In this document: positions 1 through 64,000 of the stretch, piece after piece
Numbering within the stretch: position 1 is the stretch's first letter
Layout: each line of letters begins with the position of its first letter
Virus record (IMG/VR): IMGVR_UViG_2974624538_000001
Coordinates: 46,771 to 110,770 of that record
Strand: one strand, 5' to 3'
Source of the DNA: a virus
Taxonomy: Duplodnaviria; Heunggongvirae; Uroviricota; Caudoviricetes
Length of the DNA stretch: 64,000 nucleotides
Program-made: the position numbers and the translations under genes
The notes under the pieces: model-generated
What the model saw: the letters and a program-made list of their open reading frames with translations, nothing else
What the model was told of the DNA's origin: nothing
Database searches by the model: none

Positions 1-598
1 TGGCTTTTCCGCAAAGAAGGATATCATCGCGGTCCCAATGCACACCATTAAGGGAAAGCCAGTTGGGGTTATTGGTAGGCCAGCGGACAAGGAGAATAAG
101 TTCTTCAAGAATTCGCAAGGTTTGCCAACGAGCAAGACGCTATGGAATATTCATAGAGCAAAGCGACACGGTGAAGTGGTCATTGTGTGCGAAGCATCAT
201 TTGATGCAATGAGAATTCATCAAGCCGGGTTTCCCAATGTGGTTGCTTGTCTTGGAGGAAACTTCAGTCCGTATCACTTTGAGCAGTTGAATCGGCACTT
301 CAGTCGTGTTATTATTATGACTGACTTTGACAAGAAGGAAAAGCACATCTACAAGAATTGTAGAAAGTGTAAGAGGAAGGGTTACAATCTCTGTGTAGGC
401 CACAATCCTGGAAGAGACTTGGGTGCAACAATTGCGGCGGGCCTTCACAGGAAGGATATCCTATGGGCTTCTTACCAAGAAGGAATGGTATATCCTGGAA
501 TGGCCAAGGATGCTGGAGATATGACTGACGATGAAATTCGTCAGTGCCTCAAGAATGCGGTTCCAAACTTCGTATACGAGGGATGGAATTTGTACTGA
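1..598 (+). CDS. dnaG: DNA primase, C-terminal TOPRIM part (5'-truncated by window edge)
   Basis: TOPRIM motifs VIVCEASFDAMRIHQAGF (E..D) and IIMTDFDKKE (DxD) typical of DnaG-type primases; ORF runs off the 5' edge. Confidence 0.65.
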   Translation, partial: GFSAKKDIIAVPMHTIKGKPVGVIGRPADKENKFFKNSQGLPTSKTLWNIHRAKRHGEVVIVCEASFDAMRIHQAGFPNVVACLGGNFSPYHFEQLNRHFSRVIIMTDFDKKEKHIYKNCRKCKRKGYNLCVGHNPGRDLGATIAAGLHRKDILWASYQEGMVYPGMAKDAGDMTDDEIRQCLKNAVPNFVYEGWNLY

Positions 599-710
599 GG
601 GACGGGAGGAACATTCCTCCCAAGCTTGCCTTTGCGAGAGCGAAGGTGGTACAATAGTAATTAGTAGCCTCGGTAGTAGGCTCGAATATACATAGGAGAT
701 TATAAAACAA

Positions 711-1421
711 ATGGCAAAGGTTATTAAGGGACTCGCGTCCATTCAGGCAAACCAGAAGGCGCAGCAGGAGCGCGCTGAGGCAGGTAATCGCCCCAAGGCG
801 GATTGGTTCAAGTTTCCGAAGGGTCAGTCTAATGTGACTGTTCGTTTCCTTCAGGAGCTGGACCCTGGAATGGAGGGTTATCGTGAGGACCGTGGTATTG
901 GCTTCATTGCAACGGAGCACAATGCCCCTGGCCCGGATGGCTGGAAGCGTCGCGGACTGTGCACGGTTGACGATGGCGCATGTTACGCTTGTGAGCGTCA
1001 CAAGTTGGACTACAAGGCTGGTTGGAGGCAGAAGCAGAACCTTTACATCAATGTTCTCGCTGACCTCGGAGATGGGCCTAAGGTCTACATTCTGACTCGT
1101 AATGGAAACTCTGCCTTTGCTCAGTCTCTCATTGAAGAGGCTGTTCTTGAGGGAAGCATTACGAACGCAAACTTCCGAATCACCAAGACTGGTGAGGGTA
1201 CGTCTACTCAGTGGCTTCTCCGTCGAATGAAGGATGAGCCTTTCGATGACAGCAAGGTTGAGGTCTGGGACCTTGACAAGACTGCTGTTCGTGAGGTAGA
1301 GTACGAGAAGCAGCCGGAATACTACGGTGAGGTCGCCTCTGAGAGCGATGCACCTGCTACTTCCACTTCTAAGGCTTCTTCTTACACCCCGTCTACCAGC
1401 ACTGCTGACGACGAGTGGTGA
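711..1421 (+). CDS. ssDNA-binding protein, gp32-like (putative)
   Basis: His/Cys3 cluster (EHNAP...GLCTVDDGACYAC) with spacing like the T4 gp32 Zn site, acidic C-terminal tail ADDEW, position beside primase/polymerase. Confidence 0.4.
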   Translation: MAKVIKGLASIQANQKAQQERAEAGNRPKADWFKFPKGQSNVTVRFLQELDPGMEGYREDRGIGFIATEHNAPGPDGWKRRGLCTVDDGACYACERHKLDYKAGWRQKQNLYINVLADLGDGPKVYILTRNGNSAFAQSLIEEAVLEGSITNANFRITKTGEGTSTQWLLRRMKDEPFDDSKVEVWDLDKTAVREVEYEKQPEYYGEVASESDAPATSTSKASSYTPSTSTADDEW

Positions 1422-1433
1422 TGTGATTTAGCT

Positions 1434-1468
1434 GGAACCCCCGCTGTTGATTCGGCGGGGGTTCTTTG
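1434..1468 (+). terminator. rho-independent terminator
   Basis: GGAACCCCCGC-loop-GCGGGGGTTC followed by a T-rich tract. Confidence 0.6.
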
Positions 1469-1480
1469 CTATGATAGAGC

Positions 1481-1777
1481 ATGTTTGAATTTAGCGAAGA
1501 GTATAAGAGGTATATCGGTAGTGACCGATGGAAGCTTGTGTGTGCTAGATACTGGACAACGTTCGGCAGGAAGTGCCAGGCGTGTGGGTCCAGAAAAAAT
1601 CTGCACGTACATCATAATACCTATGAAAGGTTCGGCCGGGAGCGTTTGTCAGACCTTACAGGGGTTTGTCAGTCATGCCATAAGGTCATCCACGCGATTC
1701 ATCGGCGGGATAGACGAAAGAGCCTGAGGTCTGTTACACTAAGCTTCGTAAACAAAAAGAGATTGAGTCGTCTGTAG
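1481..1777 (+). CDS. HNH endonuclease
   Basis: HVHHNTYERFG...CQSCHKVIH HNH/zinc motif. Confidence 0.7.
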   Translation: MFEFSEEYKRYIGSDRWKLVCARYWTTFGRKCQACGSRKNLHVHHNTYERFGRERLSDLTGVCQSCHKVIHAIHRRDRRKSLRSVTLSFVNKKRLSRL

Positions 1778-1826
1778 CCCATGAGCCTATAAGCGCTATA
1801 GATTATGAAAATGAAAGGAAAAGGCT

Positions 1827-4800
1827 TTGGCATATACTGAATTGCATTTGCACGATTACTATTCAACTCTGGATGGTCTGAATTCTCCAGAGGAGTACAT
1901 GGTCCGTGCCAAGGAACTGGGAATGACCCACCTTGCACAGACTAATCACGGTACCCTTCTTGGCCACCGTGAATTCCAGAAGGCTGCTAATAGCGCCGGA
2001 ATTGTTCCCATCCTTGGCGTTGAGGCGTACATTTCGCCTACCGACCGGTTTGACCGTCGAGCTAAGGCTAAGCGTACTGACGGAACGAATGTTTACAACC
2101 ACCTTATCATTGTGTCTCAGAATGAGACTGGCCTGAAGACTCTTCAGACTCTCAATGAAAAGGCATGGACGGAGGGCTTTTACAACAAGCCACGTATCGA
2201 CATGGAACTGCTTGAGGAGCACAATGAGGGGCTTATCGTTCTTTCTGGCTGTCTCAACTCCATGCTCTGTAAGGCGATTGAGGCTGGTAATTACGAAGAG
2301 GCTGAAAGGATTGCGCTTGAGTTTAAGCGGATTCTTGGTGACCGATTCTACATTGAGGTCCAGGCTCACAATCCAGTCAAGATGAACGAGGCTCTGTTCA
2401 AGATTGCTGATGACAATGGCATTAAGCCTGTCGTAACTTCTGACTGTCATTATGCCAGGAAGGAAGACCTTTGGATTGAAGAGGCAATGCTAATTCTGTC
2501 TACAAATCCGAAGTTCAGCAAGGAATACGACTTCAGCAAGTCTCAGAAGATGGACATGCTTGAGCGGTTCAACTATCTCTATCCTGACCGCACGATGACA
2601 TTCGAGGAAATTCAGATTTATCTGAAGTCTGCCGAAGAGCAGCTTAATGACTTCAGGAGTCATGGATTCGACCGAGAAGACATTGTAAAGAATACGGAAG
2701 AGATTGCCTCTCGCATTGAGGAGTATCCTTTCCATCAGAATCTTGACCTTCTCCCGAAGCCCAAGAGTGGAAATCCTGATGACCTTCTGGAAAAGAAGGC
2801 GCGGGCGGGCCTGCGTAATCGTGGTCTGGATAAGAACCCTGAGTACGTTGCTCGTCTAGAAGAGGAATTGGAGATTATCAAGTCTAAGGACTTCTCCACC
2901 TACTTCCTTGTTGTTGCCAACATGATTAAGTGGGCAAAGGACCAGGGAATTTTGGTTGGTCCTGGCCGTGGTTCTGGTGCTGGTTCACTCGTGAATTACG
3001 CGCTTGGAATTACTGAGGTTGACCCAATTAAGTGGGGCTTGCTGTTCTTCCGATTCATCAATCCGGAACGAAATGACTTCCCTGACATTGACACCGACTT
3101 TGAGGACCGTAGGCGTAACGAGATTAAGGACTATCTAACCCGAAAGTTCACTCATGTTGCATCTATTGCCACGGTTGGTTATTTCAAGGATAAGGGTGTT
3201 GTTCGTGACGCTGCACGAGTTTTCCGAATTGACCCTAAGGAAACCGACGAGGCCCTTAAGACGATTGCAACCTTTGAAGAGTACCAGACTTCTTCTGCCA
3301 CAGAGGAATATCGAAAGAAGTATCCTGAGGTAGAGAAGTTGGCGAATGAGCTTCGTGGTCGTATTCGTCAGACTGGTATGCACGCGGCCGGTATCGTAAT
3401 CTCTAAGGAACCTATTGCAAAGTACGCTCCGATTGAGACTGCTGCTGACCCGAAGGATAAGACAGCTCCGCGACGTGCTCTTGTGGCTTTGGACATGAAT
3501 GAGGCTGCTGACCTTGGCCTTATTAAGTTGGATGCTCTTGGATTGAAGACGCTTTCTGTTATGGGTGACGCTTTGGCAATGATTGAGAAGCGACACGGCA
3601 GGAAGATTGTCTTGACAGACATCCCTCTTGAAGACCCTAAGGTGTACAGCATGATTTCTGCCGGACATACAAAGGGAATCTTCCAGTGTGAGGCTACGCC
3701 GTATACTGGTCTTATCATGAATATGGGTGGTGTGAATTCATTCGCTGAGCTTGCAGCGTCTAACGCTCTTGTTCGGCCGGGTGCTATGAATACCATTGGT
3801 GCTGAGTACATCGCTCGAAAGAACGGTGAATCTGCTGTCACCTTCCCTCATGAAGACATGCGTTGGTTTACCGAAGAGACGTATGGTGAGATTCTTTATC
3901 AGGAGCAGGTTATGCTTACCATGACCGAGCTTGCTGGAATGTCTATGGCTACTGCTGATAAGGTTAGGAAGATTATCGGTAAGAAGAAGGATGCTCGTGA
4001 ATTCGACGCATATCGTGACGAGTTTATCCAGGGCGCTTCTAAGAAGGTTTCAAAGGCTGTGGCTGAAAAGCTCTGGCATGACTTTGAGGCTCACGCTGGA
4101 TACTCCTTCAACAAGAGCCACGCTGTGGCTTACTCGATGATTTCCTACTGGACTGCATGGCTCAAGACGTACTACCCAGTTGAGTTCATTTATGCTATGA
4201 TGAAGAACGAGAACGACAAGGACGTTCGAACCACGTACCTTATTGAAGCCAAGCGTATTGGTGTGAAGGTGAAGTTGCCTCACGTCAATCATTCCGAGCT
4301 TGACTTTTCCGTTGAGGATGATGGTATTCGATTCGGACTGGCAAACATCAAGTTCATTTCAGATAATCTCGGAAAGAAGTTGATTGATTCACGACCTTAC
4401 GAGAATTACGCTGCCCTAGAGGCAAAGGTGATGGAAAAGGGTAACGGGCTCAATATCAGGGTTCTCAAGTCTCTGAATGCAATTGGAGCGGCCACTTTTG
4501 TGGACAATCCTAAGCGAGGAGATGAGAGGCATTACTTCTACGAGTATCTGAGCATTCCTGCGTTCGAGGTGCCAGATATGCCTCCGGGTGTTCGTGACCA
4601 ATTCACTCCACTGAGTGAGTTCCGTGAAGATGAAACCAGTATTATCATGGGAATGGTTAAGAATGTGAAGCGTGGCAAGGGATGGTCTAGAATTGAAGTG
4701 GTGGACGAAACTGGAGAGGCGTCGTTCTTCCACAAGGAAGATACGCTAATTGCTCCCGGTAACATGTATGCTATGCTGATTGCAAACAAGAGATTGGCTA

Positions 4801-5117
4801 GATATGTGGAAGCGAGTGATTTTGTCCGGGGTTCGCAGAACACCTTTGTGAGATTCGTATACACAAGGTCTTTCAATACGCTAACGGACGGATTCTACTA
4901 TGTTGTTTCCAATCAGACTCGAAAGACAAAGGCTGGAAAGAACATGGCTGACCTAGTTCTGGCGGATGCGGAAAAGAACTTGTACCCGGTGCTAGCATTT
5001 CCACAGATGTTCCATAAGGCTTATGGCTACTGTAAGGAAGGTGCCACGGTCGAAGCAACACTAAAGAAGACTCAGGACGGAGATAGTTACTTCCTTGATG
5101 AAGTGATTCCGCGTTGA
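1827..5117 (+). CDS. dnaE: DNA polymerase III alpha subunit (DnaE-type replicative polymerase)
   Basis: N-terminal PHP domain (LHLHDYYSTLDG), polymerase core motif GPGRGSGAGSLVNYALGITEVDP, 1096 aa. Confidence 0.9.
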   Translation: MAYTELHLHDYYSTLDGLNSPEEYMVRAKELGMTHLAQTNHGTLLGHREFQKAANSAGIVPILGVEAYISPTDRFDRRAKAKRTDGTNVYNHLIIVSQNETGLKTLQTLNEKAWTEGFYNKPRIDMELLEEHNEGLIVLSGCLNSMLCKAIEAGNYEEAERIALEFKRILGDRFYIEVQAHNPVKMNEALFKIADDNGIKPVVTSDCHYARKEDLWIEEAMLILSTNPKFSKEYDFSKSQKMDMLERFNYLYPDRTMTFEEIQIYLKSAEEQLNDFRSHGFDREDIVKNTEEIASRIEEYPFHQNLDLLPKPKSGNPDDLLEKKARAGLRNRGLDKNPEYVARLEEELEIIKSKDFSTYFLVVANMIKWAKDQGILVGPGRGSGAGSLVNYALGITEVDPIKWGLLFFRFINPERNDFPDIDTDFEDRRRNEIKDYLTRKFTHVASIATVGYFKDKGVVRDAARVFRIDPKETDEALKTIATFEEYQTSSATEEYRKKYPEVEKLANELRGRIRQTGMHAAGIVISKEPIAKYAPIETAADPKDKTAPRRALVALDMNEAADLGLIKLDALGLKTLSVMGDALAMIEKRHGRKIVLTDIPLEDPKVYSMISAGHTKGIFQCEATPYTGLIMNMGGVNSFAELAASNALVRPGAMNTIGAEYIARKNGESAVTFPHEDMRWFTEETYGEILYQEQVMLTMTELAGMSMATADKVRKIIGKKKDAREFDAYRDEFIQGASKKVSKAVAEKLWHDFEAHAGYSFNKSHAVAYSMISYWTAWLKTYYPVEFIYAMMKNENDKDVRTTYLIEAKRIGVKVKLPHVNHSELDFSVEDDGIRFGLANIKFISDNLGKKLIDSRPYENYAALEAKVMEKGNGLNIRVLKSLNAIGAATFVDNPKRGDERHYFYEYLSIPAFEVPDMPPGVRDQFTPLSEFREDETSIIMGMVKNVKRGKGWSRIEVVDETGEASFFHKEDTLIAPGNMYAMLIANKRLARYVEASDFVRGSQNTFVRFVYTRSFNTLTDGFYYVVSNQTRKTKAGKNMADLVLADAEKNLYPVLAFPQMFHKAYGYCKEGATVEATLKKTQDGDSYFLDEVIPR

Positions 5118-5161
5118 GTTAGCGGCCCTTCGGGGCCGCAAGCTTTCTTGTAAGGAGGAAT

Positions 5162-5353
5162 ATGGCTGAGGAGCCTACGCAAATTGACCTTGCTCCATTT
5201 CTGGCGGCGGCGGTAGAGGAGGCAGGCGGAGAAATCCGAATTCCCTACGACGTATTTAGAAGTCAGGTTGGAGAGAAGGCTCTTGCAATTGATATTGAAG
5301 ATGACGGAGCAACGCTAGTTCTCCGAGTAGTAGATGGGATTCCAAATGAGTGA
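5162..5353 (+). CDS. hypothetical protein
   Basis: ORF with AAGGAGG RBS directly downstream of a hairpin+AAGCTT element. Confidence 0.4.
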   Translation: MAEEPTQIDLAPFLAAAVEEAGGEIRIPYDVFRSQVGEKALAIDIEDDGATLVLRVVDGIPNE

Positions 5354-5702
5354 TTACAGCATGTCAATGAATCAGTACCAGGACTTTACGCTTGATACAG
5401 CTATGTATCCTGGTGCTGGAGAGGGTGACCTTCAGGCCATCCTTTACACAACCCTTGGTCTCGCTGGAGAGGCTGGAGAAATTCCTAACAAGGTCAAGAA
5501 AATCCTCCGGGATGACAACGGCGTTCTGACTGAGGAGAAGCGTAAGGCAATTCTTGACGAGGTTGGTGACGTGCTTTGGTACGCTGCCCGACTTGCTCAC
5601 GAACTAGGTGCCCGTCTTGGTGACATTGCCGAGGCTAATGTCGATAAGTTGGACGACCGAGCAAATCGTGGAGTTATCCAGGGTAGTGGAGACTACCGCT
5701 AA
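5334..5702 (+). CDS. mazG: MazG-like nucleoside triphosphate pyrophosphohydrolase
   Basis: MazG motifs LGLAGEAGE, EVGDVLWY, LGDIAEANVDKLDDR. Confidence 0.7.
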   Translation: MGFQMSDYSMSMNQYQDFTLDTAMYPGAGEGDLQAILYTTLGLAGEAGEIPNKVKKILRDDNGVLTEEKRKAILDEVGDVLWYAARLAHELGARLGDIAEANVDKLDDRANRGVIQGSGDYR

Positions 5703-5718
5703 CTGGTATAATCATAGT

Positions 5719-5919
5719 ATGATGAACGGCTACTTCCTCAGGGGAATCACAGAAGATAACATTCTGGTTTTCAGAAGTGATGACCCTGAGGAACTTCTGC
5801 GAATTATCAAGCGACTATGCGCCAGCCGCGATAAACAAATTAGAGCGCTTGCCCAGCAACTAGAAATCGACTGGAATAGTCGAGAAAATACAAGAAAAGG
5901 TAATAATCGTAACAGATGA
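5719..5919 (+). CDS. hypothetical small protein
   Basis: in-frame ATG inside the longer 5608 ORF, avoiding overlap with MazG. Confidence 0.3.
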   Translation: MMNGYFLRGITEDNILVFRSDDPEELLRIIKRLCASRDKQIRALAQQLEIDWNSRENTRKGNNRNR

Positions 5920-6938
5920 GTTTTGAAGATTTCATGTCGAGATTGGACCCCAAGACTGCCAAGCGTCTTAAGGTTGCTCAGGAGATTGAGACTGTACAGC
6001 TCCCTCTTGCAAGCATTGGTCTAACGCACGCTTTGAATGGAGGAATCGGAACCGGTAGGGTTTCTACCTTCTACGGTAATCAGAGTAGTGGTAAGTCTCT
6101 CGTTCTCATGCAGACAATTGGTTTGCTTCAGAGGCAGGGATTCGTATGCGCATATGCAGACGCGGAAGGTACCTACACAAAGGAATTCGGTAAGCGTCTT
6201 GGTATCAACAATGATGAGTTGATTTATGTACGAAAGAAGTCAACAGGTGCAATGACTGACAGTATTATCCCGTATATTGAGGCGGGAGTTGATTTCATGG
6301 TGATTGACAGTATTAGTGATTTGCTTCCTGAGGTTTTCGTTGGAACTGATGGAAATGTAAAGGAATTCGCGGATATGAAGCAGATTGGTGCTCACGCAAA
6401 GTCTATTACAGCAATGCTTAATGCAATTCACTATGCTAATGAAAAAACGGCGGTTGCTCTTGTCAGTCAGACAACTACCAAGATTGAGTCAACCTATGTA
6501 CAGCAGGTTCCTCACGGAGGCCAGAAGGTTCTATTTGGTTCTTCTCAGATTGTAAAGTTGACGTCAAGCAATACCGACGCCAAGCAAATTAAGGGCATGG
6601 TTCAGCAAGGAGACCGATTGGTTGAAAAGCCTATCGGTCGTAGAGTTGACCTACTCGTTGAAAAGAACAAGTTGGGACCGCAGCATCGCCGCTGTGCATA
6701 CGATATGTATTACGATGGTCCCCAGGTAGGCGTAGACCTTGCGGGTGAAGTATTCGACCTTGCTGTAGATTTCGGTATTGTAAACAAGTCTGGCGCATGG
6801 TTTAATTACAATGACAAGACTGTTTACACTCAGGGACGACCAGCGTTCCTTGAGGAAATCAAGAAGGACGATGAACTATATTCACAGCTAAAGAAGGAGG
6901 TCAACATCGCTCTAAACGGTGGTGTTATTGACGAGTGA
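5916..6938 (+). CDS. recA: RecA-like recombinase
   Basis: Walker A GNQSSGKS, RecA-like core (CAYADAEGTYTKEFGKRLGIN..., DFMVIDSISDL). Confidence 0.85.
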   Translation: MSFEDFMSRLDPKTAKRLKVAQEIETVQLPLASIGLTHALNGGIGTGRVSTFYGNQSSGKSLVLMQTIGLLQRQGFVCAYADAEGTYTKEFGKRLGINNDELIYVRKKSTGAMTDSIIPYIEAGVDFMVIDSISDLLPEVFVGTDGNVKEFADMKQIGAHAKSITAMLNAIHYANEKTAVALVSQTTTKIESTYVQQVPHGGQKVLFGSSQIVKLTSSNTDAKQIKGMVQQGDRLVEKPIGRRVDLLVEKNKLGPQHRRCAYDMYYDGPQVGVDLAGEVFDLAVDFGIVNKSGAWFNYNDKTVYTQGRPAFLEEIKKDDELYSQLKKEVNIALNGGVIDE

Positions 6939-7126
6939 AGTTTAGTGAATTTGTTGCTCAGGAGCAGGAAGCGGAAGCCCCAAAGGGTATGGCTATTGAT
7001 GGCGGATTTAGTTGTCAGACCTGCTATGAGCAAGTTGATGAGGCGGAATATTTTCGTCTAGAAAAGATTTTGAAGTGGAAGTGTTCGGAGGGACACATTT
7101 CCTATGTTGAGGAATTTGTTCTCTGA
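6935..7126 (+). CDS. hypothetical Cys-containing small protein
   Basis: CxxC...C..H pattern. Confidence 0.3.
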   Translation: MKFSEFVAQEQEAEAPKGMAIDGGFSCQTCYEQVDEAEYFRLEKILKWKCSEGHISYVEEFVL

Positions 7127-7237
7127 GATTACAGAGAACGTAAGTCTATTTCTCGGCGGTATGCTTTTGGGGGTGGCTTTGGGAATCATTGCCACCCTCA
7201 TTGGCGTTACGGCTTATATGAATAAGGATAAAGAATA

Positions 7238-7465
7238 ATGTGGTGGTCATGGATTTTGACCGCTGTCGGAGTGACAGGTCTGTATTTTGCAGGCAAGAAC
7301 AATAAAATTGGTTGGGCCATCGGGATTTTTGCTCAGACCTTGTGGACAGCCTATGCTCTGACGACAGAGCAGTATGGATTCCTGGTCTCAGCTTTTGCCT
7401 ATGGTTGGGTTTATGTAAAGAATTATCTAGCATGGAGGAAAATTGAGCGAAGCGGAAGAGATTAA
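7238..7465 (+). CDS. small membrane protein
   Basis: two hydrophobic helices (WWSWILTAVGVTGLYFA, GFLVSAFAYGWVYV). Confidence 0.4.
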   Translation: MWWSWILTAVGVTGLYFAGKNNKIGWAIGIFAQTLWTAYALTTEQYGFLVSAFAYGWVYVKNYLAWRKIERSGRD

Positions 7466-7751
7466 GCGAGACGGCGCTACGCCTGTGAAAAATTCCGGGC
7501 GGGGTCTGCACAAGGGAGATGCCATTCTTGAACCGTTTCTGGTAGACTATAAGGAATACAGCAAGTCCTTTGGTGTGACTCAGGAGATGTGGGCAAAGGT
7601 TTCTACAGATTCAATCAAGAACGGTCGTAGACAGCCTGCCCTAAAGTTGGTCATTGGTAAGGAAGGTGAGGTTCGTACCCGCCTTTGGGTTATCGGTGAC
7701 AAGATGTTCCATGAGATGCTAGAGGCATGGAAGGAAAAGTATGACGTGTGA
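7443..7751 (+). CDS. hypothetical protein, possible PD-(D/E)XK-type nuclease
   Basis: GDAILEPFLVDYK resembles a D...(D/E)xK motif; weak. Confidence 0.3.
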   Translation: MSEAEEIKRDGATPVKNSGRGLHKGDAILEPFLVDYKEYSKSFGVTQEMWAKVSTDSIKNGRRQPALKLVIGKEGEVRTRLWVIGDKMFHEMLEAWKEKYDV

Positions 7752-7944
7752 ATATGAAGATGGTTGCTGTGACACTTGCGACGGAAAGGGAACATCATAT
7801 GATGAGCAAACGAGTGGCAAGTGTTGGGATTGCAGAGGAACAGGTCACGTTCATGTAATCGTGGAAGTTCGAGGAGTAATTACAGCAGACCAAATCAATC
7901 GTGAGATTGGTAGAATGATTCAGCAGAGTTCGAGGTTTAGGTGA
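7741..7944 (+). CDS. DnaJ-type CxxCxGxG zinc-finger protein
   Basis: CDTCDGKG...CWDCRGTG repeats. Confidence 0.5.
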   Translation: MTCEYEDGCCDTCDGKGTSYDEQTSGKCWDCRGTGHVHVIVEVRGVITADQINREIGRMIQQSSRFR

Positions 7945-8270
7945 CAGACGAGAATCCACTAGAGACTGTCTCTGTTCTAACAGAGTTCAATGATTTGACT
8001 GAGTTCATGCAGGACGACCAGCTTGACCGTGCTCTTGAACTGGCAATCAAATGTATCGCACAGCCGGATATTGCGGCTGTAAAGGCTCCACGACTAATTG
8101 TTGAGCTTCAGGCAATTTCCTTCAAGTTCGCTGTGAAGGCCGTTGAGTACGCAACCATTAAGAAGGACCGGGCGGGTACAGACAACAACCATCGCAAGAA
8201 CGTTTATTACTCAACCAAGGAAGCATTGGACCGATTGGTAGACGCATTGAAGTACGCTGCTAGAGCGTAA
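7941..8270 (+). CDS. hypothetical protein
   Basis: ORF, start overlaps upstream stop (ATGA). Confidence 0.45.
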   Translation: MTDENPLETVSVLTEFNDLTEFMQDDQLDRALELAIKCIAQPDIAAVKAPRLIVELQAISFKFAVKAVEYATIKKDRAGTDNNHRKNVYYSTKEALDRLVDALKYAARA

Positions 8271-8330
8271 ACTAGTCAACCAAGATTTAATGTGTTACAA
8301 TGGTTATACAATAAACAAGATAGGAATTAA

Positions 8331-9113
8331 ATGAAGCGAGAGATTATCCAGGGTCTCAAGTTTCGTAAGCAGCCCGAGGGTTTCGATGCCAATGAGCTTT
8401 CCGAAATCCTTGAGGCTGCCTATATGAAGCAGCGACGCCCTAATAAGCATACACAGAAGAAGACATTTTCACCCAGTACCATTGGTTACGGTCATGGAAC
8501 CTGCCCAAGGTATTGGTTTCTTGCGTTTACTGGCGGGATGTTTGTAGAGACAGTAGATGCATTGGGAATTGCCAATATGTCTAATGGAACACAGGCTCAC
8601 GAACGTATTGAGAAGTTGTTTGATGAGTCCGGAATTCGCCTAGGAAATGAAATTGAGATTACTATGTCGGACCCGCCTGTGCGCGGATTTGCTGACGTAG
8701 AAATCAATTGGAAGGGCGAAGAGGTAATTGGTGAAATCAAGACAACGCGACAAGAGTCTTTCCTTGTCCGACAGGCAACAATGAAGCCAACACCAAATCA
8801 CCTTTTCCAGATTCTCATTTACATGAAGGCAAGAAATCGTAAGATGGGTTTCCTCTTGTATGAAAACAAGAATTCACAGGAATTCCTCATTCTTCCAATT
8901 GAGATGAATGAAACTAATGAGAAGATTGTCGATAATGCGCTTGATTGGATGAGAGAGACCTATAAGGCGTATACTGACGGCAATGTTCCGAACAGACCAT
9001 TGCAGAAGCGCAGCAAGATTTGTAAGGGCTGCCCATTTTACGAATGGTGCTGGAGTGACGATTCTCCTGAGGGAACGATTGATATTCCTGTAATGGAGGT
9101 TCCGAAGATTTGA
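8331..9113 (+). CDS. Cas4/RecB-family PD-(D/E)XK exonuclease with Fe-S cysteine cluster
   Basis: N-terminal CPRYW and C-terminal CKGCPFYEWC cysteines; DVEINWKGEEVIGEIKT (D..E.K) nuclease core. Confidence 0.65.
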   Translation: MKREIIQGLKFRKQPEGFDANELSEILEAAYMKQRRPNKHTQKKTFSPSTIGYGHGTCPRYWFLAFTGGMFVETVDALGIANMSNGTQAHERIEKLFDESGIRLGNEIEITMSDPPVRGFADVEINWKGEEVIGEIKTTRQESFLVRQATMKPTPNHLFQILIYMKARNRKMGFLLYENKNSQEFLILPIEMNETNEKIVDNALDWMRETYKAYTDGNVPNRPLQKRSKICKGCPFYEWCWSDDSPEGTIDIPVMEVPKI

Positions 9114-9391
9114 TTACGTGTGCATACGCTGAGTGTGGTCGTTTGTTTGAGGCAAAGACGCATAATCAGCGTTATTGTTCAGACGAATGTTGCCGGAAGG
9201 CGACCAATGCTCGATTGATGGAGCAATACTACGAAAAGAAGGCTCGTAGACAGGGCCACATTCGTGTATGCAAAAACTCTGACTGTAACACAAGACTGTC
9301 TAGATACAATGACAGCAATGAGTGTCAGAGTTGTGCTGCGGCCAAGGAAACTGAGCGCCGCAAGCAGTTGTTTAATCTTGTAGGAATTTAA
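9110..9391 (+). CDS. Cys-rich zinc-ribbon protein
   Basis: multiple CxxC pairs. Confidence 0.4.
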   Translation: MITCAYAECGRLFEAKTHNQRYCSDECCRKATNARLMEQYYEKKARRQGHIRVCKNSDCNTRLSRYNDSNECQSCAAAKETERRKQLFNLVGI

Positions 9392-9392
9392 T

Positions 9393-9980
9393 ATGTCACT
9401 GCTAGACCTGAAGAAGACCAAGGCGAGTAGGGTGATGGGGATTGACTGTTCCACCCACTCGCTCGCTTTTACCATCTTCTACAATAGAAGGCCCATCAAG
9501 TGGGGCAAGATTATTTTTGAAGGCGCTGACGTTTTTGACAGGCTGGAGGATGCAGCAAATAAGCTCCGGGCCGTCAAGGACGAGTTTGATGTTGACTACA
9601 TCGCCTTTGAGAGCGCCATCCTTGCCCGCACGAAGAATGCCGACGTGACAATCAAGTTGGCGATGGTGTATGGTGCTTGTATCGCAGAGTTGATGCGGAA
9701 GGGTGTTAAGGTAGTTACCGTTAAGCCATTGACGTGGCAGTCGTATATTGGTAATCCAAACTTTAAGCCTGCCGAGAAGGCTGCGTTGAAGGTTCAATTT
9801 CCAGATAAGTCAGCTTCCTGGTATTCAGCAAAAATTAGAGAACTTCGGAAGCAAAGAACTATGGATTACTTCAACAAGAAGTGGCCTCACATGGAGCTAA
9901 CAGATAATGATGTTGGCGACTCTGCGGGAATTGCTTACTATGCCTACTACAGTTTGACAACTCGTGGTAAGGTAGATTGA
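9393..9980 (+). CDS. RuvC-like Holliday junction resolvase
   Basis: RNase H-fold start VMGIDCSTHSLAF, C-terminal DSAGIA catalytic Asp motif. Confidence 0.65.
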   Translation: MSLLDLKKTKASRVMGIDCSTHSLAFTIFYNRRPIKWGKIIFEGADVFDRLEDAANKLRAVKDEFDVDYIAFESAILARTKNADVTIKLAMVYGACIAELMRKGVKVVTVKPLTWQSYIGNPNFKPAEKAALKVQFPDKSASWYSAKIRELRKQRTMDYFNKKWPHMELTDNDVGDSAGIAYYAYYSLTTRGKVD

Positions 9981-10014
9981 GCAATAGGGCTTCGGCCCAA
10001 GCTTAGGAGGGAAC

Positions 10015-10224
10015 ATGTCAGATTATATAGATTGTGATGCGTGTGATTGGGTTGACATCGGAGTAGGAATGCAAATGGTTCGTCCTGACCATTTCTGCCG
10101 GGTTAAGAGTCACCGAATTGATGCGTATGCATATTATGATGAATTGCGTGGTCAAGAGCTTATTGATGCAGTGGAAGAGAATTGGCCACCTTACTGGAAT
10201 ACTTCATTGGAGAGTATTGAATGA
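10015..10224 (+). CDS. hypothetical protein
   Basis: ORF after hairpin+AAGCTT+RBS. Confidence 0.4.
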   Translation: MSDYIDCDACDWVDIGVGMQMVRPDHFCRVKSHRIDAYAYYDELRGQELIDAVEENWPPYWNTSLESIE

Positions 10225-10724
10225 TTGTTGTAGGAACAGGCCATCGGCCCGAGAAGATTACTGACAGAGATTGGCTTTTGGAGCAAATCACATATGTGTA
10301 CATGCTTGCTGGAGCCGAGAAGGTAATTCAAGGCTGCGCGGCCGGTGCGGATTTGCTGTTTGCCTATGCTGCTCATGCGATGAACATTCCGTATGTTGCG
10401 GCCAAGCCTTGGGAGAATCACAAGGCTAGAATGGGTGGCTCTTCTGGATTCAAGAATGAGGATGCTGTCGTTTATGACAAGATGATTAAGTATGCTTCTG
10501 AGGTTGTCAATGTAACTGGAGAGATTGATTATCCAGGACCGTGGGCATACTTTCGTCGTAACGAATGGATGGTTGACCAAATCACCCCGGACACTGGTAT
10601 TGTGCTGGCAGTTTGGAATGGAAAGCCAAGCGGTACCTCTCACTGCCTTGAATACGCTCAGAAGAAGGGTATCAGGGTTTTTCAGATTAATCCAGAAAGT
10701 AATGAGGTGGTTGGATGGCTGTAA
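10221..10724 (+). CDS. SLOG-family (DprA/LOG-like) Rossmann-fold protein
   Basis: VVGTGHRP, GCAAGAD and VWNGKPSGT glycine-rich motifs resemble YpsA/DprA/LOG-type nucleotide-binding folds. Confidence 0.4.
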   Translation: MIVVGTGHRPEKITDRDWLLEQITYVYMLAGAEKVIQGCAAGADLLFAYAAHAMNIPYVAAKPWENHKARMGGSSGFKNEDAVVYDKMIKYASEVVNVTGEIDYPGPWAYFRRNEWMVDQITPDTGIVLAVWNGKPSGTSHCLEYAQKKGIRVFQINPESNEVVGWL

Positions 10725-10867
10725 AAAAGCATCTGTCTAGAGCATGGCTTTATCGTCAATATATTGTTCTTAGGAGAAATGTTGACGATATTGCTGAAGA
10801 ATGCAATGTGGATAGAAGGACTATCTATCGGCAGCTAAACACTTTTCAAATCGTAAAGAAGAGGTAA

Positions 10868-11494
10868 ATGCGATATACAATTTTTAGTGTTGATAATTCA
10901 AGACAGCACTACATTGATGAAATTAAAAATCAACTACGTAATGAAGAATATGTAGAAACAGAAGTAGTTGATGGGCGGGACCCCGAACAACTTCGGGCAG
11001 CTATGAAAAAGTGGCCGTATGAAATTAAGTACGATGCCAAGGTAGGCCATCTGGGTATTTGGTACACAGTTCTTAATTCCTTGGAGTATGCTCCGCTGGT
11101 AACATTTGAGGATGACGCTCTTCTGAATGAGAATTTTATGACTGAATTCGGATGGAGAATTGGTGAGCTTCCCGGAGACACCGACTTCTTTTCTCTATTC
11201 CTTCCTCGTGACAGTGACCACATGTACACAGAAGACCTCTCTGTCGGAACATTCACATGCCGTACCTATCAAAGATACGGCGGGGTTTCCATGTTGTACA
11301 CTCAGCATGGAGCAGATATGATTAAGGAACTTCTTAAGAGGGATGGAATCACTGGACAGTACGATGACACTTTGTACATGTACTCTAAGAGTGGTGAACT
11401 AAAGGGGTATTGCTCAAAGCCGAGATACAATGATTTGGTTTACATCACTGGTACTGAAAAGAGCATTGTTCAGGAGACGGAGGATTATAGATGA
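10868..11494 (+). CDS. putative glycosyltransferase (GT25-like)
   Basis: GHLGIWYTVLNSL...FEDDALL resembles GT25 motifs; weak. Confidence 0.4.
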   Translation: MRYTIFSVDNSRQHYIDEIKNQLRNEEYVETEVVDGRDPEQLRAAMKKWPYEIKYDAKVGHLGIWYTVLNSLEYAPLVTFEDDALLNENFMTEFGWRIGELPGDTDFFSLFLPRDSDHMYTEDLSVGTFTCRTYQRYGGVSMLYTQHGADMIKELLKRDGITGQYDDTLYMYSKSGELKGYCSKPRYNDLVYITGTEKSIVQETEDYR

Positions 11495-12147
11495 GGATTT
11501 TGGTTATTGTTCCTACTCGCGGTAGGCCAGAAAATATCGTCCGGCTGGACCAGGCGATGCTTGACACCAAGGTGGATGTTGAGGTAATGTACTGTGTTGA
11601 TGAGGACGACCCGAGCCTTGCCGATTATGTAAGAACTGGCATTCCTCTGGTTATTGGTCCCCGGAAGCGACTAGTTGGCACATTGAACGATGTTGCCACT
11701 CAGTTTGCTGACGAATATGATATTGTCGGCTTCCTTGGGGATGACGTTCTTCCTAAGACCCCTCGTTGGGATAACGTGCTACGTGACAATTTCAAGTCCA
11801 ACATGGTAGCCTATGGTAATGATGGTCACCAGGGAGAGGGTCTTCCGACTGGTGTATTTTTGGATGCTCGAATCGTAACTGGTTTGGGCTACATGGTTCC
11901 GCCAACATTTATCCACTTGTTTGCGGATAATTTCTGGAAGACTCTCGGTGAGGCTCTAGGAACCCTGACATATTTGCCAGGGGTTGACATGGAGCACCTA
12001 CACCCATATGCTGGTAAGGCAGAGCACGACCAAACCTATGCAGAAGCCAACTCAGGTCCTACATGGGAAAATGATGAGCGTGCCTATAATGAGTACGTCA
12101 GGAATGACCTGGCGTTTGATGTGGAGATTTTGACACTTAATGAGTAA
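11491..12147 (+). CDS. putative glycosyltransferase (GT2-like N-terminus)
   Basis: VIVPTRGRPENI start resembles GT-A fold N-terminus. Confidence 0.35.
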   Translation: MRILVIVPTRGRPENIVRLDQAMLDTKVDVEVMYCVDEDDPSLADYVRTGIPLVIGPRKRLVGTLNDVATQFADEYDIVGFLGDDVLPKTPRWDNVLRDNFKSNMVAYGNDGHQGEGLPTGVFLDARIVTGLGYMVPPTFIHLFADNFWKTLGEALGTLTYLPGVDMEHLHPYAGKAEHDQTYAEANSGPTWENDERAYNEYVRNDLAFDVEILTLNE

Positions 12148-12592
12148 CATCGTGTACACCGGTGGAACATTTGACTTGTTCCACGAGGGTCATGTAGAGT
12201 TGCTTCGTTCGTGCAAAAGAATGGCTGGACCGGATGGAATTGTCGTTGTCTCTCTTAATACAGATGAGTTTATTAAGAGGTTCAAGATTAATCCTCCGGT
12301 CCAGACGTATCGAGAGCGAGAGGTTGTATTGACTTCTTGCCGGTATGTTGATAAGGTCGTTCCGAATGTAGGCGAAGAGAATTCTAAAATCACTATTGAG
12401 AAGTTTATGATGGACGAAAGGAAGTCCATTGATATTGTGGCGATTGGTTCTGATTGGGCTGGTCGTGACTACTATGGACAAATGGGGTTCACTAAGGCTT
12501 GGCTCGATAGTCTAGATATCATGCTTGTCTATGTAGACAGGCGAACAGGAATGTCAACTACTAAGATTAAGGATAAGTTGAGAAATGGCTGA
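12140..12592 (+). CDS. cytidylyltransferase (TagD/ADP-heptose synthase-like nucleotidyltransferase)
   Basis: GGTFDLFHEGHVELL HxGH motif. Confidence 0.7.
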   Translation: MSNIVYTGGTFDLFHEGHVELLRSCKRMAGPDGIVVVSLNTDEFIKRFKINPPVQTYREREVVLTSCRYVDKVVPNVGEENSKITIEKFMMDERKSIDIVAIGSDWAGRDYYGQMGFTKAWLDSLDIMLVYVDRRTGMSTTKIKDKLRNG

Positions 12593-12770
12593 TAAGGGCC
12601 AAGGATACGCTCCCTATCCTGAGGGAGATAATTGGACGTACCGAGGAATTCCTGTTCCTGGTCGTCTAAAGGCGACGTGGAATAATGTTTCCGGCCGGTG
12701 GTGGAGACAGGGTATTGATGACGCTCTGGATTCCATCGATGATTTTGAACAGGAGACTTTTGGACGATGA
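12585..12770 (+). CDS. hypothetical small protein
   Basis: ORF only. Confidence 0.3.
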   Translation: MADKGQGYAPYPEGDNWTYRGIPVPGRLKATWNNVSGRWWRQGIDDALDSIDDFEQETFGR

Positions 12771-13255
12771 AAGAACTTGTATTTGTTGACACTGAGACTA
12801 CGGGCCTTGATGCATCATCTGATTACCTAGTTGAACTTTCATATGCTAGGCTTGAAGGTGACATCAAGACTTTGTACTTTGGCGTTAAGGAAGTACCGGA
12901 CTTTATCGACAACCTCACCAAGTTTTACGAGCGTGGTGTCGATAAGATGCCTGAGGCCACAATGGACGAAATCAGGGAGTTTTTGGATGTAATGGAGGGC
13001 AACACAATGGTTGCCGCTAATCCTGCATTCGATAAGACTTTCCTTGAGTCTGAGGCTCTTTGGAACGCTCACTATCGAATGCTTGACATTGAGTCCTACG
13101 CTATGGCAAGATTGGGTCTAGATGAAGTTCCTTCCATGTTCAAGATTGTTCAGGAACTTGAGAAGCGAGGCTATGTCTTGACACAGCCGGACCATTCGTC
13201 ATACAATGACGTAAAGGCCCTTCGAGAGGCATACAAGATTTTGAGGTATATGTAA
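12767..13255 (+). CDS. DnaQ-like DEDDh 3'-5' exonuclease
   Basis: ExoI VFVDTETTGLD, ExoII ANPAFDKTFL, ExoIII HSSYNDVKALREAY. Confidence 0.75.
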   Translation: MKELVFVDTETTGLDASSDYLVELSYARLEGDIKTLYFGVKEVPDFIDNLTKFYERGVDKMPEATMDEIREFLDVMEGNTMVAANPAFDKTFLESEALWNAHYRMLDIESYAMARLGLDEVPSMFKIVQELEKRGYVLTQPDHSSYNDVKALREAYKILRYM

Positions 13256-13256
13256 A

Positions 13257-13805
13257 ATGATTATCGGCTTGGCTGGATACGCTAGGTCAGGTAAGGATTC
13301 GGCAGCCGATGCTCTGGAGAGCATCGGCTTTCGCCGTATTGCCTTCGCTGACAAATTGAGAGAATTCATGTATGAGATGAATCCCCCACTAAACTGTAAT
13401 GGAATGATTGCAAATTTGCGGGATGTAATCGATAGGTACGGATGGAATGGGTACAAAGATACAATTTGGGCTCAGGATATCAGAAGGTGGATGCAGGTAG
13501 TTGGTACTAACTGTGTTCGCGGTATTCTCGGAAATGAAATTTGGGCGGATGCCACATTCAACTCCATGCATATGAATAGGAATTATGTAGTGACGGATGT
13601 TCGCTTCGTTAACGAGGCTAATGGCATTAGACAGCGTGGCGGAAGAATGTATAGGATTGTTCGAGAGGGTGTTGGTCCTGCGAACAACCATGTTTCTGAA
13701 ACCGCCCTGGATAATTATGATTATGATGGATTCATTCATAATGATGGCTCTCTTGAGGAATTTCATGATAGTGTAAGGAGAAGGATTCTTGAGGGTAGGA
13801 TTTGA
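13257..13805 (+). CDS. deoxynucleoside monophosphate kinase (T4 gp1-like)
   Basis: GLAGYARSGKDSAAD P-loop resembling the T4 dNMP kinase N-terminus. Confidence 0.55.
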   Translation: MIIGLAGYARSGKDSAADALESIGFRRIAFADKLREFMYEMNPPLNCNGMIANLRDVIDRYGWNGYKDTIWAQDIRRWMQVVGTNCVRGILGNEIWADATFNSMHMNRNYVVTDVRFVNEANGIRQRGGRMYRIVREGVGPANNHVSETALDNYDYDGFIHNDGSLEEFHDSVRRRILEGRI

Positions 13806-14358
13806 TATCGATGGCGTAATGTACGATTTCGCTGAATCTCTTCGCCAATACATGAGGTACTTTGGTTATGACAAGAGGTACAAGATGTGTGAGGGTGAAG
13901 TTAGCGAATGGTACTTTTACCGTCATTGGGGCATGACAGACAGTGAGTTCGTAAACCACTGTCACAAGGGTGTGGACGCGGGCTTCGTTTTCGCTCATGG
14001 AGGCACCCGTGACAATTCTTCTGACGCTGTGAGATTTGTGAAGGACCTGGGTCACTCGGTTCATATCATTACGGACAGGAGTTTTGGCAGCACCCCAGAG
14101 CGTTCTCATTTCGCCACGAAGCAGTGGCTCTATCTGAACGATATTCCGTATGATACGATTGACTTCTCTGCTGACAAGACGTGTCGAGAGACTGACATGT
14201 TCATTGAGGACAAGTTGGAGAACTATGATGCCCTTGTTGCGGCGGGTGTTGACTGCTATCTTGTAAATCGACCGTGGAACATGGTTCCTGGAGACAACAG
14301 GAAGCGCATCAAGAGTATTCAGGAGTATGCTACAATTATTGGAAATCTTAGTGTTTGA
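13789..14358 (+). CDS. HAD-family 5'(3')-deoxyribonucleotidase
   Basis: FDIDGVMYDF HAD motif I; NT5C-like layout. Confidence 0.6.
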   Translation: MRVGFDIDGVMYDFAESLRQYMRYFGYDKRYKMCEGEVSEWYFYRHWGMTDSEFVNHCHKGVDAGFVFAHGGTRDNSSDAVRFVKDLGHSVHIITDRSFGSTPERSHFATKQWLYLNDIPYDTIDFSADKTCRETDMFIEDKLENYDALVAAGVDCYLVNRPWNMVPGDNRKRIKSIQEYATIIGNLSV

Positions 14359-14401
14359 CTTTTTGGTTGACTAAGATTACAATTGTTTTAGAAAGGATAA
14401 T

Positions 14402-14578
14402 ATGCCAATTTATACATACTGGTGTCAGTGTTGTGACGATGACCAGGAAAAGATTGTAAGCATCGCAGAGCGTGATAGCCAGAAGTGTGAGTCTTGTGGT
14501 AACAGGCTTATTCGCGCTATTGACCGTCCTGGTGGCGTTTGGGCTCCAACTAGTACAAGTGGGGGTTTGAAGGTATAA
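14402..14578 (+). CDS. FmdB-type zinc-ribbon small protein
   Basis: YWCQCCD...CESCGNRL paired CxxC, 58 aa (below the ORF-track cutoff). Confidence 0.35.
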   Translation: MPIYTYWCQCCDDDQEKIVSIAERDSQKCESCGNRLIRAIDRPGGVWAPTSTSGGLKV

Positions 14579-14883
14579 TGGCACCAAGGACCAAAAATGT
14601 TGCTAACGCAGATGCGTGGTGGCAGCAGGCATATCAGAACCATCCAGACATTGAGGCTTCATTTGAGTATGAACATAATGGAGACACAATGGTTCCTGGA
14701 ACAAAATTCAAGGTAAAGTACCACAGAGGAGAGTTTAAGTTTCGCTGCCTTGCGACTAACACAAAGACCGGAAAGGTCTGGATTGATTGCATGGAAGTAG
14801 GTTCGGCTTTTAGGTCGTTCTATCCAGAAGCAATCAAGGGTGTCGTAAAGCCTAAGCGTAGGCGACGAACAAAGAAGGTATGA
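14578..14883 (+). CDS. hypothetical protein (basic C-terminus)
   Basis: ORF. Confidence 0.45.
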   Translation: MAPRTKNVANADAWWQQAYQNHPDIEASFEYEHNGDTMVPGTKFKVKYHRGEFKFRCLATNTKTGKVWIDCMEVGSAFRSFYPEAIKGVVKPKRRRRTKKV

Positions 14884-15098
14884 GACGGTTTAATCTCGTA
14901 AGAAATGAAGATGAGACCGGTGTTTCTGGCACCGGTACCGTCGCACAGGGAGTCCAGTTTGATGATGGAACTTGTGCGATGCGATGGCTTACCGAATTTT
15001 CAAGTACAGCTCTGTACAATAACATTGTTGAACTTGAGAAGATTCATGGTCATGGCGGTAAGACAGTAATTGAATGGATTGATACGGTAAATGTCTAA
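14880..15098 (+). CDS. hypothetical protein
   Basis: ORF. Confidence 0.4.
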   Translation: MRRFNLVRNEDETGVSGTGTVAQGVQFDDGTCAMRWLTEFSSTALYNNIVELEKIHGHGGKTVIEWIDTVNV

Positions 15099-15633
15099 CG
15101 AAATTGAATTGCTTGATAGATATGAGCAAATCAATAAGGTAGCCCAGCTATATATTAAGGGCACAACCAACCCAACTACTATTGCTAAGGAGTTGGGCAT
15201 TAAGCGTGCTGAAGCACTCGACCTTATTTCCGAATGGCGCGAAATTGCACGGGAAAATGATGACATCAAGGAACAGGCTGCGGAGGCATTGCAGGCTGGT
15301 ATTCAGCACTATTCCATGATTGTTGAGCGTTTCTGGGAAACCGTCGAACAGGCAGATACCAACCAGGATTACAAGACAAAGAATGCTGTTCTGAAGAATA
15401 TTGCTGACGTTGAAGCCAAGAAGATTGATATGCTTCAAAAGGCGGGTCTTTATGATGACGCTGCAATTGGTGACGAGCTTGCTGAGATGGAAGAAAAGCA
15501 GGCTATCCTCATCAATATTCTAAAGGAAGTCACAAGCGATTGTGAGCATTGTAAGTATGAAGTTGCACGACGCTTGTCCAAGGTGACAGGCAAGACTGAA
15601 CCAGTGACACTTGCTGGGGAGGTGGAAAGCTGA
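15091..15633 (+). CDS. putative terminase small subunit
   Basis: HTH-like N-terminus (TIAKELGIKRAEALDLI) and position immediately upstream of the large terminase. Confidence 0.4.
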   Translation: MSNEIELLDRYEQINKVAQLYIKGTTNPTTIAKELGIKRAEALDLISEWREIARENDDIKEQAAEALQAGIQHYSMIVERFWETVEQADTNQDYKTKNAVLKNIADVEAKKIDMLQKAGLYDDAAIGDELAEMEEKQAILINILKEVTSDCEHCKYEVARRLSKVTGKTEPVTLAGEVES

Positions 15634-15676
15634 TACCCTGTCCTCCGTAAGGAGGGCGGGGCTATTGGCGTTTCTC

Positions 15677-17488
15677 ATGTCATTCGATTTTAATGACCTA
15701 CTAAATATTCTGGACGGTGAAGAATTTGAAGAGCGTCCAGTCACCATTGAAGAATTTGTGCAGTCTGAGGATTACCTCGGGCTACCACCACTGTCAAAGT
15801 ATCAGTACACCCTAATCAAAGCTTCTACACAGATTTACAAGCGCGAAACGCTGCACAACCTGTATGGTTTCGAAGAGGGGGAGAAGCGATGGTCTCAGAC
15901 ATGTAACGAGGTTATCTTCCAGCTAGGCAAGGGAAGTGGTAAGGACTATACGTCAACCATCGCCTGTGCCTACATCGTGTATCTGCTGCTGTGTCTAAAG
16001 GACCCGGCCAAGTATTATGGCAAGCCTCCCGGTGACACCATCGATATTTTGAACATCGCTATTAACGCTCAGCAGGCCACGAACGTCTTCTTCAAGGGCT
16101 TTAAGAACCGCATTGAGCGCTCACCTTGGTTCATCGGAAAGTACGACATCAAGAATGGTCAGGTAACCTTTGATAAGAACGTCAACGTTTATTCCGGTCA
16201 CTCTGAGCGCGAGGCTTGGGAAGGATATAACGTAATTTACGTTGTTCTTGACGAGATTTCCGGTTTTGCTCTTGAGTCTACTTCTGGAAATGAACAGGCA
16301 AAGACGGCTGAGGCTGTGTATAAGATGTATAGGGCTTCAGTTTCATCACGATTCCCTGACTTTGGTAAGCTGGTTTTGCTTTCGTTCCCTCGTTTCCGAG
16401 ACGACTTTATTCAGCAGCGTTACAAGGCTGTTATTGCCGAGAAGGAAACAATTATTCGCAAGCACACATTTAAGCTTGACCCCGAGCTTCCTGACGATAC
16501 AGAAGGAAATGAATTCTCTATCGAATGGGAAGAGGACAACATTATCTCATACAAGACGCCTAGGGTTTATGCCCTTAAGCGTCCTACATGGGAAGTTAAT
16601 CCTACAAAGTCAATCGATGACTTTACTCGTGATTTCTTTGATGACCCTATTGATAGTCTATCCAGATTCGCATGTATGCCACCTGATGCTATCGACGCGT
16701 TCTTCAAGGACCGGGCCAAGATTGAGACAGCGTTTAATTCTCAGAGCACGCTAAACGATGACAACACCTTCCGTCCAAACTTTATTCCGGACTCGGAGAA
16801 GCGTTATTACGTCCACGTGGACCTTGCTCGTGTCCACGACCATGCGGCGGTTGCTCTGGCTCACGTAGAAAAGTGGGAGCAGAGAAATATTGGTGGTAAG
16901 ATGACAGAACCAGCACCGGTTGTAGTTGTTGACCAAGTGAGATACTGGACTCCGAGCAAGACGAAGAACGTAGACTTTACTGAGATTCGTGAATATATCC
17001 TGAGTCTCAAGCGTCGTGGGTTCAATATTCGTCTCGTCACATTTGACCGCTGGGAGTCTCACGACACTATGGAGTATTTGAAGGAGCGTGGATTGAATTC
17101 CGAGCGGCTATCTGTAGCAAAGAAGCACTATGAGGACTTTGCTATGGTAGTAGCAGAGGAAAGACTTGTCGGCCCTAAGATTGAATTGCTTATTGAAGAG
17201 CTTCTACAGCTTAGGATTATGAAGAATGACAAGGTTGACCACCCAAGAAAGGGCTCAAAGGACTTGGCGGATGCTGTTTGTGGTGCAATTTACAATGCTA
17301 TCGCACATACGCCACGAAATCTAGATGAGGTTGTTGAGGTTAAGACTCTAGAATCTGTACGGCAAGAGGTCAGGCGGAATAGCATTGAAGACTATGAACA
17401 GATGAAGAAGGATGGCGTGATTCGTGCTCCAAAGAGGCAGATGCCGAAGGAGCTTGAAGAGTACCTTGCCAGAATCTCCACAATCTGA
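15677..17488 (+). CDS. terminase large subunit
   Basis: Walker B VVLDEISGF; C-terminal nuclease motifs VHVDLARVHDHAAV and DLADAVCGAIYNA; ORF track begins at a TTG (15611), so start is uncertain. Confidence 0.75.
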   Translation: MSFDFNDLLNILDGEEFEERPVTIEEFVQSEDYLGLPPLSKYQYTLIKASTQIYKRETLHNLYGFEEGEKRWSQTCNEVIFQLGKGSGKDYTSTIACAYIVYLLLCLKDPAKYYGKPPGDTIDILNIAINAQQATNVFFKGFKNRIERSPWFIGKYDIKNGQVTFDKNVNVYSGHSEREAWEGYNVIYVVLDEISGFALESTSGNEQAKTAEAVYKMYRASVSSRFPDFGKLVLLSFPRFRDDFIQQRYKAVIAEKETIIRKHTFKLDPELPDDTEGNEFSIEWEEDNIISYKTPRVYALKRPTWEVNPTKSIDDFTRDFFDDPIDSLSRFACMPPDAIDAFFKDRAKIETAFNSQSTLNDDNTFRPNFIPDSEKRYYVHVDLARVHDHAAVALAHVEKWEQRNIGGKMTEPAPVVVVDQVRYWTPSKTKNVDFTEIREYILSLKRRGFNIRLVTFDRWESHDTMEYLKERGLNSERLSVAKKHYEDFAMVVAEERLVGPKIELLIEELLQLRIMKNDKVDHPRKGSKDLADAVCGAIYNAIAHTPRNLDEVVEVKTLESVRQEVRRNSIEDYEQMKKDGVIRAPKRQMPKELEEYLARISTI

Positions 17489-17491
17489 CTC

Positions 17492-17521
17492 TTGACAGCA
17501 TCCTAGGAGAGGAGTTAGAAT
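17492..17521 (+). promoter_or_regulatory. sigma70-like promoter TTGACA-N18-TAGAAT
   Basis: seen directly downstream of the terminase stop. Confidence 0.4.
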
Positions 17522-17553
17522 AGAAACTAATTAAAACAATTAGTAGCAAAGAG

Positions 17554-17793
17554 ATGAAGATTACTCTAGTTAATACTAATGAAGTATGTGAATGCGTGGG
17601 CAAGCACATCCCGAAGCCCAACAAGCTCTATCGGGTTGACTATGCTGATGGTCAGGTGTACGTTTGTCCTACTGCCTACGCAAATCTTGTAGCTCTTGAA
17701 GAAGAGTACACAAGATACGGCGGACTTCCGCCCGGCTCTGTTCGTAAGCACTATTCGGAGTTCACGCACAACCTTTACAGGCTCTTGACATGA
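17554..17793 (+). CDS. hypothetical protein
   Basis: ORF, CxC pairs. Confidence 0.4.
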   Translation: MKITLVNTNEVCECVGKHIPKPNKLYRVDYADGQVYVCPTAYANLVALEEEYTRYGGLPPGSVRKHYSEFTHNLYRLLT

Positions 17794-17848
17794 GAGTCAG
17801 TGCTGAGTTAAGCTTCTAAGCATCAGTTAACGAACGAAGGGAAACAAA

Positions 17849-18130
17849 ATGTCCACCGTTGAAGAGCGTTTCGAGCTTGCTAAGGGTGCCGTTGAGGCGG
17901 TTGCCAAGGTTACGAAGGACATGCACGCTATCGGTGTGTATGACGAGCCTGAGTACAAGGCAGCAGCAGTCTTGCTTATCACCCTGACTCGTGCTATGGT
18001 TGTTCTCGACCCTGAGAAGACAAGGGAGTACAGCAAGGAGTCTCTTGAGGCTGCTAAGACTGACATTCTCGCTCAGCGTCCTGAGCTTGCGAGTCTTTTT
18101 GATGGTAAGGGTCTTGGCCAGTACCTCTGA
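17849..18130 (+). CDS. hypothetical protein
   Basis: ORF with GAAGGGAAAC RBS. Confidence 0.5.
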   Translation: MSTVEERFELAKGAVEAVAKVTKDMHAIGVYDEPEYKAAAVLLITLTRAMVVLDPEKTREYSKESLEAAKTDILAQRPELASLFDGKGLGQYL

Positions 18131-18211
18131 TTGCACAAATCGGGGGGTTATGGTAGACTAAAAACATGAGAGGCCAGGTCCGGATAGGGTTCGGTCACCA
18201 GCTTCTCACCT

Positions 18212-18282
18212 GTGGGTATAGTGAAGTGGTATAACGGGTGTTTTGGGAACATCTGACGTCGGTTCGATTCCGGCTACCCGCA
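18212..18282 (+). tRNA. tRNA-Pro(TGG), probable (imperfect D-stem)
   Basis: acceptor GTGGGTA/TACCCGC, anticodon arm GGTGT-TTTGGGA-ACATC, T-arm GTCGG-TTCGATT-CCGGC. Confidence 0.45.
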
Positions 18283-18450
18283 CGATGGGGAATGTAGAAG
18301 CTCTCCAGGAGTATCGAAGGACGTAACCTGAGGATACGAAAACGCTAGACGGCAGACGTGCTACGAACTAGTGTGTCGCTTCTACAAGCTTATTCAATGC
18401 GCATTGAAGAACCTCGGTATAGGCACACCGGGCGAAATAAGTGCCTGCCT

Positions 18451-18525
18451 CGGGATATAGCTCAGCTTGGTCAGAGCGCTGCATTTGGGATGCAGAAGTC
18501 GTCAGTTCGAATCTGACTATCCCGA
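18451..18525 (+). tRNA. tRNA-Pro(TGG)
   Basis: acceptor CGGGATA/TATCCCG, D-arm GCTC-AGCTTGGTCA-GAGC, anticodon arm CTGCA-TTTGGGA-TGCAG, T-arm GTCAG-TTCGAAT-CTGAC. Confidence 0.7.
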
Positions 18526-18557
18526 CTCTCAATAAATTGCCATGCGAGGAAAGAGAT

Positions 18558-19079
18558 ATGAATGACATAATGACGCGCGAGGACCTAATCCTTGCGATTG
18601 AGGCTAGAGACGGTTTAGACTGTTTCTTGTGTAAGAAGCCATTTTCTAAGGATATAAACAGTGAATGGCATGAGGTAACCATTGACCACTGGTACCCACA
18701 GTCTGTAGCATATGCAGAAGGATGGACCTATGAGCAGGTCAATGACCTTTCGAACCTTAGGAAGGCTCACAGACCTTGCAATACTCAAAAGAGTGATATT
18801 GTTCCCAATCCAGATGGAACGCTTCCTGAGCGTCCAAAGAAGGATAGAACAATCAGGGTTCCTCGTCCAGTGTCATGTGATACCTGCATGAATGGCAGAA
18901 TTCTTCTTCTCGGAGAATTCTGCCCGGATTGTAATTCTGGACCACAACCGGCTGCATTCCCTAAGACGCTTCAGAAGCGACCAAAGGAATGTGACCACAG
19001 TAAGTTTCACTGTTGGATGTGTGTTATCGGACACATACCACGTAAAAGTGCTATCCAAGCAATAATAATTGGAGATTAA
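18558..19079 (+). CDS. HNH endonuclease
   Basis: HEVTIDHWYPQS...NLRKAHRPCNTQK HNH motif and C-terminal Cys cluster; the longer 18441 ORF start overlaps a tRNA, so the ATG at 18558 (RBS GAGGAAAGAG) is used. Confidence 0.6.
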   Translation: MNDIMTREDLILAIEARDGLDCFLCKKPFSKDINSEWHEVTIDHWYPQSVAYAEGWTYEQVNDLSNLRKAHRPCNTQKSDIVPNPDGTLPERPKKDRTIRVPRPVSCDTCMNGRILLLGEFCPDCNSGPQPAAFPKTLQKRPKECDHSKFHCWMCVIGHIPRKSAIQAIIIGD

Positions 19080-19438
19080 TGTCTGAGTGGGATTGGCCAC
19101 TTGAGTCATTTAAGGATGAGCCTGACAAGATTGAGAAGCATTATGCTGAACGAGCTAAGTCAGGCTTTTCCACATTTGACTGGTGGAATTTTGATACGTA
19201 CATTGCTGGTGTTATTGGCCGGGCTGTGAGAGAATTCTCAGATGGTCACGGATACCATAGTGACTTCAGCAACATGGAAGATTTTGCGGAGTTCTGCAAG
19301 ACAATCTACGAACCCCTTGAGTTTTACGCTAGCAGGGAATACAGTAGACTTAAGTTTGACGAACAGGCAGTCAAGTATGAAGAGGCTGTCGAAGCAATGA
19401 AGAAGTTTTCCGAGCGTCTAGGCGCTTGGTGGGACTGA
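19079..19438 (+). CDS. hypothetical protein
   Basis: ORF, start overlaps upstream stop. Confidence 0.5.
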   Translation: MSEWDWPLESFKDEPDKIEKHYAERAKSGFSTFDWWNFDTYIAGVIGRAVREFSDGHGYHSDFSNMEDFAEFCKTIYEPLEFYASREYSRLKFDEQAVKYEEAVEAMKKFSERLGAWWD

Positions 19439-19439
19439 C

Positions 19440-19469
19440 TTGACAACCCCAGTCGTCAAGTGGTAAGGT
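19440..19469 (+). promoter_or_regulatory. sigma70-like promoter TTGACA-N18-TAAGGT with -35 inside inverted repeat TTGAC...GTCAA
   Basis: seen immediately upstream of the tRNA-like/Y RNA cluster. Confidence 0.35.
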
Positions 19470-19516
19470 AGTAACACGTCAGAAGCCTTCGGAAGACGTT
19501 AAAACATCCGGGCTCT

Positions 19517-19590
19517 TGCTCGCTAGCACAATTGGCAGTTGCACTCCGCTCTGGACGGAGAGGTTCCAGGTTCGAATCCTGGGCGGGCAG
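19517..19590 (+). tRNA. tRNA-like element, possibly tRNA-Gln(CTG) (non-canonical D-arm)
   Basis: acceptor TGCTCGC/GCGGGCA, anticodon arm CTCCG-CTCTGGA-CGGAG, T-arm CCAGG-TTCGAAT-CCTGG; flanked by an ATATCC motif. Confidence 0.4.
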
Positions 19591-19642
19591 CAATTGGGTT
19601 AAGGACATATCCATCGGTGAGAATCCGTAAAAACTGTCCCAT

Positions 19643-19713
19643 ATCTCAGAGCGTAGGTTGTGTCGGTCGGTCTCCAAAACCGACTCGTGAGAGTTCGAAT
19701 CTCTCCTGGGGTG
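19643..19713 (+). tRNA. tRNA-like element, possibly tRNA-Trp(CCA) (D-arm does not fold canonically)
   Basis: acceptor ATCTCAG/CTGGGGT (wobble-rich), anticodon arm TCGGT-CTCCAAA-ACCGA, T-arm GAGAG-TTCGAAT-CTCTC. Confidence 0.4.
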
Positions 19714-19845
19714 CTTGACTTCCAAGTCTTGGAGGTGCTACGATGGTATACAAGTTGAAGGCATTGTTCTTCAAGTTCCGCCCGGTGGTTGACAAGCTGC
19801 TGAGTAGATGGTACGTTAGAAGAACAAAGTAAGCAGCAAGCTTTC

Positions 19846-19962
19846 GGGTCGGCTGGATGAGGGTTATCTAACCTAAATTATACAACAGTCAATGGTAATT
19901 CCTGGTGGATTCCAGGGAGTGTGGTGACTATAACACTATCTCCCTCGCCTACAACATATCCG
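19846..19962 (+). ncRNA. Y RNA-like element 1
   Basis: 5' GGGTCGGCTGGATG...GGTTATCT...3' ACATATCCG shared framework; AAGCTT ends 2 nt upstream; internal hairpin TTCCTGG/CCAGGGA. Confidence 0.55.
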
Positions 19963-19989
19963 AAATGTTTTACAGCGCTTAGGCGCTAT

Positions 19990-20064
19990 TGGGGTGTAGC
20001 TCGGTCTGGTTAGAGCATTCCGCTGATAACGGAACGGTCGTGGGTTCAAATCCCACCGCCCCAA
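19990..20064 (+). tRNA. tRNA-Ile(GAT)
   Basis: acceptor TGGGGTG/CGCCCCA, D GCTC-GGTCTGGTTA-GAGC, anticodon arm TTCCG-CTGATAA-CGGAA, T GTGGG-TTCAAAT-CCCAC. Confidence 0.75.
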
Positions 20065-20070
20065 CTTTAT

Positions 20071-20202
20071 GGGTCGGATTCAATAGTTTAACTTAAATCC
20101 AAACCGCGTGTCCTAGGTTCGAATCCTAGTCCCGGCTTTCAAGTCGGGGTAGCTCAGTGGCAGAGCAGTGGTCATTAAAAACACTATTGAAACAACATAT
20201 CC
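20071..20202 (+). ncRNA. Y RNA-like element 2 with tRNA-like module (YrlA-like)
   Basis: 5' GGGTCGGAT...3' ACATATCC; internal T-arm CCTAGG-TTCGAAT-CCTAG and an acceptor/D-arm-like GGGGTAGCTCAGTGGCAGAGC segment. Confidence 0.55.
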
Positions 20203-20222
20203 ATGAAAAACTTAAAATTTGC

Positions 20223-20358
20223 GGGTCGGATGAATTCAGTTATCTTCCTACCATAAATCAGAAAGTCAAGGTTCGACTCCTTGAAGGGGTGAATGAGAGA
20301 GGTCTCAGCTAGCCTGAACAGTTAGTGAATCCCACTTCTGAATTCAATATTATATCCG
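20223..20358 (+). ncRNA. Y RNA-like element 3 with tRNA-like T-arm
   Basis: GGGTCGGATGAATTCAGTTATCT...CTGAATTCAATATTATATCCG terminal stem (GAATTCAG/CTGAATTC 8 bp); internal CAAGG-TTCGACT-CCTTG. Confidence 0.6.
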
Positions 20359-20368
20359 CAAAAGCTTT

Positions 20369-20462
20369 GGGTCGGATGGAAATCTTTATCATAAGTTCAA
20401 CTCTTATCATCCCCCCTCATGGGGATGGGGCGTGGTGCCCACTGGTTTACTGCAACATACCC
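20369..20462 (+). ncRNA. Y RNA-like element 4
   Basis: GGGTCGGATGG...TTTATC...ACATACCC; AAGCTT ends 1 nt upstream. Confidence 0.5.
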
Positions 20463-20468
20463 AATTAT

Positions 20469-20552
20469 GGAGGCGCTAACATCGGCGGCGTGGAACGGTC
20501 TTGAAAACCGTACGTTCGAAAGGACGTGTGAGTTCGAATCTCACCGCCTCCG
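20469..20552 (+). tRNA. tRNA-Ser(TGA)
   Basis: acceptor GGAGGCG/CGCCTCC, anticodon arm ACGGT-CTTGAAA-ACCGT, long variable arm, T GTGAG-TTCGAAT-CTCAC. Confidence 0.7.
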
Positions 20553-20573
20553 CTTTACCCTAAGGAGTAAAGT

Positions 20574-20759
20574 ATGACTGAGACAGAGAATGTCGGTCCT
20601 ACTTCGTATCAGCTAGCAATCATCCTTGCACTTCAGAGCAAGCATGTCTATGCTAATACAGTTAGTTACGAAGAGATTGCACGACGACGTAAGGCAAGCA
20701 AGCGAGCGCGGCTTCAGCGCAGAGTAAACAGAAGGCTTGACACGACACGTCGCTCGTGA
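20574..20759 (+). CDS. hypothetical small basic protein
   Basis: ORF with TAAGGAG RBS. Confidence 0.4.
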   Translation: MTETENVGPTSYQLAIILALQSKHVYANTVSYEEIARRRKASKRARLQRRVNRRLDTTRRS

Positions 20760-20851
20760 TAAGGTTTTATTAGTGCAGGGGAATTGATTGACCAATGGTC
20801 AGGCAAGAAGCACGCGGGTTCTTCATCATCCCGTCCCCATAAAATGAATAT

Positions 20852-20928
20852 GCGCCGTGGGGCTGCTAGGTTGTGGCCACTGCCCTGTCAAGGCAGACAT
20901 CAGGCGGGTTCGATTCCCGTACGGCGCG
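20852..20928 (+). tRNA. tRNA-Asp(GTC)
   Basis: acceptor GCGCCGT/ACGGCGC, anticodon arm CTGCC-CTGTCAA-GGCAG, T CGGG-TTCGATT-CCCG. Confidence 0.7.
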
Positions 20929-20956
20929 CTTTCGTAAATGAACAAAAGGAGTTCTG

Positions 20957-21157
20957 ATGGCACGAGTTAAGAAGTTCGACCTTGTTGAGCTTGACAAGGA
21001 CGGGTGGTTCTCTGCTAAGGTTAGTGGAAAGTTCCGGGGTTTGGTCGAGAAGACTGGTCGTAGCAACTACACACTTCACCTTGGCAAGAATGATGTGACA
21101 AACTTCAAGACTAAGAAGGCTCTTGAGACGTGGCTCACCGAGAAGTGGGCATCTTAA
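20957..21157 (+). CDS. hypothetical protein
   Basis: ORF with AAAGGAG RBS. Confidence 0.45.
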   Translation: MARVKKFDLVELDKDGWFSAKVSGKFRGLVEKTGRSNYTLHLGKNDVTNFKTKKALETWLTEKWAS

Positions 21158-21178
21158 ACAATTGAATATTTAGCGTTC

Positions 21179-21239
21179 GGGTCGGATGCAATCGCTTATC
21201 TATTATGGGAATATAAACGCGATTGCTCTAACATATCCG
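21179..21239 (+). ncRNA. Y RNA-like element 5 (minimal form)
   Basis: GGGTCGGATG-CAATCGC-TTATCT...-GCGATTG-CTCTAACATATCCG. Confidence 0.5.
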
Positions 21240-21251
21240 TTCTAAACTTCT

Positions 21252-21408
21252 AGCCCCTAATGATTTCGGGTCGGATGTTTCTTGGTTATCTTACTGTGAA
21301 TGAGGAGTTCTGGGTTCGAATCCCAGCGGGTCCACTCTTGGGCCTGTAGTTTAACTGGCAAAACGTAAACCCGAGGAACGCTTATATATCCGTCATATCA
21401 TTAGGGGC
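21252..21408 (+). ncRNA. Y RNA-like element 6 with tRNA-like T-arm and extended terminal stem
   Basis: core GGGTCGGATG...GGTTATCT...ATATATCCG (21268-21392) enclosed by a perfect 13-bp inverted repeat AGCCCCTAATGAT/ATCATTAGGGGCT; internal CTGGG-TTCGAAT-CCCAG. Confidence 0.6.
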
Positions 21409-21415
21409 TAAGCTT

Positions 21416-21622
21416 TTGTCTAGAAAAGGAGAGACAATGCCTCGCTACGAGAAGAAGCCGAAGATTAACGCAAACCTTGTGAAGAAGTTTGATGAGGAGT
21501 ATTACCGCGTACTTGACGATGTGCAGATGCGTGCGCTAAAGTTCAAGGGCAACGTGCGGCCGGAAGGCAAGGTTGTTGAAACCAAGACGCACATCATCAG
21601 TTATTACATTGAGGTGGATTAA
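21416..21622 (+). CDS. hypothetical protein
   Basis: ORF with AAAAGGAGAG RBS. Confidence 0.45.
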   Translation: MSRKGETMPRYEKKPKINANLVKKFDEEYYRVLDDVQMRALKFKGNVRPEGKVVETKTHIISYYIEVD

Positions 21623-21988
21623 ATGCTGAACTGGCTAGGCCAGGACGTAAAGGTAGGCTCTGTGGTTTTTCGCGGGGCTAGGCAAGGCAACTCTTCCAGT
21701 CACAAGATTGGTGTGGTAGAGTCTATCAATGAGAAGACACGCAAGGCGCGGGTTGCATGGAAGTATGAATGTGGTGTCCAGTGGATTCGTCCAGCACAAG
21801 GACAGTCATACTACCTTGAGTGTCCATACAAGTTGAGTGATAAGTCAAAGGGAAATCCTGACGTCGGTCCTCTTGTGGTTGTTCCTCATGGTCTGCTAAC
21901 ATCAGCAGAGAACATGATTAAGGGTGCGGAGATGGCTAAGGCTCAGAATGTTCCAGCCGATGAAATTGACAATTTCATTCAGGTCTAA
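21623..21988 (+). CDS. hypothetical protein (KOW-like N-terminus)
   Basis: VKVGSVVFRGARQGN...HKIGVVESI resembles the small KOW-like paralogue family. Confidence 0.45.
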   Translation: MLNWLGQDVKVGSVVFRGARQGNSSSHKIGVVESINEKTRKARVAWKYECGVQWIRPAQGQSYYLECPYKLSDKSKGNPDVGPLVVVPHGLLTSAENMIKGAEMAKAQNVPADEIDNFIQV

Positions 21989-22059
21989 AATTTAATAGCC
22001 GGTAATACCGGCAAGCTTCCATAAACAATATGCCCAGAATGGGCCGAAAGGATTAGAAA

Positions 22060-23676
22060 ATGTCTAATGCACTTGGTAAGTTTGCTGCTTCTCAGAAGCA
22101 GGACCGTGTTTCTACTCCTCAGACAAAGCGTACCCCTGGTCGCACGGATGAGGTAAAGAACAACGCGGGCGGGTTTGTGTTCAAGGTAGACGACAAGTCT
22201 CGCCTTGAGCGATTCCTGGTTCTTGGTACTGACAAGGGTACCTACTACGTTGGTGAGCAGAAGTTGACGGCTCAGAACATTTCCTTCCTGAAGGAGATGG
22301 TCCGTAAGGATGAGCGTCTGGTCGTGGACACTGCTGTTGACGTCTCTGTAAATGGTCGTGCGCTTAAGAATTCTCCTGCGCTCTTCGCTATGGCTACGGT
22401 TATGACGGAGGGTCAGGATAAGGCTTACGCTCGTGAGGCCGTTCAGAAGGTTGCTCGTACTTCTACCCACCTGTTCGAGTACGCACAGTACATCGATGAC
22501 CTTGGTGGTTGGGGTCGTGCAAAGCGTCGTTCTGTCGCTGAGTGGTACGAGAACAAGTCTCTGGATATGCTTGCATACCAGGCTGTCAAGTACCGTCAGA
22601 GGAATGGTTGGACGCACCGTGACCTGTTCCGTCTGTCTCATCCTCAGGGTGTGGACCAGGGCGTTGGCAACTTCATCCTTGGCAAGGACGTAGAGTCTGA
22701 GGTGGAAATTCTTAAGGGCTTCGCTGAGATGCAGTCTGCGACTTCGGTCAAGGATGTTATCAGGACGCTGGAGACTTTTAGGAACCTTCCTTGGGAGACC
22801 ATTCCTACTCAGTTCCTCAAGGACGTGAAGGTGTGGAAGACTCTCTTCTACAATGGTCAGCTTCGTGGCCAGGCTCTCATTCGTAACATCACTCGACTCG
22901 CTCGAATTGGTGCGTTTGATGACATGGTTTTCGCAACTGACTACGCGAATGCAATTGCTAACCAGGAAATGATTCAGAAGACTCGTCTTCACCCAATCAA
23001 CTTCCTGAATGCGGTTGTTGTTCACGAGTACGGTCAGATTGACCGTAACGGTTACAGCATGTGGAGTGCCGGACGTAAGAAGGATTGGAAGTCTAATGGA
23101 AAGATTGTGGATGCTCTCAATGAGGGATTCCACATGGCATTCAAGACTGTCGAGCCTTCTGGCAAGAGGACTCTCGTTGCAACTGACGTTTCTGGCTCCA
23201 TGAGTCAGAGCGCCATCGGACTTGACCTTTCTTGCGCTCAGGTTTCTGCGGCTGTTGCCATGACGGTTGCTCGCACTGAGCCTTACAGTGACATTGTTGG
23301 CTTCTCTAGCAGCATTGTTGACTTGGGCATTACCGCTAAGAGTTCTTTTGCCGACGCAATGCGTAAGGTGAGTAACAGGAACTTCGGTGGTACGGATGCG
23401 GCTGCTGCAATTAAGTACGCTGACCAGAAGGGAATTCAGGTTGACACCTTCGTTGTTATCACTGATAACGAGACGTGGGGCGGAAGCCAGAAGCCTTTCC
23501 AGGCACTTAAGCAGTACCGTCAGAAGACCGGAATTGATGCGCGTCTTGCGGTTCTCGGTGTGGCGTCTACGGACTTCACCATCGCTGACCCTACGGACCG
23601 TGGAATGATGGACTTCGTTGGTTTCGATGCAAATGCGCCTAAGGCCCTCGCGGACTTCAGCGCTGGTCGTATCTGA
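22060..23676 (+). CDS. rsr: Ro60-like ribonucleoprotein (TROVE domain plus C-terminal vWA/MIDAS), Rsr orthologue
   Basis: 538 aa; TROVE-like N-terminal region; vWA with MIDAS DVSGSM...TDNETWGG; adjacent to the Y RNA-like array. Confidence 0.8.
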   Translation: MSNALGKFAASQKQDRVSTPQTKRTPGRTDEVKNNAGGFVFKVDDKSRLERFLVLGTDKGTYYVGEQKLTAQNISFLKEMVRKDERLVVDTAVDVSVNGRALKNSPALFAMATVMTEGQDKAYAREAVQKVARTSTHLFEYAQYIDDLGGWGRAKRRSVAEWYENKSLDMLAYQAVKYRQRNGWTHRDLFRLSHPQGVDQGVGNFILGKDVESEVEILKGFAEMQSATSVKDVIRTLETFRNLPWETIPTQFLKDVKVWKTLFYNGQLRGQALIRNITRLARIGAFDDMVFATDYANAIANQEMIQKTRLHPINFLNAVVVHEYGQIDRNGYSMWSAGRKKDWKSNGKIVDALNEGFHMAFKTVEPSGKRTLVATDVSGSMSQSAIGLDLSCAQVSAAVAMTVARTEPYSDIVGFSSSIVDLGITAKSSFADAMRKVSNRNFGGTDAAAAIKYADQKGIQVDTFVVITDNETWGGSQKPFQALKQYRQKTGIDARLAVLGVASTDFTIADPTDRGMMDFVGFDANAPKALADFSAGRI

Positions 23677-23731
23677 AACACTGGGGGGTGAAGAGAAATC
23701 TTCACCCCCCAAGCTTGTTTTAAGGAGACGA

Positions 23732-24676
23732 ATGTTCATGTACAATGATGCCTTCGTCAATTATGAAGTCAGTGCTGACCATGATTATATGGATGTGTAT
23801 GCAGACCAATATTCTGCACCATTCCAATATAAACTAGAAAGTAAGATTGTGCATAAGTTGCACGTAAGGACTCTGGACACAGAAGCAAACGTCCGAATGG
23901 AGACAGGCTACAAATATTCTACAGCCGTTGTAATCTCCTGCCTACTAGCTGCACTGAAGAATATTGATGATGGCTACGTTTTTAGCCTGGCCTGTAAGAG
24001 GATTGAATCTCAGATGGGCTTTGAGGTAGATAGCTGGATTTCCCCCAAGATTATTGGGGGTATGGATATTGAATATCAGTATGTTGATAGCACCATATTC
24101 AATATTGATATTGTGGCAAGCATGTATTCCGGCGGGATTCATGAGCCAACGCTAGAACTAATCAAGACAGATTTGCAGTGGGATGTAACAATGAGACTCA
24201 ATTATTACTCTGGAGTTCATAAGGGTTGTATTGATATCACAATCCCACAAGAATGCATTCATGATTCGACAGCAATGAACCACGCACAAAATGTTCTATG
24301 GTCAAAGGCGTACGAAGTTATGCCAATGATGGGTCCTGACCTCTCATTTATGAGGTATACTCTTGGCATGTTGAATGGAGCAAAGTACCACAGCGGCGGG
24401 TTTGTTCCGCCACCAACTAAGGAAGTAAATTTCTCCGGTCCACTTGCGCACAGCAAGCAGCCGGTATATAGTGGTAAGGATGAGAGAGTGAATTTGCTGC
24501 CGGGTGTTAGAGAAAAGGTAAAGCATCCAGTAACAGGTTCAGAAAATACTCTGGAAAGAGTTATTATTAGTTTGAATGACCAGCATAAATGGACAAGGGA
24601 AGAGATTGCTGATTGGCTAGACACCCTTGACATTGACCTAACTTTTAAGGTAGAGGTAGATAATGAACAAGATTGA
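23732..24676 (+). CDS. hypothetical protein co-oriented immediately downstream of rsr
   Basis: ORF with AAGGAGA RBS after hairpin+AAGCTT; no recognisable motifs. Confidence 0.5.
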   Translation: MFMYNDAFVNYEVSADHDYMDVYADQYSAPFQYKLESKIVHKLHVRTLDTEANVRMETGYKYSTAVVISCLLAALKNIDDGYVFSLACKRIESQMGFEVDSWISPKIIGGMDIEYQYVDSTIFNIDIVASMYSGGIHEPTLELIKTDLQWDVTMRLNYYSGVHKGCIDITIPQECIHDSTAMNHAQNVLWSKAYEVMPMMGPDLSFMRYTLGMLNGAKYHSGGFVPPPTKEVNFSGPLAHSKQPVYSGKDERVNLLPGVREKVKHPVTGSENTLERVIISLNDQHKWTREEIADWLDTLDIDLTFKVEVDNEQD

Positions 24677-24869
24677 TGAGAAGGCCAAGGAACTTCAGGA
24701 GACCATCAATGAAATTGGCATGAGTGTTCTCACGAGTTACACCCTTGCTGATGCTATTCGTGATGGCTCAAAGGTCTCTGAGCAGGAGTATGGTTGGGGA
24801 GATGGCGAGACTGCCTGTGCTCTCACCGCTGCTGTAATCGGTGCCAAGTCTCGTGGATATGTCGATTGA
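24663..24869 (+). CDS. hypothetical protein
   Basis: ORF. Confidence 0.4.
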   Translation: MNKIDEKAKELQETINEIGMSVLTSYTLADAIRDGSKVSEQEYGWGDGETACALTAAVIGAKSRGYVD

Positions 24870-24946
24870 CATTGACTCGTGGTCATGTTAGTATAACTAC
24901 ATGAGGTCTTAAGGAAACCGTTGGGCCGTTGTCAACGGAACCACTT

Positions 24947-25019
24947 AGTCCCGTAGCTCAGGGGATAGAGCGTCACACTGCGGATGTGAAGGTCGGAGGT
25001 TCGAATCCTCTCGGGACTG
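24947..25019 (+). tRNA. tRNA-Arg(GCG)
   Basis: acceptor AGTCCCG/CGGGACT, D GCTC-AGGGGATA-GAGC, anticodon arm TCACA-CTGCGGA-TGTGA, T GGAGG-TTCGAAT-CCTCT. Confidence 0.6.
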
Positions 25020-25161
25020 CGTTAGCGAGTGTTAGCCTAGCTTATTTTTGGCGGGTAGCATAAGCCATTAATAGGCAAGACACAATGTGAAAAGGATAGA
25101 CCATGCTACAGTCTCCTGAGTAACTAGTAGGAAATAGGTCTCCAAGGTGCGCTAACACCAT

Positions 25162-25235
25162 GCCCCAGTAATGGCCCGGTCTTCTAAACCAGAGGTGCAT
25201 AACGGATGATGCTGGTTCGAATCCAGTCTGGGGTG
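25162..25235 (+). tRNA. tRNA-like element, anticodon/D region non-canonical (identity undetermined)
   Basis: acceptor GCCCCAG/CTGGGGT and T-arm GCTGG-TTCGAAT-CCAGT are clear; the middle does not fold as a standard D/anticodon arm. Confidence 0.35.
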
Positions 25236-25381
25236 CGTGGAACGTAAACTAACTATCTATTACGAATCCAATTCACAAATCGATGAAGACGCTCTGTTTG
25301 AGCACATTCATCGATTCTTTTGTGAAAATCCGGAAGACCCGGATGTGGACAACTGTCCTCTGTATGCCATGACAGCTCAGA

Positions 25382-26008
25382 ATGTATTGGACTAAGAATA
25401 ATATGAGTGGTAGGATACTCCTAAGAAGAAAATTTAGGAGGACTGAGTTGCCTAAGAGAAAGTTTTTTTATGATACCGAATTCCATGAGGATGGTAAGAC
25501 GATTGACTTGATTTCAATTGGCATTGTTCGTGGAGACGGTAAGGAATACTATGCGGTATCATCTGATGCAGATTATCGCAGGGTGTTCGAGAATACATGG
25601 CTAATGAACCATGTAATGAATACTATCGACCATGTAGTGGTTGAAGACATTAATCATGGTGGATATACAATCATTCCAACAGGGCCTTTCGTAAAGACAC
25701 GTGAACAAATTCGAGATGAAATTATCGAATTTGTTATGGAAAGTCAGGACGAATTCCATGACCCTCATGGAGAAGCAAAGGCTGAACTGTGGGCCTGGTA
25801 TGCTGATTATGACCATGTAGCGCTCTGTCAGCTCTTTGGTAAAATGATTGATTTGCCTACCGGATTCCCGATGTTTACAAGAGATTTGAGACAGCATTGG
25901 GAATACAAGGGATATCCAGAGCTGCCAAGGCAGTCTGATGGAGAGCACAACGCGCTTGACGATGCACGCCACAATCTGGTAATGTATAAGTACATGGAAG
26001 GTCTGTGA
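25382..26008 (+). CDS. DEDDh 3'-5' exo(ribo)nuclease (RNase T/oligoribonuclease-like)
   Basis: ExoI FYDTEFHEDG, ExoII WAWYADYDHVAL, ExoIII HNALDDARHNLVMY. Confidence 0.65.
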   Translation: MYWTKNNMSGRILLRRKFRRTELPKRKFFYDTEFHEDGKTIDLISIGIVRGDGKEYYAVSSDADYRRVFENTWLMNHVMNTIDHVVVEDINHGGYTIIPTGPFVKTREQIRDEIIEFVMESQDEFHDPHGEAKAELWAWYADYDHVALCQLFGKMIDLPTGFPMFTRDLRQHWEYKGYPELPRQSDGEHNALDDARHNLVMYKYMEGL

Positions 26009-26155
26009 GCGTCATGGAAGAGTATACACTAACTTTGCAGTTGACTGTAAAGATTGAGGCACCTGACGCAGGAGACGCACTAGACGTTGCTCTCGACAAT
26101 TTTGGCAAGGGTTGCGCGGGTGGCGTTGATGTGGTAGAGTATGAGGTGTTGAAGA

Positions 26156-26362
26156 TTGCTGAACCTAAGTGACCTAGAAAACCAAGGGCTGACTGTAAAG
26201 AAGTTCTGTGGGCTAGACATTCAAGAAAATGTGGGTTGCACTGGAGAGGCTGTAGGTGATATTGTTGCAGAGATGGAAGATGGAATGCAAATTCCAATCC
26301 CAGTCTGCCAGCAGCACCTAGATGTAATTCAGTCACATTTTGATGTTGAAAGTCTAGGTTGA
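26156..26362 (+). CDS. hypothetical protein
   Basis: ORF. Confidence 0.3.
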   Translation: MLNLSDLENQGLTVKKFCGLDIQENVGCTGEAVGDIVAEMEDGMQIPIPVCQQHLDVIQSHFDVESLG

Positions 26363-26388
26363 CACACACCAAGACTCTTGCTATGATA
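26359..26388 (+). promoter_or_regulatory. sigma70-like promoter TTGACA-N18-TATGAT
   Basis: about 13 nt upstream of tRNA-Ala. Confidence 0.5.
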
Positions 26389-26400
26389 GAAGAGTCAATG

Positions 26401-26474
26401 GGGGCTTAGCTCATCGTAGGTAGAGCACTTGCCTTGCAAGCAAGAGGTGGCCGGTTCGAGCCCGGCAGTCTCCA
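26401..26474 (+). tRNA. tRNA-Ala(TGC)
   Basis: acceptor GGGGCTT with G3:U70, anticodon arm CTTGC-CTTGCAA-GCAAG, T GCCGG-TTCGAGC-CCGGC. Confidence 0.7.
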
Positions 26475-26509
26475 CTGGTCATATTTGACCTACAAGGAGG
26501 TGGACAGCT

Positions 26510-26569
26510 ATGCTGTACACACTACTAGTAATCTTGGTAATCATCGTTATCTTGATGCTGATTTTCTAA
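26510..26569 (+). CDS. 19-aa hydrophobic micropeptide MLYTLLVILVIIVILMLIF
   Basis: AAGGAGG RBS 7 nt upstream of ATG; wholly hydrophobic. Confidence 0.3.
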   Translation: MLYTLLVILVIIVILMLIF

Positions 26570-26580
26570 GGAGGGTTGGC

Positions 26581-26670
26581 ATGAGAGGTAGCGACGTAGT
26601 ATGGACAATCGCAGGAGTTCTTATCTGTATTGCTCTTGTCGTATGGCTTGCAGATAATGTGAGCTTCTGA
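26581..26670 (+). CDS. 29-aa hydrophobic micropeptide MRGSDVVWTIAGVLICIALVVWLADNVSF
   Basis: TAAGGAGGG RBS; single TM helix. Confidence 0.35.
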   Translation: MRGSDVVWTIAGVLICIALVVWLADNVSF

Positions 26671-26780
26671 TAGAGTAAAGCTAAACGGCCACGATGGAGG
26701 TCAAGGTAATCAGGAAGTTGGCTATGGATTGCCGGAAGTTCGAGACGCGGAGCCAAACCTACGTCGAACAATCCATCAAT

Positions 26781-26853
26781 GCTCCGGTAGCTCAGTTGGC
26801 AGAGCAGGCGGCTCTTAACCGTCGTGTCGGGAGTTCAAGTCTCCCTCGGAGTA
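26781..26853 (+). tRNA. tRNA-Lys(CTT)
   Basis: acceptor GCTCCGG/TCGGAGT, D GCTC-AGTTGGCA-GAGC, anticodon arm GGCGG-CTCTTAA-CCGTC, T GGGAG-TTCAAGT-CTCCC. Confidence 0.65.
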
Positions 26854-26865
26854 CGTAAAATTAAA

Positions 26866-26896
26866 ACACCCCCGTTAGTTTCTGGCGGGGGTTTTC
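26866..26896 (+). terminator. rho-independent terminator
   Basis: ACCCCCGttagtttctgGCGGGGGTTTT. Confidence 0.6.
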
Positions 26897-26921
26897 CATT
26901 TAATAAAACAAAGGAGAAAAA

Positions 26922-27722
26922 ATGTTCGGTCGTCGCAAGGCTTTCGTCGCTGATAACTCTAAGCGTGTCCTCAAGACTGTTAAGGTTGTCAAGCGTGACC
27001 CTTCTGTCGCCGCTGCACCTGTTGACCTTATTAAGAAGGTTGGTGTTTCTTTCGAGAAGAAGGTTGAGTCTGCTGTTAACCTGAACAAGAATGTTAGTGG
27101 TCCTTCTCGCGGTGTTGTGTGGAATGTAATTGGTCTGCTCGATGAGTCTTACTCTATGGACCCGTTCTTCTATGATGGTACTGTTCAGGAGATTGTTGAC
27201 CGTGTGCTTGCGTGGTCTGCCTCGGTTGATGCTGATGGTCTGGTGCCCTTTGGCGGGTTTGCTAACAGTCACGTTTGGCATGGTGACGTTGACCTGACGA
27301 ACGTTAATAACGTCGTTCAGACGAATAACTGGTCCCCGTGGGGCGGTACGAATCTCGCTGACTCTCTCAAGGCTATCCTTGACATGGTTAAGGATATGGG
27401 AGATGCTTGGCAGGAGAACCCCATCCTTCTCTTCATCGTGACGGATGGTATGCCTCAGAATCAGGGTCTTGTGAAGCAGTACATTCAGGAGCTTTCTCAG
27501 TATCCTGTGTTCATCAAGATTCTTCGGGTTGGCAATGACCTCGGTGCCAAGGCTTTCGTTGAGGACCTTGACAACATGACCACCGGTCGTCTTGTGGATA
27601 ATGTTGAGGCTCCGGATGATGGTCTTTACAAGGGTATGCCCGACGATGCGTTTAATGCTGCTATGATTCATGACATGGACAAGTACGTGAATGACGCAAC
27701 TGCGGTGGGTCTTCTCAGTTGA
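26922..27722 (+). CDS. von Willebrand factor A (vWA) domain protein
   Basis: MIDAS DESYSMD...GGTN...TDGMP; TerY-like layout. Confidence 0.6.
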   Translation: MFGRRKAFVADNSKRVLKTVKVVKRDPSVAAAPVDLIKKVGVSFEKKVESAVNLNKNVSGPSRGVVWNVIGLLDESYSMDPFFYDGTVQEIVDRVLAWSASVDADGLVPFGGFANSHVWHGDVDLTNVNNVVQTNNWSPWGGTNLADSLKAILDMVKDMGDAWQENPILLFIVTDGMPQNQGLVKQYIQELSQYPVFIKILRVGNDLGAKAFVEDLDNMTTGRLVDNVEAPDDGLYKGMPDDAFNAAMIHDMDKYVNDATAVGLLS

Positions 27723-27748
27723 CAAGCCTGAGCTTGTCATGTAGTATA
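27720..27748 (+). promoter_or_regulatory. sigma70-like promoter TTGACA-N17-TAGTAT; -35 within palindrome TTGACAAGC..GCTTGTCA
   Basis: about 28 nt upstream of tRNA-Met. Confidence 0.5.
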
Positions 27749-27776
27749 TAAGAACAAGGCGTCGAGAGACGCTGTG

Positions 27777-27850
27777 GCGGTATAGCTCAGTTGGTCAGAG
27801 CGTTCCCCTCATAAGGGAAAGGCCACTGGTTCGAGTCCAGTTGCCGCTAC
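27777..27850 (+). tRNA. tRNA-Met(CAT), elongator type
   Basis: acceptor GGCGGTA/TGCCGCT, anticodon arm TTCCC-CTCATAA-GGGAA, T ACTGG-TTCGAGT-CCAGT. Confidence 0.65.
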
Positions 27851-27851
27851 T

Positions 27852-27925
27852 GCGCGGTAGTGAAGTTCGGTTATCACGCGGGGCTCATAATCCCGTATCG
27901 TGGGTTCAAATCCCACCTGCGCCAC
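27852..27925 (+). tRNA. tRNA-fMet(CAT), initiator type
   Basis: unpaired 1:72 (T1 x C72), three consecutive G:C pairs in anticodon stem (GGGG-CTCATAA-TCCC), D GTGA/TCAC. Confidence 0.6.
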
Positions 27926-27926
27926 G

Positions 27927-27998
27927 GTCCTTTAGCTTAGTTGGTAAAGCGGTCGGTTGAAGCCCGATAGTCTACGGTTCGATTCCGTGAGGGACCAC
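27927..27998 (+). tRNA. tRNA-Phe(GAA)
   Basis: acceptor GGTCCTT/AGGGACC, anticodon arm GTCGG-TTGAAGC-CCGAT, T ACGG-TTCGATT-CCGT. Confidence 0.7.
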
Positions 27999-28284
27999 AT
28001 GGTTAATACAAATAAGAAACCATTGCACAAGGCTCAGTCTAGAATTGAGGCAGATGCATGGATTGCGAGTATTGGAAAGAGTCAGTATCCTGGTGAGAAG
28101 CTAATTGTTCATCGTCAGGGTAACGAGTGGCACGTCTATAAGGGGTAAAAATGGGAATCTTCAGCAAGAGTCCAAAGCCTGTTTCGACGGGTGATGATTC
28201 AACGCCAGAAGAGAAGGCAGACCAGAAGTTGAAGTTTGCTACCGCATCTGCTAGGTTTGGTCCAGTAGGAAGGCGAGACAAGAC

Positions 28285-28479
28285 ATGGCAAGAGCAGAGC
28301 AAGTGACGGTTTATGATGAAGTCATTGAGCGAATGGCAGTCAAGCTAGGCTTGACAGTCCAGGAGGTTGATGCCATCATGGACATGTACACGGAAGAGTC
28401 CAAGCAAGTTCACATTGAACGAGGTCACATTCGGCCGGATTCAAGGCTTGCATCCACACAACGCACTGTGGTAAGGTAA
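28285..28479 (+). CDS. hypothetical protein
   Basis: ORF. Confidence 0.3.
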   Translation: MARAEQVTVYDEVIERMAVKLGLTVQEVDAIMDMYTEESKQVHIERGHIRPDSRLASTQRTVVR

Positions 28480-28649
28480 ATACATGAACAGAGAGCAGTA
28501 CGAAAAGTTCAAGGAACGAGCGAAGAATGCTGGTCTCCACCTAGATAAGGATGGTTTCCAAAAGCACATGGAAGAGATTATGTCGAATCCGTCTGCTAGA
28601 GTGAACTATCTGAATCTAATGAAGTAAGTAAAACGCCCGAAAGGGCAAT

Positions 28650-28735
28650 GGATGGATAACACGTAATTGGTAGCGTCGCGGCCTGTAAAGCCGTTGTCCG
28701 AAAGGGCTCTGGGGGTTCAAGTCCCTCTCCATCCA
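28650..28735 (+). tRNA. tRNA-Tyr(GTA)
   Basis: acceptor GGATGGA/TCCATCC, anticodon arm CGGC-CTGTAAA-GCCG, long variable arm, T GGGGG-TTCAAGT-CCCTC. Confidence 0.65.
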
Positions 28736-28737
28736 CT

Positions 28738-28810
28738 GTGACTGTAGCATAACGGCTAATGCACTGCGTTGTGGTCGCAGCCAATGCGGGTTCGAGTCCC
28801 GTCAGTCACC
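28738..28810 (+). tRNA. tRNA-His(GTG)
   Basis: acceptor GTGACTG/CAGTCAC with C73, anticodon arm CTGCG-TTGTGGT-CGCAG. Confidence 0.7.
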
Positions 28811-28812
28811 CC

Positions 28813-28884
28813 GGTCCTTTGTTGCGAGTGGTTAGCAATCGGTCTGCAAAACCGAATACGTCGGTTCGAATCCGACAAGGGCCT
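28813..28884 (+). tRNA. tRNA-Cys(GCA)
   Basis: acceptor GGTCCTT/AAGGGCC with U73, anticodon arm TCGGT-CTGCAAA-ACCGA, T GTCGG-TTCGAAT-CCGAC. Confidence 0.7.
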
Positions 28885-29250
28885 CTATACATTCCCCACC
28901 TGAATGTAGAAGGTAACCGAAAGTGTAAAAGTCAGCTAACTGACTGCCTGTGTAAGTGGAACGGGACTCCTCTAGCAGGGAGATTGAAACCATAGGGAAT
29001 AGCCCGTATAGACCTATGGCACCACGGACTACGATGTGCTAGCATTGGTGGTGGTTCCGGGGAAGAGTCTAGTCAACTCCAACTGGGTATTATGCAATGA
29101 GGTGTTTCACCAGTCGTCACCTTGTAAATCTAGGCTGGAGCGACTAATTTAAGTTAGGGGCGGTAAGCCCAGACCTTAAAGAATGGCCGGGATAGTGCAT
29201 CCTGTCGCGCAAGCACTCTAGAGCGTAGGCTAGTTAAACCTACGCATCAT

Positions 29251-29325
29251 TCCCTCGTAGCTCAATGGCAGAGCAGAGAGCTGTTAACTCTAAGGTTGTT
29301 GGTTCGAGTCCAGCCGGGGGAGCCA
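29251..29325 (+). tRNA. tRNA-Asn(GTT), CCA encoded
   Basis: acceptor TCCCTCG/CGGGGGA, D GCTC-AATGGCA-GAGC, anticodon arm GAGAG-CTGTTAA-CTCTA, 3' GCCA. Confidence 0.75.
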
Positions 29326-29576
29326 CACGCACAGAATTGGGAAAAGAACGGATTTGGAAGCCATGTAATAACCTAGGTAAAGATGGTGAAAGATGAAGGG
29401 GAGATACTGAAGAGCGGTGCGCCAAGACTATTATCCTGGTTAGGCACCCGCGTGGGACCACTTCAAATTTTACGGCATCGGTTGAATGCCCACAAAGGAT
29501 AACTCGTATATCCTGGTAGACGCGCTTTCGCGGCGGGTTATCTGAATGTAAAGGAGTCACGCCCAATCAACCACTT

Positions 29577-29647
29577 GCCTCTATGGTGTAAGGGATGCAC
29601 AATGGTCTTCGGAACCATTAGTCCGGGTTCGAATCCTGGTGGGGGTA
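29577..29647 (+). tRNA. tRNA-Arg(TCG)
   Basis: acceptor GCCTCTA/TGGGGGT (wobble pairs), anticodon arm ATGGT-CTTCGGA-ACCAT, T CCGGG-TTCGAAT-CCTGG. Confidence 0.6.
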
Positions 29648-29648
29648 C

Positions 29649-29828
29649 ATGGCAAAGGAAGTGTATGTCGGGGCTCAAATCCTTATTCTTTCTGGACCTT
29701 ATGATGGTCAGATGGCTACGGTAGAAAGAATTGACCGTAGAAAGGATGTTTGGGCAAAGATTAATAGAGGAAGTGACGCTGGTGAAAAGACTAGAGTCAC
29801 TAAGGGAAACTATAAGGTGGTAGCATAA
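29649..29828 (+). CDS. small KOW-like protein (59 aa)
   Basis: MAKEVYVGAQILILSGPYDGQMATV... KOW-like GxxV.I..G..xG pattern; below the ORF-track cutoff. Confidence 0.4.
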   Translation: MAKEVYVGAQILILSGPYDGQMATVERIDRRKDVWAKINRGSDAGEKTRVTKGNYKVVA

Positions 29829-30004
29829 TGCCAACTGTAAAGGTAGGCGAGATTGTGAAAATCACCGGTGGACAGCGTTCAGGAAATAAGGCTAAGGTCT
29901 TGGCTAACCTGAACGCTTTTGCTATTAAGGCACAAATTATCGGTGGTAAGTACGATGGATTGATTCTGAACAATGTTAGATTCAATCACTATGAGAAGGC
30001 TTGA
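29828..30004 (+). CDS. small KOW-like protein (58 aa)
   Basis: MPTVKVGEIVKITGGQRSGNKAKV...; paralogous to the preceding ORF. Confidence 0.4.
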   Translation: MPTVKVGEIVKITGGQRSGNKAKVLANLNAFAIKAQIIGGKYDGLILNNVRFNHYEKA

Positions 30005-30055
30005 CACAAGCATCACCATGATGTAAGGTATAAGCACAGACAAACAGTCTGTGTC

Positions 30056-30127
30056 TGTTCCTGAAGTTCAACGGATGAACAACTCCCTCCTAAGGAGTAG
30101 GCTGCTGGTTCGAATCCAGTCAGGAAC
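30056..30127 (+). tRNA. tRNA-Arg(CCT)
   Basis: acceptor GTTCCTG/CAGGAAC, D GTTC-AACGGAT-GAAC, anticodon arm ACTCC-CTCCTAA-GGAGT, T GCTGG-TTCGAAT-CCAGT. Confidence 0.7.
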
Positions 30128-30223
30128 ACTTTACAAGACACGGGGGCTTGGCCCGTCCCCCAATCATGAGTCTTGGGCTCTCGTCCATAGAGAGTTTATA
30201 GTTAACGGGCCTGCCAAGCTATG

Positions 30224-30393
30224 AGAATCAAAAAGGGCCGGGTGTATGAAATTGAGCCTGGTGGAAGAGCATATGAAATTCTGAATGATGATGAAATTAT
30301 CTATCTAAAGGACCTTCAGTCTGGTAAGATTGTTCAGAGATTTAGAGGACAACTAAAAACTGACCACATTCGTGATAAGCGACGTGGCGAATA
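30224..30393 (+). CDS. hypothetical small protein (57 aa)
   Basis: ATG directly after GCCAAGCT; stop codon abuts the tmRNA 5' end. Confidence 0.3.
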
Positions 30394-30661
30394 AGGGCCT
30401 GCTTGGTTTCGACTTTGCTGGACGGGATATAGACGCAACCCTTCTTGGTCAAAGAAGTAAAACGGGCCAAAACAATAGATGCAAATTCTAACTTTGCTCT
30501 CGCTGCGTAAGTAGCCGGATTTGTCGGGAACCTTGGAACAGAATCCCGACTAGACAAAATGTGTAGATAATGTGTAAGACCCTTCAGTGTGATTGACAAT
30601 GGTTGTAGAACGGATATATGCTAGATAGTGAAGGACAGGGGTTCGACTCCCCTCAGGTCCA
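30394..30661 (+). ncRNA. ssrA: tmRNA (SsrA), tag peptide (A)ANSNFALAA
   Basis: 5' GGGCCTGCTTGGTTTCGAC and 3' GGTTCGACTCCCCTCAGGTCCA form a tRNA-Ala-like acceptor with G3:U70; internal frame GCA AAT TCT AAC TTT GCT CTC GCT GCG TAA (30481-30510) encodes ANSNFALAA-stop. Confidence 0.75.
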
Positions 30662-30678
30662 CACAGAAAGATACGGTA

Positions 30679-30852
30679 ATGAAAGTAACTAATCTATATA
30701 TCTACGGTAACAGCGATTACCTACGTAGACTGGAAGAAGATTACGTGTTCATGGGTAGACAGGTGAGGCTAGAAGATGATAGGCTTATCGTATTCGCTCT
30801 CCCAAAGAAGAGGCGGAAGAAGTCTCCCAGCAAGCAGCGTCGTAGGCGTTGA
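30679..30852 (+). CDS. hypothetical small basic protein
   Basis: internal ATG of the 30628 ORF chosen to avoid overlapping the tmRNA 3' end; Lys/Arg-rich tail. Confidence 0.3.
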   Translation: MKVTNLYIYGNSDYLRRLEEDYVFMGRQVRLEDDRLIVFALPKKRRKKSPSKQRRRR

Positions 30853-31576
30853 CAGGCAGGGTTGGAACCTGCTAGAGTATGACTAAGAGGTCAGGCAGTC
30901 GGACAAGGCTTAGGCGGATGAGAGTAGTTCAAGCGGTGGTAACTTAAATGCCCACTTAATGATGCTCAACAAGCCGGTGGGATGCGAGTGGACTAGTCCT
31001 GACCTTTTAAGCTTGCAAGGTTCAGAGCAGATTAATCGCCAACGTAGGATAGCGTAGGTTGCCTTGCAGAGGCCCGAGGAGTAGGATGTGGGTAGGCAGT
31101 CGGAGCCGTTGCGTATGCGGCGGGGTTAGCGACGTGTAGGGTCTCAAGCTTCAATCTGTGGATAACGAAAGGGGTCCGGCGTTCTGTGAACTGGCAGTCG
31201 GGTAGCCTGGCATGATACAATAAGCCTCTAGCGGGGCTAGTCACCCAAGAGTAAAGTTCATTGAGGGTGAGCAGATTGAAAACATGGTTGCGAGAGGGCC
31301 AACGGGTATGCTAAGGTGGTGTACAACACCGAAGCGCAAAGGAGATAGGGGCACCAAGTAAATGGGTGCTGTGTATCGCAACCAAGCTTTGCAGCAAGCA
31401 GGCCAAACGCTATAGACAGGGATACAAGGTTCTGAAAAGGTAACGCCCATTTGGCAGGGTAGGAAGTTACCACCTGATGATATCCATGCTGCAACTATGG
31501 AGATGACCGGAAACTTCTCCATAAGCTTCCTTCGTAAAAGCTGTAATGTAGTAAACAAAACACGAAGGGTATTAAA

Positions 31577-32458
31577 ATGGGTTACATTGTTTTCGCTAGC
31601 ATCTTCGTTCTTATTGGACTGATTGCTCTTGGAGTCGGCTTTGCCGCACGAAATGAGCCGGGAGTCCGAAGGGGAGCGTTTGGTGTAACTGCGGGAATGT
31701 TTGTACTACTTCTTGTCGTCACTGCGTTTAATTCTGTGACTAGTGTTGGCGCTCGTAATGTTGGTATTCAGACTGCTTTCGGTCGATACCAGGGAACGCT
31801 TGACAATGGTCTTCAGATTATCGCTCCGTGGTCTGAGCACGAGGACTTCTCTACTCAGATTCAGTACCTTGACCTTGATGGTGATAAGGATTCGGATGGC
31901 GCTGAAGTGACTTTCGCTGGTGGTGGTCGCGGTGTTGTGATGGCTACTCCGCGTTGGTACATTAACGAGAAGGATGCTGGTCAGCTCTGGAAGAAGTACA
32001 AGAATTTCGACAATGTTCGGGACCAGCTTGTTCAGTCTTCTGCTAAGGCTTCCTTCCGTGATGTTGTAAAGGATTACGCTCCGAATGAGGCTCTTGTTCA
32101 GACTGGCAAGATTGCCAATGAGGTGAAGGCTAACCTTGAGGCTTCTCTTGCCGACGATGGTGTTAAGATTGATTCCATCAGTATCCGAACGATTCGCCTT
32201 GATGGTCGTAGTCAGCAGTCCCTTGACAAGATTGTTCAGGCTAACAACGACATTGAGCGTGCTAAGGCTGAGCAGGAGCGGGCTAAGATTGATGCCGAGA
32301 CTGCCAAGATTCGTGAGAAGACTGGTGCTCTCAAGCCTGAGGCTCTTCAGCGTTACTGCCTTGACGTTGTGAACAACTGGGATGTCAAGAAGAATGGTTC
32401 TCTGCCCGCAGGCTTTAACTGCAACAGCAGCGTTCCTTTCACTGTTACCAACAAGTAA
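31577..32458 (+). CDS. SPFH/band-7 (prohibitin/stomatin-like) membrane protein
   Basis: N-terminal TM segments followed by an SPFH-like core (IAPWSEHEDF...IRTIRLD) and a coiled-coil tail. Confidence 0.65.
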   Translation: MGYIVFASIFVLIGLIALGVGFAARNEPGVRRGAFGVTAGMFVLLLVVTAFNSVTSVGARNVGIQTAFGRYQGTLDNGLQIIAPWSEHEDFSTQIQYLDLDGDKDSDGAEVTFAGGGRGVVMATPRWYINEKDAGQLWKKYKNFDNVRDQLVQSSAKASFRDVVKDYAPNEALVQTGKIANEVKANLEASLADDGVKIDSISIRTIRLDGRSQQSLDKIVQANNDIERAKAEQERAKIDAETAKIREKTGALKPEALQRYCLDVVNNWDVKKNGSLPAGFNCNSSVPFTVTNK

Positions 32459-32515
32459 CAACAGGGTGGCCTTCGGGCCACCAAGCTTACCTGACAAATT
32501 ACCTAAGGAGTTGAA

Positions 32516-32818
32516 ATGGCTACCGGCAAGGAGCGCGGCTACAAGGATTGGAAGCTCTCCAAGGAATTTAAGCGCAGCGCTCGAAACTATACTGAGTCCG
32601 ATGTTATGCCCGCTCGTAAGGTCCGCCCCAAGAACGCTAAGAAGTGGTGTAAGAAGAAGGTCGGTCGTGAGCACAAGTTCGAGAAGACCGGAATGACTTT
32701 CTTTTGGGCGGGTTATTTTCCCTGGCAGACTCGTGACGAATGGCGTACTAGCTATAAGTGCACTGACTGTGGTGCCACTAAGACCGAAAGCATCTTCCGA
32801 AACAATCCGGTTGACTGA
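32516..32818 (+). CDS. hypothetical protein (C-terminal CxxC)
   Basis: ORF after hairpin+AAGCTT. Confidence 0.45.
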   Translation: MATGKERGYKDWKLSKEFKRSARNYTESDVMPARKVRPKNAKKWCKKKVGREHKFEKTGMTFFWAGYFPWQTRDEWRTSYKCTDCGATKTESIFRNNPVD

Positions 32819-32879
32819 TTGGACAGACAACCTCAGACTGGTATAATGGATAATGAATCCATCAAGTTGGGAGGAAATT

Positions 32880-33305
32880 ATGAGCGATACTTTCCTAGAA
32901 CAAATGGGATTTAAGTTCATTGCCGACCTATTGACGGAAATCCGAGAAGGCCAGATGAGATTGGAGGTTACAATGGCAGACCTACAGACAGAAGTTGCAA
33001 ACCTTCGTGACGCGGTAACCGGTGTTTCACAGCGTGTTGACGCTCTCGTTGGTCCTCTTACGGATGCCGTAAGGGAGGCACAGGATGCTCTTGCAGCAGA
33101 GCGTGAAGCAGCCGCAAATCTAGCAGCAGCAGAAGATGCTGAGGACGTTGAGCAGAACCGTCAGCTAGACGAGGCTAAGGCAGCAACAGACGCCGCTCTC
33201 GCAAATGCTCAGGCAGCAGCAGATGAGATTGGAGCTGAGACATCACGTCTTAATTCAATCGCACAGCCTGCAAATCCAGAGCAGCCAGAAGAGCCAACAG
33301 CCTAA
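32880..33305 (+). CDS. coiled-coil protein (Ala/Glu-rich)
   Basis: ATG with GGGAGG RBS inside the 32853 ORF; low-complexity AAEDAEDVEQ repeats. Confidence 0.45.
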   Translation: MSDTFLEQMGFKFIADLLTEIREGQMRLEVTMADLQTEVANLRDAVTGVSQRVDALVGPLTDAVREAQDALAAEREAAANLAAAEDAEDVEQNRQLDEAKAATDAALANAQAAADEIGAETSRLNSIAQPANPEQPEEPTA

Positions 33306-33324
33306 TAACAACTGAATACTTCAG

Positions 33325-33355
33325 AACCCCGCTTCGGCGGGGTTTCTGTTTTTGG
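33325..33355 (+). terminator. rho-independent terminator
   Basis: GAACCCCGCttcgGCGGGGTTTCTGTTTTT. Confidence 0.6.
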
Positions 33356-33362
33356 AGGATGT

Positions 33363-33545
33363 ATGATAAAGTTCTATGCAATTGCATGTGACCAAGCAGA
33401 AGCAATTAAGAATTGTGCTTCAGGCAAGTATACGAATCAGCCATATTGGCCTGAGCATAAAACTTTGGTACCATATCTAAAGAGAGCGCAAGAAGAGAAT
33501 CCAGAACTTCAATTGAGAATCTTCGTAATTAAGGTTGGTGGATGA
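33363..33545 (+). CDS. hypothetical protein
   Basis: ORF. Confidence 0.35.
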   Translation: MIKFYAIACDQAEAIKNCASGKYTNQPYWPEHKTLVPYLKRAQEENPELQLRIFVIKVGG

Positions 33546-33822
33546 CATGTCAAAGAGCCGGAAGAAGTTTCTTTGCCTGGATTGCGGAATTGATACCGGG
33601 CGGATTGGCGAACACTACATGCTCATTGATGAAACATGGCACTTGACAGGGCTTCGTAAGTATGGAATGCTCTGTATTGAGCACGTAGAGAGCCGGATTG
33701 GAAGGAAGCTCGTTCCATCTGATTTTAACAACTCGTATTTGAATCGAGCAAGAACTGGTATTGTAAGCCAGAGACTATCGGATAGGATGATGCTAAATGG
33801 AAACCAACGAGCTGGTGAATGA
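33535..33822 (+). CDS. hypothetical zinc-finger protein
   Basis: CLDCG...C..H pattern. Confidence 0.35.
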   Translation: MVDDMSKSRKKFLCLDCGIDTGRIGEHYMLIDETWHLTGLRKYGMLCIEHVESRIGRKLVPSDFNNSYLNRARTGIVSQRLSDRMMLNGNQRAGE

Positions 33823-34159
33823 GTTCCTTCTTGACAAGTTTAAGAGGGAGGCGAAGCAGAGGTATCGAATTGGATTTGCGAGAGAAGATGAGCTTCCTGG
33901 ATACGATAAGGAAAAGCATCTAGCAAATTGTGAGACAACTTCCATTCGAAGTGCTGAATGTGAATGGTCTTGTGGATGTTATTCATGTTACACTCGTGAT
34001 GACAGTTTTGATATGTCTGCGCATGTAGGTTGTGATTGCGGCGTAGAAATGCGTTGGCGTTACGGTTACATGTACGATTTGCCAAATTTCATCACAGAAC
34101 TTGATGAGTACAAGAACAATGAAGTTTGTAGTCACAGCGATGATTGCGAATACTGCTAG
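33797..34159 (+). CDS. Cys-rich hypothetical protein
   Basis: many Cys pairs (CEWSCGCYSCY, CDCG, CSHSDDCEYC). Confidence 0.4.
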   Translation: METNELVNEFLLDKFKREAKQRYRIGFAREDELPGYDKEKHLANCETTSIRSAECEWSCGCYSCYTRDDSFDMSAHVGCDCGVEMRWRYGYMYDLPNFITELDEYKNNEVCSHSDDCEYC

Positions 34160-34193
34160 AACATGGTAAACTAAAAAGACCCGAAAGGGTCCG

Positions 34194-34268
34194 GCACACG
34201 TAGCCCAATTTGGTAGAGGCGCAGCGTTGAGGTCGCTGTTGTTGGAGGTTCGAGTCCTCTCGTGTGCA
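34194..34268 (+). tRNA. tRNA with anticodon GAG in a class-I (short variable arm) scaffold, nominally Leu(GAG), atypical
   Basis: acceptor GCACACG/CGTGTGC, anticodon arm CAGCG-TTGAGGT-CGCTG, T GGAGG-TTCGAGT-CCTCT; no long variable arm. Confidence 0.45.
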
Positions 34269-34269
34269 C

Positions 34270-34459
34270 GTCCTTGTAGCTTAAAAGGAAGAGCGCCGTA
34301 AAAACGGAGACGGGTCATGGTAGGATGGTTTGCGGATGCACCGGGACCGGGCCGTGGTACTTAAAAGGTACATGGTTGGGGAACCTTAACCCCCGGCAGG
34401 GAAGCGCGTATATTCCACGTCTACCTACATTGGTGTGAGTTCGAATCTCACCGGGGACA
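34270..34459 (+). ncRNA. 190-nt composite tRNA-like element (acceptor, D-arm and T-arm modules around a ~115-nt insertion)
   Basis: 5' GTCCTTG-TA-GCTT-AAAAGGAA-GAGC and 3' GTGAG-TTCGAAT-CTCAC-CGGGGAC pair as an acceptor stem; AGACG/CGTCT stem flanks an insert with hairpins and GGATGG/ATATTCC motifs. Confidence 0.4.
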
Positions 34460-34630
34460 CATGGTATATTTGAGAGTAGGTGGCCGGGCCACAATTTGTG
34501 AAAACCATATCATCAATGGCGTCAATTACAAGAATGTAACCGGTCGCGTACTGATGATTACTCGCAAGCTTGTGACCCTTGAAGTTGGACGAACAACGCT
34601 TTTTATTCCAAAGGATAAGGTGGTTCCAGC

Positions 34631-34906
34631 ATGAGTTATATCGTTTGGCGTGACCTTCTTGATATGGACGAGGATGACCCGATTTTCGAGCGGGTCAATG
34701 GACTGGATGATATTATCGTTCAGAAGTATCAGCAAGGTTGGGTAGAAGATGAATTTGGGCAGGGTTGGACAATTGAACAGGCTGAGGAATACATGAAGGA
34801 AAAGGGCTATCCTGCCTTCTTTCCAGAGCCTAGCAGCTACAATACTTTGCTCATCCTTATTCACATGATTAAGAATGGAGAAATTGACCTCAATGGGAAT
34901 CTTTAA
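34631..34906 (+). CDS. hypothetical protein
   Basis: ORF. Confidence 0.4.
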   Translation: MSYIVWRDLLDMDEDDPIFERVNGLDDIIVQKYQQGWVEDEFGQGWTIEQAEEYMKEKGYPAFFPEPSSYNTLLILIHMIKNGEIDLNGNL

Positions 34907-35060
34907 GCGAAATGGCTTTAGCAAGGGCCAGAAGGTTTATGTGGTTCGTAAGGCCGAGTTTGGTCGCATTGAGCAGTTCAAGGACGGACTGATTAAGGTT
35001 CGTGGCTTTAAGACTGGCGAGATGTGGGTTCGTGCCTCAGACATTGAGGCAGGAGACTAA
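34875..35060 (+). CDS. small KOW-like protein
   Basis: KGQKVYVVRKAEFGRIEQFKDGLIKV pattern. Confidence 0.4.
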   Translation: MEKLTSMGIFKRNGFSKGQKVYVVRKAEFGRIEQFKDGLIKVRGFKTGEMWVRASDIEAGD

Positions 35061-35079
35061 CAAAAGCCCTTCGGGGCAT

Positions 35080-35169
35080 GGAAGTGTGGCTGAGTCCGGT
35101 TTAAGGCGCTTCACTGCTAATGAAGTGGTTTCGTAAAGAGGCCCGCAGGTTCGAATCCTGTCACTTCCG
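35080..35169 (+). tRNA. tRNA-Ser(GCT)
   Basis: acceptor GGAAGTG/CACTTCC, anticodon arm GCTTCA-CTGCTAA-TGAAGT, long variable arm containing GGTTTCGTAAAGAGGCCC, T GCAGG-TTCGAAT-CCTGT. Confidence 0.75.
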
Positions 35170-35205
35170 CTGCTACCCTATGTAGAACCGTGTAGGGGCT
35201 ATGCA

Positions 35206-35559
35206 ATGTACCACGGGGTTGGTATCCCGAACGGTTCAAGCTATAATGGTGTCATGAAGATGAATCGACATCGTTACGAGGGGAGTTTCGTAAGACGTCA
35301 CAGTCTTTCGCTAGCTCTCCTTTTTGTTTTCTTGCTTCAATCAATCATCGTATGGTACAGTGGCTACGCAGATTGGAAGCAGGACCAAATTACACACAAG
35401 CAGGATGTTGCAATCTGGCCGGGGTTCGTGATTTACTATCTCTATCAGATGTCAGTCAGCATCGTAGCTGATACGTATGGGGCTCTCCTTCTGGTACTTT
35501 TTGCTAAATGGTTCTATGAAAAGGGTAGCCCAGAATCGGAAGACAATGGGAATTCTTAG
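35206..35559 (+). CDS. membrane protein
   Basis: three predicted TM helices. Confidence 0.4.
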   Translation: MYHGVGIPNGSSYNGVMKMNRHRYEGSFVRRHSLSLALLFVFLLQSIIVWYSGYADWKQDQITHKQDVAIWPGFVIYYLYQMSVSIVADTYGALLLVLFAKWFYEKGSPESEDNGNS

Positions 35560-35701
35560 AAGGAAATGGAAGTTTAAGAAAAAGGATTGTCCTCACATGC
35601 ACATTCGAAATATCCACGGTGATGAAATTATCGCAGCGGGTTGGAAGAGAAGTCAGTGCATGGATTGTGGTAAGTTCTTCAATAACCTAAACGGAAGGTA
35701 A
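35477..35701 (+). CDS. hypothetical zinc-ribbon protein (start uncertain)
   Basis: CPHMH...CMDCGKFF. Confidence 0.3.
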   Translation: MGLSFWYFLLNGSMKRVAQNRKTMGILRRKWKFKKKDCPHMHIRNIHGDEIIAAGWKRSQCMDCGKFFNNLNGR

Positions 35702-35706
35702 AAGAA

Positions 35707-36774
35707 ATGGTACACGTTTCGTCAATCTTCTCTGTGGATGACCTGGAGAAGGCAATTGCTGATGGTTGGGTGCGAGTTCAGACCAATGAGGACAACACCC
35801 TGTCTATTTACAATTACACTGAGGAGGCTCAGTATAAGCGTTACTGGAATGAGGTAACGCTGAATTGCCGTGGCTTGATTCTCGACAACTACATGCACGT
35901 CGTTGCCCGTCCTTGGAAGAAGTTTTTCAATTTCGGTGAGCGGCCTCTTCTTTTCAGCACTGACACTCCGGTTGAGGTGACGGACAAGAAGGATGGCAGT
36001 CTTGGCATTCTTTATCGACACCCGATGACTGGCGATTATCGAATCGCTACGCGAGGGTCTTTCCTTTCGGAGCAGGCTCTTCACGCAACGGATGTCTGGA
36101 ATGACAAGTATTCCCATATTGCTCAGCCGTGGGATGGAGTGACTTTCTTGTTCGAGATTGTGTATCCCGAGAACCGAATTGTTTTGAACTATGGTGAGAT
36201 GGATGACCTTATCCTTCTCGGTGCGGTTCACAATCAGTACGGTTGGTATTACGGTCCGAACGAGACTGCCGGGATGCTCAACTGGACTGGTCCAGTCACG
36301 GAGGTCTTTGAGTACCGCACCACGAACGACTGCTTCAAGGTGCATCGCTCAAATGCTGAGGGTCTGGTAATTCGGGCGGGCAGCGAGATGGTCAAGATGA
36401 AGCAGGAGGACTACGTAGCTTTGCACAAGCTGGTTACGGGTCTTAATGAGCGAGCAGTCTGGGAGCGCTTGAAGGATGGTGAGAGCCGTGCTAGTATCTG
36501 TTCAGCACTACCGGATGAGTTCCACGACTTTGTTGACAGGGTTGCAGATGACCTAGAGGCTCAGTTCAAGGAGATTTACCACAGTTCACACGTGGACTAT
36601 TGTAAGATTCTGAACAAGATGCCTGGCAAGTCTTCTATGGCTCAGAGTGAATGGCGAAAGCTATTCGCTTCGTATGCGACAAAGATGCCCAACTATGACC
36701 TTATCTTCAACTACTTGGACAACCGACCGGTTGCTGAGTCGATTTGGAAGATGATTCGTCCGAAGGGTGAGTAA
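35707..36774 (+). CDS. ATP-dependent RNA ligase (Rnl family, T4 Rnl-like)
   Basis: nucleotidyltransferase motif I TDKKDGSLG (KxDG), motif FEIVYPENRIV; 355 aa; followed by a polynucleotide kinase. Confidence 0.6.
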   Translation: MVHVSSIFSVDDLEKAIADGWVRVQTNEDNTLSIYNYTEEAQYKRYWNEVTLNCRGLILDNYMHVVARPWKKFFNFGERPLLFSTDTPVEVTDKKDGSLGILYRHPMTGDYRIATRGSFLSEQALHATDVWNDKYSHIAQPWDGVTFLFEIVYPENRIVLNYGEMDDLILLGAVHNQYGWYYGPNETAGMLNWTGPVTEVFEYRTTNDCFKVHRSNAEGLVIRAGSEMVKMKQEDYVALHKLVTGLNERAVWERLKDGESRASICSALPDEFHDFVDRVADDLEAQFKEIYHSSHVDYCKILNKMPGKSSMAQSEWRKLFASYATKMPNYDLIFNYLDNRPVAESIWKMIRPKGE

Positions 36775-36933
36775 TTAAATGTGGTTCCTGATTCCCCCAG
36801 CATATCTGTTACTTGGAATTGCTGGGGGTTCTTGGGTTAACTTGTCATTTTGGTCTGGTCTACTGACACTATGTGTGGTAGGTTGGGTTAAGTCAAGCTA
36901 ACCACTGCGGGCTAGTCCCGCAAGCTTGGAGGT

Positions 36934-37206
36934 ATGATGGATTACGAAAAGATTATTGATGGATATAATGACCTTCGTGAGACATGTCTTGTCATCGCTA
37001 AGCTTAACGATGAGTTGATGGGTCCAGACAGATGGTTGAAGTTTGCCATCCAAGACTCAGACATCACGTTGATGTTTACAGAGCGAGGCGTTGTGTGCTA
37101 TGGTAGTGCTTACACGACACAGACGATGGACAACGAACACTTCAGTTTCATGATTCCGTTCGAGTATCTAGAGGAGTTTGAGGCAAATGCTAGAGATGGT
37201 GATTAA
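36934..37206 (+). CDS. hypothetical protein
   Basis: ORF after hairpin+AAGCTT+GGAGG. Confidence 0.45.
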   Translation: MMDYEKIIDGYNDLRETCLVIAKLNDELMGPDRWLKFAIQDSDITLMFTERGVVCYGSAYTTQTMDNEHFSFMIPFEYLEEFEANARDGD

Positions 37207-37606
37207 TCGGGGGATTCCCGGAAGCGGTAAGTCCACGTATGCTCGAAAGTGGGTCTTGACGCCTGGTACACGACGTGCTAGGGTTAATCGTGATGACATT
37301 CGGAAGCAGCTTTATGGAGTTGATTTCGGGGTTCCGATTGAAGAGACTGTAGTTACGGCAATTGAAGACCAGATGATTCACACTCTCCTTGCAGAGGGAG
37401 TCTCGGTTATCGTTGACGACTGCAATATTTCACAGAAGTACATCAACAGATTCACCAAAATTGCTGAGCAGTATGGTGCAGAGGTGAGTGTAAACCTCAT
37501 CAATGTTGACCTTCAGACAGCAATCAACAGGAATCAGGGCCGTGAGCGTTTTGTTCCTGTCCATGTGATTAAGCGGATGTACAAGCAACTTCAGGAGTCT
37601 CTGTGA
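37178..37606 (+). CDS. polynucleotide 5'-kinase (T4 Pnk kinase-domain-like P-loop kinase)
   Basis: GIPGSGKSTYARKW Walker A similar to the T4 Pnk N-terminus; 142 aa kinase domain only. Confidence 0.6.
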   Translation: MRQMLEMVINRGIPGSGKSTYARKWVLTPGTRRARVNRDDIRKQLYGVDFGVPIEETVVTAIEDQMIHTLLAEGVSVIVDDCNISQKYINRFTKIAEQYGAEVSVNLINVDLQTAINRNQGRERFVPVHVIKRMYKQLQESL

Positions 37607-37800
37607 TGTTTCTGGGCATTCTTGGCGCGCTGCTTGTAACATGGTTCCTTGCCGGGTTCTTCCTTGCAGGTATTTGGGCGGGAATGGCATCATCAATGTG
37701 GTATGATAGACTGACTGGATGGCTGGTTAGCTCTGGTTGCCTCGGTCTTTGGTACTGGATTGTAGGGACCCATATTAACTGGGGAGGTTTGATTAAGTGA
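37603..37800 (+). CDS. small membrane protein
   Basis: two TM helices. Confidence 0.4.
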   Translation: MMFLGILGALLVTWFLAGFFLAGIWAGMASSMWYDRLTGWLVSSGCLGLWYWIVGTHINWGGLIK

Positions 37801-38018
37801 ACATTCCTGAGGCGGATTACTTTGACAACATTGAAGTAATGCCACACGAAGAGGATTTCACAATGTGGAAGGTGGTTGGCGTCAGAGTTGATATTGACCA
37901 TGTTAAGATGACCACACTTAAGGAGTACATTGCCAACAAGCCTCTTGCGGAAGCGTTCGTAAGATGGTACACTGATAAGTATTGGTCGGACATGCTCGAT
38001 GGTGCACAAGATTGTTGA
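37797..38018 (+). CDS. hypothetical protein
   Basis: ORF. Confidence 0.4.
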   Translation: MNIPEADYFDNIEVMPHEEDFTMWKVVGVRVDIDHVKMTTLKEYIANKPLAEAFVRWYTDKYWSDMLDGAQDC

Positions 38019-38041
38019 GCAACTGCGGCTTCGGCCGCAAG

Positions 38042-38071
38042 CTTGACAACCACATTGGTTGTCTGTTAGTA
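38042..38071 (+). promoter_or_regulatory. sigma70-like promoter AAGCTTGACA-N18-TAGTAT with palindrome GACAACCA/TGGTTGTC over the -35
   Basis: about 17 nt upstream of tRNA-Leu(TAG). Confidence 0.5.
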
Positions 38072-38087
38072 TAGAATACATAATGCA

Positions 38088-38168
38088 AGCGCCCGTGGCG
38101 GAATTAGGCAGACGCGCTGGTCTTAGGAACCAGTCTTTCGGGGTGCAGGTTCGAGTCCTGTCGGGCGT
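38088..38168 (+). tRNA. tRNA-Leu(TAG)
   Basis: acceptor GCGCCCG/CGGGCGT, anticodon arm CTGGT-CTTAGGA-ACCAG, long variable arm, T GCAGG-TTCGAGT-CCTGT. Confidence 0.7.
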
Positions 38169-38198
38169 ACTTTATCGTTAATTACAAAGGGGAATGTA

Positions 38199-38369
38199 AT
38201 GGGTTACACGCGAGTCCGCAAGGGTGACAATGTTTTTGTCCAGAAGGGTCCGGACAAGGGCAAGAAGTTGAAGGTCACGGAAGAGGGCAAGGGTATGAAC
38301 CGGGATTACATCAAGTTGTCGAATGGTGAGTGGTATCACCAGGACATGGTTTCCGGCACTGGGATGTAA
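38199..38369 (+). CDS. small KOW-like protein (56 aa)
   Basis: KGDNVFVQKGPDKGKK... strongly KOW/L24-like. Confidence 0.4.
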   Translation: MGYTRVRKGDNVFVQKGPDKGKKLKVTEEGKGMNRDYIKLSNGEWYHQDMVSGTGM

Positions 38370-38409
38370 AAAATGGCGGGGTTCGCCCCGCCAAGCTTAG
38401 GAGGTCATA

Positions 38410-38601
38410 ATGGCTAAGAGACCAAGAATGAATTCTCCTGTTAGAATCACAAAACCAAATAACGCAATCAACAGGAGATACAAGAACGAACTTGGTATCA
38501 TTTTTGATATCAAGACAGAAGGACGAAATACTTATTATATGGTTCGTCTAAATGGAGGTCACGAAATCTCAGTTGATAAGAGCGAGATTACGGTGCTATG
38601 A
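38410..38601 (+). CDS. small KOW-like protein
   Basis: ORF after hairpin+AAGCTT+AGGAGG. Confidence 0.45.
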   Translation: MAKRPRMNSPVRITKPNNAINRRYKNELGIIFDIKTEGRNTYYMVRLNGGHEISVDKSEITVL

Positions 38602-38789
38602 AACTACCACATTATATCAGTAGAAAGTCATGGTCACAGGGTGACCGAGTGGTTGTCGCAGTTGGACAGTACAAGGGCAAACATGGTACGGTGAAGCTAT
38701 TCGCCACGAAGCACAACTACTTGGTGCTTCTTGATGGTGAAGAGAGACCAAGACAGTTTCACAAAGGTGCACTAGACCCAGAGAAGTAG
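38598..38789 (+). CDS. small KOW-like protein
   Basis: GDRVVVAVGQYKGKHGTV. Confidence 0.45.
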   Translation: MKLPHYISRKSWSQGDRVVVAVGQYKGKHGTVKLFATKHNYLVLLDGEERPRQFHKGALDPEK

Positions 38790-38985
38790 GAGATTAAAAT
38801 GGGCAGAGGCGGAATGAGTCCAGTTCCACCATCAGCTAAGTACGCCGTTAAGTGTGATAAGTCAAACACTGGTAAGCATAAGCCACAGACTTACGAAGGT
38901 AAGTTTGATGGAAAGCCTATCAAGTGGAAGGCTTGCACAGAGTGCGGTTTTACGCTAAAGTAATACCAAGGCCCTTCGGGGTCAC

Positions 38986-39057
38986 GCCGGGTTAGCTCAG
39001 TGGGAGAGCGTCTGCCTTACAAGCAGAGGGCCGGGGGTTCGAATCCCTCACCCGGTA
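38986..39057 (+). tRNA. tRNA-Val(TAC)
   Basis: acceptor GCCGGGT/ACCCGGT, D GCTC-AGTGGGA-GAGC, anticodon arm TCTGC-CTTACAA-GCAGA. Confidence 0.7.
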
Positions 39058-39181
39058 CACTATTCTCTTGAAGTGCCAGCATTAGCAGAGAGAAGGCCAT
39101 TGGCGTCTGGCAGCGCTCGAATGGTACCCTGTGGGTAGTAACCACTTGGGAGGGGTTGAGCCTAGGGCTATCTCCCAACAT

Positions 39182-39266
39182 GGCCGCATGGCGGAATTTG
39201 GCATACGCGATAGTCTCAAAAACTATTGTCCGAAAGGAATTGAGGGTTCAAGTCCCTCTGCGGCTA
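39182..39266 (+). tRNA. tRNA-Leu(CAA)
   Basis: acceptor GGCCGCA/TGCGGCT, anticodon arm ATAGT-CTCAAAA-ACTAT, long variable arm, T GAGGG-TTCAAGT-CCCTC. Confidence 0.7.
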
Positions 39267-39290
39267 CTTCCCGAAACAAAAAGGAGAACA

Positions 39291-39506
39291 ATGATGCAGT
39301 TTACTCAGGTTGACGAAGATGCTTTTGATGTTCGTGTGAATCTCAACACGATTTCACGAATTGGTGAGGCTTTTGATGCTCTTGTCGGTTCTGGAAACGC
39401 AGACGAGCGCGATGAAGTTCTTCGTAGGTCTTTCAATGGCGCTTATGCCAAGTTGACTCAGTCTGACGCTGAAGAGGTTGAAGAGGCTGATTCCGGTCTT
39501 GAGTGA
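39291..39506 (+). CDS. hypothetical acidic protein
   Basis: ATG with AAAAGGAGAA RBS downstream of tRNA-Leu; the longer 39156 ORF overlaps the tRNA. Confidence 0.45.
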   Translation: MMQFTQVDEDAFDVRVNLNTISRIGEAFDALVGSGNADERDEVLRRSFNGAYAKLTQSDAEEVEEADSGLE

Positions 39507-39553
39507 CCCTGCGGCCCTTCGGGGCCGCTAGCTTTTTGAGAGAGGGTGGAAAA

Positions 39554-39778
39554 ATGTCCAAGTGGATTCAGCCGGGACACCGGATTATGGACAAGGCGTA
39601 TTTGCGCCACGGCCGAGTGACATACACTGGCGAACAACTTGTGCTAGCATTGCTGCTACACACCAAGGGTCGAACCAAGCGAGGCTCAGGAGAGCTTGAG
39701 CAGGTAGCTAAGATGCTTGATGACCCGAATGTAAATCGAAAGAGGAAGAACCCCCGTAGGAAGCCTAAGGCAGCCTGA
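39554..39778 (+). CDS. hypothetical basic protein
   Basis: RBS GAGAGGGTGG; internal ATG of the 39503 ORF. Confidence 0.4.
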   Translation: MSKWIQPGHRIMDKAYLRHGRVTYTGEQLVLALLLHTKGRTKRGSGELEQVAKMLDDPNVNRKRKNPRRKPKAA

Positions 39779-39806
39779 CGGGGGTTTCCCGTTTAAGGAG
39801 ATAATC

Positions 39807-40160
39807 ATGGCACAAATCATTATCAACCGTTCAGATTCTAGATGTGGTAATTGTGGTAAGCCAGCCTTTATGGAAGAGAATGGGCATTACACAATTGCTG
39901 GTTACAAGGACAACGGAAAGCCGGGTTGCGGAGAGAGCTGGGATAGTGTAGGCTCTGACTATCTCGACATTCCTGAGATGGTTGCTTCCAGTGACCAGGG
40001 TTACTGGTTTGCAGACAATTTGCGGGGGCTTCCCGTTTATGATGCAGCACATACAGAGTCGATTGGAGTTTACGGTGGCCCGTCAAGAAAGAATGCGGAA
40101 GTGTCAGCGCTGCGGCGTCAGGCGGATATCTCCGTTTCTAGAGACGACAATTTGCGGTGA
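39807..40160 (+). CDS. hypothetical protein (CxxC pairs)
   Basis: ORF with AAGGAGA RBS. Confidence 0.45.
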   Translation: MAQIIINRSDSRCGNCGKPAFMEENGHYTIAGYKDNGKPGCGESWDSVGSDYLDIPEMVASSDQGYWFADNLRGLPVYDAAHTESIGVYGGPSRKNAEVSALRRQADISVSRDDNLR

Positions 40161-40337
40161 ATGCAAGGCACTCGATATCATTGGAGAGATAAGAAATGGC
40201 GGATTGGTACAGGGACCACAATGTGAGTCCGGAAGCAGTGAGTGACGAAGAGTATCGTGACTGGCTTGCTGTGAACGTAGGGGTTGAAGAGGCAGAGCGC
40301 TTCTGGTATGGTGTTGAAGACGCAGAGTTTCTAGGGG

Positions 40338-40577
40338 ATGATGATGGCTGGACTTCCTAAGAAGATGTATTACGTGCTTATCAAGCCTGGCGGTAAGCCT
40401 CTCGGGTATGGTAAAAAGGGTGGTGGAACATACACCATCGAGAAGAACGCACGTGGGCAGTATGAGCATCTGAAGTCTCAGGGATGCAAGGTTGAGCTTT
40501 ACACTACTGAAGTTAGCTGGAGCATGCTAGAGTCTAATGTAAACGACCCAATCGAAGGGCAGGAACCACTATGGTAA
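40338..40577 (+). CDS. hypothetical protein
   Basis: ORF. Confidence 0.4.
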   Translation: MMMAGLPKKMYYVLIKPGGKPLGYGKKGGGTYTIEKNARGQYEHLKSQGCKVELYTTEVSWSMLESNVNDPIEGQEPLW

Positions 40578-41059
40578 TGTATGTCAAGGGTGACGCTACT
40601 AAGCCTCAGGGTGATGGTAAGAAGATTATCGCCCATGTTTGTAATGATGAGGGCGGATGGGGAGCAGGATTTGTTCTCGCTCTTGATAGGATGTCACCGT
40701 TGCCGCGCATTTCTTATCTCCAGGAATACAAGTATTGGACCAAGAATGAGGGTCTGACTTTCATCCCTCTTGGCCTGATTCAGGTTGTTAGCGCTGGACA
40801 TGCAAATCCTGATGTTGAGGTTTGCAACATGATTGCTCAGCACCGAACAATTCGAAATGTTCCAAAGCCTATTTGTTACAAGTCTCTTGAGGTTGCTCTC
40901 ACCCGACTTGCTGAGGAGGCTATTGAAAAGAATGCTACGGTTCATATGCCTCGTATCGGTTGCGGACTTGCGGGTGGCGACTGGAACGTGGTAGAGTCAA
41001 TCATCAACCGAACGCTAACGCTGAGGGATGTTGACGTGACTGTGTATGACCTGCCGTAA
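40571..41059 (+). CDS. Macro domain protein (ADP-ribose binding/hydrolase)
   Basis: IAHVCNDEGGWGAGFVLAL and HMPRIGCGLAGGDW macro-domain signatures. Confidence 0.7.
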   Translation: MVMYVKGDATKPQGDGKKIIAHVCNDEGGWGAGFVLALDRMSPLPRISYLQEYKYWTKNEGLTFIPLGLIQVVSAGHANPDVEVCNMIAQHRTIRNVPKPICYKSLEVALTRLAEEAIEKNATVHMPRIGCGLAGGDWNVVESIINRTLTLRDVDVTVYDLP

Positions 41060-41122
41060 TTCGGCCGGGGTTCGTAAAGAACCCCAAGCTTCATTGGTTC
41101 GTAAACAAAGGAGAAATAACCA

Positions 41123-43048
41123 ATGCGACCTAATGCAAATGTGGCTGAGCGCAAGGGTGACCTTGGTGGCCAGAAGATTGCAATGACGTTTGACCAGAAC
41201 AGTCTAGCTCATCTTATGAATGTCATGACCGACCTTTATGCCGATGCCGAGCTTGCGGTAATTCGTGAGTACAGCACTAATGCATGGGATTCGCACAAGG
41301 CGGCGGGCATTAATAAGCCTATTGAGGTTACGCTTCCTAATGGACTTTCACCTTACTTCAAGGTGAAGGATTATGGTCTGGGAATGGATATTGACGATAT
41401 TGAGAACATCTATTCTCAGTATGGTGCTTCTACCAAGCGTGACACTGATGACCAAGTTGGTATGCTTGGTCTGGGATGTAAGTCTGCACTCTCTTATACC
41501 CAGCAATTTAACGTTGTGGCCGTGAAGAATGGTCACAAGTACAATGTTGCTGTGAGTAGGACTGAGAATGGTTCTGGTGTTATGGAGATTGTTCTTGACA
41601 CTGAGACCGATGAGCCTAATGGCGTGGAAATCATTGTCCCTGCTAAGCGTGGAAACATGTTTGAGCAGAAGGCTAAGGAGTTTTACCAGTTCTGGGAGCG
41701 CGGAAGTGTTCTTGTTAATGGTGAAGAGCCTGATTACATTTCCGGCCGGGAGGTGAAGGATGGACTTCTTATGGTTCCCGAGCTGTCCAAGGATTACCTG
41801 ATTATGGGTAACGTTGGATATCCTCTCGATGACCGACACCAGATTGGTAATCGCACCTATTACTCTCGATATGGTGTTGTTGCTCGTGTTGAGATTGGTG
41901 ATGTCAACTTTACGCCTTCTCGTGAGTCTCTGCACTACACGAAGAAGACTGAGGCTACTATCAATCGAATCCGTGAGGAATTCAAGACGGGGCTCGATGG
42001 AATTGTTGAGCGTGATGTTACTGCCTGTGCAACTCAGGAAGAGGCTCTTAACACTTATCTTGAGTGGTACAATCTTCTTGGCGGCGGATACAATCGATAC
42101 CCGTTTGCTGATGTTGAATACCAGGGCAAGAAGGTTCCTCTGCGAATTGAGCACCCCTTCCTTGTGTATAAGGTGAATCACACGCGATATGCAGTTGATT
42201 CTCACAACTTCATTGACATCAAGACTGCGCGCGATACCCCTATCATTTATGGGTTCGCTGGTGAAAAGATTAGCGGCCATCAGCGAGAGAAGATGCGTAC
42301 ATGGCGCACTCTCAATGGATTCACTTCCAACAACATTCTTATCTGTGATGAACTGCCGGATGTTCTTGAAGAGGATTGGATTCCTGAGAGCAAGGTCTAC
42401 TCTTGGGATGACGTAAAGACTGCTAAGGCTCCAGGCCAGAAGTCTGGTCGGCCCGCTGCTCTGTATGACGTTTATCTGCCGGGTGCCACTCGCATCAAGC
42501 AAATCAAGGCTGACGAATTTCCTGAGGATGTGGAAATTGCTCTGGTGGCTCCGAGGGACCTGCCTAACTTCCGTACCGTTAAGGCTTTCCTTGAGGAGAA
42601 GGACAATGTTATGATTGTTCGACTTCAGCAGTACCGTTGGGAAAAGTTCCGCAGGAGTTACCCTGATGCAAAGGACCTTACTTCCTTCTTCAAGGAAATG
42701 TATGAGTCTGCCGTTAATGGTCTGACTGAGGATGACAAGTTCAACCTTGGCCTTGACTACCGGGTGCGAAGTCTGCTACAGTCTCTTAATGAGAAGGAAA
42801 TTGCAGACCCGGAGCTGGTAACGGCAATCATCGCTGCAAAGGAGGTCAAGCCTAGCGATACTCTCAAGCGATATGAGCAAATGAAGGAGCTGTATGGCAA
42901 CTTCCACTTTGCCCGCTATGGCCAGAGGGAAGTCGAGAGGGTCAATCCTCTTGAGAAGTATGTTCTTCTCAAGTATCATTACTACGACATGGACATTGAG
43001 CACGCAACGGTTTACATCAATGCGGCTTACGAGAAGTTCGTAAAGTAA
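41123..43048 (+). CDS. GHKL-family ATPase domain protein (possibly rIIA-like)
   Basis: N-terminal Bergerat-fold motifs (EYSTNAWDS N-box, DYGLGMD G1, GMLGLGCKSAL G2); 641 aa. Confidence 0.45.
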   Translation: MRPNANVAERKGDLGGQKIAMTFDQNSLAHLMNVMTDLYADAELAVIREYSTNAWDSHKAAGINKPIEVTLPNGLSPYFKVKDYGLGMDIDDIENIYSQYGASTKRDTDDQVGMLGLGCKSALSYTQQFNVVAVKNGHKYNVAVSRTENGSGVMEIVLDTETDEPNGVEIIVPAKRGNMFEQKAKEFYQFWERGSVLVNGEEPDYISGREVKDGLLMVPELSKDYLIMGNVGYPLDDRHQIGNRTYYSRYGVVARVEIGDVNFTPSRESLHYTKKTEATINRIREEFKTGLDGIVERDVTACATQEEALNTYLEWYNLLGGGYNRYPFADVEYQGKKVPLRIEHPFLVYKVNHTRYAVDSHNFIDIKTARDTPIIYGFAGEKISGHQREKMRTWRTLNGFTSNNILICDELPDVLEEDWIPESKVYSWDDVKTAKAPGQKSGRPAALYDVYLPGATRIKQIKADEFPEDVEIALVAPRDLPNFRTVKAFLEEKDNVMIVRLQQYRWEKFRRSYPDAKDLTSFFKEMYESAVNGLTEDDKFNLGLDYRVRSLLQSLNEKEIADPELVTAIIAAKEVKPSDTLKRYEQMKELYGNFHFARYGQREVERVNPLEKYVLLKYHYYDMDIEHATVYINAAYEKFVK

Positions 43049-43109
43049 TTGATACGCTCCCGAAAGGGAGCAAGCTCCGGAAAACTAATCTAATATTAGG
43101 AGAAAATAA

Positions 43110-44117
43110 ATGAAGTATAATCTTGTCCAGATGGAAGATGGCGGAGAGGCTAACCTTACCGTCGTTCATGATGGAGAGATGTACGTTGCAACGGATACTC
43201 ACCCGAATTTCGCGCGAATTGTCGCCGGTCTTGCTACGGGTGATGAGAGTGTAGTTGAACTGTTTGATGTTCAGAAGACTGCACAGAAGCGTTTCGAGCG
43301 CCTTTCTGAGCGGGTTACTGTTTCAAACGGCAAGGTCTATCTCGATGGTGAAGAGGTGGATAACGCTCTCACTCAGCAGGTTATCAACTTTATCAATGCT
43401 GGTGTTGAGGACTTCAAGCCCCTCATCAACTTCTTTGAGAAGGTTGAGACTAACCCTAACCCTCACAGTCGAGTTCAGCTCTATTCTTGGCTTCGTGACC
43501 GTAACATCACCCTGACTGAGGATGGCAATTTCATTGCCTACAAGGGTGTTCGTGTTGAGAATGACGAGTATTTCAGCATTTCCACTGGAAAGGCTATTTC
43601 GAATGGCGTCGAGTATGATGGTGCTATTCCTAACCCTCTCGGTGCTGTGGTTGAGATGCCTCGTTCTGAGGTTCAGCATGACCCTAGTGTTGGCTGTCAC
43701 ACTGGTCTGCACGCTGGTACGTGGAATTACGCTCGTGATTTTGCGCGGGGTGCGGTTCTGACTGTTGAGATTAATCCGCGTGACGTGGTTTCCGTTCCTA
43801 CGGACTGTGATGCTCAGAAGTTGCGTGTCTGTCGATACGTGGTTAAGGATGTGACGGAGGTTGAGCTTGACACCCCTGTCTACCCTAAGTACGATGACTA
43901 CAGTGTTGACGAGTACGATGACCTTGGTTATGACGACTACGATGATGATGAGGATGTTGACACCGACACCCCTACTCATGTAGAGTCTGAGGAAGAGAAG
44001 GAGGCCACCGAGTCTACGGGCGTGGTGACTGCTGATGTCTCTAGTGCAATTACTTGGCGTCCTGTAGAGTCCCACTGGGCTCCAGAGGACCCGGATGCAC
44101 CTTGGAACCGAGTCTAA
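43110..44117 (+). CDS. hypothetical protein with acidic C-terminal tail (possible rIIB-like partner)
   Basis: gene order after the GHKL ATPase; DDYDDDEDVD tail; no motifs recognised. Confidence 0.35.
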   Translation: MKYNLVQMEDGGEANLTVVHDGEMYVATDTHPNFARIVAGLATGDESVVELFDVQKTAQKRFERLSERVTVSNGKVYLDGEEVDNALTQQVINFINAGVEDFKPLINFFEKVETNPNPHSRVQLYSWLRDRNITLTEDGNFIAYKGVRVENDEYFSISTGKAISNGVEYDGAIPNPLGAVVEMPRSEVQHDPSVGCHTGLHAGTWNYARDFARGAVLTVEINPRDVVSVPTDCDAQKLRVCRYVVKDVTEVELDTPVYPKYDDYSVDEYDDLGYDDYDDDEDVDTDTPTHVESEEEKEATESTGVVTADVSSAITWRPVESHWAPEDPDAPWNRV

Positions 44118-44159
44118 TCGGTTCGGCCCTTCGGGGCCAAGCTTATTAAGGAGGAACAA

Positions 44160-44316
44160 TGACGGTTGCAGAATTGATTGCGAAGTTGCAGACGTATCAC
44201 AACCAGGATGCTAAGGTTAAGGTTCTTGTTGATGACGGATGTGGTTGTTGTTCAAGTGGGGGAACCTACGAGGACATTGATGTTGATGTAGTTGATGGAG
44301 AAATCCGGATTTCATG
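44160..44316 (+). CDS. hypothetical small protein (51 aa)
   Basis: TAAGGAGG RBS after hairpin+AAGCTT. Confidence 0.35.
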
Positions 44317-44363
44317 ATACACTAGCCTCTACGGAGGCAAGCTTCCTAACGAAAGGAGAAATA

Positions 44364-45143
44364 ATGTCCAAGATTATGGTCCTCGGTGATGTTCATGGAG
44401 AGACAAAGTGGCTGGTCAATATGATTAACAAGGCGAGTCGAATGGGCGTGAAGAAGATTCTCCAGGTTGGAGATTTCGGAATCTGGACCCATGAGGCTGA
44501 GGGTCACCGGTTTCTCGACCGTGCCAATGAGGAGCTTCGTAAGAATGGCATTAAGCTCTATTTCGTTGGCGGTAATCACGAGAACTGGGACCACCTGAAT
44601 TGGCACGAGAAGAATGGTGCCAAGGATTGGAATGGTCACACCTTTATTCGGTCTCACATTCTTTACACGGGCCGGGTGAATCGGTGGACTTGGGGCGAGA
44701 AGGGTTCTGAGAAGGTTTTTCAGGCCGTTGGTGGGGCTTATTCAATTGACCGTCGTCGGCGGGTTGTTGGAAAGACTCTCTGGCTTGATGAGGAGATTCC
44801 GGACCGTGTTGTTTATGGTCTGGAGAAGGCAAACAGGAAGTGTGACTATCTATTCACGCATGATGGCCCTACCTGCCTTCCTTACGCTAATCTGAAGCCT
44901 GATGTTGATTCTCAGATTCATCGTCAGAAGATGGACCGGATTGGCCAGGCTACTCGACCCAATCTGTGGTTCCACGGTCATTACCACAAGTGGATGGAGT
45001 ATACCTTTAACCACACTCAGCACACAGACTACGCCTTTGTGTATGGTCTTGACCGGGATTACCAGTTCTACAGTTACGTCATTCTCGACACTGAGACTGA
45101 CGATATTGAGACTGCTACTGGTAAGATTATCCAGCACGGATGA
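44364..45143 (+). CDS. calcineurin-like metallophosphatase (Ser/Thr phosphatase family)
   Basis: GDVHG, GDFG and GNHE motifs. Confidence 0.7.
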   Translation: MSKIMVLGDVHGETKWLVNMINKASRMGVKKILQVGDFGIWTHEAEGHRFLDRANEELRKNGIKLYFVGGNHENWDHLNWHEKNGAKDWNGHTFIRSHILYTGRVNRWTWGEKGSEKVFQAVGGAYSIDRRRRVVGKTLWLDEEIPDRVVYGLEKANRKCDYLFTHDGPTCLPYANLKPDVDSQIHRQKMDRIGQATRPNLWFHGHYHKWMEYTFNHTQHTDYAFVYGLDRDYQFYSYVILDTETDDIETATGKIIQHG

Positions 45144-45231
45144 GCATTTGCCATTTGAAAACATTTCCAATACAATGAAATGTATGGAGGTTTTATACCT
45201 CCGACAGATTTTGAGGAGGTGTACATACCAA

Positions 45232-45669
45232 ATGGCAAATGAGAATGAGAACGAGTCTCGTATCCTTTCTGACAAGGAGCGTGCGGCTGCCCTAAAGGAA
45301 GCTGATGCTCGTGCTGCAAAGAAGGACTACAATCCTACTACAGCTCAGGATGCTGTAGCCCCACATGGTCCACATGGAGTTGAGGAGGCTGCTGCTAAGC
45401 GCGCTAAGGATGCTGGAGTCACTGACCCTGCGTTCGTTAATTACGCTGAGGCTCTAGAGAATTACCAGGCCCGTCCAGACGTTGAGCCACTTGATGAGCG
45501 TCGCGCTCGTGAGGGTGGGCGTGATTTCCAGGCTGCGTCTTTCCGTCGTGAAATCGGTGGTACTGACAATTCTGGAGTTACCACTTCTGAGGACGTTTCT
45601 ACTGGAGCGGCTGAGGATAACAAGGACAACAACAAGACTGTTGGTGCCCGTAAGCCTTCAGCTAAGTAA
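45232..45669 (+). CDS. hypothetical low-complexity acidic protein
   Basis: in-frame ATG with GAGGAGG RBS inside the 44902 ORF. Confidence 0.4.
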   Translation: MANENENESRILSDKERAAALKEADARAAKKDYNPTTAQDAVAPHGPHGVEEAAAKRAKDAGVTDPAFVNYAEALENYQARPDVEPLDERRAREGGRDFQAASFRREIGGTDNSGVTTSEDVSTGAAEDNKDNNKTVGARKPSAK

Positions 45670-45689
45670 GGTTCATGCTTTTAGTGAAA

Positions 45690-45727
45690 ACCCGGTGTTG
45701 ACAAAGCACCGGGTTTTTGCATATAAT
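45690..45727 (+). promoter_or_regulatory. terminator hairpin with embedded sigma70 promoter (TTGACA in loop - N18 - TATAAT)
   Basis: AAAACCCGGTG-TTGACAAAG-CACCGGGTTTTTGC followed by TATAAT at 45722-45727. Confidence 0.55.
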
Positions 45728-45746
45728 GATAAGCCAAGGAGGGAAC

Positions 45747-46031
45747 ATGCAATTCGAAAAGGCTCTGAAGGTTTGGGGTGCACAGCGACTTTCAAACTCC
45801 CACAGGACTGTCAACCCTGACATCGTTAAGGTTGAGATGGAGTTCAATGAGGGGTATGCTTGTTGTGGTGGCACTGACCCTGACTGTTATTGTTCGTACG
45901 CCGAGTCTCCATCTGCTAAGGTGGTTATTTCGGCGGGTAGGGTAAGGGATACCATTGACGTAGAAGATTTCGATTTTGCTGAGATTCTTGGTGAAATCGT
46001 AAAGGCTGCAAATGGTACTATTACCGAGTAA
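45747..46031 (+). CDS. hypothetical protein
   Basis: AGGAGGGAAC RBS. Confidence 0.45.
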   Translation: MQFEKALKVWGAQRLSNSHRTVNPDIVKVEMEFNEGYACCGGTDPDCYCSYAESPSAKVVISAGRVRDTIDVEDFDFAEILGEIVKAANGTITE

Positions 46032-46045
46032 GGGCTTCGGCCCCT

Positions 46046-46118
46046 GATTCGTTAGCTCAGTTGGTAGAGCGGGGAACTTTTAATTCCACGGTCCTCGGTT
46101 CGAGTCCGAGACGAATCA
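46046..46118 (+). tRNA. tRNA-Lys(TTT)
   Basis: acceptor GATTCGT/ACGAATC, D GCTC-AGTTGGTA-GAGC, anticodon loop CTTTTAA, T CTCGG-TTCGAGT-CCGAG. Confidence 0.75.
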
Positions 46119-46122
46119 CTAT

Positions 46123-46151
46123 TGACACTCAGTTGTCAATCATGTTAAGAT
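46123..46151 (+). promoter_or_regulatory. sigma70-like promoter TTGACA-N17-TAAGAT within inverted repeat TTGACA...TTGTCAA
   Basis: seen directly after tRNA-Lys. Confidence 0.4.
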
Positions 46152-46188
46152 GTTTGTACAATGCAACTTAAGCGAAAGGTAAGGACTA

Positions 46189-46422
46189 ATGCCTAATCTC
46201 GATTACAAGGCGGCACACCGATTTGTTCGTGAGCAGCGTCGCAGTGGAAATGATGTGCGTTGGGAAGGCTGGGATATGGTATTCTGGAAGCCTACTCGAC
46301 ACGGATTCACTAGCGTGAATGGTGCTTTCAAGAATGGACGTTGGGGTGTAGAATCCCGGATTTCCGTTAATGAAGACGGTGTGTGGATGGTCCCTAAGAA
46401 GAATGTCAAGACTACTCGATGA
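46189..46422 (+). CDS. hypothetical protein
   Basis: ORF. Confidence 0.4.
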   Translation: MPNLDYKAAHRFVREQRRSGNDVRWEGWDMVFWKPTRHGFTSVNGAFKNGRWGVESRISVNEDGVWMVPKKNVKTTR

Positions 46423-46711
46423 ACTAGGTCTCGACCCTGAGGATTTCGAATGGCAAGACTTGGCTCTGTGTTCTAATATGCCGACTTCTTTCTTCTATGA
46501 CAATTATGAGTCAGACCAAGAAACGGCAAAGGCCACAGACCAAGTTTGCCTTCGTTGTCCAGTACAAAAGCAGTGCTTTTTTGCCGGTGCGGGTGGAGAG
46601 CATGGAGTATGGGGCGGGGTCTATTGGAACGGTGCTGGAAAGCCCGACAAGAATAGAAACGCACACAAAACCGAAGAGGTTTGGAACGAAATACAGAGGA
46701 AGGTAACATGA
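46370..46711 (+). CDS. WhiB-like (Wbl) Fe-S transcription factor (start uncertain, 46370 or 46403)
   Basis: Cys pattern C...C..C.....C (ALCSN...VCLRCPVQKQC) and GVWGG turn motif. Confidence 0.6.
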   Translation: MKTVCGWSLRRMSRLLDELGLDPEDFEWQDLALCSNMPTSFFYDNYESDQETAKATDQVCLRCPVQKQCFFAGAGGEHGVWGGVYWNGAGKPDKNRNAHKTEEVWNEIQRKVT

Positions 46712-46968
46712 GTCTTTATACTCAAGAAGTACAAAAAGTATTTAAGACCATTAAGCCTCCGTATCCAAACTTTATCGTAGACATGGTAGAGTACCAAGAC
46801 TACCTTGCTTTGAGAGTTTACAAGGATAATATCGAATCGTTCAGCGACAATCAGAAGGTTGCGCTCGCTGAATATCTCTATCAACTAAGAGATGCAATTA
46901 GGTCCGAATGTAAATGCCACATTGAAGGAGTCGAAAATGCACCACCGTCTAGAGGAAGTACGAAATAA
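46708..46968 (+). CDS. hypothetical protein
   Basis: ATG with GAGGAAGG RBS inside the 46681 ORF. Confidence 0.4.
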   Translation: MSLYTQEVQKVFKTIKPPYPNFIVDMVEYQDYLALRVYKDNIESFSDNQKVALAEYLYQLRDAIRSECKCHIEGVENAPPSRGSTK

Positions 46969-47134
46969 CTATCCTCTGATTTACATTATCGAAGAAAGGG
47001 TGTGGGGTTTTCTGATTCAAGAGAACGCTTTCTTTTCTGAGGTGAGGTACAGCGTAGGTGGAATTGAATACAACACTTGTCTGGAAAATGATGAAATCTT
47101 TGTTCCAGACCAGATTGGATATGAGAAGGGTTAA
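46937..47134 (+). CDS. hypothetical protein
   Basis: ATG with GAAGGAG RBS inside the 46892 ORF. Confidence 0.35.
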   Translation: MHHRLEEVRNNYPLIYIIEERVWGFLIQENAFFSEVRYSVGGIEYNTCLENDEIFVPDQIGYEKG

Positions 47135-47373
47135 TGAGCCAGGCAGAATGCAGTTCATGCGGAAGACAGCATAATGACCTGAGAGCACATAGGTCAAAGT
47201 TGCTCATCGGAACAACGTTTCTTATGTGCCCAACCTGCCGGGCAGGAAAGATGGAGCCGAGATTTGCCATCATTCTTGCTGGCAGGTCACAGGGTGTAGA
47301 TGTCGTTTCCGAGTATGTAAAGAATAGGCGATATTGTGGGGCAGATATCCTCGCAAAGGAACTTATGGTCTAA
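47134..47373 (+). CDS. zinc-ribbon protein
   Basis: CSSCG...CPTC. Confidence 0.4.
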   Translation: MSQAECSSCGRQHNDLRAHRSKLLIGTTFLMCPTCRAGKMEPRFAIILAGRSQGVDVVSEYVKNRRYCGADILAKELMV

Positions 47374-47404
47374 CAACTAAAAATCGGCGGGTTTATCCCG
47401 CTAC

Positions 47405-47476
47405 CCCTGGTTAGCTAATTGGTAAAGCAAGCGGTTTATAGCCGAACGAATGTGGGTTCGAATCCCACACCAGGGA
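47405..47476 (+). tRNA. tRNA with anticodon loop TTTATAG, nominally Ile(TAT); weak anticodon stem
   Basis: acceptor CCCTGGT/ACCAGGG, D GCTA-ATTGGTAA-AGC, T GTGGG-TTCGAAT-CCCAC; only a 3-bp anticodon stem. Confidence 0.45.
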
Positions 47477-47518
47477 CAATGATTGGACATTTAAGCATGT
47501 CACAGTTATACTTTAATC

Positions 47519-47950
47519 ATGTCCAGACTAGTAAATCTAGCGAGGGCTGCTGCCGAAAAGCCTACTGAAGCTGTCGAATACATCATTGGTGTAGCCGTTC
47601 TTTTTGTGGGACTTTGGTTTGTTAGCCCTTTTTATGAGCCATCTACGTCTATTCAGTCTCAGATTTGGGAGAATGCACATATCCCCCGCTACACTGGTGC
47701 TGTTCAGGCTTTGGTGGCAGCAACATTGTTGTTTGCTCTGGTCAGGAAAAAGTGGACAAGGAGGCAAACGGTTCGTCGTCAGGCAACGTTTGCCATTTTT
47801 GTTCTTTACCTATTTTACGGCTTCTCTTCCACAATCATTCTAGGAATGGGGAGGGTGTCATGGATTGCCACATTTGCACTTGCACTAATTTCGGGTGTGG
47901 CACATCTGAGGTTGAAGTGGGAGGAGGGTGAAGCTAATGCCAGAAATTAA
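47519..47950 (+). CDS. membrane protein (4 predicted TM helices)
   Basis: hydrophobic segments. Confidence 0.45.
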   Translation: MSRLVNLARAAAEKPTEAVEYIIGVAVLFVGLWFVSPFYEPSTSIQSQIWENAHIPRYTGAVQALVAATLLFALVRKKWTRRQTVRRQATFAIFVLYLFYGFSSTIILGMGRVSWIATFALALISGVAHLRLKWEEGEANARN

Positions 47951-48236
47951 TCAGGCTTGGCTAGCCCTACTGGGAGCTTTGCTGGGTGGTTCGGGACTTA
48001 AATTCATTGAACATTGGCTAAATCGCTCGAAGGTTAAGGAAGATGCTGCTGCGCAAATGAGAACAGAGCTTCGTGATGAAATTAAGATTCTTCGTGAAGA
48101 ATTGCGTACGGTAGAAGACGAACTAGACAAGTGGCGTGGCAAGTATTACGAACTAATGGATGAGTTCATGAAGGCCAAGGGTGACCTTGCTGAAGCTCTG
48201 CGCAAAGCTCAAGAAAAGTCTAATGGTGATTCCTGA
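47928..48236 (+). CDS. membrane-anchored coiled-coil protein (holin/spanin-like topology)
   Basis: N-terminal TM (WLALLGALLGGSGL) followed by a charged coiled coil. Confidence 0.35.
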   Translation: MKLMPEINQAWLALLGALLGGSGLKFIEHWLNRSKVKEDAAAQMRTELRDEIKILREELRTVEDELDKWRGKYYELMDEFMKAKGDLAEALRKAQEKSNGDS

Positions 48237-48323
48237 CCTTAAAAGCGAGCGGAGCGCTATATCTCCGCATTTTATTTCTAAACGATTATATAGTAGAATA
48301 GTTACGAAAGGAGGTGCACAATT

Positions 48324-48599
48324 TTGGCCTTTTACGTCGTAAACTCATTCTATTACAATGAGGAAACTGGCAACATGTTCCTTTATCTGACAAAGCCTGC
48401 GGACGTTTCTTACGAACACTCACCTGAGTACGCAGCCGAGGATATTTTTGAAGCTCAGATTTTCCTTGATGGCGGTATTCAGCTCATTGGAAAGAACCGT
48501 CCACCATCTGAGGATGGTACAATTCCAGGAGGTATGTACGGTCGTACAGCTAGCCCTAGCGACGACACGGTTAACCCACTGGAAGATGCTCCAGAGTGA
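48324..48599 (+). CDS. hypothetical protein
   Basis: ORF. Confidence 0.4.
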   Translation: MAFYVVNSFYYNEETGNMFLYLTKPADVSYEHSPEYAAEDIFEAQIFLDGGIQLIGKNRPPSEDGTIPGGMYGRTASPSDDTVNPLEDAPE

Positions 48600-48602
48600 C
48601 GC

Positions 48603-48632
48603 TTGACAGACCCGTTGAGGTTCTGGTAAGGT
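48603..48632 (+). promoter_or_regulatory. sigma70-like promoter TTGACA-N18-TAAGGT
   Basis: upstream of tRNA-Glu. Confidence 0.4.
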
Positions 48633-48674
48633 ATTAAGTACAAGGTAAGGCAACCGCCCAAGAGTTGCCAACAT

Positions 48675-48750
48675 GCTCCGGTGGTCTAGTCTGGTCTAGG
48701 ATACTTGACTCTCAATCAAGAGGACACGGGTTCGAATCCCGTTCGGAGTA
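48675..48750 (+). tRNA. tRNA-Glu(CTC)
   Basis: acceptor GCTCCGG/TCGGAGT, anticodon arm CTTGA-CTCTCAA-TCAAG, T ACGGG-TTCGAAT-CCCGT. Confidence 0.6.
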
Positions 48751-48898
48751 CAAATCGGTTCTGGTTGTATAGGGTAAAACGGTTGCAACCAATCCAGAAC
48801 TGGTCTAGGCTCAGTAGGTAACATTACGAACCCTCAATAGCCGACTCTAGACTTACAGCATGAGGGTGAATATCCAAAATGCTGTAAGATAGAGACAC

Positions 48899-48973
48899 GC
48901 CCCATTAGTCTAGCGGCCTAGGATTCCGGATTTTCACTCCGCGAGAACGTCGGTTCGAATCCGACATGGGGTA
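48899..48973 (+). tRNA. tRNA-Glu(TTC)
   Basis: acceptor GCCCCAT/ATGGGGT, anticodon arm CCGGA-TTTTCAC-TCCGC, T GTCGG-TTCGAAT-CCGAC. Confidence 0.65.
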
Positions 48974-48974
48974 C

Positions 48975-49160
48975 ATGAATTTAACTCCAAGAGCAAAATG
49001 GAACAGAGGAAGTAGAGTTTACTCTCAGATTCATGGAGCAAACGCTACTGTTGTTGCTGTTGACACTGACAATGCAGTTCCTATTTATATCATCAGGGTT
49101 GATGGTGCCACGAAGGATAGCTATAACGTTTACGAACGTCAGCTAAGAAATCCAAAGTAA
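48975..49160 (+). CDS. small KOW-like protein
   Basis: RGSRVYSQIHGANATVVAV pattern; ATG placed after the tRNA. Confidence 0.4.
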   Translation: MNLTPRAKWNRGSRVYSQIHGANATVVAVDTDNAVPIYIIRVDGATKDSYNVYERQLRNPK

Positions 49161-49180
49161 AATCTGGGCTTCGGCCCTAT

Positions 49181-49254
49181 TCCGGCGTAGTGAAATGGTA
49201 TCACGCAACTTTGCCAAAGTTGTAGCGCGAGTTCGATTCTCGTCGCCGGGACCA
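49181..49254 (+). tRNA. tRNA-Gly(GCC), CCA encoded
   Basis: acceptor TCCGGCG/CGCCGGG, D GTGA-AATGGTA-TCAC, anticodon arm CAACT-TTGCCAA-AGTTG, 3' ACCA. Confidence 0.75.
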
Positions 49255-49255
49255 C

Positions 49256-49300
49256 AAGCAGTCACACCGGGTAAAGCCGCACTGACTGCTTCTTTTTTAT
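49256..49300 (+). terminator. rho-independent terminator
   Basis: AAGCAGTCA...TGACTGCTT followed by TCTTTTTTAT. Confidence 0.6.
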
Positions 49301-49325
49301 CCATTTAACATAGTTAGGATTAAGA

Positions 49326-49847
49326 ATGATTCAGATGGGTGTTCGAGTTCGCGTCAAGGACAATTACGCTGGTGGACTTGACAACGTGGTGGGTCGCACT
49401 GGTAAGGTTCTTCGTGGAACTGCTGATGGTCTCTACCTTCTTGACATCAAGGGGAAGCGTAAGGCTTCTTGGGGTGACTACACGTATGAGCGTGAGGTTA
49501 TCGTTGAAGAGCACGAGGTTGAGGCTGTTGATTTTGAAATCAAGGATTCTCAGGGGCGCAAGATTGAGCTTGGTGATAAGATTGCTTACGGTCCTCTTGG
49601 TGGTGGTGTGACGATTGGTACGGTCGTAGATATTGACGAGCGTGGAGACGGCTGGAATCGTGCGGTGAAGTTCCGTCTTGAAACCAAGAGTCGTGAGTTT
49701 TTCTCTGATGGCGGAGACAGGACCATCGATGGGGCCAACGTGACCACTTATCGATGGTATGCACATCCCGGTCGGTGTGTTATTCTTGAGAAGAATCCCA
49801 TTAACCGGGACGTTTTTGAACTTCGCTCTGTTCCTGTCGCCTTCTGA
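49326..49847 (+). CDS. hypothetical protein with KOW-like N-terminus
   Basis: VRVRVKDNYAGGLDNVVGRTGKV. Confidence 0.45.
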   Translation: MIQMGVRVRVKDNYAGGLDNVVGRTGKVLRGTADGLYLLDIKGKRKASWGDYTYEREVIVEEHEVEAVDFEIKDSQGRKIELGDKIAYGPLGGGVTIGTVVDIDERGDGWNRAVKFRLETKSREFFSDGGDRTIDGANVTTYRWYAHPGRCVILEKNPINRDVFELRSVPVAF

Positions 49848-49848
49848 G

Positions 49849-49879
49849 GTTGACGAGACAGCGCAACATGTGTTAGTAT
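49849..49879 (+). promoter_or_regulatory. sigma70-like promoter TTGACG-N19-TAGTAT driving Y RNA-like element 7
   Basis: -10 hexamer ends about 6 nt before the Y RNA 5' end. Confidence 0.5.
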
Positions 49880-49884
49880 AGATA

Positions 49885-49970
49885 CATCGGGTCGGAGGAA
49901 AGACGGTTATCTTTCATTTGGCGAAAATCGCGGGAATGCCCGCTTTCCGTCTTCCACACCATATCCGATG
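49885..49970 (+). ncRNA. Y RNA-like element 7
   Basis: CATCGGGTCGGAGG...GGTTATCT...CCATATCCGATG terminal stem, inner stem GGAAAGACGG/CCGTCTTCC, hairpin GCGGGaatgCCCGC. Confidence 0.6.
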
Positions 49971-49974
49971 TAAT

Positions 49975-50047
49975 GCGGGTGTAACTCAATTGGCAGAGTG
50001 CTAGCCTTCCAAGCTAGATGTTGCCGGTTCGACCCCGGTCACCCGCT
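49975..50047 (+). tRNA. tRNA-Gly(TCC)
   Basis: acceptor GCGGGTG/CACCCGC with U73, D ACTC-AATTGGCA-GAGT, anticodon arm CTAGC-CTTCCAA-GCTAG. Confidence 0.75.
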
Positions 50048-50059
50048 CGGAACGAATAC

Positions 50060-50090
50060 CCCGCTAGTAAAAACTGGCGGGGTTTCGTTA
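50060..50090 (+). terminator. rho-independent terminator
   Basis: CCCCGCtagtaaaaactgGCGGGGTTTCGTTATTT. Confidence 0.55.
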
Positions 50091-50111
50091 TTTCTATGGT
50101 AAGATGGAGTC

Positions 50112-50309
50112 ATGGAAGAAATCGTATCCTACAGCTTTGCTGTAGACATTTACAAGAACGACTCTGGAACATTCACTTATGGTGTTTTCCAAGAGTTGGA
50201 GTCAGACGAAGAGGATGAGCTACAGTTGCTTGAGACTGGCGAGGCTGATACACTAGCCGAAGCAGCAGAGATTGCAGGACGTAGTATCAAGACTCTTTTC
50301 GCAGTCTGA
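50112..50309 (+). CDS. hypothetical acidic protein
   Basis: ORF. Confidence 0.4.
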   Translation: MEEIVSYSFAVDIYKNDSGTFTYGVFQELESDEEDELQLLETGEADTLAEAAEIAGRSIKTLFAV

Positions 50310-50351
50310 AATTTTCCGGCAAATTTTGTCGGGGGTTCGTAAAGGACCCAA

Positions 50352-50423
50352 TCCCCCTTAGTGTAATTGGCAGCACAACGGATTTTGGTTCCGTTAGTTC
50401 GAGTTCGAGTCTCGCCGGGGGAG
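50352..50423 (+). tRNA. tRNA-Gln(TTG)
   Basis: acceptor TCCCCCT/CGGGGGA (one mismatch), D GTGT-AATTGGCA-GCAC, anticodon arm ACGGA-TTTTGGT-TCCGT. Confidence 0.6.
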
Positions 50424-50447
50424 CAACCATAACAAAAGGAGAATGTA

Positions 50448-50684
50448 ATGGTTATCGCAGCAATTGTTATTTGGGTTATTGGGCTGCTCATGGCCCTTGT
50501 TGCTGGCTTCGGCTTTACGCTTGAAACGGAGCCTCACGACACGGAAGAGTTTGAGAAGTATTACAAGTCATGGGGCGGAACGCGATTCTACACCCTGTGG
50601 TTTATTGCCCTTCTCATTCTGGCCGTCATTTGGCCTATCGCCCTGGTCTCTCTTTGGATTGTCGCTCTTATCAAGGGATGGTAG
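50448..50684 (+). CDS. membrane protein
   Basis: TM helices. Confidence 0.45.
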   Translation: MVIAAIVIWVIGLLMALVAGFGFTLETEPHDTEEFEKYYKSWGGTRFYTLWFIALLILAVIWPIALVSLWIVALIKGW

Positions 50685-50685
50685 A

Positions 50686-50901
50686 ATGATTTTCCTGTGG
50701 ATTTATCTCATTGGGTTGATTGTCTGTCTCTTGGGTGGTACGGTTACAGCACTGTACGAGAAGCGCAAGTTTGATGAGAACAATGTTTCCAAGAGTGCAT
50801 GGGGTTCTATCATCCTGTATGCTGTTTGGTGGCCGCTTCTAGTGTTTCTCTATATTATTTGCCTTCCTTTCGAGATTATAGATAAGCGGAAGGGACGCTA
50901 A
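50686..50901 (+). CDS. membrane protein
   Basis: TM helices; ATG at 50686. Confidence 0.4.
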   Translation: MIFLWIYLIGLIVCLLGGTVTALYEKRKFDENNVSKSAWGSIILYAVWWPLLVFLYIICLPFEIIDKRKGR

Positions 50902-50949
50902 TGAAATGGGGGGTTCGCCCCCAAGCTTCCATTACAAAAGGAGAAGATA

Positions 50950-51405
50950 ATGGATATTCTGTTCTGGATTTGGGTAGTACCGGCCGGATTCTTCACTACA
51001 CTTTTCCTGCTGATTGTACTATTCGCATCACTGATTAACATTCAGACAGGTGCTGTTTTCGGCGGGCTTGCTATTGGAATTTTTGGTCCGCCTGTTGCTG
51101 TTGCTCTAGGTGTTCTTTGGCCGGTTACTTGGCCTCTCTTTTCCCTTCTTGGCAAGTTGGATGAAAAGCGAACCGAAAAGCGCAATCAGGAGTATGAGAA
51201 GAGACTTGCCAAGGGAAAGAATTACGGTAAGTTGATGAGGATTACCGAGAGCCATCCTCATCTTCCCGATGAGTACCTTGGCGCTATCGTAAAGATTGTT
51301 CAATGGCATGAGCCTGGAAGGCACAATGCTTATGTTGAGTTTGTTGACCAGAGCATTCGTCCTGGTCGATTCTATTGGCGACACTCCATGATGGAGGAAG
51401 TCTGA
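50950..51405 (+). CDS. membrane protein
   Basis: TM helices; hairpin+AAGCTT+AAGGAGAAG upstream. Confidence 0.45.
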   Translation: MDILFWIWVVPAGFFTTLFLLIVLFASLINIQTGAVFGGLAIGIFGPPVAVALGVLWPVTWPLFSLLGKLDEKRTEKRNQEYEKRLAKGKNYGKLMRITESHPHLPDEYLGAIVKIVQWHEPGRHNAYVEFVDQSIRPGRFYWRHSMMEEV

Positions 51406-51447
51406 TAGAATGGGACTTCGGTCCCAAGCTTCCTGAAAGGAGATGTT

Positions 51448-51747
51448 ATGGGATGGGTGTTGGCCGTTGCTATCGTTGCTGCACTATGGTACCGTAGCAA
51501 CTACAAGGGCGCGATGAAAATGTATGAGCATGAAAAGATGCTCAACCGGCTCGCTCAGGGAGAGAATTACCGCAGGCTTGTGGGATTTACTCACAATGGT
51601 AGGAAGTATGAGGCAAGGATTCGGCGCTGGAATGTTGACGAAGCCGGGCCGGATATGGCAGAGTTGTGGTGTGTCGAAGGGTCCAATCCTGACGGATGGA
51701 CTCAATTCTTTCTATGGAACAAGAGTGACCTCAAGTTTCTTGACTAA
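51448..51747 (+). CDS. hypothetical protein (N-terminal TM)
   Basis: ORF. Confidence 0.45.
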   Translation: MGWVLAVAIVAALWYRSNYKGAMKMYEHEKMLNRLAQGENYRRLVGFTHNGRKYEARIRRWNVDEAGPDMAELWCVEGSNPDGWTQFFLWNKSDLKFLD

Positions 51748-51789
51748 GAATTCTGCCCGAAAGGGCAAGCTTTATCGTAAGGAGGAAGT

Positions 51790-52038
51790 ATGACCGCTTG
51801 GATTATGGGAATCTATTTCGTTGGTTTCGGTCTCTGTTTCCTGTTTCTGCTGATGATGGCGGGGATTGGTAATAGCCCTGGCCTTGGCAGCGGACTTGGT
51901 TCTGAGGCAGTAACATTCGTAATGCTCGGTTCCTTTCTGTGGCCTGTGCTTCTTGTAATTTCAATTATGGCTGGTGGCTGGATGGCCATTAAGCGAATGC
52001 TTGGAAAGGAAAAGAATGGACTTCGTAACACTGCATGA
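51790..52038 (+). CDS. membrane protein
   Basis: TM helices. Confidence 0.45.
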   Translation: MTAWIMGIYFVGFGLCFLFLLMMAGIGNSPGLGSGLGSEAVTFVMLGSFLWPVLLVISIMAGGWMAIKRMLGKEKNGLRNTA

Positions 52039-52630
52039 AATGATTCCTCGGGCTACCGGAGATAAACTTCATGTGATGGAAATGAAGCCATATCCTAACA
52101 TTACCCTCGCCATGCCGGGAAGACATCAGAATGATACTGACCCGGTTGGCGGGGATTTTGTTGTTATGGTAGACAGTAAGTCAAAGGGGTGGGTAAAGCA
52201 TCAATTTACTCATGGTGACCTATGGCACGACCTTGAATACAAGTTTGAAACAGACCCTACCGGAGCTAAGTTTCTCATGGTAGACTATGCCAAGGTTGTT
52301 AGAGGAGAAGACCCTAATGCACGTGGATGGGATTTTCAGCGCGGCGGATTTGATGGCGAAGTTGAAGACCCGTGGGCAAAAAGCCTACATCCTCAAACAT
52401 TTTTGTACGCCGTTCAGTGCCTCGCTGTGGCTGAGCACAGACGCTACTGGAAGCATGAACGAGACGGGGGCGGAAGGTACTTGCCAGCACGCTTCTCGGT
52501 TGGTATTGTAGAAGGCAAATGGACAGCCAAGGATGCTGAAGCCTTTCAGTACCGTGGTAGACAGGGACTCGAAAATCTGATTAAGGAAAAGGGTCGTCCA
52601 ACTTCTCTAAAGAAGTTTGCTGAAGGATAA
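52016..52630 (+). CDS. hypothetical protein
   Basis: internal ATG of the 51974 ORF. Confidence 0.4.
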   Translation: MDFVTLHEMIPRATGDKLHVMEMKPYPNITLAMPGRHQNDTDPVGGDFVVMVDSKSKGWVKHQFTHGDLWHDLEYKFETDPTGAKFLMVDYAKVVRGEDPNARGWDFQRGGFDGEVEDPWAKSLHPQTFLYAVQCLAVAEHRRYWKHERDGGGRYLPARFSVGIVEGKWTAKDAEAFQYRGRQGLENLIKEKGRPTSLKKFAEG

Positions 52631-52690
52631 TTTTCTGGCAAATTTCTGAAAGGGTTCGTAAAGAGCCCTTTCAAGCTGTATACTAGACCT

Positions 52691-52960
52691 ATGAGAGATA
52701 TTTGCGAAGAACTAGCGCACTGGTTTTTGGTGCATGATTACAAATGGAAGTTTGATTATGGCCACGGAAATCCAGATGCGGATGACATTGAGGCAGTAAT
52801 CAATAGGGCAATGCAATTGCTCAGTGTTGAAGAAACAGACACCAGACTTGAAGTTGGTAGGCTAATCTTCATGAAGAATGCTGAGCTTGGTCTGGTAGAC
52901 ATTTATGTTCATGCTGGTACTATTGAGGAGAATTCACTAAATGAGGACAGCGACGTTTGA
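52691..52960 (+). CDS. hypothetical protein
   Basis: ORF. Confidence 0.4.
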   Translation: MRDICEELAHWFLVHDYKWKFDYGHGNPDADDIEAVINRAMQLLSVEETDTRLEVGRLIFMKNAELGLVDIYVHAGTIEENSLNEDSDV

Positions 52961-53363
52961 CTACACTGAGATGGCCGTAGTTGACAGCAGCTTTATTGAT
53001 GCTGTTTACTACAACACCGGGACCAGTGAACTGGCGGTTTCAATGCTTAATGGCGACACTCACTTTTACGCTGATGTCCCCGCTCGCGTTTTTTACGACA
53101 TGGTTGACGGCCCTTCCGCTGGTGCTGCCTATAACCGAGAGGTTAAGGACCAGTACACAAACATTGCGGGTGGCCCGGTCCATGAGGTACAGTTTGTTGA
53201 GCACGAGGTTGGTGTAACCAAGAGGTTCAACGTAAAGGCTGTGGTAGAATTTCAGCAGTGGTTCGATGCTGAATCTGCTGCGGACGCTGCCAGGCAAATG
53301 GAGAAGTACATGGCTCCAAACTATGGTAGTGTATCAATTACGGAGGTTAAGGAAGTTGGGTGA
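52941..53363 (+). CDS. hypothetical protein
   Basis: ORF. Confidence 0.45.
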   Translation: MRTATFDYTEMAVVDSSFIDAVYYNTGTSELAVSMLNGDTHFYADVPARVFYDMVDGPSAGAAYNREVKDQYTNIAGGPVHEVQFVEHEVGVTKRFNVKAVVEFQQWFDAESAADAARQMEKYMAPNYGSVSITEVKEVG

Positions 53364-53667
53364 GGTTCGTAAGGTCCGTACACTAACGGAACTTCACGAA
53401 ATCATGAACGACAATGATAAGGTCGTTCTCGACTTGGCCGCACCATCTTGGTGTGTTCCATGTCAGCGACTTGCACCGCATTTCGCTAAGGCTGCTGAAA
53501 AGTCAGATGCAGCATTCGTTGAGGTAGATATTGAGGATGCCGAACAGGCAATTCTTGACACCTACCCAACACAGTCAGTTCCTACTGTTTTGCTCTTGCA
53601 GAGTGGTGAACCAACTGTTACGCTTAAGGGACGCACTTCAGTGGCGCTTCTTAAGGAGATTGCATAA
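53359..53667 (+). CDS. thioredoxin
   Basis: WCVPCQ active site; proposed TTG start at 53359 after GGAGG; the longer ORF-track start at 53266 would overlap the upstream gene. Confidence 0.65.
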   Translation, partial: GEVRKVRTLTELHEIMNDNDKVVLDLAAPSWCVPCQRLAPHFAKAAEKSDAAFVEVDIEDAEQAILDTYPTQSVPTVLLLQSGEPTVTLKGRTSVALLKEIA

Positions 53668-53730
53668 TCTCAGCGGGTGTCGTAAGACGCCCGCAAGCTT
53701 CCTATAAACATACAGAAAAGGATTAGGAAA

Positions 53731-53967
53731 ATGACTGAGTTCACCGCTGAGCAGGAAGCCCAGAGCCGCGAGTTTGTTAAGACTGCTGCGCTTGCCGCTG
53801 TTCACATCAACGCCGTCAACGAGGCTGTTAAGCTCGGTGACATGGACCTTCTTCAGGGAAGTCTTGAGTTTGGTGAGAAGATTTCCGAGACGATTCTTTC
53901 TCAGATTCCTGAGGATGTTCGCATGGAGGTTCTTCTTGAACTGCTTGGTTCCGCACTGAATCTCTGA
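53731..53967 (+). CDS. hypothetical protein
   Basis: ORF after hairpin+AAGCTT. Confidence 0.45.
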   Translation: MTEFTAEQEAQSREFVKTAALAAVHINAVNEAVKLGDMDLLQGSLEFGEKISETILSQIPEDVRMEVLLELLGSALNL

Positions 53968-54015
53968 TGTTGCAGTACAATTGGGCTAGGGGAGAAATCC
54001 CCTAGCCTTTTTGTA

Positions 54016-54255
54016 TTGGAGGAAGCTTACATGTCCATTGAATCATGGGAGAATGAAGGAGGATATGTTCAAATGACTCATTCCTATTATGACCGAATGG
54101 GTTTTGAAGAGACGCATGAAGGTAGTCAGACAGACTGTCCAACCAAGCAATGTCGTAAGGAACGTGCGTATTTTCGCCGGATTCCCAGCATTGACCCTTG
54201 GCCAGATGGCTCTGGACCGTACGGCACTGACCCGTGGATGCAGGAGGGTATCTAG
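54016..54255 (+). CDS. hypothetical protein
   Basis: ORF. Confidence 0.4.
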   Translation: MEEAYMSIESWENEGGYVQMTHSYYDRMGFEETHEGSQTDCPTKQCRKERAYFRRIPSIDPWPDGSGPYGTDPWMQEGI

Positions 54256-54258
54256 AAA

Positions 54259-54753
54259 ATGCATGTGATTCCAAAATTTGAGGGAGACCACTTCTTCCTC
54301 AGCAACTTTTACCAGGCTCCCATACGTTTTGTGATGGGTGACGAGATGGTTGTCATGGAGACAGGCGAACATGCCTTCCAGGCAGCCAAGGGGAACGCCA
54401 TCCTTGACAGGCAGAAGAAAATGCGATACGTTCTTTCTGTTGCTGACGCTCCGACGCCTGCCAAGGCTAAGCATCTTGGTCGTTCAGTCAAGATAGACCT
54501 TGACTGGTGGGAGCGCATCAAGGTAGATTGTATGCGCGAGATTGTCTTTCAGAAGTTCTTGCAGAACCCTGAGCTAAGAGTGCAGCTCTTGAAGACGGGT
54601 GATGCTATGCTTGTGGAAGGAAATACCTGGGGTGATAAATTCTGGGGACGCGTAGATGGCAAGGGCTATAATAAGCTCGGTGTCATTTTGATGGAAGTGC
54701 GTGGCTACTGGTATTGGCAGTCACGTCGTAATAGCCCGGAGATGGGGTCATGA
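54259..54753 (+). CDS. NADAR (DUF1768/YbiA-like) domain protein
   Basis: FLSNFY...GEHAFQAAK...LLKTGDAMLVEGN...DKFWG matches NADAR family signatures. Confidence 0.65.
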   Translation: MHVIPKFEGDHFFLSNFYQAPIRFVMGDEMVVMETGEHAFQAAKGNAILDRQKKMRYVLSVADAPTPAKAKHLGRSVKIDLDWWERIKVDCMREIVFQKFLQNPELRVQLLKTGDAMLVEGNTWGDKFWGRVDGKGYNKLGVILMEVRGYWYWQSRRNSPEMGS

Positions 54754-54888
54754 GTCAAAGATATCGTAAGGCTCAGCGCCTTATTGCGGCCCGTCGATAT
54801 TCTCGGCGGGTTCGTAATCGGTGGCGCAAATATGGATGTTCGTGCGGAGAGCACAACATGAGAGGAAACAAATAAATAATGGGCGAAA

Positions 54889-55047
54889 AAGAGCCTAAGT
54901 TCAAGGTGGGGCAAAGAGTAAGATTCAATGGAGACACTGGTACCATTAAGAAGGTCTGGACTACAGACCCAAATATGCCAAAGTACACTGTTGATTTCAT
55001 CTTTCACACCCATGTACTGAGGGAAAATCAAATCCGAAAGGCTTGAT
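54889..55047 (+). CDS. small KOW-like protein (52 aa)
   Basis: KFKVGQRVRFNGDTGTIKKV. Confidence 0.35.
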
Positions 55048-55320
55048 ATGTGTTGTTGTGAATGCTGCAAGCGGAATAAAAATACCTTTTCTGTCGGAGA
55101 TGTCATTCACGGATTCTGTGGTGGTCATTTCGGTCGGGATTCCTATTCTTGCAAAAAGGTAGAATATATTGGTCCCGACTATATTGTATTTCGAATCCTG
55201 AACGATTGGGGTGCGGGTGGGGTAACAATCTATTCAGGCACTCAAGAGGAAATCTACAACGACCTGTCAGAATACATGGAGAAGCAAGACTCTGAGTATT
55301 ATGAGACTTGCGATTGCTAA
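55048..55320 (+). CDS. Cys-rich hypothetical protein
   Basis: MCCCECCK start. Confidence 0.35.
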   Translation: MCCCECCKRNKNTFSVGDVIHGFCGGHFGRDSYSCKKVEYIGPDYIVFRILNDWGAGGVTIYSGTQEEIYNDLSEYMEKQDSEYYETCDC

Positions 55321-55427
55321 AAACTTTGAGGGTAGCTCTTGACAAGCTACCCTCAAGCTCGTTAGACTAGAAAAAGAATAAAACAAGTTATAGCAAAGAG
55401 AAGAATATATAGAATAGGTAATATATT

Positions 55428-55616
55428 ATGACTATCTCAATGGTGGTTCTCTTCGGTATTGCTTTGGTTGTCTGTCTTGCAAAGGATGGTTTGGGCAAGT
55501 TCCATGCATTCATTGCGGTTATGTTTGGACTATACCTTGGTTCTACTGGTGTCGGTCCTTCCCTGAAGGAAGGCACGGAGAACTTTTTGGGCTGGATTAG
55601 TCAGATTCAGTTCTGA
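55428..55616 (+). CDS. small membrane protein
   Basis: two TM helices. Confidence 0.4.
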   Translation: MTISMVVLFGIALVVCLAKDGLGKFHAFIAVMFGLYLGSTGVGPSLKEGTENFLGWISQIQF

Positions 55617-55684
55617 TTTTCTGGCAAATTTTCGAAGGGGTTCGTAAAGGACCCTTTCAAGCTTCCACGATAAAGGAGAGGAAA

Positions 55685-56332
55685 ATGCGAGAGTATTCGA
55701 AGACCGAGAACCTTTACAAGCGTAATCCTAAGAACAAGTCTCAGCTTCTTGTCGGAGAATACACCCGGCCGGAATTCAATCACATTGTTTCTTGGTGGGT
55801 TACCGAGAAGGTTGATGGCACTAACGTCCGTCTTTGGTTTGATAAGGACGAGAACAGTAATTACGGTGGGCGCACTGACAATGCACACTTCAGCCCTGTT
55901 CAGCAGGAATTCATGGAGAATCTGCGGGATTCCCTGAAGGACAAGGCTGTCGCTCTCATTCATGAGTTTGGAATTGATGAGCTGCTTATCTTTGGTGAGC
56001 TTTACGGCCCGAAGATTCTTTCTGGTGGTAACTATTCTGAGCGTCTGGAATTCCGGGCGTTTGACATGATGGTCAACGACAAGGTATGGTTGGCACCTGA
56101 TGCAGTGAACAAGAACGCTGAGCGTCTTGGTGTCGAGATGGTTCCTTATCTTGGCATGATGACCACTGCACAGATTTTCTTTATGGTTGCTGGTGGGTTT
56201 AAGTCCACCTTTGCTCGTAACAGGGATTTCGATGCTGAGGGTGTTATTGCTCAGCCTGCGGTAAATCTGTATGACCAGCGCGGAGAGCGTGTTAAGTTCA
56301 AGTTGAAGACAAAGGACCTGAAGCATGTGTAA
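55685..56332 (+). CDS. ATP-dependent nucleic-acid ligase-family nucleotidyltransferase (second RNA/DNA ligase-like enzyme)
   Basis: motif I WWVTEKVDGTNVRLWF (KxDGxN); 215 aa minimal nucleotidyltransferase. Confidence 0.5.
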   Translation: MREYSKTENLYKRNPKNKSQLLVGEYTRPEFNHIVSWWVTEKVDGTNVRLWFDKDENSNYGGRTDNAHFSPVQQEFMENLRDSLKDKAVALIHEFGIDELLIFGELYGPKILSGGNYSERLEFRAFDMMVNDKVWLAPDAVNKNAERLGVEMVPYLGMMTTAQIFFMVAGGFKSTFARNRDFDAEGVIAQPAVNLYDQRGERVKFKLKTKDLKHV

Positions 56333-56403
56333 TCATTGTAGGCAAACAACTGCTTACGTCAAAATTCTTGACCGTAAGTATGCCAATGGAATCGCAAAGG
56401 TGA

Positions 56404-56622
56404 GTGAAAATTACAATGGCTGAGATGCCCGAAGAGATGAAGAACCTTGGTGCCCTTATCGCAGTTTCCAAGATTATTGAGGTTTTCGGTAACCTCTGTG
56501 ATGCTGCGGAAAAGGCCACTCCTGAGGTTAAGGCTTTCGTAAAGCCTTTCCAGGATGAGGTTGAGAAGTCAGCAGAGGCCCTTGAGGCTCTGTTTGGCAA
56601 GGGTTTTATGGACCCTAAGTGA
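56404..56622 (+). CDS. hypothetical protein
   Basis: ORF. Confidence 0.4.
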   Translation: MKITMAEMPEEMKNLGALIAVSKIIEVFGNLCDAAEKATPEVKAFVKPFQDEVEKSAEALEALFGKGFMDPK

Positions 56623-56666
56623 AATTGGGCGGGTTGTTCGTTGACCCGCCAAGCTTTGGAGGAAAC

Positions 56667-56867
56667 ATGGCTATTTACAAGTATGAGATTACTGTGGTAG
56701 AGTCAGAGCGTGGTTGGGGCAGAGACTCTTGGACTGAAGAGTTTGACACTCCAGAGAAGGCTCAGGAACGCATTGATGAAATCAATGGAAGGAATAAGCC
56801 TGGTCCTGCTCCCGATTATTACATGCAAGCATATGCAGAAATCCGGGCGGTTCGTAAGGAGGCGTAA
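56667..56867 (+). CDS. hypothetical protein
   Basis: ATG after hairpin+AAGCTT+GGAGG. Confidence 0.45.
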   Translation: MAIYKYEITVVESERGWGRDSWTEEFDTPEKAQERIDEINGRNKPGPAPDYYMQAYAEIRAVRKEA

Positions 56868-57011
56868 TGGCTGGAAAACTACCAGGACATAAGTGGAAGG
56901 TAGAAGGCTCAGACAAAAACAAGTCGGCATTTATCTATAAGTGTAATAGGTGCGGATGTGTTACACTCAGTGGCGAACCGCTGCCAGCACCGTATGACAA
57001 GACATGCTAAC

Positions 57012-57041
57012 TTGACAACCAACGAGAAAGGTTGGTAGTAT
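57012..57041 (+). promoter_or_regulatory. sigma70-like promoter TTGACA-N18-TAGTAT with palindrome CAACCAAC/GTTGGTAG
   Basis: seen in the intergenic region. Confidence 0.45.
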
Positions 57042-57215
57042 CTGACCATGAGATACGACGTTAGGAAAGACCCAAATGACGACACACAGTGGGTTATCTG
57101 GGATACTGTAGAAGAGCGCGTTTTTGCCCGGTATAGTAATCCAGATGAACCTCAGGCTATCGTTGACAAGTATCATGCTGCACAACTAGCAGCAGAAGCA
57201 AAGGGAGAGTAATAC

Positions 57216-57593
57216 ATGGTTGAGTACAATACTACATGTATTGTTGGTGGTACCAATATTCTTTGTGACCTTAAGTTTGATAAGAAGGTTCCAGCAGAAG
57301 TGAGCTTTACATTCCATGTGGAAGAGGATAAGTCCCCTGAATGGATTTTTTCTCGTGAACTTCTCAAGGATGCCATGAATGCTGATGGCGTTTCTGGTCA
57401 TGGAGATGTTGCATTTTATGACCACGGAGATGCAATCAGTATGCTCTTGCGCTCTCCTGAAGGAACTGGCCTTGCGATTTTTCAGCGGGGTGTTATTAAG
57501 GAATTCGTAAACGATATCTACAGTGAAGTTCCTGATGACTCGCTAAACCTCAGTGATGATGAGCTGAGCGAATGGCTTGACGGTTTGGTTTAA
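57216..57593 (+). CDS. hypothetical acidic protein
   Basis: ORF. Confidence 0.45.
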   Translation: MVEYNTTCIVGGTNILCDLKFDKKVPAEVSFTFHVEEDKSPEWIFSRELLKDAMNADGVSGHGDVAFYDHGDAISMLLRSPEGTGLAIFQRGVIKEFVNDIYSEVPDDSLNLSDDELSEWLDGLV

Positions 57594-57798
57594 TAAGCTC
57601 TTGGGGGTACAATGGACTCAGGAGGCAAGAATGGATTTGAATTTCAGCATGAACCCAGGTCTAGAAGTTTGGCTAGGCATTCTCCCACCACAGTGGGATG
57701 AAGATGATTTCGATGATTGGGAGGAAGAGGAATTCAAGGTAACCCAGAAGCGCCGAATCATTAATATTCGTAAGTCAGATTTCCGGCGAAATTTCTGA
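57577..57798 (+). CDS. hypothetical protein
   Basis: ORF; 3' end overlaps the 50-bp repeat. Confidence 0.4.
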   Translation: MTVWFNKLLGVQWTQEARMDLNFSMNPGLEVWLGILPPQWDEDDFDDWEEEEFKVTQKRRIINIRKSDFRRNF

Positions 57799-57883
57799 GG
57801 GGTTCGTAAAGAGCCCTTGCCCCTTCGGGGGCAAGCTTCCAGAGGGTTGACACAAGGTCCCCTCTCGTCTAAGGTGGTTGATA

Positions 57884-58086
57884 TGCAGGTCGGAGGAATT
57901 TATCGTTTCCAGGGTTCTACCACCACTGTTCGTGTGGTAGGCTTTGAGCGTGCAGGGTTGTTCCGCAAGTACGTGAAGTTTGAGACTCTGCACAATGGTC
58001 AGGTTTGTGGTCCCGTTCGTGAGGTTCTGAAGAGCTACGCAATGAGCAACTGGGAACCTGTTGACGTAGACCACTCGGTAGTGTAA
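57884..58086 (+). CDS. hypothetical protein
   Basis: ATG with TAAGGTGG RBS. Confidence 0.4.
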
Positions 58087-58122
58087 GGTAGTAACCACAA
58101 CGACAAGCCAGGGAGGCTAACA

Positions 58123-58473
58123 ATGAAGGTTTCGGCTCGTGTTTCTCGCAACGGCGGTATCTCCATCAAGAAGCTGGGGCGTCAGTCCCAGAGCCACAAG
58201 GCTGGCACGGTGGTTATGCGCAAGGTTCGTTTCAACGGTTCCGTTCTCGGTGACCTCGTTGAGGAGTCCAAGAACCGTTACGTGCCGCGTGTCAAGTCCT
58301 CCGTGGCCTTCTCGTCCGATGGTGACCTGATTGTCACTCGTGGAATTCAGGACTGGGGTCAGGCTCGCTACATCAAGTCTCTCGGCGGTTACTACAACAT
58401 CAAGAACGGTGAGCGCGTTGAGTCCGCTGAGTACGTGTACATCGTCGGTTCCACGATTTACTACACCGACTGA
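58123..58473 (+). CDS. hypothetical protein (GC3-rich codon usage)
   Basis: ORF; marked shift to G/C-ending codons. Confidence 0.45.
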   Translation: MKVSARVSRNGGISIKKLGRQSQSHKAGTVVMRKVRFNGSVLGDLVEESKNRYVPRVKSSVAFSSDGDLIVTRGIQDWGQARYIKSLGGYYNIKNGERVESAEYVYIVGSTIYYTD

Positions 58474-58531
58474 TTGACAACTCGCCCGAAGGTCCTGTAA
58501 GGTATAACTACCAACAACGAAGGAGAAGAAA

Positions 58532-59110
58532 ATGACCGAGCGTGAGTACCTGATTTCCCTTAAGCTTGCCAAGCCCGGCCGTGGACGCTACTCTCGTGAG
58601 GCCCGTGCTGCTCTTGACAAGGCAAAGGCGGATGGTATGGTGTTCGACAAGACTGCCGCTGAGATTGCCAAGGAAGAGCGTCAGAACAAGCCCAAGAGGG
58701 TTCGTTCTACAGCTCCCAAGGCTGTGAAGGAGGCTCGTCCCTCCCAGGATGCATACGACGCAAAGGCTGTTCGTTCCTGGGGTGAGCAGACTGGTGCTAT
58801 TGAGAAGGGGAAGCGTGGTAAGCTCCCTACGGCTCTCATCAACGCGTACCTTGCGGCCAATAAGACTGCAAAGAAGGTGACCGTTCGTAGGTCCGTGGGC
58901 AAGGCCGAGAAGGTCCGTGACGTGGCCGTAGGCTTCACCTACGCTCGTCGTGGCCCGAAGGACCCTTCCTTTATCTCTGAGCCTCTGGTGGCTGTTCAGA
59001 GCTGCGGAAGCTGCTCCAAGGGAGTGTCTTACTGCAAGTGCTCTTCCGGTCCGGTTGCTCCGAAGTACCTTGGTGGTGAAGTTCTGCTCTTGACTCGTCC
59101 CCAGGACTGA
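58532..59110 (+). CDS. Lsr2-like nucleoid-associated DNA-binding protein
   Basis: C-terminal VRSWGEQTGAIEKGKRGKLPTALINAYLAA resembles the Lsr2 DNA-binding domain (RGR motif); basic linker. Confidence 0.55.
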   Translation: MTEREYLISLKLAKPGRGRYSREARAALDKAKADGMVFDKTAAEIAKEERQNKPKRVRSTAPKAVKEARPSQDAYDAKAVRSWGEQTGAIEKGKRGKLPTALINAYLAANKTAKKVTVRRSVGKAEKVRDVAVGFTYARRGPKDPSFISEPLVAVQSCGSCSKGVSYCKCSSGPVAPKYLGGEVLLLTRPQD

Positions 59111-59168
59111 GGTAGAGTAGTCATCAGTGGGGGAGAGAAAGGCTCTCCCCCCTAACCAAGGAGTGTAT

Positions 59169-59489
59169 ATGTTTGATGGCCCCCGACGTGCCGTTGACCC
59201 TACTGGAGTGCGTCTGAGTGACGCCAATCATCGAGAGGACCGGCTTTATCGACTCGTTTCCAAGCACCTTCTGAATGGTCTGGAAAACTACACATTCAAT
59301 GTTCAGACCTTTGCGAATTTCATCGTGAAGACTTCTCCCGATGTTATCAAGTCCCGACTCATGCAGCTTGCACTTGCCATTGCAGACGCTTGCGCCGATG
59401 AGTACAAGGGTGGTAACATGACTGACGGACCTATCAACGGGATGCGGGTCCAGGAAGCAGTTCAGGTCTACAACATCCCGAGGGGTTGA
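59169..59489 (+). CDS. hypothetical protein
   Basis: ATG with CAAGGAG RBS. Confidence 0.4.
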   Translation: MFDGPRRAVDPTGVRLSDANHREDRLYRLVSKHLLNGLENYTFNVQTFANFIVKTSPDVIKSRLMQLALAIADACADEYKGGNMTDGPINGMRVQEAVQVYNIPRG

Positions 59490-59555
59490 CAGAAGCTTCC
59501 CCATCCTGCTAGTCTTTATACATCAAGCCAAACGAACTAAGGAGACTTAGAAAAT

Positions 59556-60578
59556 ATGCCTGCTGGTATTGAGGTTTACAAGGACATGGCCGCTTTCGCC
59601 TCGCTTCGTCAGCCTGCCTGGCATGACCTGGGGACGGTTTTCGACAAGCCGGTTTCCACGGCTGAGATGCTGGAGCTTGCGCACATGGCTGGTTGGAACC
59701 TGCGATTTGAGGATGCGTCCGACTGGATGCCCGGATTCAACTTCGTGGATGAGACTTTCCACGTGGTCCGTGACAACCCCTTCATTCCCGGTCAGAAGGA
59801 TGTTCTGGGAACTGTTGGCGGTCGGTATAACATCTTCTCGAATGAGCAGATTTTCGACTTTGCTGACACCCTTACGGATGGCCGTAGGCGTTGGGAAACG
59901 GCTGGTAGCATTAAGAACGGTCAGAAGGTTTTTGCTACTCTCGTGGCAACGGATGACCTTGTTCTTGACCCGAATGGTTCTGCCGACACTATCCGTCGAT
60001 ACATCATGCTGGTTTCCTCTCACGACGGTTCCACCACCATGATTGTCAAGATGGTGAATACGCGAGTGGTTTGCCAGAACACCCTTAACATTGCTCTTGG
60101 TGAAAAGGGTGCTGAGTTCAAGATTCGACACACTCAGGGAATGGAAACCAAGATTCAGGATGCTAAGAAGGCTCTTGGTCTGGCTACCATTTACGATGAG
60201 GTTTTCGAGAATGAAATGCAGGCTCTCTTTGAGAAGGAGATGACCTTGACCGAATTCGAGAAGATTGTCATGGACGTTTTCCCTGAGCCGGAAGAGGACG
60301 TTCGTGGAAGTCAGAAGAAGTGGGATGACAAGATGGATACCATTCTGAATATCTGGCAGAATTCCACTGGCTCTGTTGAGAATCTTCCGAACAACGCTTA
60401 CAAGGGTCTTCAGGTTCTCACTGAGCACAATCAGTGGTTCCGTGGAATTCGTAAGAGTTCCAAGACTGGTGAGCCGAACACCGAAAACTTCCTTGCGGCT
60501 GGTGCAGGTTTCGACCTGAAGACCACCGAGTTCCGTACCGAGGTTTTTGAGCGAATGAAGGAATTCGCAATGGCGTAA
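59556..60578 (+). CDS. hypothetical 340-aa protein, possibly structural (GC3-rich)
   Basis: strong RBS AAGGAGA; terminator-like hairpin downstream; no motifs recognised. Confidence 0.45.
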   Translation: MPAGIEVYKDMAAFASLRQPAWHDLGTVFDKPVSTAEMLELAHMAGWNLRFEDASDWMPGFNFVDETFHVVRDNPFIPGQKDVLGTVGGRYNIFSNEQIFDFADTLTDGRRRWETAGSIKNGQKVFATLVATDDLVLDPNGSADTIRRYIMLVSSHDGSTTMIVKMVNTRVVCQNTLNIALGEKGAEFKIRHTQGMETKIQDAKKALGLATIYDEVFENEMQALFEKEMTLTEFEKIVMDVFPEPEEDVRGSQKKWDDKMDTILNIWQNSTGSVENLPNNAYKGLQVLTEHNQWFRGIRKSSKTGEPNTENFLAAGAGFDLKTTEFRTEVFERMKEFAMA

Positions 60579-60630
60579 CGCTTGGCGGCCCCTTCGGGGG
60601 CCGCAAGCTTTTTCCTAGAAAGGGAATATA

Positions 60631-60786
60631 ATGGAAGAGTTCATTGGTTGTGTGATTCTGTCGCTGGTGGCTGCTGCACTGATAACTCCAATTGCCAATT
60701 ATGGATTTGACCAGCACCTGAACTTCTTTGTTGTTTGGATTGTTGCGTTCTGTCTGTGCTTTCTTGGTCTTTGGATTGCTGATTAA
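60631..60786 (+). CDS. small membrane protein (51 aa)
   Basis: after hairpin+AAGCTT; TATAATG start context. Confidence 0.35.
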   Translation: MEEFIGCVILSLVAAALITPIANYGFDQHLNFFVVWIVAFCLCFLGLWIAD

Positions 60787-60825
60787 AATATGGGGCGCAA
60801 TGCCCCAAGCTTGCAAGGAGGTAAA

Positions 60826-61113
60826 ATGGAAAACATGGCTTTGCCTAAAGCCCTGAGAACAAAGGTTGTTGATGGTCGAGTGTATTTCGACCTTGAGCAA
60901 CTGCTAGAAATTATGTATGATGTATGCAATAAGACATCAGTTCTGGCTACTGAGCTGAGAGACCCGGCTCTAGCCACCATGACGCTAGGCGTAGCGAACA
61001 TGTGCAAGGCTCTGGATGACGTTCTAACGGTCCAGAAGGCTGCTCATGGTCTGACTGGTCGCAGAGCTACTGACAGCGGCTCACAGAGCGATTCTGGCGG
61101 GGTTGCCGAGTAG
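60826..61113 (+). CDS. hypothetical protein
   Basis: CAAGGAGG RBS after hairpin+AAGCTT. Confidence 0.45.
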   Translation: MENMALPKALRTKVVDGRVYFDLEQLLEIMYDVCNKTSVLATELRDPALATMTLGVANMCKALDDVLTVQKAAHGLTGRRATDSGSQSDSGGVAE

Positions 61114-61411
61114 GACCGAATCTGATACACTAATTACATGTTCGTTAGGTGATAGGACACCTTTTCTCTTAGGATTCCGGTACCTCTATCAGTCAGGTCA
61201 GGCGAGAGGCTAAGTAACTAGTCGGCAGTTATGCCGGAATCCCTTCACAATTAGATAGTTGTTTACAAATGTCCAATTAACAGAAGGAGAATTAAGATGC
61301 CCGAAGTTTACGATTACGATGACGAGTCGCAGGATGTTTTCGTTGAGTCGGATTCTCCTGTTGACAGCATTTATATTCCGGATGGACTGACCGATTTTTA
61401 GGAGTTGACTT

Positions 61412-61681
61412 ATGCACACTGGACTTGAGAACACTAAGCAAGAGACACTTGAAATCTTGATTACTAACCTTAAGTCCGGTGTGCTTAAGGTTATTGATAT
61501 GGGTCCGGCTGCTTTGGTTTCCGACAATCCAAAGGAGTGCCCGCCCGCAGCAGCATTTGAAACTAATATGATGATTCTTCAAGCCTTTGAGGCCGAATGT
61601 CTCAGGCGTGGAATCGACTTTGATTCCATTGGTCCAAACATTCGAGAGATTGAGGACCGCTGGCTTGAAGCCCGACAATAA
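61412..61681 (+). CDS. hypothetical protein
   Basis: ORF. Confidence 0.4.
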   Translation: MHTGLENTKQETLEILITNLKSGVLKVIDMGPAALVSDNPKECPPAAAFETNMMILQAFEAECLRRGIDFDSIGPNIREIEDRWLEARQ

Positions 61682-61697
61682 GGAATAGGTAAAGACA

Positions 61698-61907
61698 TTG
61701 GCAATTGTTCGTATCAGCACTGTACTTAAGAATGCTCCATCCGTTGGCATTCAGGCTTGCGTCTATGGCGTTGAGTGTGAAACCATTGAGTCTAAGGACC
61801 CGGCTGGAATTGTTTTTGAACTAATGGGAAGCCGTGAGAAGATTGCCAACGTTGTTGGTCGCACTGGCTCTCGCATTCTAAGTATTGCTGAGCCTGTAGG
61901 TAAGTGA
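61698..61907 (+). CDS. hypothetical protein (possible KH-like GxxG, non-ATG start)
   Basis: ORF. Confidence 0.3.
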   Translation: MAIVRISTVLKNAPSVGIQACVYGVECETIESKDPAGIVFELMGSREKIANVVGRTGSRILSIAEPVGK

Positions 61908-61940
61908 GTCTGCCCCGCCATTTTGGCGGGGCTTTCTCGT
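61908..61940 (+). terminator. rho-independent terminator
   Basis: CTGCCCCGCCattttGGCGGGGCTTTCTCGTCT. Confidence 0.55.
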
Positions 61941-62006
61941 CTCATTGGTAGGTTGACAGACCTACCAAGCTTGATGTACAGTCTTACCAGAACGAAGGGA
62001 GACAGG

Positions 62007-62681
62007 GTGTCCAAGGCAACGTATCCGATTAAGCGTCTGATGACCCGAGACAGGGGTGTTTGCTGGCTGTGCCGTAAGCTTGTTTCAAGGGAACACGCAA
62101 CGCGTGACCACGTTATCCCTTACTCTCATGGTGGACCAAACCATGAGGCGAACCTTAAGCTTGCTCATCGTGCGTGCAACGAAAAGCGAGAAAACAAGAA
62201 TTTGATTTCTAAGGCAGAAAGTCTTAAGATTCTCCTGAAGTGCCAGAGCCATCTGTGCTTTAGGTGTGTCTCTCCGTTGCACAGTGATGACGCAATGATT
62301 TCTATGGATTGCCCGCGCGGGTCTCTTCGTGAAATCAGGGTGGCTATCTGTAAGTCAGGATGCGAAAAGAAGCTGCTCATTCCTTTCCAAAAGAGGAAGA
62401 GCGAGAAGCGCATCAATAAGAGGATTGAATCTAGGAAGAATAGGATTCCAATGGAAATGATTGTTGCTGATTCCCTTTACGCTGACCAGCTTCAGGATGG
62501 GGATTATGTAAGGTTCTACGCTGAAGGCGCTCTCCGATTCGGAATTGTCCGGGATGTTACGGACAACGACGAATTCTTCACCATCACCCTTGAGGATGAT
62601 GTTGAGGGGGATATTCAGGAATACAGTGCTGGTCCTGAAACGGTATATTCCCTTCTTGTTCATGAGGCTGTTTCGGTCTAA
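62007..62681 (+). CDS. HNH endonuclease
   Basis: CWLC...HATRDHVIPYSHGGPNHEANLKLAHRACN HNH motif; probable GTG start after GAAGGGAGA. Confidence 0.6.
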   Translation: MSKATYPIKRLMTRDRGVCWLCRKLVSREHATRDHVIPYSHGGPNHEANLKLAHRACNEKRENKNLISKAESLKILLKCQSHLCFRCVSPLHSDDAMISMDCPRGSLREIRVAICKSGCEKKLLIPFQKRKSEKRINKRIESRKNRIPMEMIVADSLYADQLQDGDYVRFYAEGALRFGIVRDVTDNDEFFTITLEDDVEGDIQEYSAGPETVYSLLVHEAVSV

Positions 62682-62768
62682 TGAAATGGGTGGGTTGACA
62701 AAACCCACCCAAGCTTGTTAGTCTTCTTTTAGGTAACCCGATTGAAGGGAGAAAACTAGGAGAAGACT

Positions 62769-63155
62769 ATGGAAAAGAAGTGGTATATTGGCATCATCGC
62801 GTTTGCGATTGCCATTGCAACTCTGGTTATTGTGGTGGTTTCCAACATGGACACTACACAGAGTAAGTTCGAGAAGTATGAAAGTTACGCTAAGCAAGTA
62901 AACATCGTTGATTGGTCAATTAGCGAGGATACTGCTAAGAGTTTTGCTGAGGCCAATTGTGACAAGCTCGCAACAGGAGAAATGCCAGCAATCAAGTTTC
63001 AAAGCACTGACCACGTAAAGTCAAGTGCCGCTGTATTGGCAGCATATTGTCCCGCCTCATTTGATAATTTTTTGGCGGGTATTATCATGAAGTACCCAGA
63101 ATACAAGAGTACAGCAATGTACCTAAATGAAAGGCTCAAGGTTGGTTCTGATTGA
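62769..63155 (+). CDS. membrane-anchored protein
   Basis: N-terminal TM helix. Confidence 0.45.
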   Translation: MEKKWYIGIIAFAIAIATLVIVVVSNMDTTQSKFEKYESYAKQVNIVDWSISEDTAKSFAEANCDKLATGEMPAIKFQSTDHVKSSAAVLAAYCPASFDNFLAGIIMKYPEYKSTAMYLNERLKVGSD

Positions 63156-63392
63156 GTGGCTGGTAAAGTGCCTGGTCATGGCCGTTGCGTGTTGTACTGG
63201 TGCCATGCTAGGGTTGTATCTAGGTTTCCAAATGGCAGTCAATGGATGGTTTGGGTAATGGCTAAGAAGCAACATCAGGATTCGTTAGAGGAATTTGTTT
63301 ATGGCTGCGTCGGGTTCATCATGATTGTTGGGATGGTCTGTGGCGCTGTGATTGTAGGTCTGACGTGGCTAGCCTTTGAGTTGTTCGGCTAG
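63156..63392 (+). CDS. small membrane protein
   Basis: TM helices. Confidence 0.4.
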   Translation: MAGKVPGHGRCVLYWCHARVVSRFPNGSQWMVWVMAKKQHQDSLEEFVYGCVGFIMIVGMVCGAVIVGLTWLAFELFG

Positions 63393-63458
63393 CCAGAGGG
63401 GGGTTGACACCAACCCCCCAAGCTTGGTAAGGTTTTCCTACAACGAAGGGAGACGGAC

Positions 63459-63860
63459 ATGGAGTCCACGGAAGGTTACAAGCTCGCTTTCACGAAGCAC
63501 GCTGAGGACCAGCTTGAAAAGAAGAGGGTTGGTTTTCTGCGAGCCCGTGAGGCTTTCGAGAATCCGGACAAGGTTTACCCCAATAAGAAGTATGCGGGTC
63601 AGTTCCGGGTTGTCGGAAACGGTATTTGCCTCATCGGTCGTCCGATGGGAAATACCTTCAAGGTTTTCACTGTGTATGAGGATGGCGTTATGACTCCGCC
63701 CCGTCCGGACCAGCTTGAGACGGAAGAGGGTAGGGCTTACGCTGAGCTTTACGAAAAGGCTCAGCGGAATAAGGGTCGGGTTGCTCGGAACAACGAGTAT
63801 TACCCTCGCGCTAAGAAGCGTGCTCAGGCACGTGACGTTCCTCACACTTACGTTCGATAA
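63459..63860 (+). CDS. hypothetical protein
   Basis: GAAGGGAGA RBS after TTGACA-loop hairpin+AAGCTT. Confidence 0.45.
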   Translation: MESTEGYKLAFTKHAEDQLEKKRVGFLRAREAFENPDKVYPNKKYAGQFRVVGNGICLIGRPMGNTFKVFTVYEDGVMTPPRPDQLETEEGRAYAELYEKAQRNKGRVARNNEYYPRAKKRAQARDVPHTYVR

Positions 63861-63879
63861 ATAAATATGTGATAACCTA

Positions 63880-63915
63880 GTGAAATCCGCCGCCCTCAAT
63901 TCCGGGGGCGGCGCG
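63880..63915 (+). terminator. rho-independent terminator
   Basis: CCGCCGCCCtcaattccGGGGGCGGCG. Confidence 0.55.
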
Positions 63916-63940
63916 TACTAAACTTAGGAGATTTGATTTT

Positions 63941-64000
63941 ATGCATAAGAAGACTGCGGCTATCGGAACGCTTCTTGCTTCGATGACTATGGTAGTAGGC
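63941..64000 (+). CDS. secreted/lipoprotein-like protein, 5' fragment (runs off the window)
   Basis: MHKKTAAIGTLLASMTMVVG signal-peptide-like start with TAGGAG RBS. Confidence 0.35.
   Translation, partial: MHKKTAAIGTLLASMTMVVG

Follow-up and report, generated by a model that had tools for sequence, protein, structure and literature searches.

In the window analyzed here, a stretch of 64,000 nucleotides that corresponds to positions 46771-110770 of the record of Streptomyces phage Gilson (NC_048742), exact copies of a core sequence, GGGTTCGTAAAGRRCCC, start at 41068, 50333, 52652, 55638 and 57800 (window coordinates), all on the + strand. With five copies against 0.03 expected the repeat, noted in a preliminary description, is non-random, and a whole-genome search revealed no further copies anywhere in the 128-kb Gilson genome. 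The copies lie at the gp168/RIIA, gp191/tRNA-Gln, gp198/gp199, gp206/RNA ligase and gp213/gp214 junctions; all are intergenic, on the coding strand, and begin at or within a few nucleotides of a stop codon, in agreement with the earlier report of copies that overlap or follow stop codons. Four of them share a 5' arm, TTTTCYGGCRAATTT, and a sequence search placed the arm TTTTCYGGCRAAWTTY at 50312, 52631, 55617 and 57779 and nowhere else. The genes flanking the copies are not paralogues, and those downstream form functional groups (rIIA/B; tRNA-Gln plus a membrane-protein block; RNA ligase).

At the first junction (J1, gp168 hydrolase/gp169 RIIA; 41051-41091, + strand), the hairpin GGGGTTCGTAAAGAACCCC (41067-41085) is followed directly 3' by AAGCTT (41086-41091). 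This copy, previously listed as a shorter variant, holds the full core and is set apart by its arm, which is unlike that of the other copies; the family hairpin is retained here in phages Francob and Moab, and in SparkleGoddess and Faust a GAAA-loop hairpin stands in its place, with AAGCTT still there. J2 (gp191/tRNA-Gln; 50311-50349, + strand) consists of the arm (50312-50327) and a hairpin (50333-50349); where AAGCTT would be, 2 nt beyond the hairpin end, stands tRNA-Gln(UUG) (50352-50424, + strand), an arrangement likewise found in MeganTheeKilla, Kenrey, Francob, SparkleGoddess, Faust and TunaTartare. At J3 (gp198/gp199; 52631-52678, + strand), the arm (52631-52646) precedes an extended hairpin (52648-52672; core, 52652-52668), AAGCTG rather than AAGCTT (52673-52678), and then a TATACT box 7 nt 5' of the gp199 ATG; AAGCTGTATACTAG of this junction is retained in Faust and TunaTartare. 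J4 (gp206/gp207 RNA ligase; 55617-55664, + strand) comprises the arm (55617-55632), an extended hairpin (55634-55658; core, 55638-55654) and AAGCTT (55659-55664); its stem extension covaries in SparkleGoddess, and Faust has a generic hairpin in place of the family hairpin. In SparkleGoddess, the J2 and J4 arms have a lineage-specific TATGGCA in common. At J5 (gp213/gp214; 57779-57838, + strand), the arm (57779-57794) and family hairpin (57800-57816) are followed by a second, generic hairpin, GCCCCTTCGGGGGC (57819-57832, + strand), with AAGCTT next (57833-57838), a layout retained in Faust and TunaTartare and thus in both genera. Because AAGCTT at J5 is carried by the generic hairpin in both genera, the family hairpin would seem to have an extra role. 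A sigma-70-like promoter can be read from the sequence past J5 (57847-57875, + strand; TTGACA, 17 nt, TAAGGT), one of many TTGACA-N17/18-TAnnnT sites in this gene block. The 3' part "(TTTC)AAGCTTCC" formerly ascribed to four copies is thus true of that at 55659 alone, the word at 57833 coming after the second hairpin, that at 52673 differing in its last letter, and the copy at 50333 having none.

Two other sites had been described as variants. The one at 53362 falls where the gp200 and thioredoxin coding regions overlap; its fold is poor, and it is probably due to chance. The one at 53675, GCGGGTGTCGTAAGACGCCCGC plus AAGCTTCC, belongs to the family. At this junction (J6, thioredoxin/gp202; 53673-53700, + strand), the hairpin GCGGGTGTCGTAAGACGCCCGC has a GUAA loop and AAGCTT lies at 53695-53700; at the orthologous junction, Kenrey (L008:14123) and Francob (L009:13195) carry full copies (...TTTCGTAAAG...), of which the Gilson site is a diverged orthologue. 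Like J1, J6 lacks the arm. Apart from such shared elements, the Gilson and Faustvirus (Faust and TunaTartare) genomes are mostly unalignable as DNA.

The repeat is a real, conserved RNA hairpin that directly follows the stop codon in five or six Gilson genes. When its presence in related genomes and its position relative to genes were examined, as the preliminary description had proposed, six phages (Gilsonvirus genomes) proved to carry 21 high-scoring copies at matching junctions. All six core pairs are kept, with pairing in 102 of 102 cells. The core stem shows only U-A<->U.G and G-C->G.U changes, which leave it paired solely in RNA of + sense, and the pair just outside the core covaries (AU 5, GC 5, GU 4, UA 1). 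The 9-mer UUCGUAAAG is invariant and is also present in the other genus, Faustvirus, at J2, J3 and J5, with differing flanks and in another pairing register, with a CGU loop rather than GUAAA and with UUU and AAA within the stem of the most stable fold. In the sequences of both genera, the arm is located 23-24 nt upstream of this 9-mer. Since the 9-mer persists unchanged at these junctions of a second genus despite the different register, the sequence itself appears to be read; the register shift argues against a structure-specific RNA-binding protein and would fit a factor that reads double-stranded DNA equally well.

Such a DNA-level site comes closest to the operator suggested previously: TTCGTAAAG and the arm TTTTC(N)GGC 23-24 bp upstream would form a bipartite operator or, in a variant, a promoter that serves a modified or alternative holoenzyme of RNA polymerase, laid over a generic hairpin. 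The invariance of the 9-mer despite its genus-specific register would suit a sequence reader indifferent to RNA structure, the distance between arm and core is constant to +/-1 nt in the two genera, functional groups follow the copies, and promoter boxes (TTGACA -35) inside other hairpin loops provide a precedent in Gilson. However, neither half looks like a consensus box of the sigma-70/HrdB or ECF type, a promoter scan was empty at the copies, the annotations of the seven genomes viewed contain no sigma factor or repressor, two copies (J1 and J6) have no arm, RNA pairing is preserved by all stem substitutions, and J5 is followed by a hairpin and then by its own sigma-70-like promoter, which would be odd if J5 were a promoter; we regard a DNA-level site as unlikely. 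The stoperators and start-associated sequences of mycobacteriophages (clusters A and K), proposed co-regulators of many genes, are likewise short asymmetric intergenic repeats in one orientation relative to transcription, but they are repressor DNA sites or lie at the ribosome-binding site, have no hairpin requirement and belong to temperate phages, whereas the Gilson repeat shows evidence for RNA pairing and follows the upstream stop codon. Overall, the G.U-only substitutions, together with the UNCG/GNRA loop bias of the hairpin class described below, appear to favor an RNA-level hairpin in the + transcript, and the operator gained no positive support.

At the RNA level, the arm and the hairpin with its G-U-A-A-A pentaloop could stand for boxA and boxB of a nut-like site that, past the stop of a small gene, equips RNA polymerase with a phage factor and thereby lets it read through downstream hairpins. 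In lambda, the boxB loop is GNRNA and nutR is placed after cro; in Gilson, the conserved arm is single-stranded and is joined by a spacer to a hairpin of 6 bp whose pentaloop is of the GNRNA type. This array sits immediately 3' of stops and, at J5, immediately 5' of another hairpin, and the pairing signature is that of RNA. This antitermination is nevertheless highly improbable: the arm has no similarity to boxA and is missing at J1 and J6, the pentaloop is not kept in Faustvirus, five or six sites in 17 kb are unlike the one-per-operon logic of nut, and the annotations list no protein resembling an antiterminator, whether N, Q or another, nor is an N-like protein known.

What the preliminary description did not recognize is that the repeat forms a special sub-class within a genome-wide mark that had not been described before, a hairpin plus AAGCTT, which separates approximately half of the early/middle genes of Gilson and gives way to a tRNA gene wherever such a gene comes next. 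In the non-structural block, a UNCG- or GNRA-tetraloop hairpin followed by AAGCTT was found in 43 of 81 gene-gene gaps (CDS>CDS gaps, record 47-120 kb), with 51 AAGCTT sites in 13.8 kb compared to 3.6 expected; the other Gilson gaps gave 0/18 (structural module), 0/12 (right end), 2/20 (CDS>tRNA) and 0/16 (tRNA>CDS). A hairpin lies directly 5' of 47 of the 90 AAGCTT words in the genome, compared to 13% for random positions, and the loops of this class on the + strand are UNCG in 17 cases and GNRA in 16, with only 2 reverse complements. Similar enrichment was seen in Faust (67 vs 12.8) and TunaTartare (59 vs 12.7), and AAGCTT is common to about 35 orthologous junctions of Gilson and SparkleGoddess (76% identity), where the hairpins covary or are swapped; the word is likewise conserved from one genus to the other. 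In some cases the ribosome-binding site abuts the motif (AAGCTTAGGAGG), leaving no space for a downstream promoter.

These hairpins, the repeat included, might be attenuating intrinsic terminators without a U-tract that damp read-through between cassettes, as proposed for T4-type stem-loops, with AAGCTT as a termination-enhancing or pause context or as an unrelated element. They are stable, GC-rich and directly past stop codons, and Ingham and co-workers reportedly found in 1995 that hairpins lacking a U-tract terminate transcription in actinophage phiC31. Many sigma-70-like promoters (TTGACA-N17/18-TAnnnT) are scattered among them, and in several the -35 box is part of a hairpin loop, so that re-initiation would be available after an attenuating hairpin. 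In T4-type phages, the promoter-early stem-loops (PeSLs; Arbiol et al. 2010, PMC2839356; Comeau et al. 2014, PMC4122927) have proved effective as terminators in experiments (PMC2839356). Yet the repeat is not a canonical terminator, contrary to the earlier proposal: no copy has a T-tract and a terminator scan picked up none, whereas textbook hairpin-plus-T-tract terminators do occur in Gilson, in the structural module and at 50058 and 53983, which indicates that U-tracts serve in the polymerase context of this phage. Efficient termination at the ~45 hairpin sites in 73 kb, most of them without a promoter before the next ribosome-binding site, would silence the genes downstream, and attenuation leaves unexplained both the invariance of AAGCU and its replacement by tRNAs at a precise 2-3 nt spacing; it seems unlikely. 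Like PeSLs, the Gilson elements are short, conserved composite motifs that each include a stable stem-loop and separate a stop codon from the following start codon, in the non-structural, plastic region of a large phage genome. Gene insertions and deletions between relatives have their breakpoints exactly at these motifs, and some Gilson elements have a TTGACA-N17/18-TAnnnT promoter overlapped by the stem-loop. Unlike PeSLs, most have no promoter, and their hairpins bear UNCG/GNRA tetraloops in place of the polyG/polyC stems. The conserved part in Gilson is AAGCU(U), immediately 3' of the hairpin, a word that is missing from PeSLs and for which tRNA genes substitute, and Gilson is a siphovirus of a Gram-positive actinobacterium.

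Gene indels between Gilson and SparkleGoddess have both ends exactly at hairpin|AAGCTT, and relatives carry additional genes directly 3' of J1, J4 and J6. Together with the generic hairpin swapped in at J1 (SparkleGoddess, Faust) and J4 (Faust), and with the TATGGCA of the SparkleGoddess arms as a sign of concerted evolution, this could mean that the repeat is a functionless, hitch-hiking "allele" of the generic hairpin, spread and homogenized via recombination between junctions as in PeSL-type cassette shuffling. We consider this rather improbable, however, as a neutral sequence would have decayed and the 9-mer is invariant at three junctions over two genera, J5 retains the family hairpin besides the generic one, and the flanking genes are not paralogues; moreover, a role in recombination would be compatible with a molecular function and no replacement for one. 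In cluster M mycobacteriophages, conserved repeats CR1-CR4 lie between many genes of the rightmost region (summarized in PMC7953290). These are also short conserved intergenic repeats of tRNA-rich actinobacteriophages, inserted genes bring their own repeat copy, and stem-loops are located upstream of CR3 and CR4 (PMC7953290); the hosts and phage lineages differ.

The tRNA genes stand in a precise relation to the mark. For 12 of the 27 tRNAs in Gilson, a hairpin stops 2-3 nt short of the tRNA 5' end, and in three other genomes hairpins end 2-6 nt upstream of 4/11, 5/16 and 4/7 tRNAs (random expectation for gaps of 0-6 nt, 9.8%), while AAGCTT lies upstream of only 1 in 61. Mitochondrial polycistronic transcripts are punctuated by tRNAs, and bacterial operons are processed by RNase E and RNase P; the Gilson marks are similarly structured intercistronic elements at presumed cleavage points, with tRNAs and hairpin-AAGCUU alternating at equivalent positions 2-3 nt after the hairpin, although most of the marks are not tRNAs. 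The likeness previously noted to the variable arm of tRNA-Ser(GCU) (GGTTTCGTAAAGAGGCC; 35127-35143, + strand) holds in Gilson, where 15 of 17 positions match the core, but not in the tRNA-Ser(GCU) of SparkleGoddess and Faust, so the likeness is lineage-specific rather than a conserved link. In a tRNA-Glu/tRNA-Glu spacer, a candidate structured ncRNA (48808-48842, + strand) has an invariant loop, CAUUACGAAC, that is complementary to (G)UUCGUAA of the repeat and may be a partner of it.

Our preferred explanation, held with slightly less than even confidence, is RNA punctuation, in which a 3'-end hairpin is coupled to a processing site and the repeat sub-class adds a site for a sequence-specific factor. 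The repeat would act in cis in + strand polycistronic transcripts, just past the stop codons of particular genes. Each mark would present a short hairpin of very high stability, capped in most cases by a UUCG or GNRA tetraloop, with single-stranded AAGCU(U), or the tRNA that replaces it, right after, and the transcript would be cut endonucleolytically 2-3 nt 3' of the hairpin, by RNase P at a tRNA 5' end and by an RNase E-type or other AAGCU-specific nuclease at AAG|CUU. Mycobacterial RNase E cleaves single-stranded RR|CNU (PMC10641625), and AAG|CUU would partly fit this actinobacterial preference, the specificity being documented for mycobacteria and not for Streptomyces. Against RNase E, the motif is far tighter than this degenerate preference: AAGCU is nearly invariant, and variation is greatest at +3 (24 of 29 single-mismatch variants), for which RNase E has a preference for U. 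A comparison of the repeat with the Ro60 motif GNCGAAN0-1G gave no match. After such a cut, the upstream message would keep a protective 3' hairpin, and the downstream cistron would be freed together with its ribosome-binding site and a leader of short length. The four to six copies of TTCGTAAAG would be a specialized sub-class with an invariant 9-nt display and, in four, the 5' arm at a fixed distance, most likely bound by one sequence-specific trans-acting factor. Through this one factor, processing, stability or read-through at these few junctions could be jointly controlled, and some co-regulation of the flanked cassettes, in line with the gene set originally proposed, would be plausible.

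The window matched, by megablast, the Streptomyces phage Gilson (NC_048742.1; 128,338 bp; Gilsonvirus, Loccivirinae, Stanwilliamsviridae); the deposited annotation was taken for the whole genome, and record positions were converted to window positions by subtracting 46,770. Loccivirinae (clusters BE1/BE2) are large, tRNA-rich Streptomyces phages with ~190 mostly unknown genes on one strand; in the window the + strand carries every gene, and 31 tRNA genes and one tmRNA are present. Exact matches to the hairpin core GGGTTCGTAAAGRRCCC were found at window positions 41068, 50333, 52652, 55638 and 57800, all on the + strand, where 0.03 were expected. Allowing up to two mismatches added only one match, in the variable arm of tRNA-Ser(GCU) at 35127, and no further copy of the core was found in the whole 128-kb Gilson genome. 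The five copies, all intergenic and + stranded, lie at the gp168/RIIA (J1), gp191/tRNA-Gln (J2), gp198/gp199 (J3), gp206/RNA ligase (J4) and gp213/gp214 (J5) junctions, in gaps that open at, or a few nt from, a stop codon. The 5' arm TTTTCYGGCRAAWTTY is confined to the four copies named in the preliminary description (J2-J5). The repeat noted there is real and conserved, occupying the same stop-codon gaps in related phages. Its proposed 3' consensus held in part: at J1 and J4 the hairpin runs straight into AAGCTT, while J3 has AAGCTG, J5 reaches AAGCTT only after a second hairpin, and J2 has none, its hairpin ending 2 nt before tRNA-Gln (tails AAGCTT, AATCCC, TTTCAAGCT and TTGCCC). As for the shorter variants, that at 53675 proved to be orthologous to, though diverged from, full copies found in Kenrey and Francob, and that at 53362 lies within coding sequence and is probably a chance match.

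The hexamer AAGCTT led well beyond the family repeat. It occurs 90 times in the genome, and most occurrences have a stable hairpin directly 5' and a ribosome-binding site after; a + strand hairpin lay directly 5' in 47, compared with 13% of random positions. The marks follow the consensus of a stem ending in C, then AAGCTT, then CC or G, and the sixth base was the altered one in 24 of 29 single-mismatch variants. Using deposited gene coordinates, exact AAGCTT was counted in 43 of 81 gaps between protein genes in the non-structural block (record 47-120 kb), in 2 of 20 gaps from a protein gene to a tRNA, and in none of the tRNA-to-protein-gene (0/16), structural-module (0/18) or right-end (0/12) gaps; the structural module instead employs textbook hairpin and T-tract terminators. 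Across record 47-120 kb, the 13.8 kb of intergenic DNA held 51 sites where 3.6 were expected, and the ~59 kb of coding DNA held ~10. The + strand intergenic hairpin loops were of the UNCG (17) and GNRA (16) types, with only 2 of the reverse-complement types, and this strand asymmetry is a signature of RNA-level selection; loop type was the informative measure, as the strand asymmetry of folding energy was not significant for the generic hairpins (Wilcoxon p=0.86).

These marks are maintained in related phages. Between Gilson and SparkleGoddess (76% identity), ~35 orthologous junctions keep AAGCTT, and the hairpins there show compensatory substitutions or outright replacement (UUCG for GAAA or the reverse); J1 of SparkleGoddess carries a GAAA hairpin instead of the family hairpin. 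The hexamer is likewise enriched in SparkleGoddess (52 vs 12.7 expected), Faust (67 vs 12.8) and TunaTartare (59 vs 12.7), and when the hexamers after strong hairpins were counted without bias it came out well ahead of all others. In addition, gene gains and losses between Gilson and SparkleGoddess have their breakpoints, at both ends, exactly where the hairpin meets AAGCTT(CC): at J4 (window 55664), at J6, the thioredoxin/gp202 junction holding a diverged relative of the repeat (window 53700, after thioredoxin), at record 112042-112276 and at record 118525. Relatives carry extra genes after J1, J4 and J6. This pattern suggests cassette shuffling via recombination between marks. Such marks find no mention in the searchable BE-cluster phage literature.

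The low count of AAGCTT ahead of tRNA genes was matched by a different arrangement. When tRNAs were called de novo (61 tRNAs in Gilson, SparkleGoddess, Faust and MeganTheeKilla), only one of the 61 had AAGCTT in the 45 nt upstream of it, and in Gilson a small tetraloop hairpin ended 2-3 nt before the mature 5' end of 12 of 27 tRNAs, with a spacing of exactly 2 nt in 8 of those 12. A hairpin ended 2-6 nt upstream at 4 of 11 tRNAs in SparkleGoddess, 5 of 16 in Faust and 4 of 7 in MeganTheeKilla, the chance level for a gap of 0-6 nt being ~10%. Since tRNAs substitute for AAGCTT, and the tRNA 5' end is the RNase P cleavage site, the parallel suggests that AAGCU(U) may also be a cleavage signal. 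We infer a cut that would fall between AAG and CUU, leaving on the hairpin a 3-nt tail comparable to the 2-3 nt at tRNAs. RNase E would be one candidate for this cleavage: the mycobacterial enzyme prefers single-stranded RR↓CNU (PMC10641625), and AAG↓CUU, outside the hairpin, fits at -2, -1, +1 and +3. The fit is only partial because AAGCU(U) is far more constrained than this preference, because +3 is its most variable position and +2 is invariant, the opposite of the prediction, and because the motif is mycobacterial and the host is Streptomyces. A dedicated phage nuclease or another reader of AAGCU(U) is equally possible.

Within this system of marks, the family repeat is distinguished by its sequence. 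When the Gilson copies were turned into a covariance model, it gave 21 strong matches, all on the + strand and at the same junctions (MeganTheeKilla, Kenrey, Francob, Moab and SparkleGoddess), as well as weaker additional copies. Among the 21 copies (17 distinct), the six core pairs were paired in 102 of 102 cells; stem substitutions were exclusively between U-A and U.G or from G-C to G.U, which preserve pairing in the + sense RNA and not in the complementary strand, and covariation is seen at the first stem-extension pair (AU 5, GC 5, GU 4, UA 1). The apical 9-mer TTCGTAAAG showed zero variation in the 21 copies. In the other genus, Faustvirus (Faust and TunaTartare), the 9-mer is found at the same junctions J2 (before tRNA-Gln), J3 (before AAGCTGTATACT) and J5 (followed by a second hairpin and AAGCTT), flanked there by CC(C)T...GGG, so that the most stable fold lies in a different register with a CGU loop. 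As both the RNA pairing and the 9-mer are kept across registers, the element is under a double constraint, on the hairpin and on the 9-nt sequence. At J2-J5 of both genera the 9-mer is preceded, 23-24 nt upstream, by the arm TTTTC(N)GGC, which is missing from J1 and J6, and the J2 and J4 arms of SparkleGoddess share a lineage-specific change, TATGGCA.

Taken at the level of sequence, the 9-mer, the fixed-distance arm and the shared TATGGCA change point to one sequence-specific trans-acting reader. We infer this factor from these constraints, and the family junctions (including those of rIIA/B, RNA ligase, thioredoxin and the tRNA-Gln block) are probably under its control. That the register differs between the two genera speaks against an RNA-binding protein that recognises structure alone; the reader may instead be an antisense RNA or a factor that reads either single-stranded RNA or double-stranded DNA. 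At J5 of both genera, AAGCTT is borne by a separate generic hairpin downstream of the family hairpin, so the family element must have a role that the generic one lacks. The 9-mer was also seen in Faust (L014:29312) and TunaTartare (L129:29996) downstream of AAGCTT, overlapping the Shine-Dalgarno of the next gene (…TTTCGTAAAGGAGCACAAATG), so it can occur in a 5'UTR context. At J3, window 52673-52693 (AAGCTGTATACTAGACCTATG, also present in Faust and TunaTartare) has a -10-like TATACT 7 nt before the gp199 start codon and no Shine-Dalgarno sequence, an arrangement which suggests that the gp199 mRNA is leaderless.

The preliminary suggestion of an operator with a terminator was only partly right. 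The terminator scan gave no match at J1-J5 or J6, there is no T-tract, and a canonical intrinsic terminator was rejected as the tails lack a U-run within 0-2 nt of the hairpin; genuine hairpin and T-tract terminators are present elsewhere in the Gilson genome. The hairpins may still act as weak attenuators, given that PeSLs, the intergenic stem-loop cassettes at indel breakpoints of T4-type phages that are defined by a strong promoter (PMC2839356, PMC4122927), do terminate (PMC2839356). Efficient termination at ~45 promoter-less sites would leave the genes beyond them silent, and U-tract terminators are plainly in use elsewhere in the phage. The family repeat resembles PeSLs in placing a stem-loop in the gap between a stop codon and the next start, and Gilson resembles their genomes in having the indel breakpoints of relatives at the marks. 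The family copies differ in having no strong sigma-70-like promoter in the same motif (none in the promoter scan), and PeSLs have neither the AAGCU word nor the tRNA alternation. The CR3/CR4 repeats of the tRNA-rich cluster M mycobacteriophages, which have stem-loops upstream of them (PMC7953290), are similar as far as their description goes. The description that fits the family repeat best is a specialised mark within a new form of intercistronic RNA punctuation.

A promoter reading fared no better. The arm and core held no acceptable consensus-box match to a sigma-70, ECF or sigma-54 promoter by inspection, and the scan returned none. AAGCTT itself has no fixed promoter role, since ribosome-binding sites sometimes adjoin it directly (AAGCTTAGGAGG) and at promoter-bearing junctions it falls within the promoter spacer, after a TTGACA in the hairpin loop and ahead of the -10 box. 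Among the family copies only J5 precedes a separate promoter (TTGACA-17-TAAGGT), although other, non-family hairpins do hold TTGACA. Many near-consensus TTGACA-N17/18-TAnnnT promoters were seen in the window, with approximate -35 starts at 17484, 19438, 24865, 27720, 38043, 45698, 48599, 55339, 57847, 59482, 61980, 62724 and 63430; several of the -35 boxes lie in intercistronic hairpin loops with AAGCTT in the spacer, a PeSL-like overlap of terminator and promoter. No sigma factor, repressor or antiterminator is annotated in the seven genomes, and as the annotations are incomplete the absence of an antiterminator is weak evidence. Compared with a lambda-type nut site, the Gilsonvirus hairpin has 6 bp and a C-G-closed GUAAA loop, a GNRNA pentaloop as in boxB, which the most stable fold of the Faustvirus copies lacks, and the arm TTTTCYGGCRAATTT is unlike a boxA, whose consensus is of the CGCTCTTTA type.

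Several other identities for the repeat were considered and rejected. It does not represent duplicated 3'UTRs of paralogous genes, because the flanking proteins are dissimilar (best E ~0.5), and no Rfam family matched any copy at the gathering score or at E<=1 with relaxed filters. A host-derived or widespread bacterial element is contradicted by the 17-mer search, with 103 scattered single matches in 596 Gb where ~280 were estimated by chance, only 2 of the 103 in Streptomyces; matches in IMG/VR were mostly to BE-type phage-sized contigs. The earlier link to tRNA-Ser stands for Gilson, where the variable-arm match is real (GGTTTCGTAAAGAGGCC), but the arms of SparkleGoddess (GAACCCTAAAAAGTTC) and Faust (GAGTGTAAAAGCTC) are unrelated, so a tRNA fragment or variable-arm mimic was discarded. 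A coding or read-through peptide would need three different frames over the arm (J2, J3/J4 and J5), and, as regards a T-loop mimic, the repeat has U, not A, at the fifth loop position. By inspection, the Ro60-binding helix motif of Y RNAs (GNCGAAN0-1G / GGUCCGA-type 5' strand; PMC4201824) is a misfit, though the phage encodes Ro60: in GGGUUCGUAAAG, two U separate the G from the C, and one U separates CG from AA.

That Ro60 orthologue is gp106 (window 22060-23676; TROVE E=1.5e-36, Ro60 vWA E=3.4e-56), and just upstream of it are sub-threshold matches to the Y RNA-like YrlA at window 20080-20193 and 21307-21364 (30.8 and 27.4 bits, gathering 69). The phage probably has a Ro60/Y-RNA module here, with two RNA ligases and one polynucleotide kinase encoded alongside. 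Window 19842-19872, 21264-21294 and 49885-49915 hold the three copies of a direct repeat (TTTCGGGTCGG(C/A)TGG...GGTTATCT(A/T)AC), two of them near the YrlA-like matches; this repeat could represent a 5' stem of Y-like RNAs or some other signal. The copy at 19842 follows an AAGCTT, as does a related sequence outside the three copies, TGGGTCGGATGG, at 20368. The tmRNA (window 30395-30664) is short (~268 nt) with the tag ANSNFALAA, the Faust tmRNA being annotated with another tag, ANSKNASAYALAA. Unusually long non-coding gaps in the tRNA region, at window 30853-31577 (724 nt, after the tmRNA and a small ORF), 20066-20468 (403 nt) and 28886-29250 (365 nt), had neither an explaining tRNA match nor an Rfam match at the gathering score.

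A second conserved element lies at window 48808-48842, in the spacer between tRNA-Glu(CUC) (48675-48751) and tRNA-Glu(UUC) (48899-48974). It has two stems, in which two pairs covary, and a loop of 13 nt; the 10-nt core of this loop, CAUUACGAAC, does not vary in any relative and is identical in Faust. Across 20 phage records from several genera the element is conserved at 91% or above, far better than the surrounding genome, and it matched no tRNA by ARAGORN and no Rfam family; it is a candidate processed small RNA. Its loop is complementary to 7-10 nt of the family hairpin apex, and an sRNA freed from this spacer by tRNA processing could act in trans on the UUCGUAAAG hairpins as cis targets, tuning 5-6 cassettes. 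In such a riboregulatory network, pairing of the 13-nt loop (…CAUUACGAAC…) with the UUCGUAAAG apex would tune processing or stability within a tRNA-like 'punctuated' transcriptome. We consider this reading very unlikely. The complementarity is statistically weak, being one of ~20 near-matches where ~13 are expected by chance, and the additional GGG:CCC pairing in Gilson is uncompensated in Faust. Loop and apex are both invariant in all genomes in which they were found.

As intercistronic punctuation, the marks offer a testable grammar of transcripts: stop codon, tetraloop hairpin, AAGCU(U) or tRNA, and ribosome-binding site. The pattern is functionally like the tRNA punctuation of mitochondrial transcripts, and if the marks are cleavage sites they would be its counterpart in a bacterial virus, would give one further rationale for tRNA genes scattered among protein genes, and would supply portable insulator or processing parts for Streptomyces synthetic biology. 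Because the marks sit where genes have been gained and lost, they link the layout of expression to the modular evolution of the genome, much like the PeSLs of T4-type phages.
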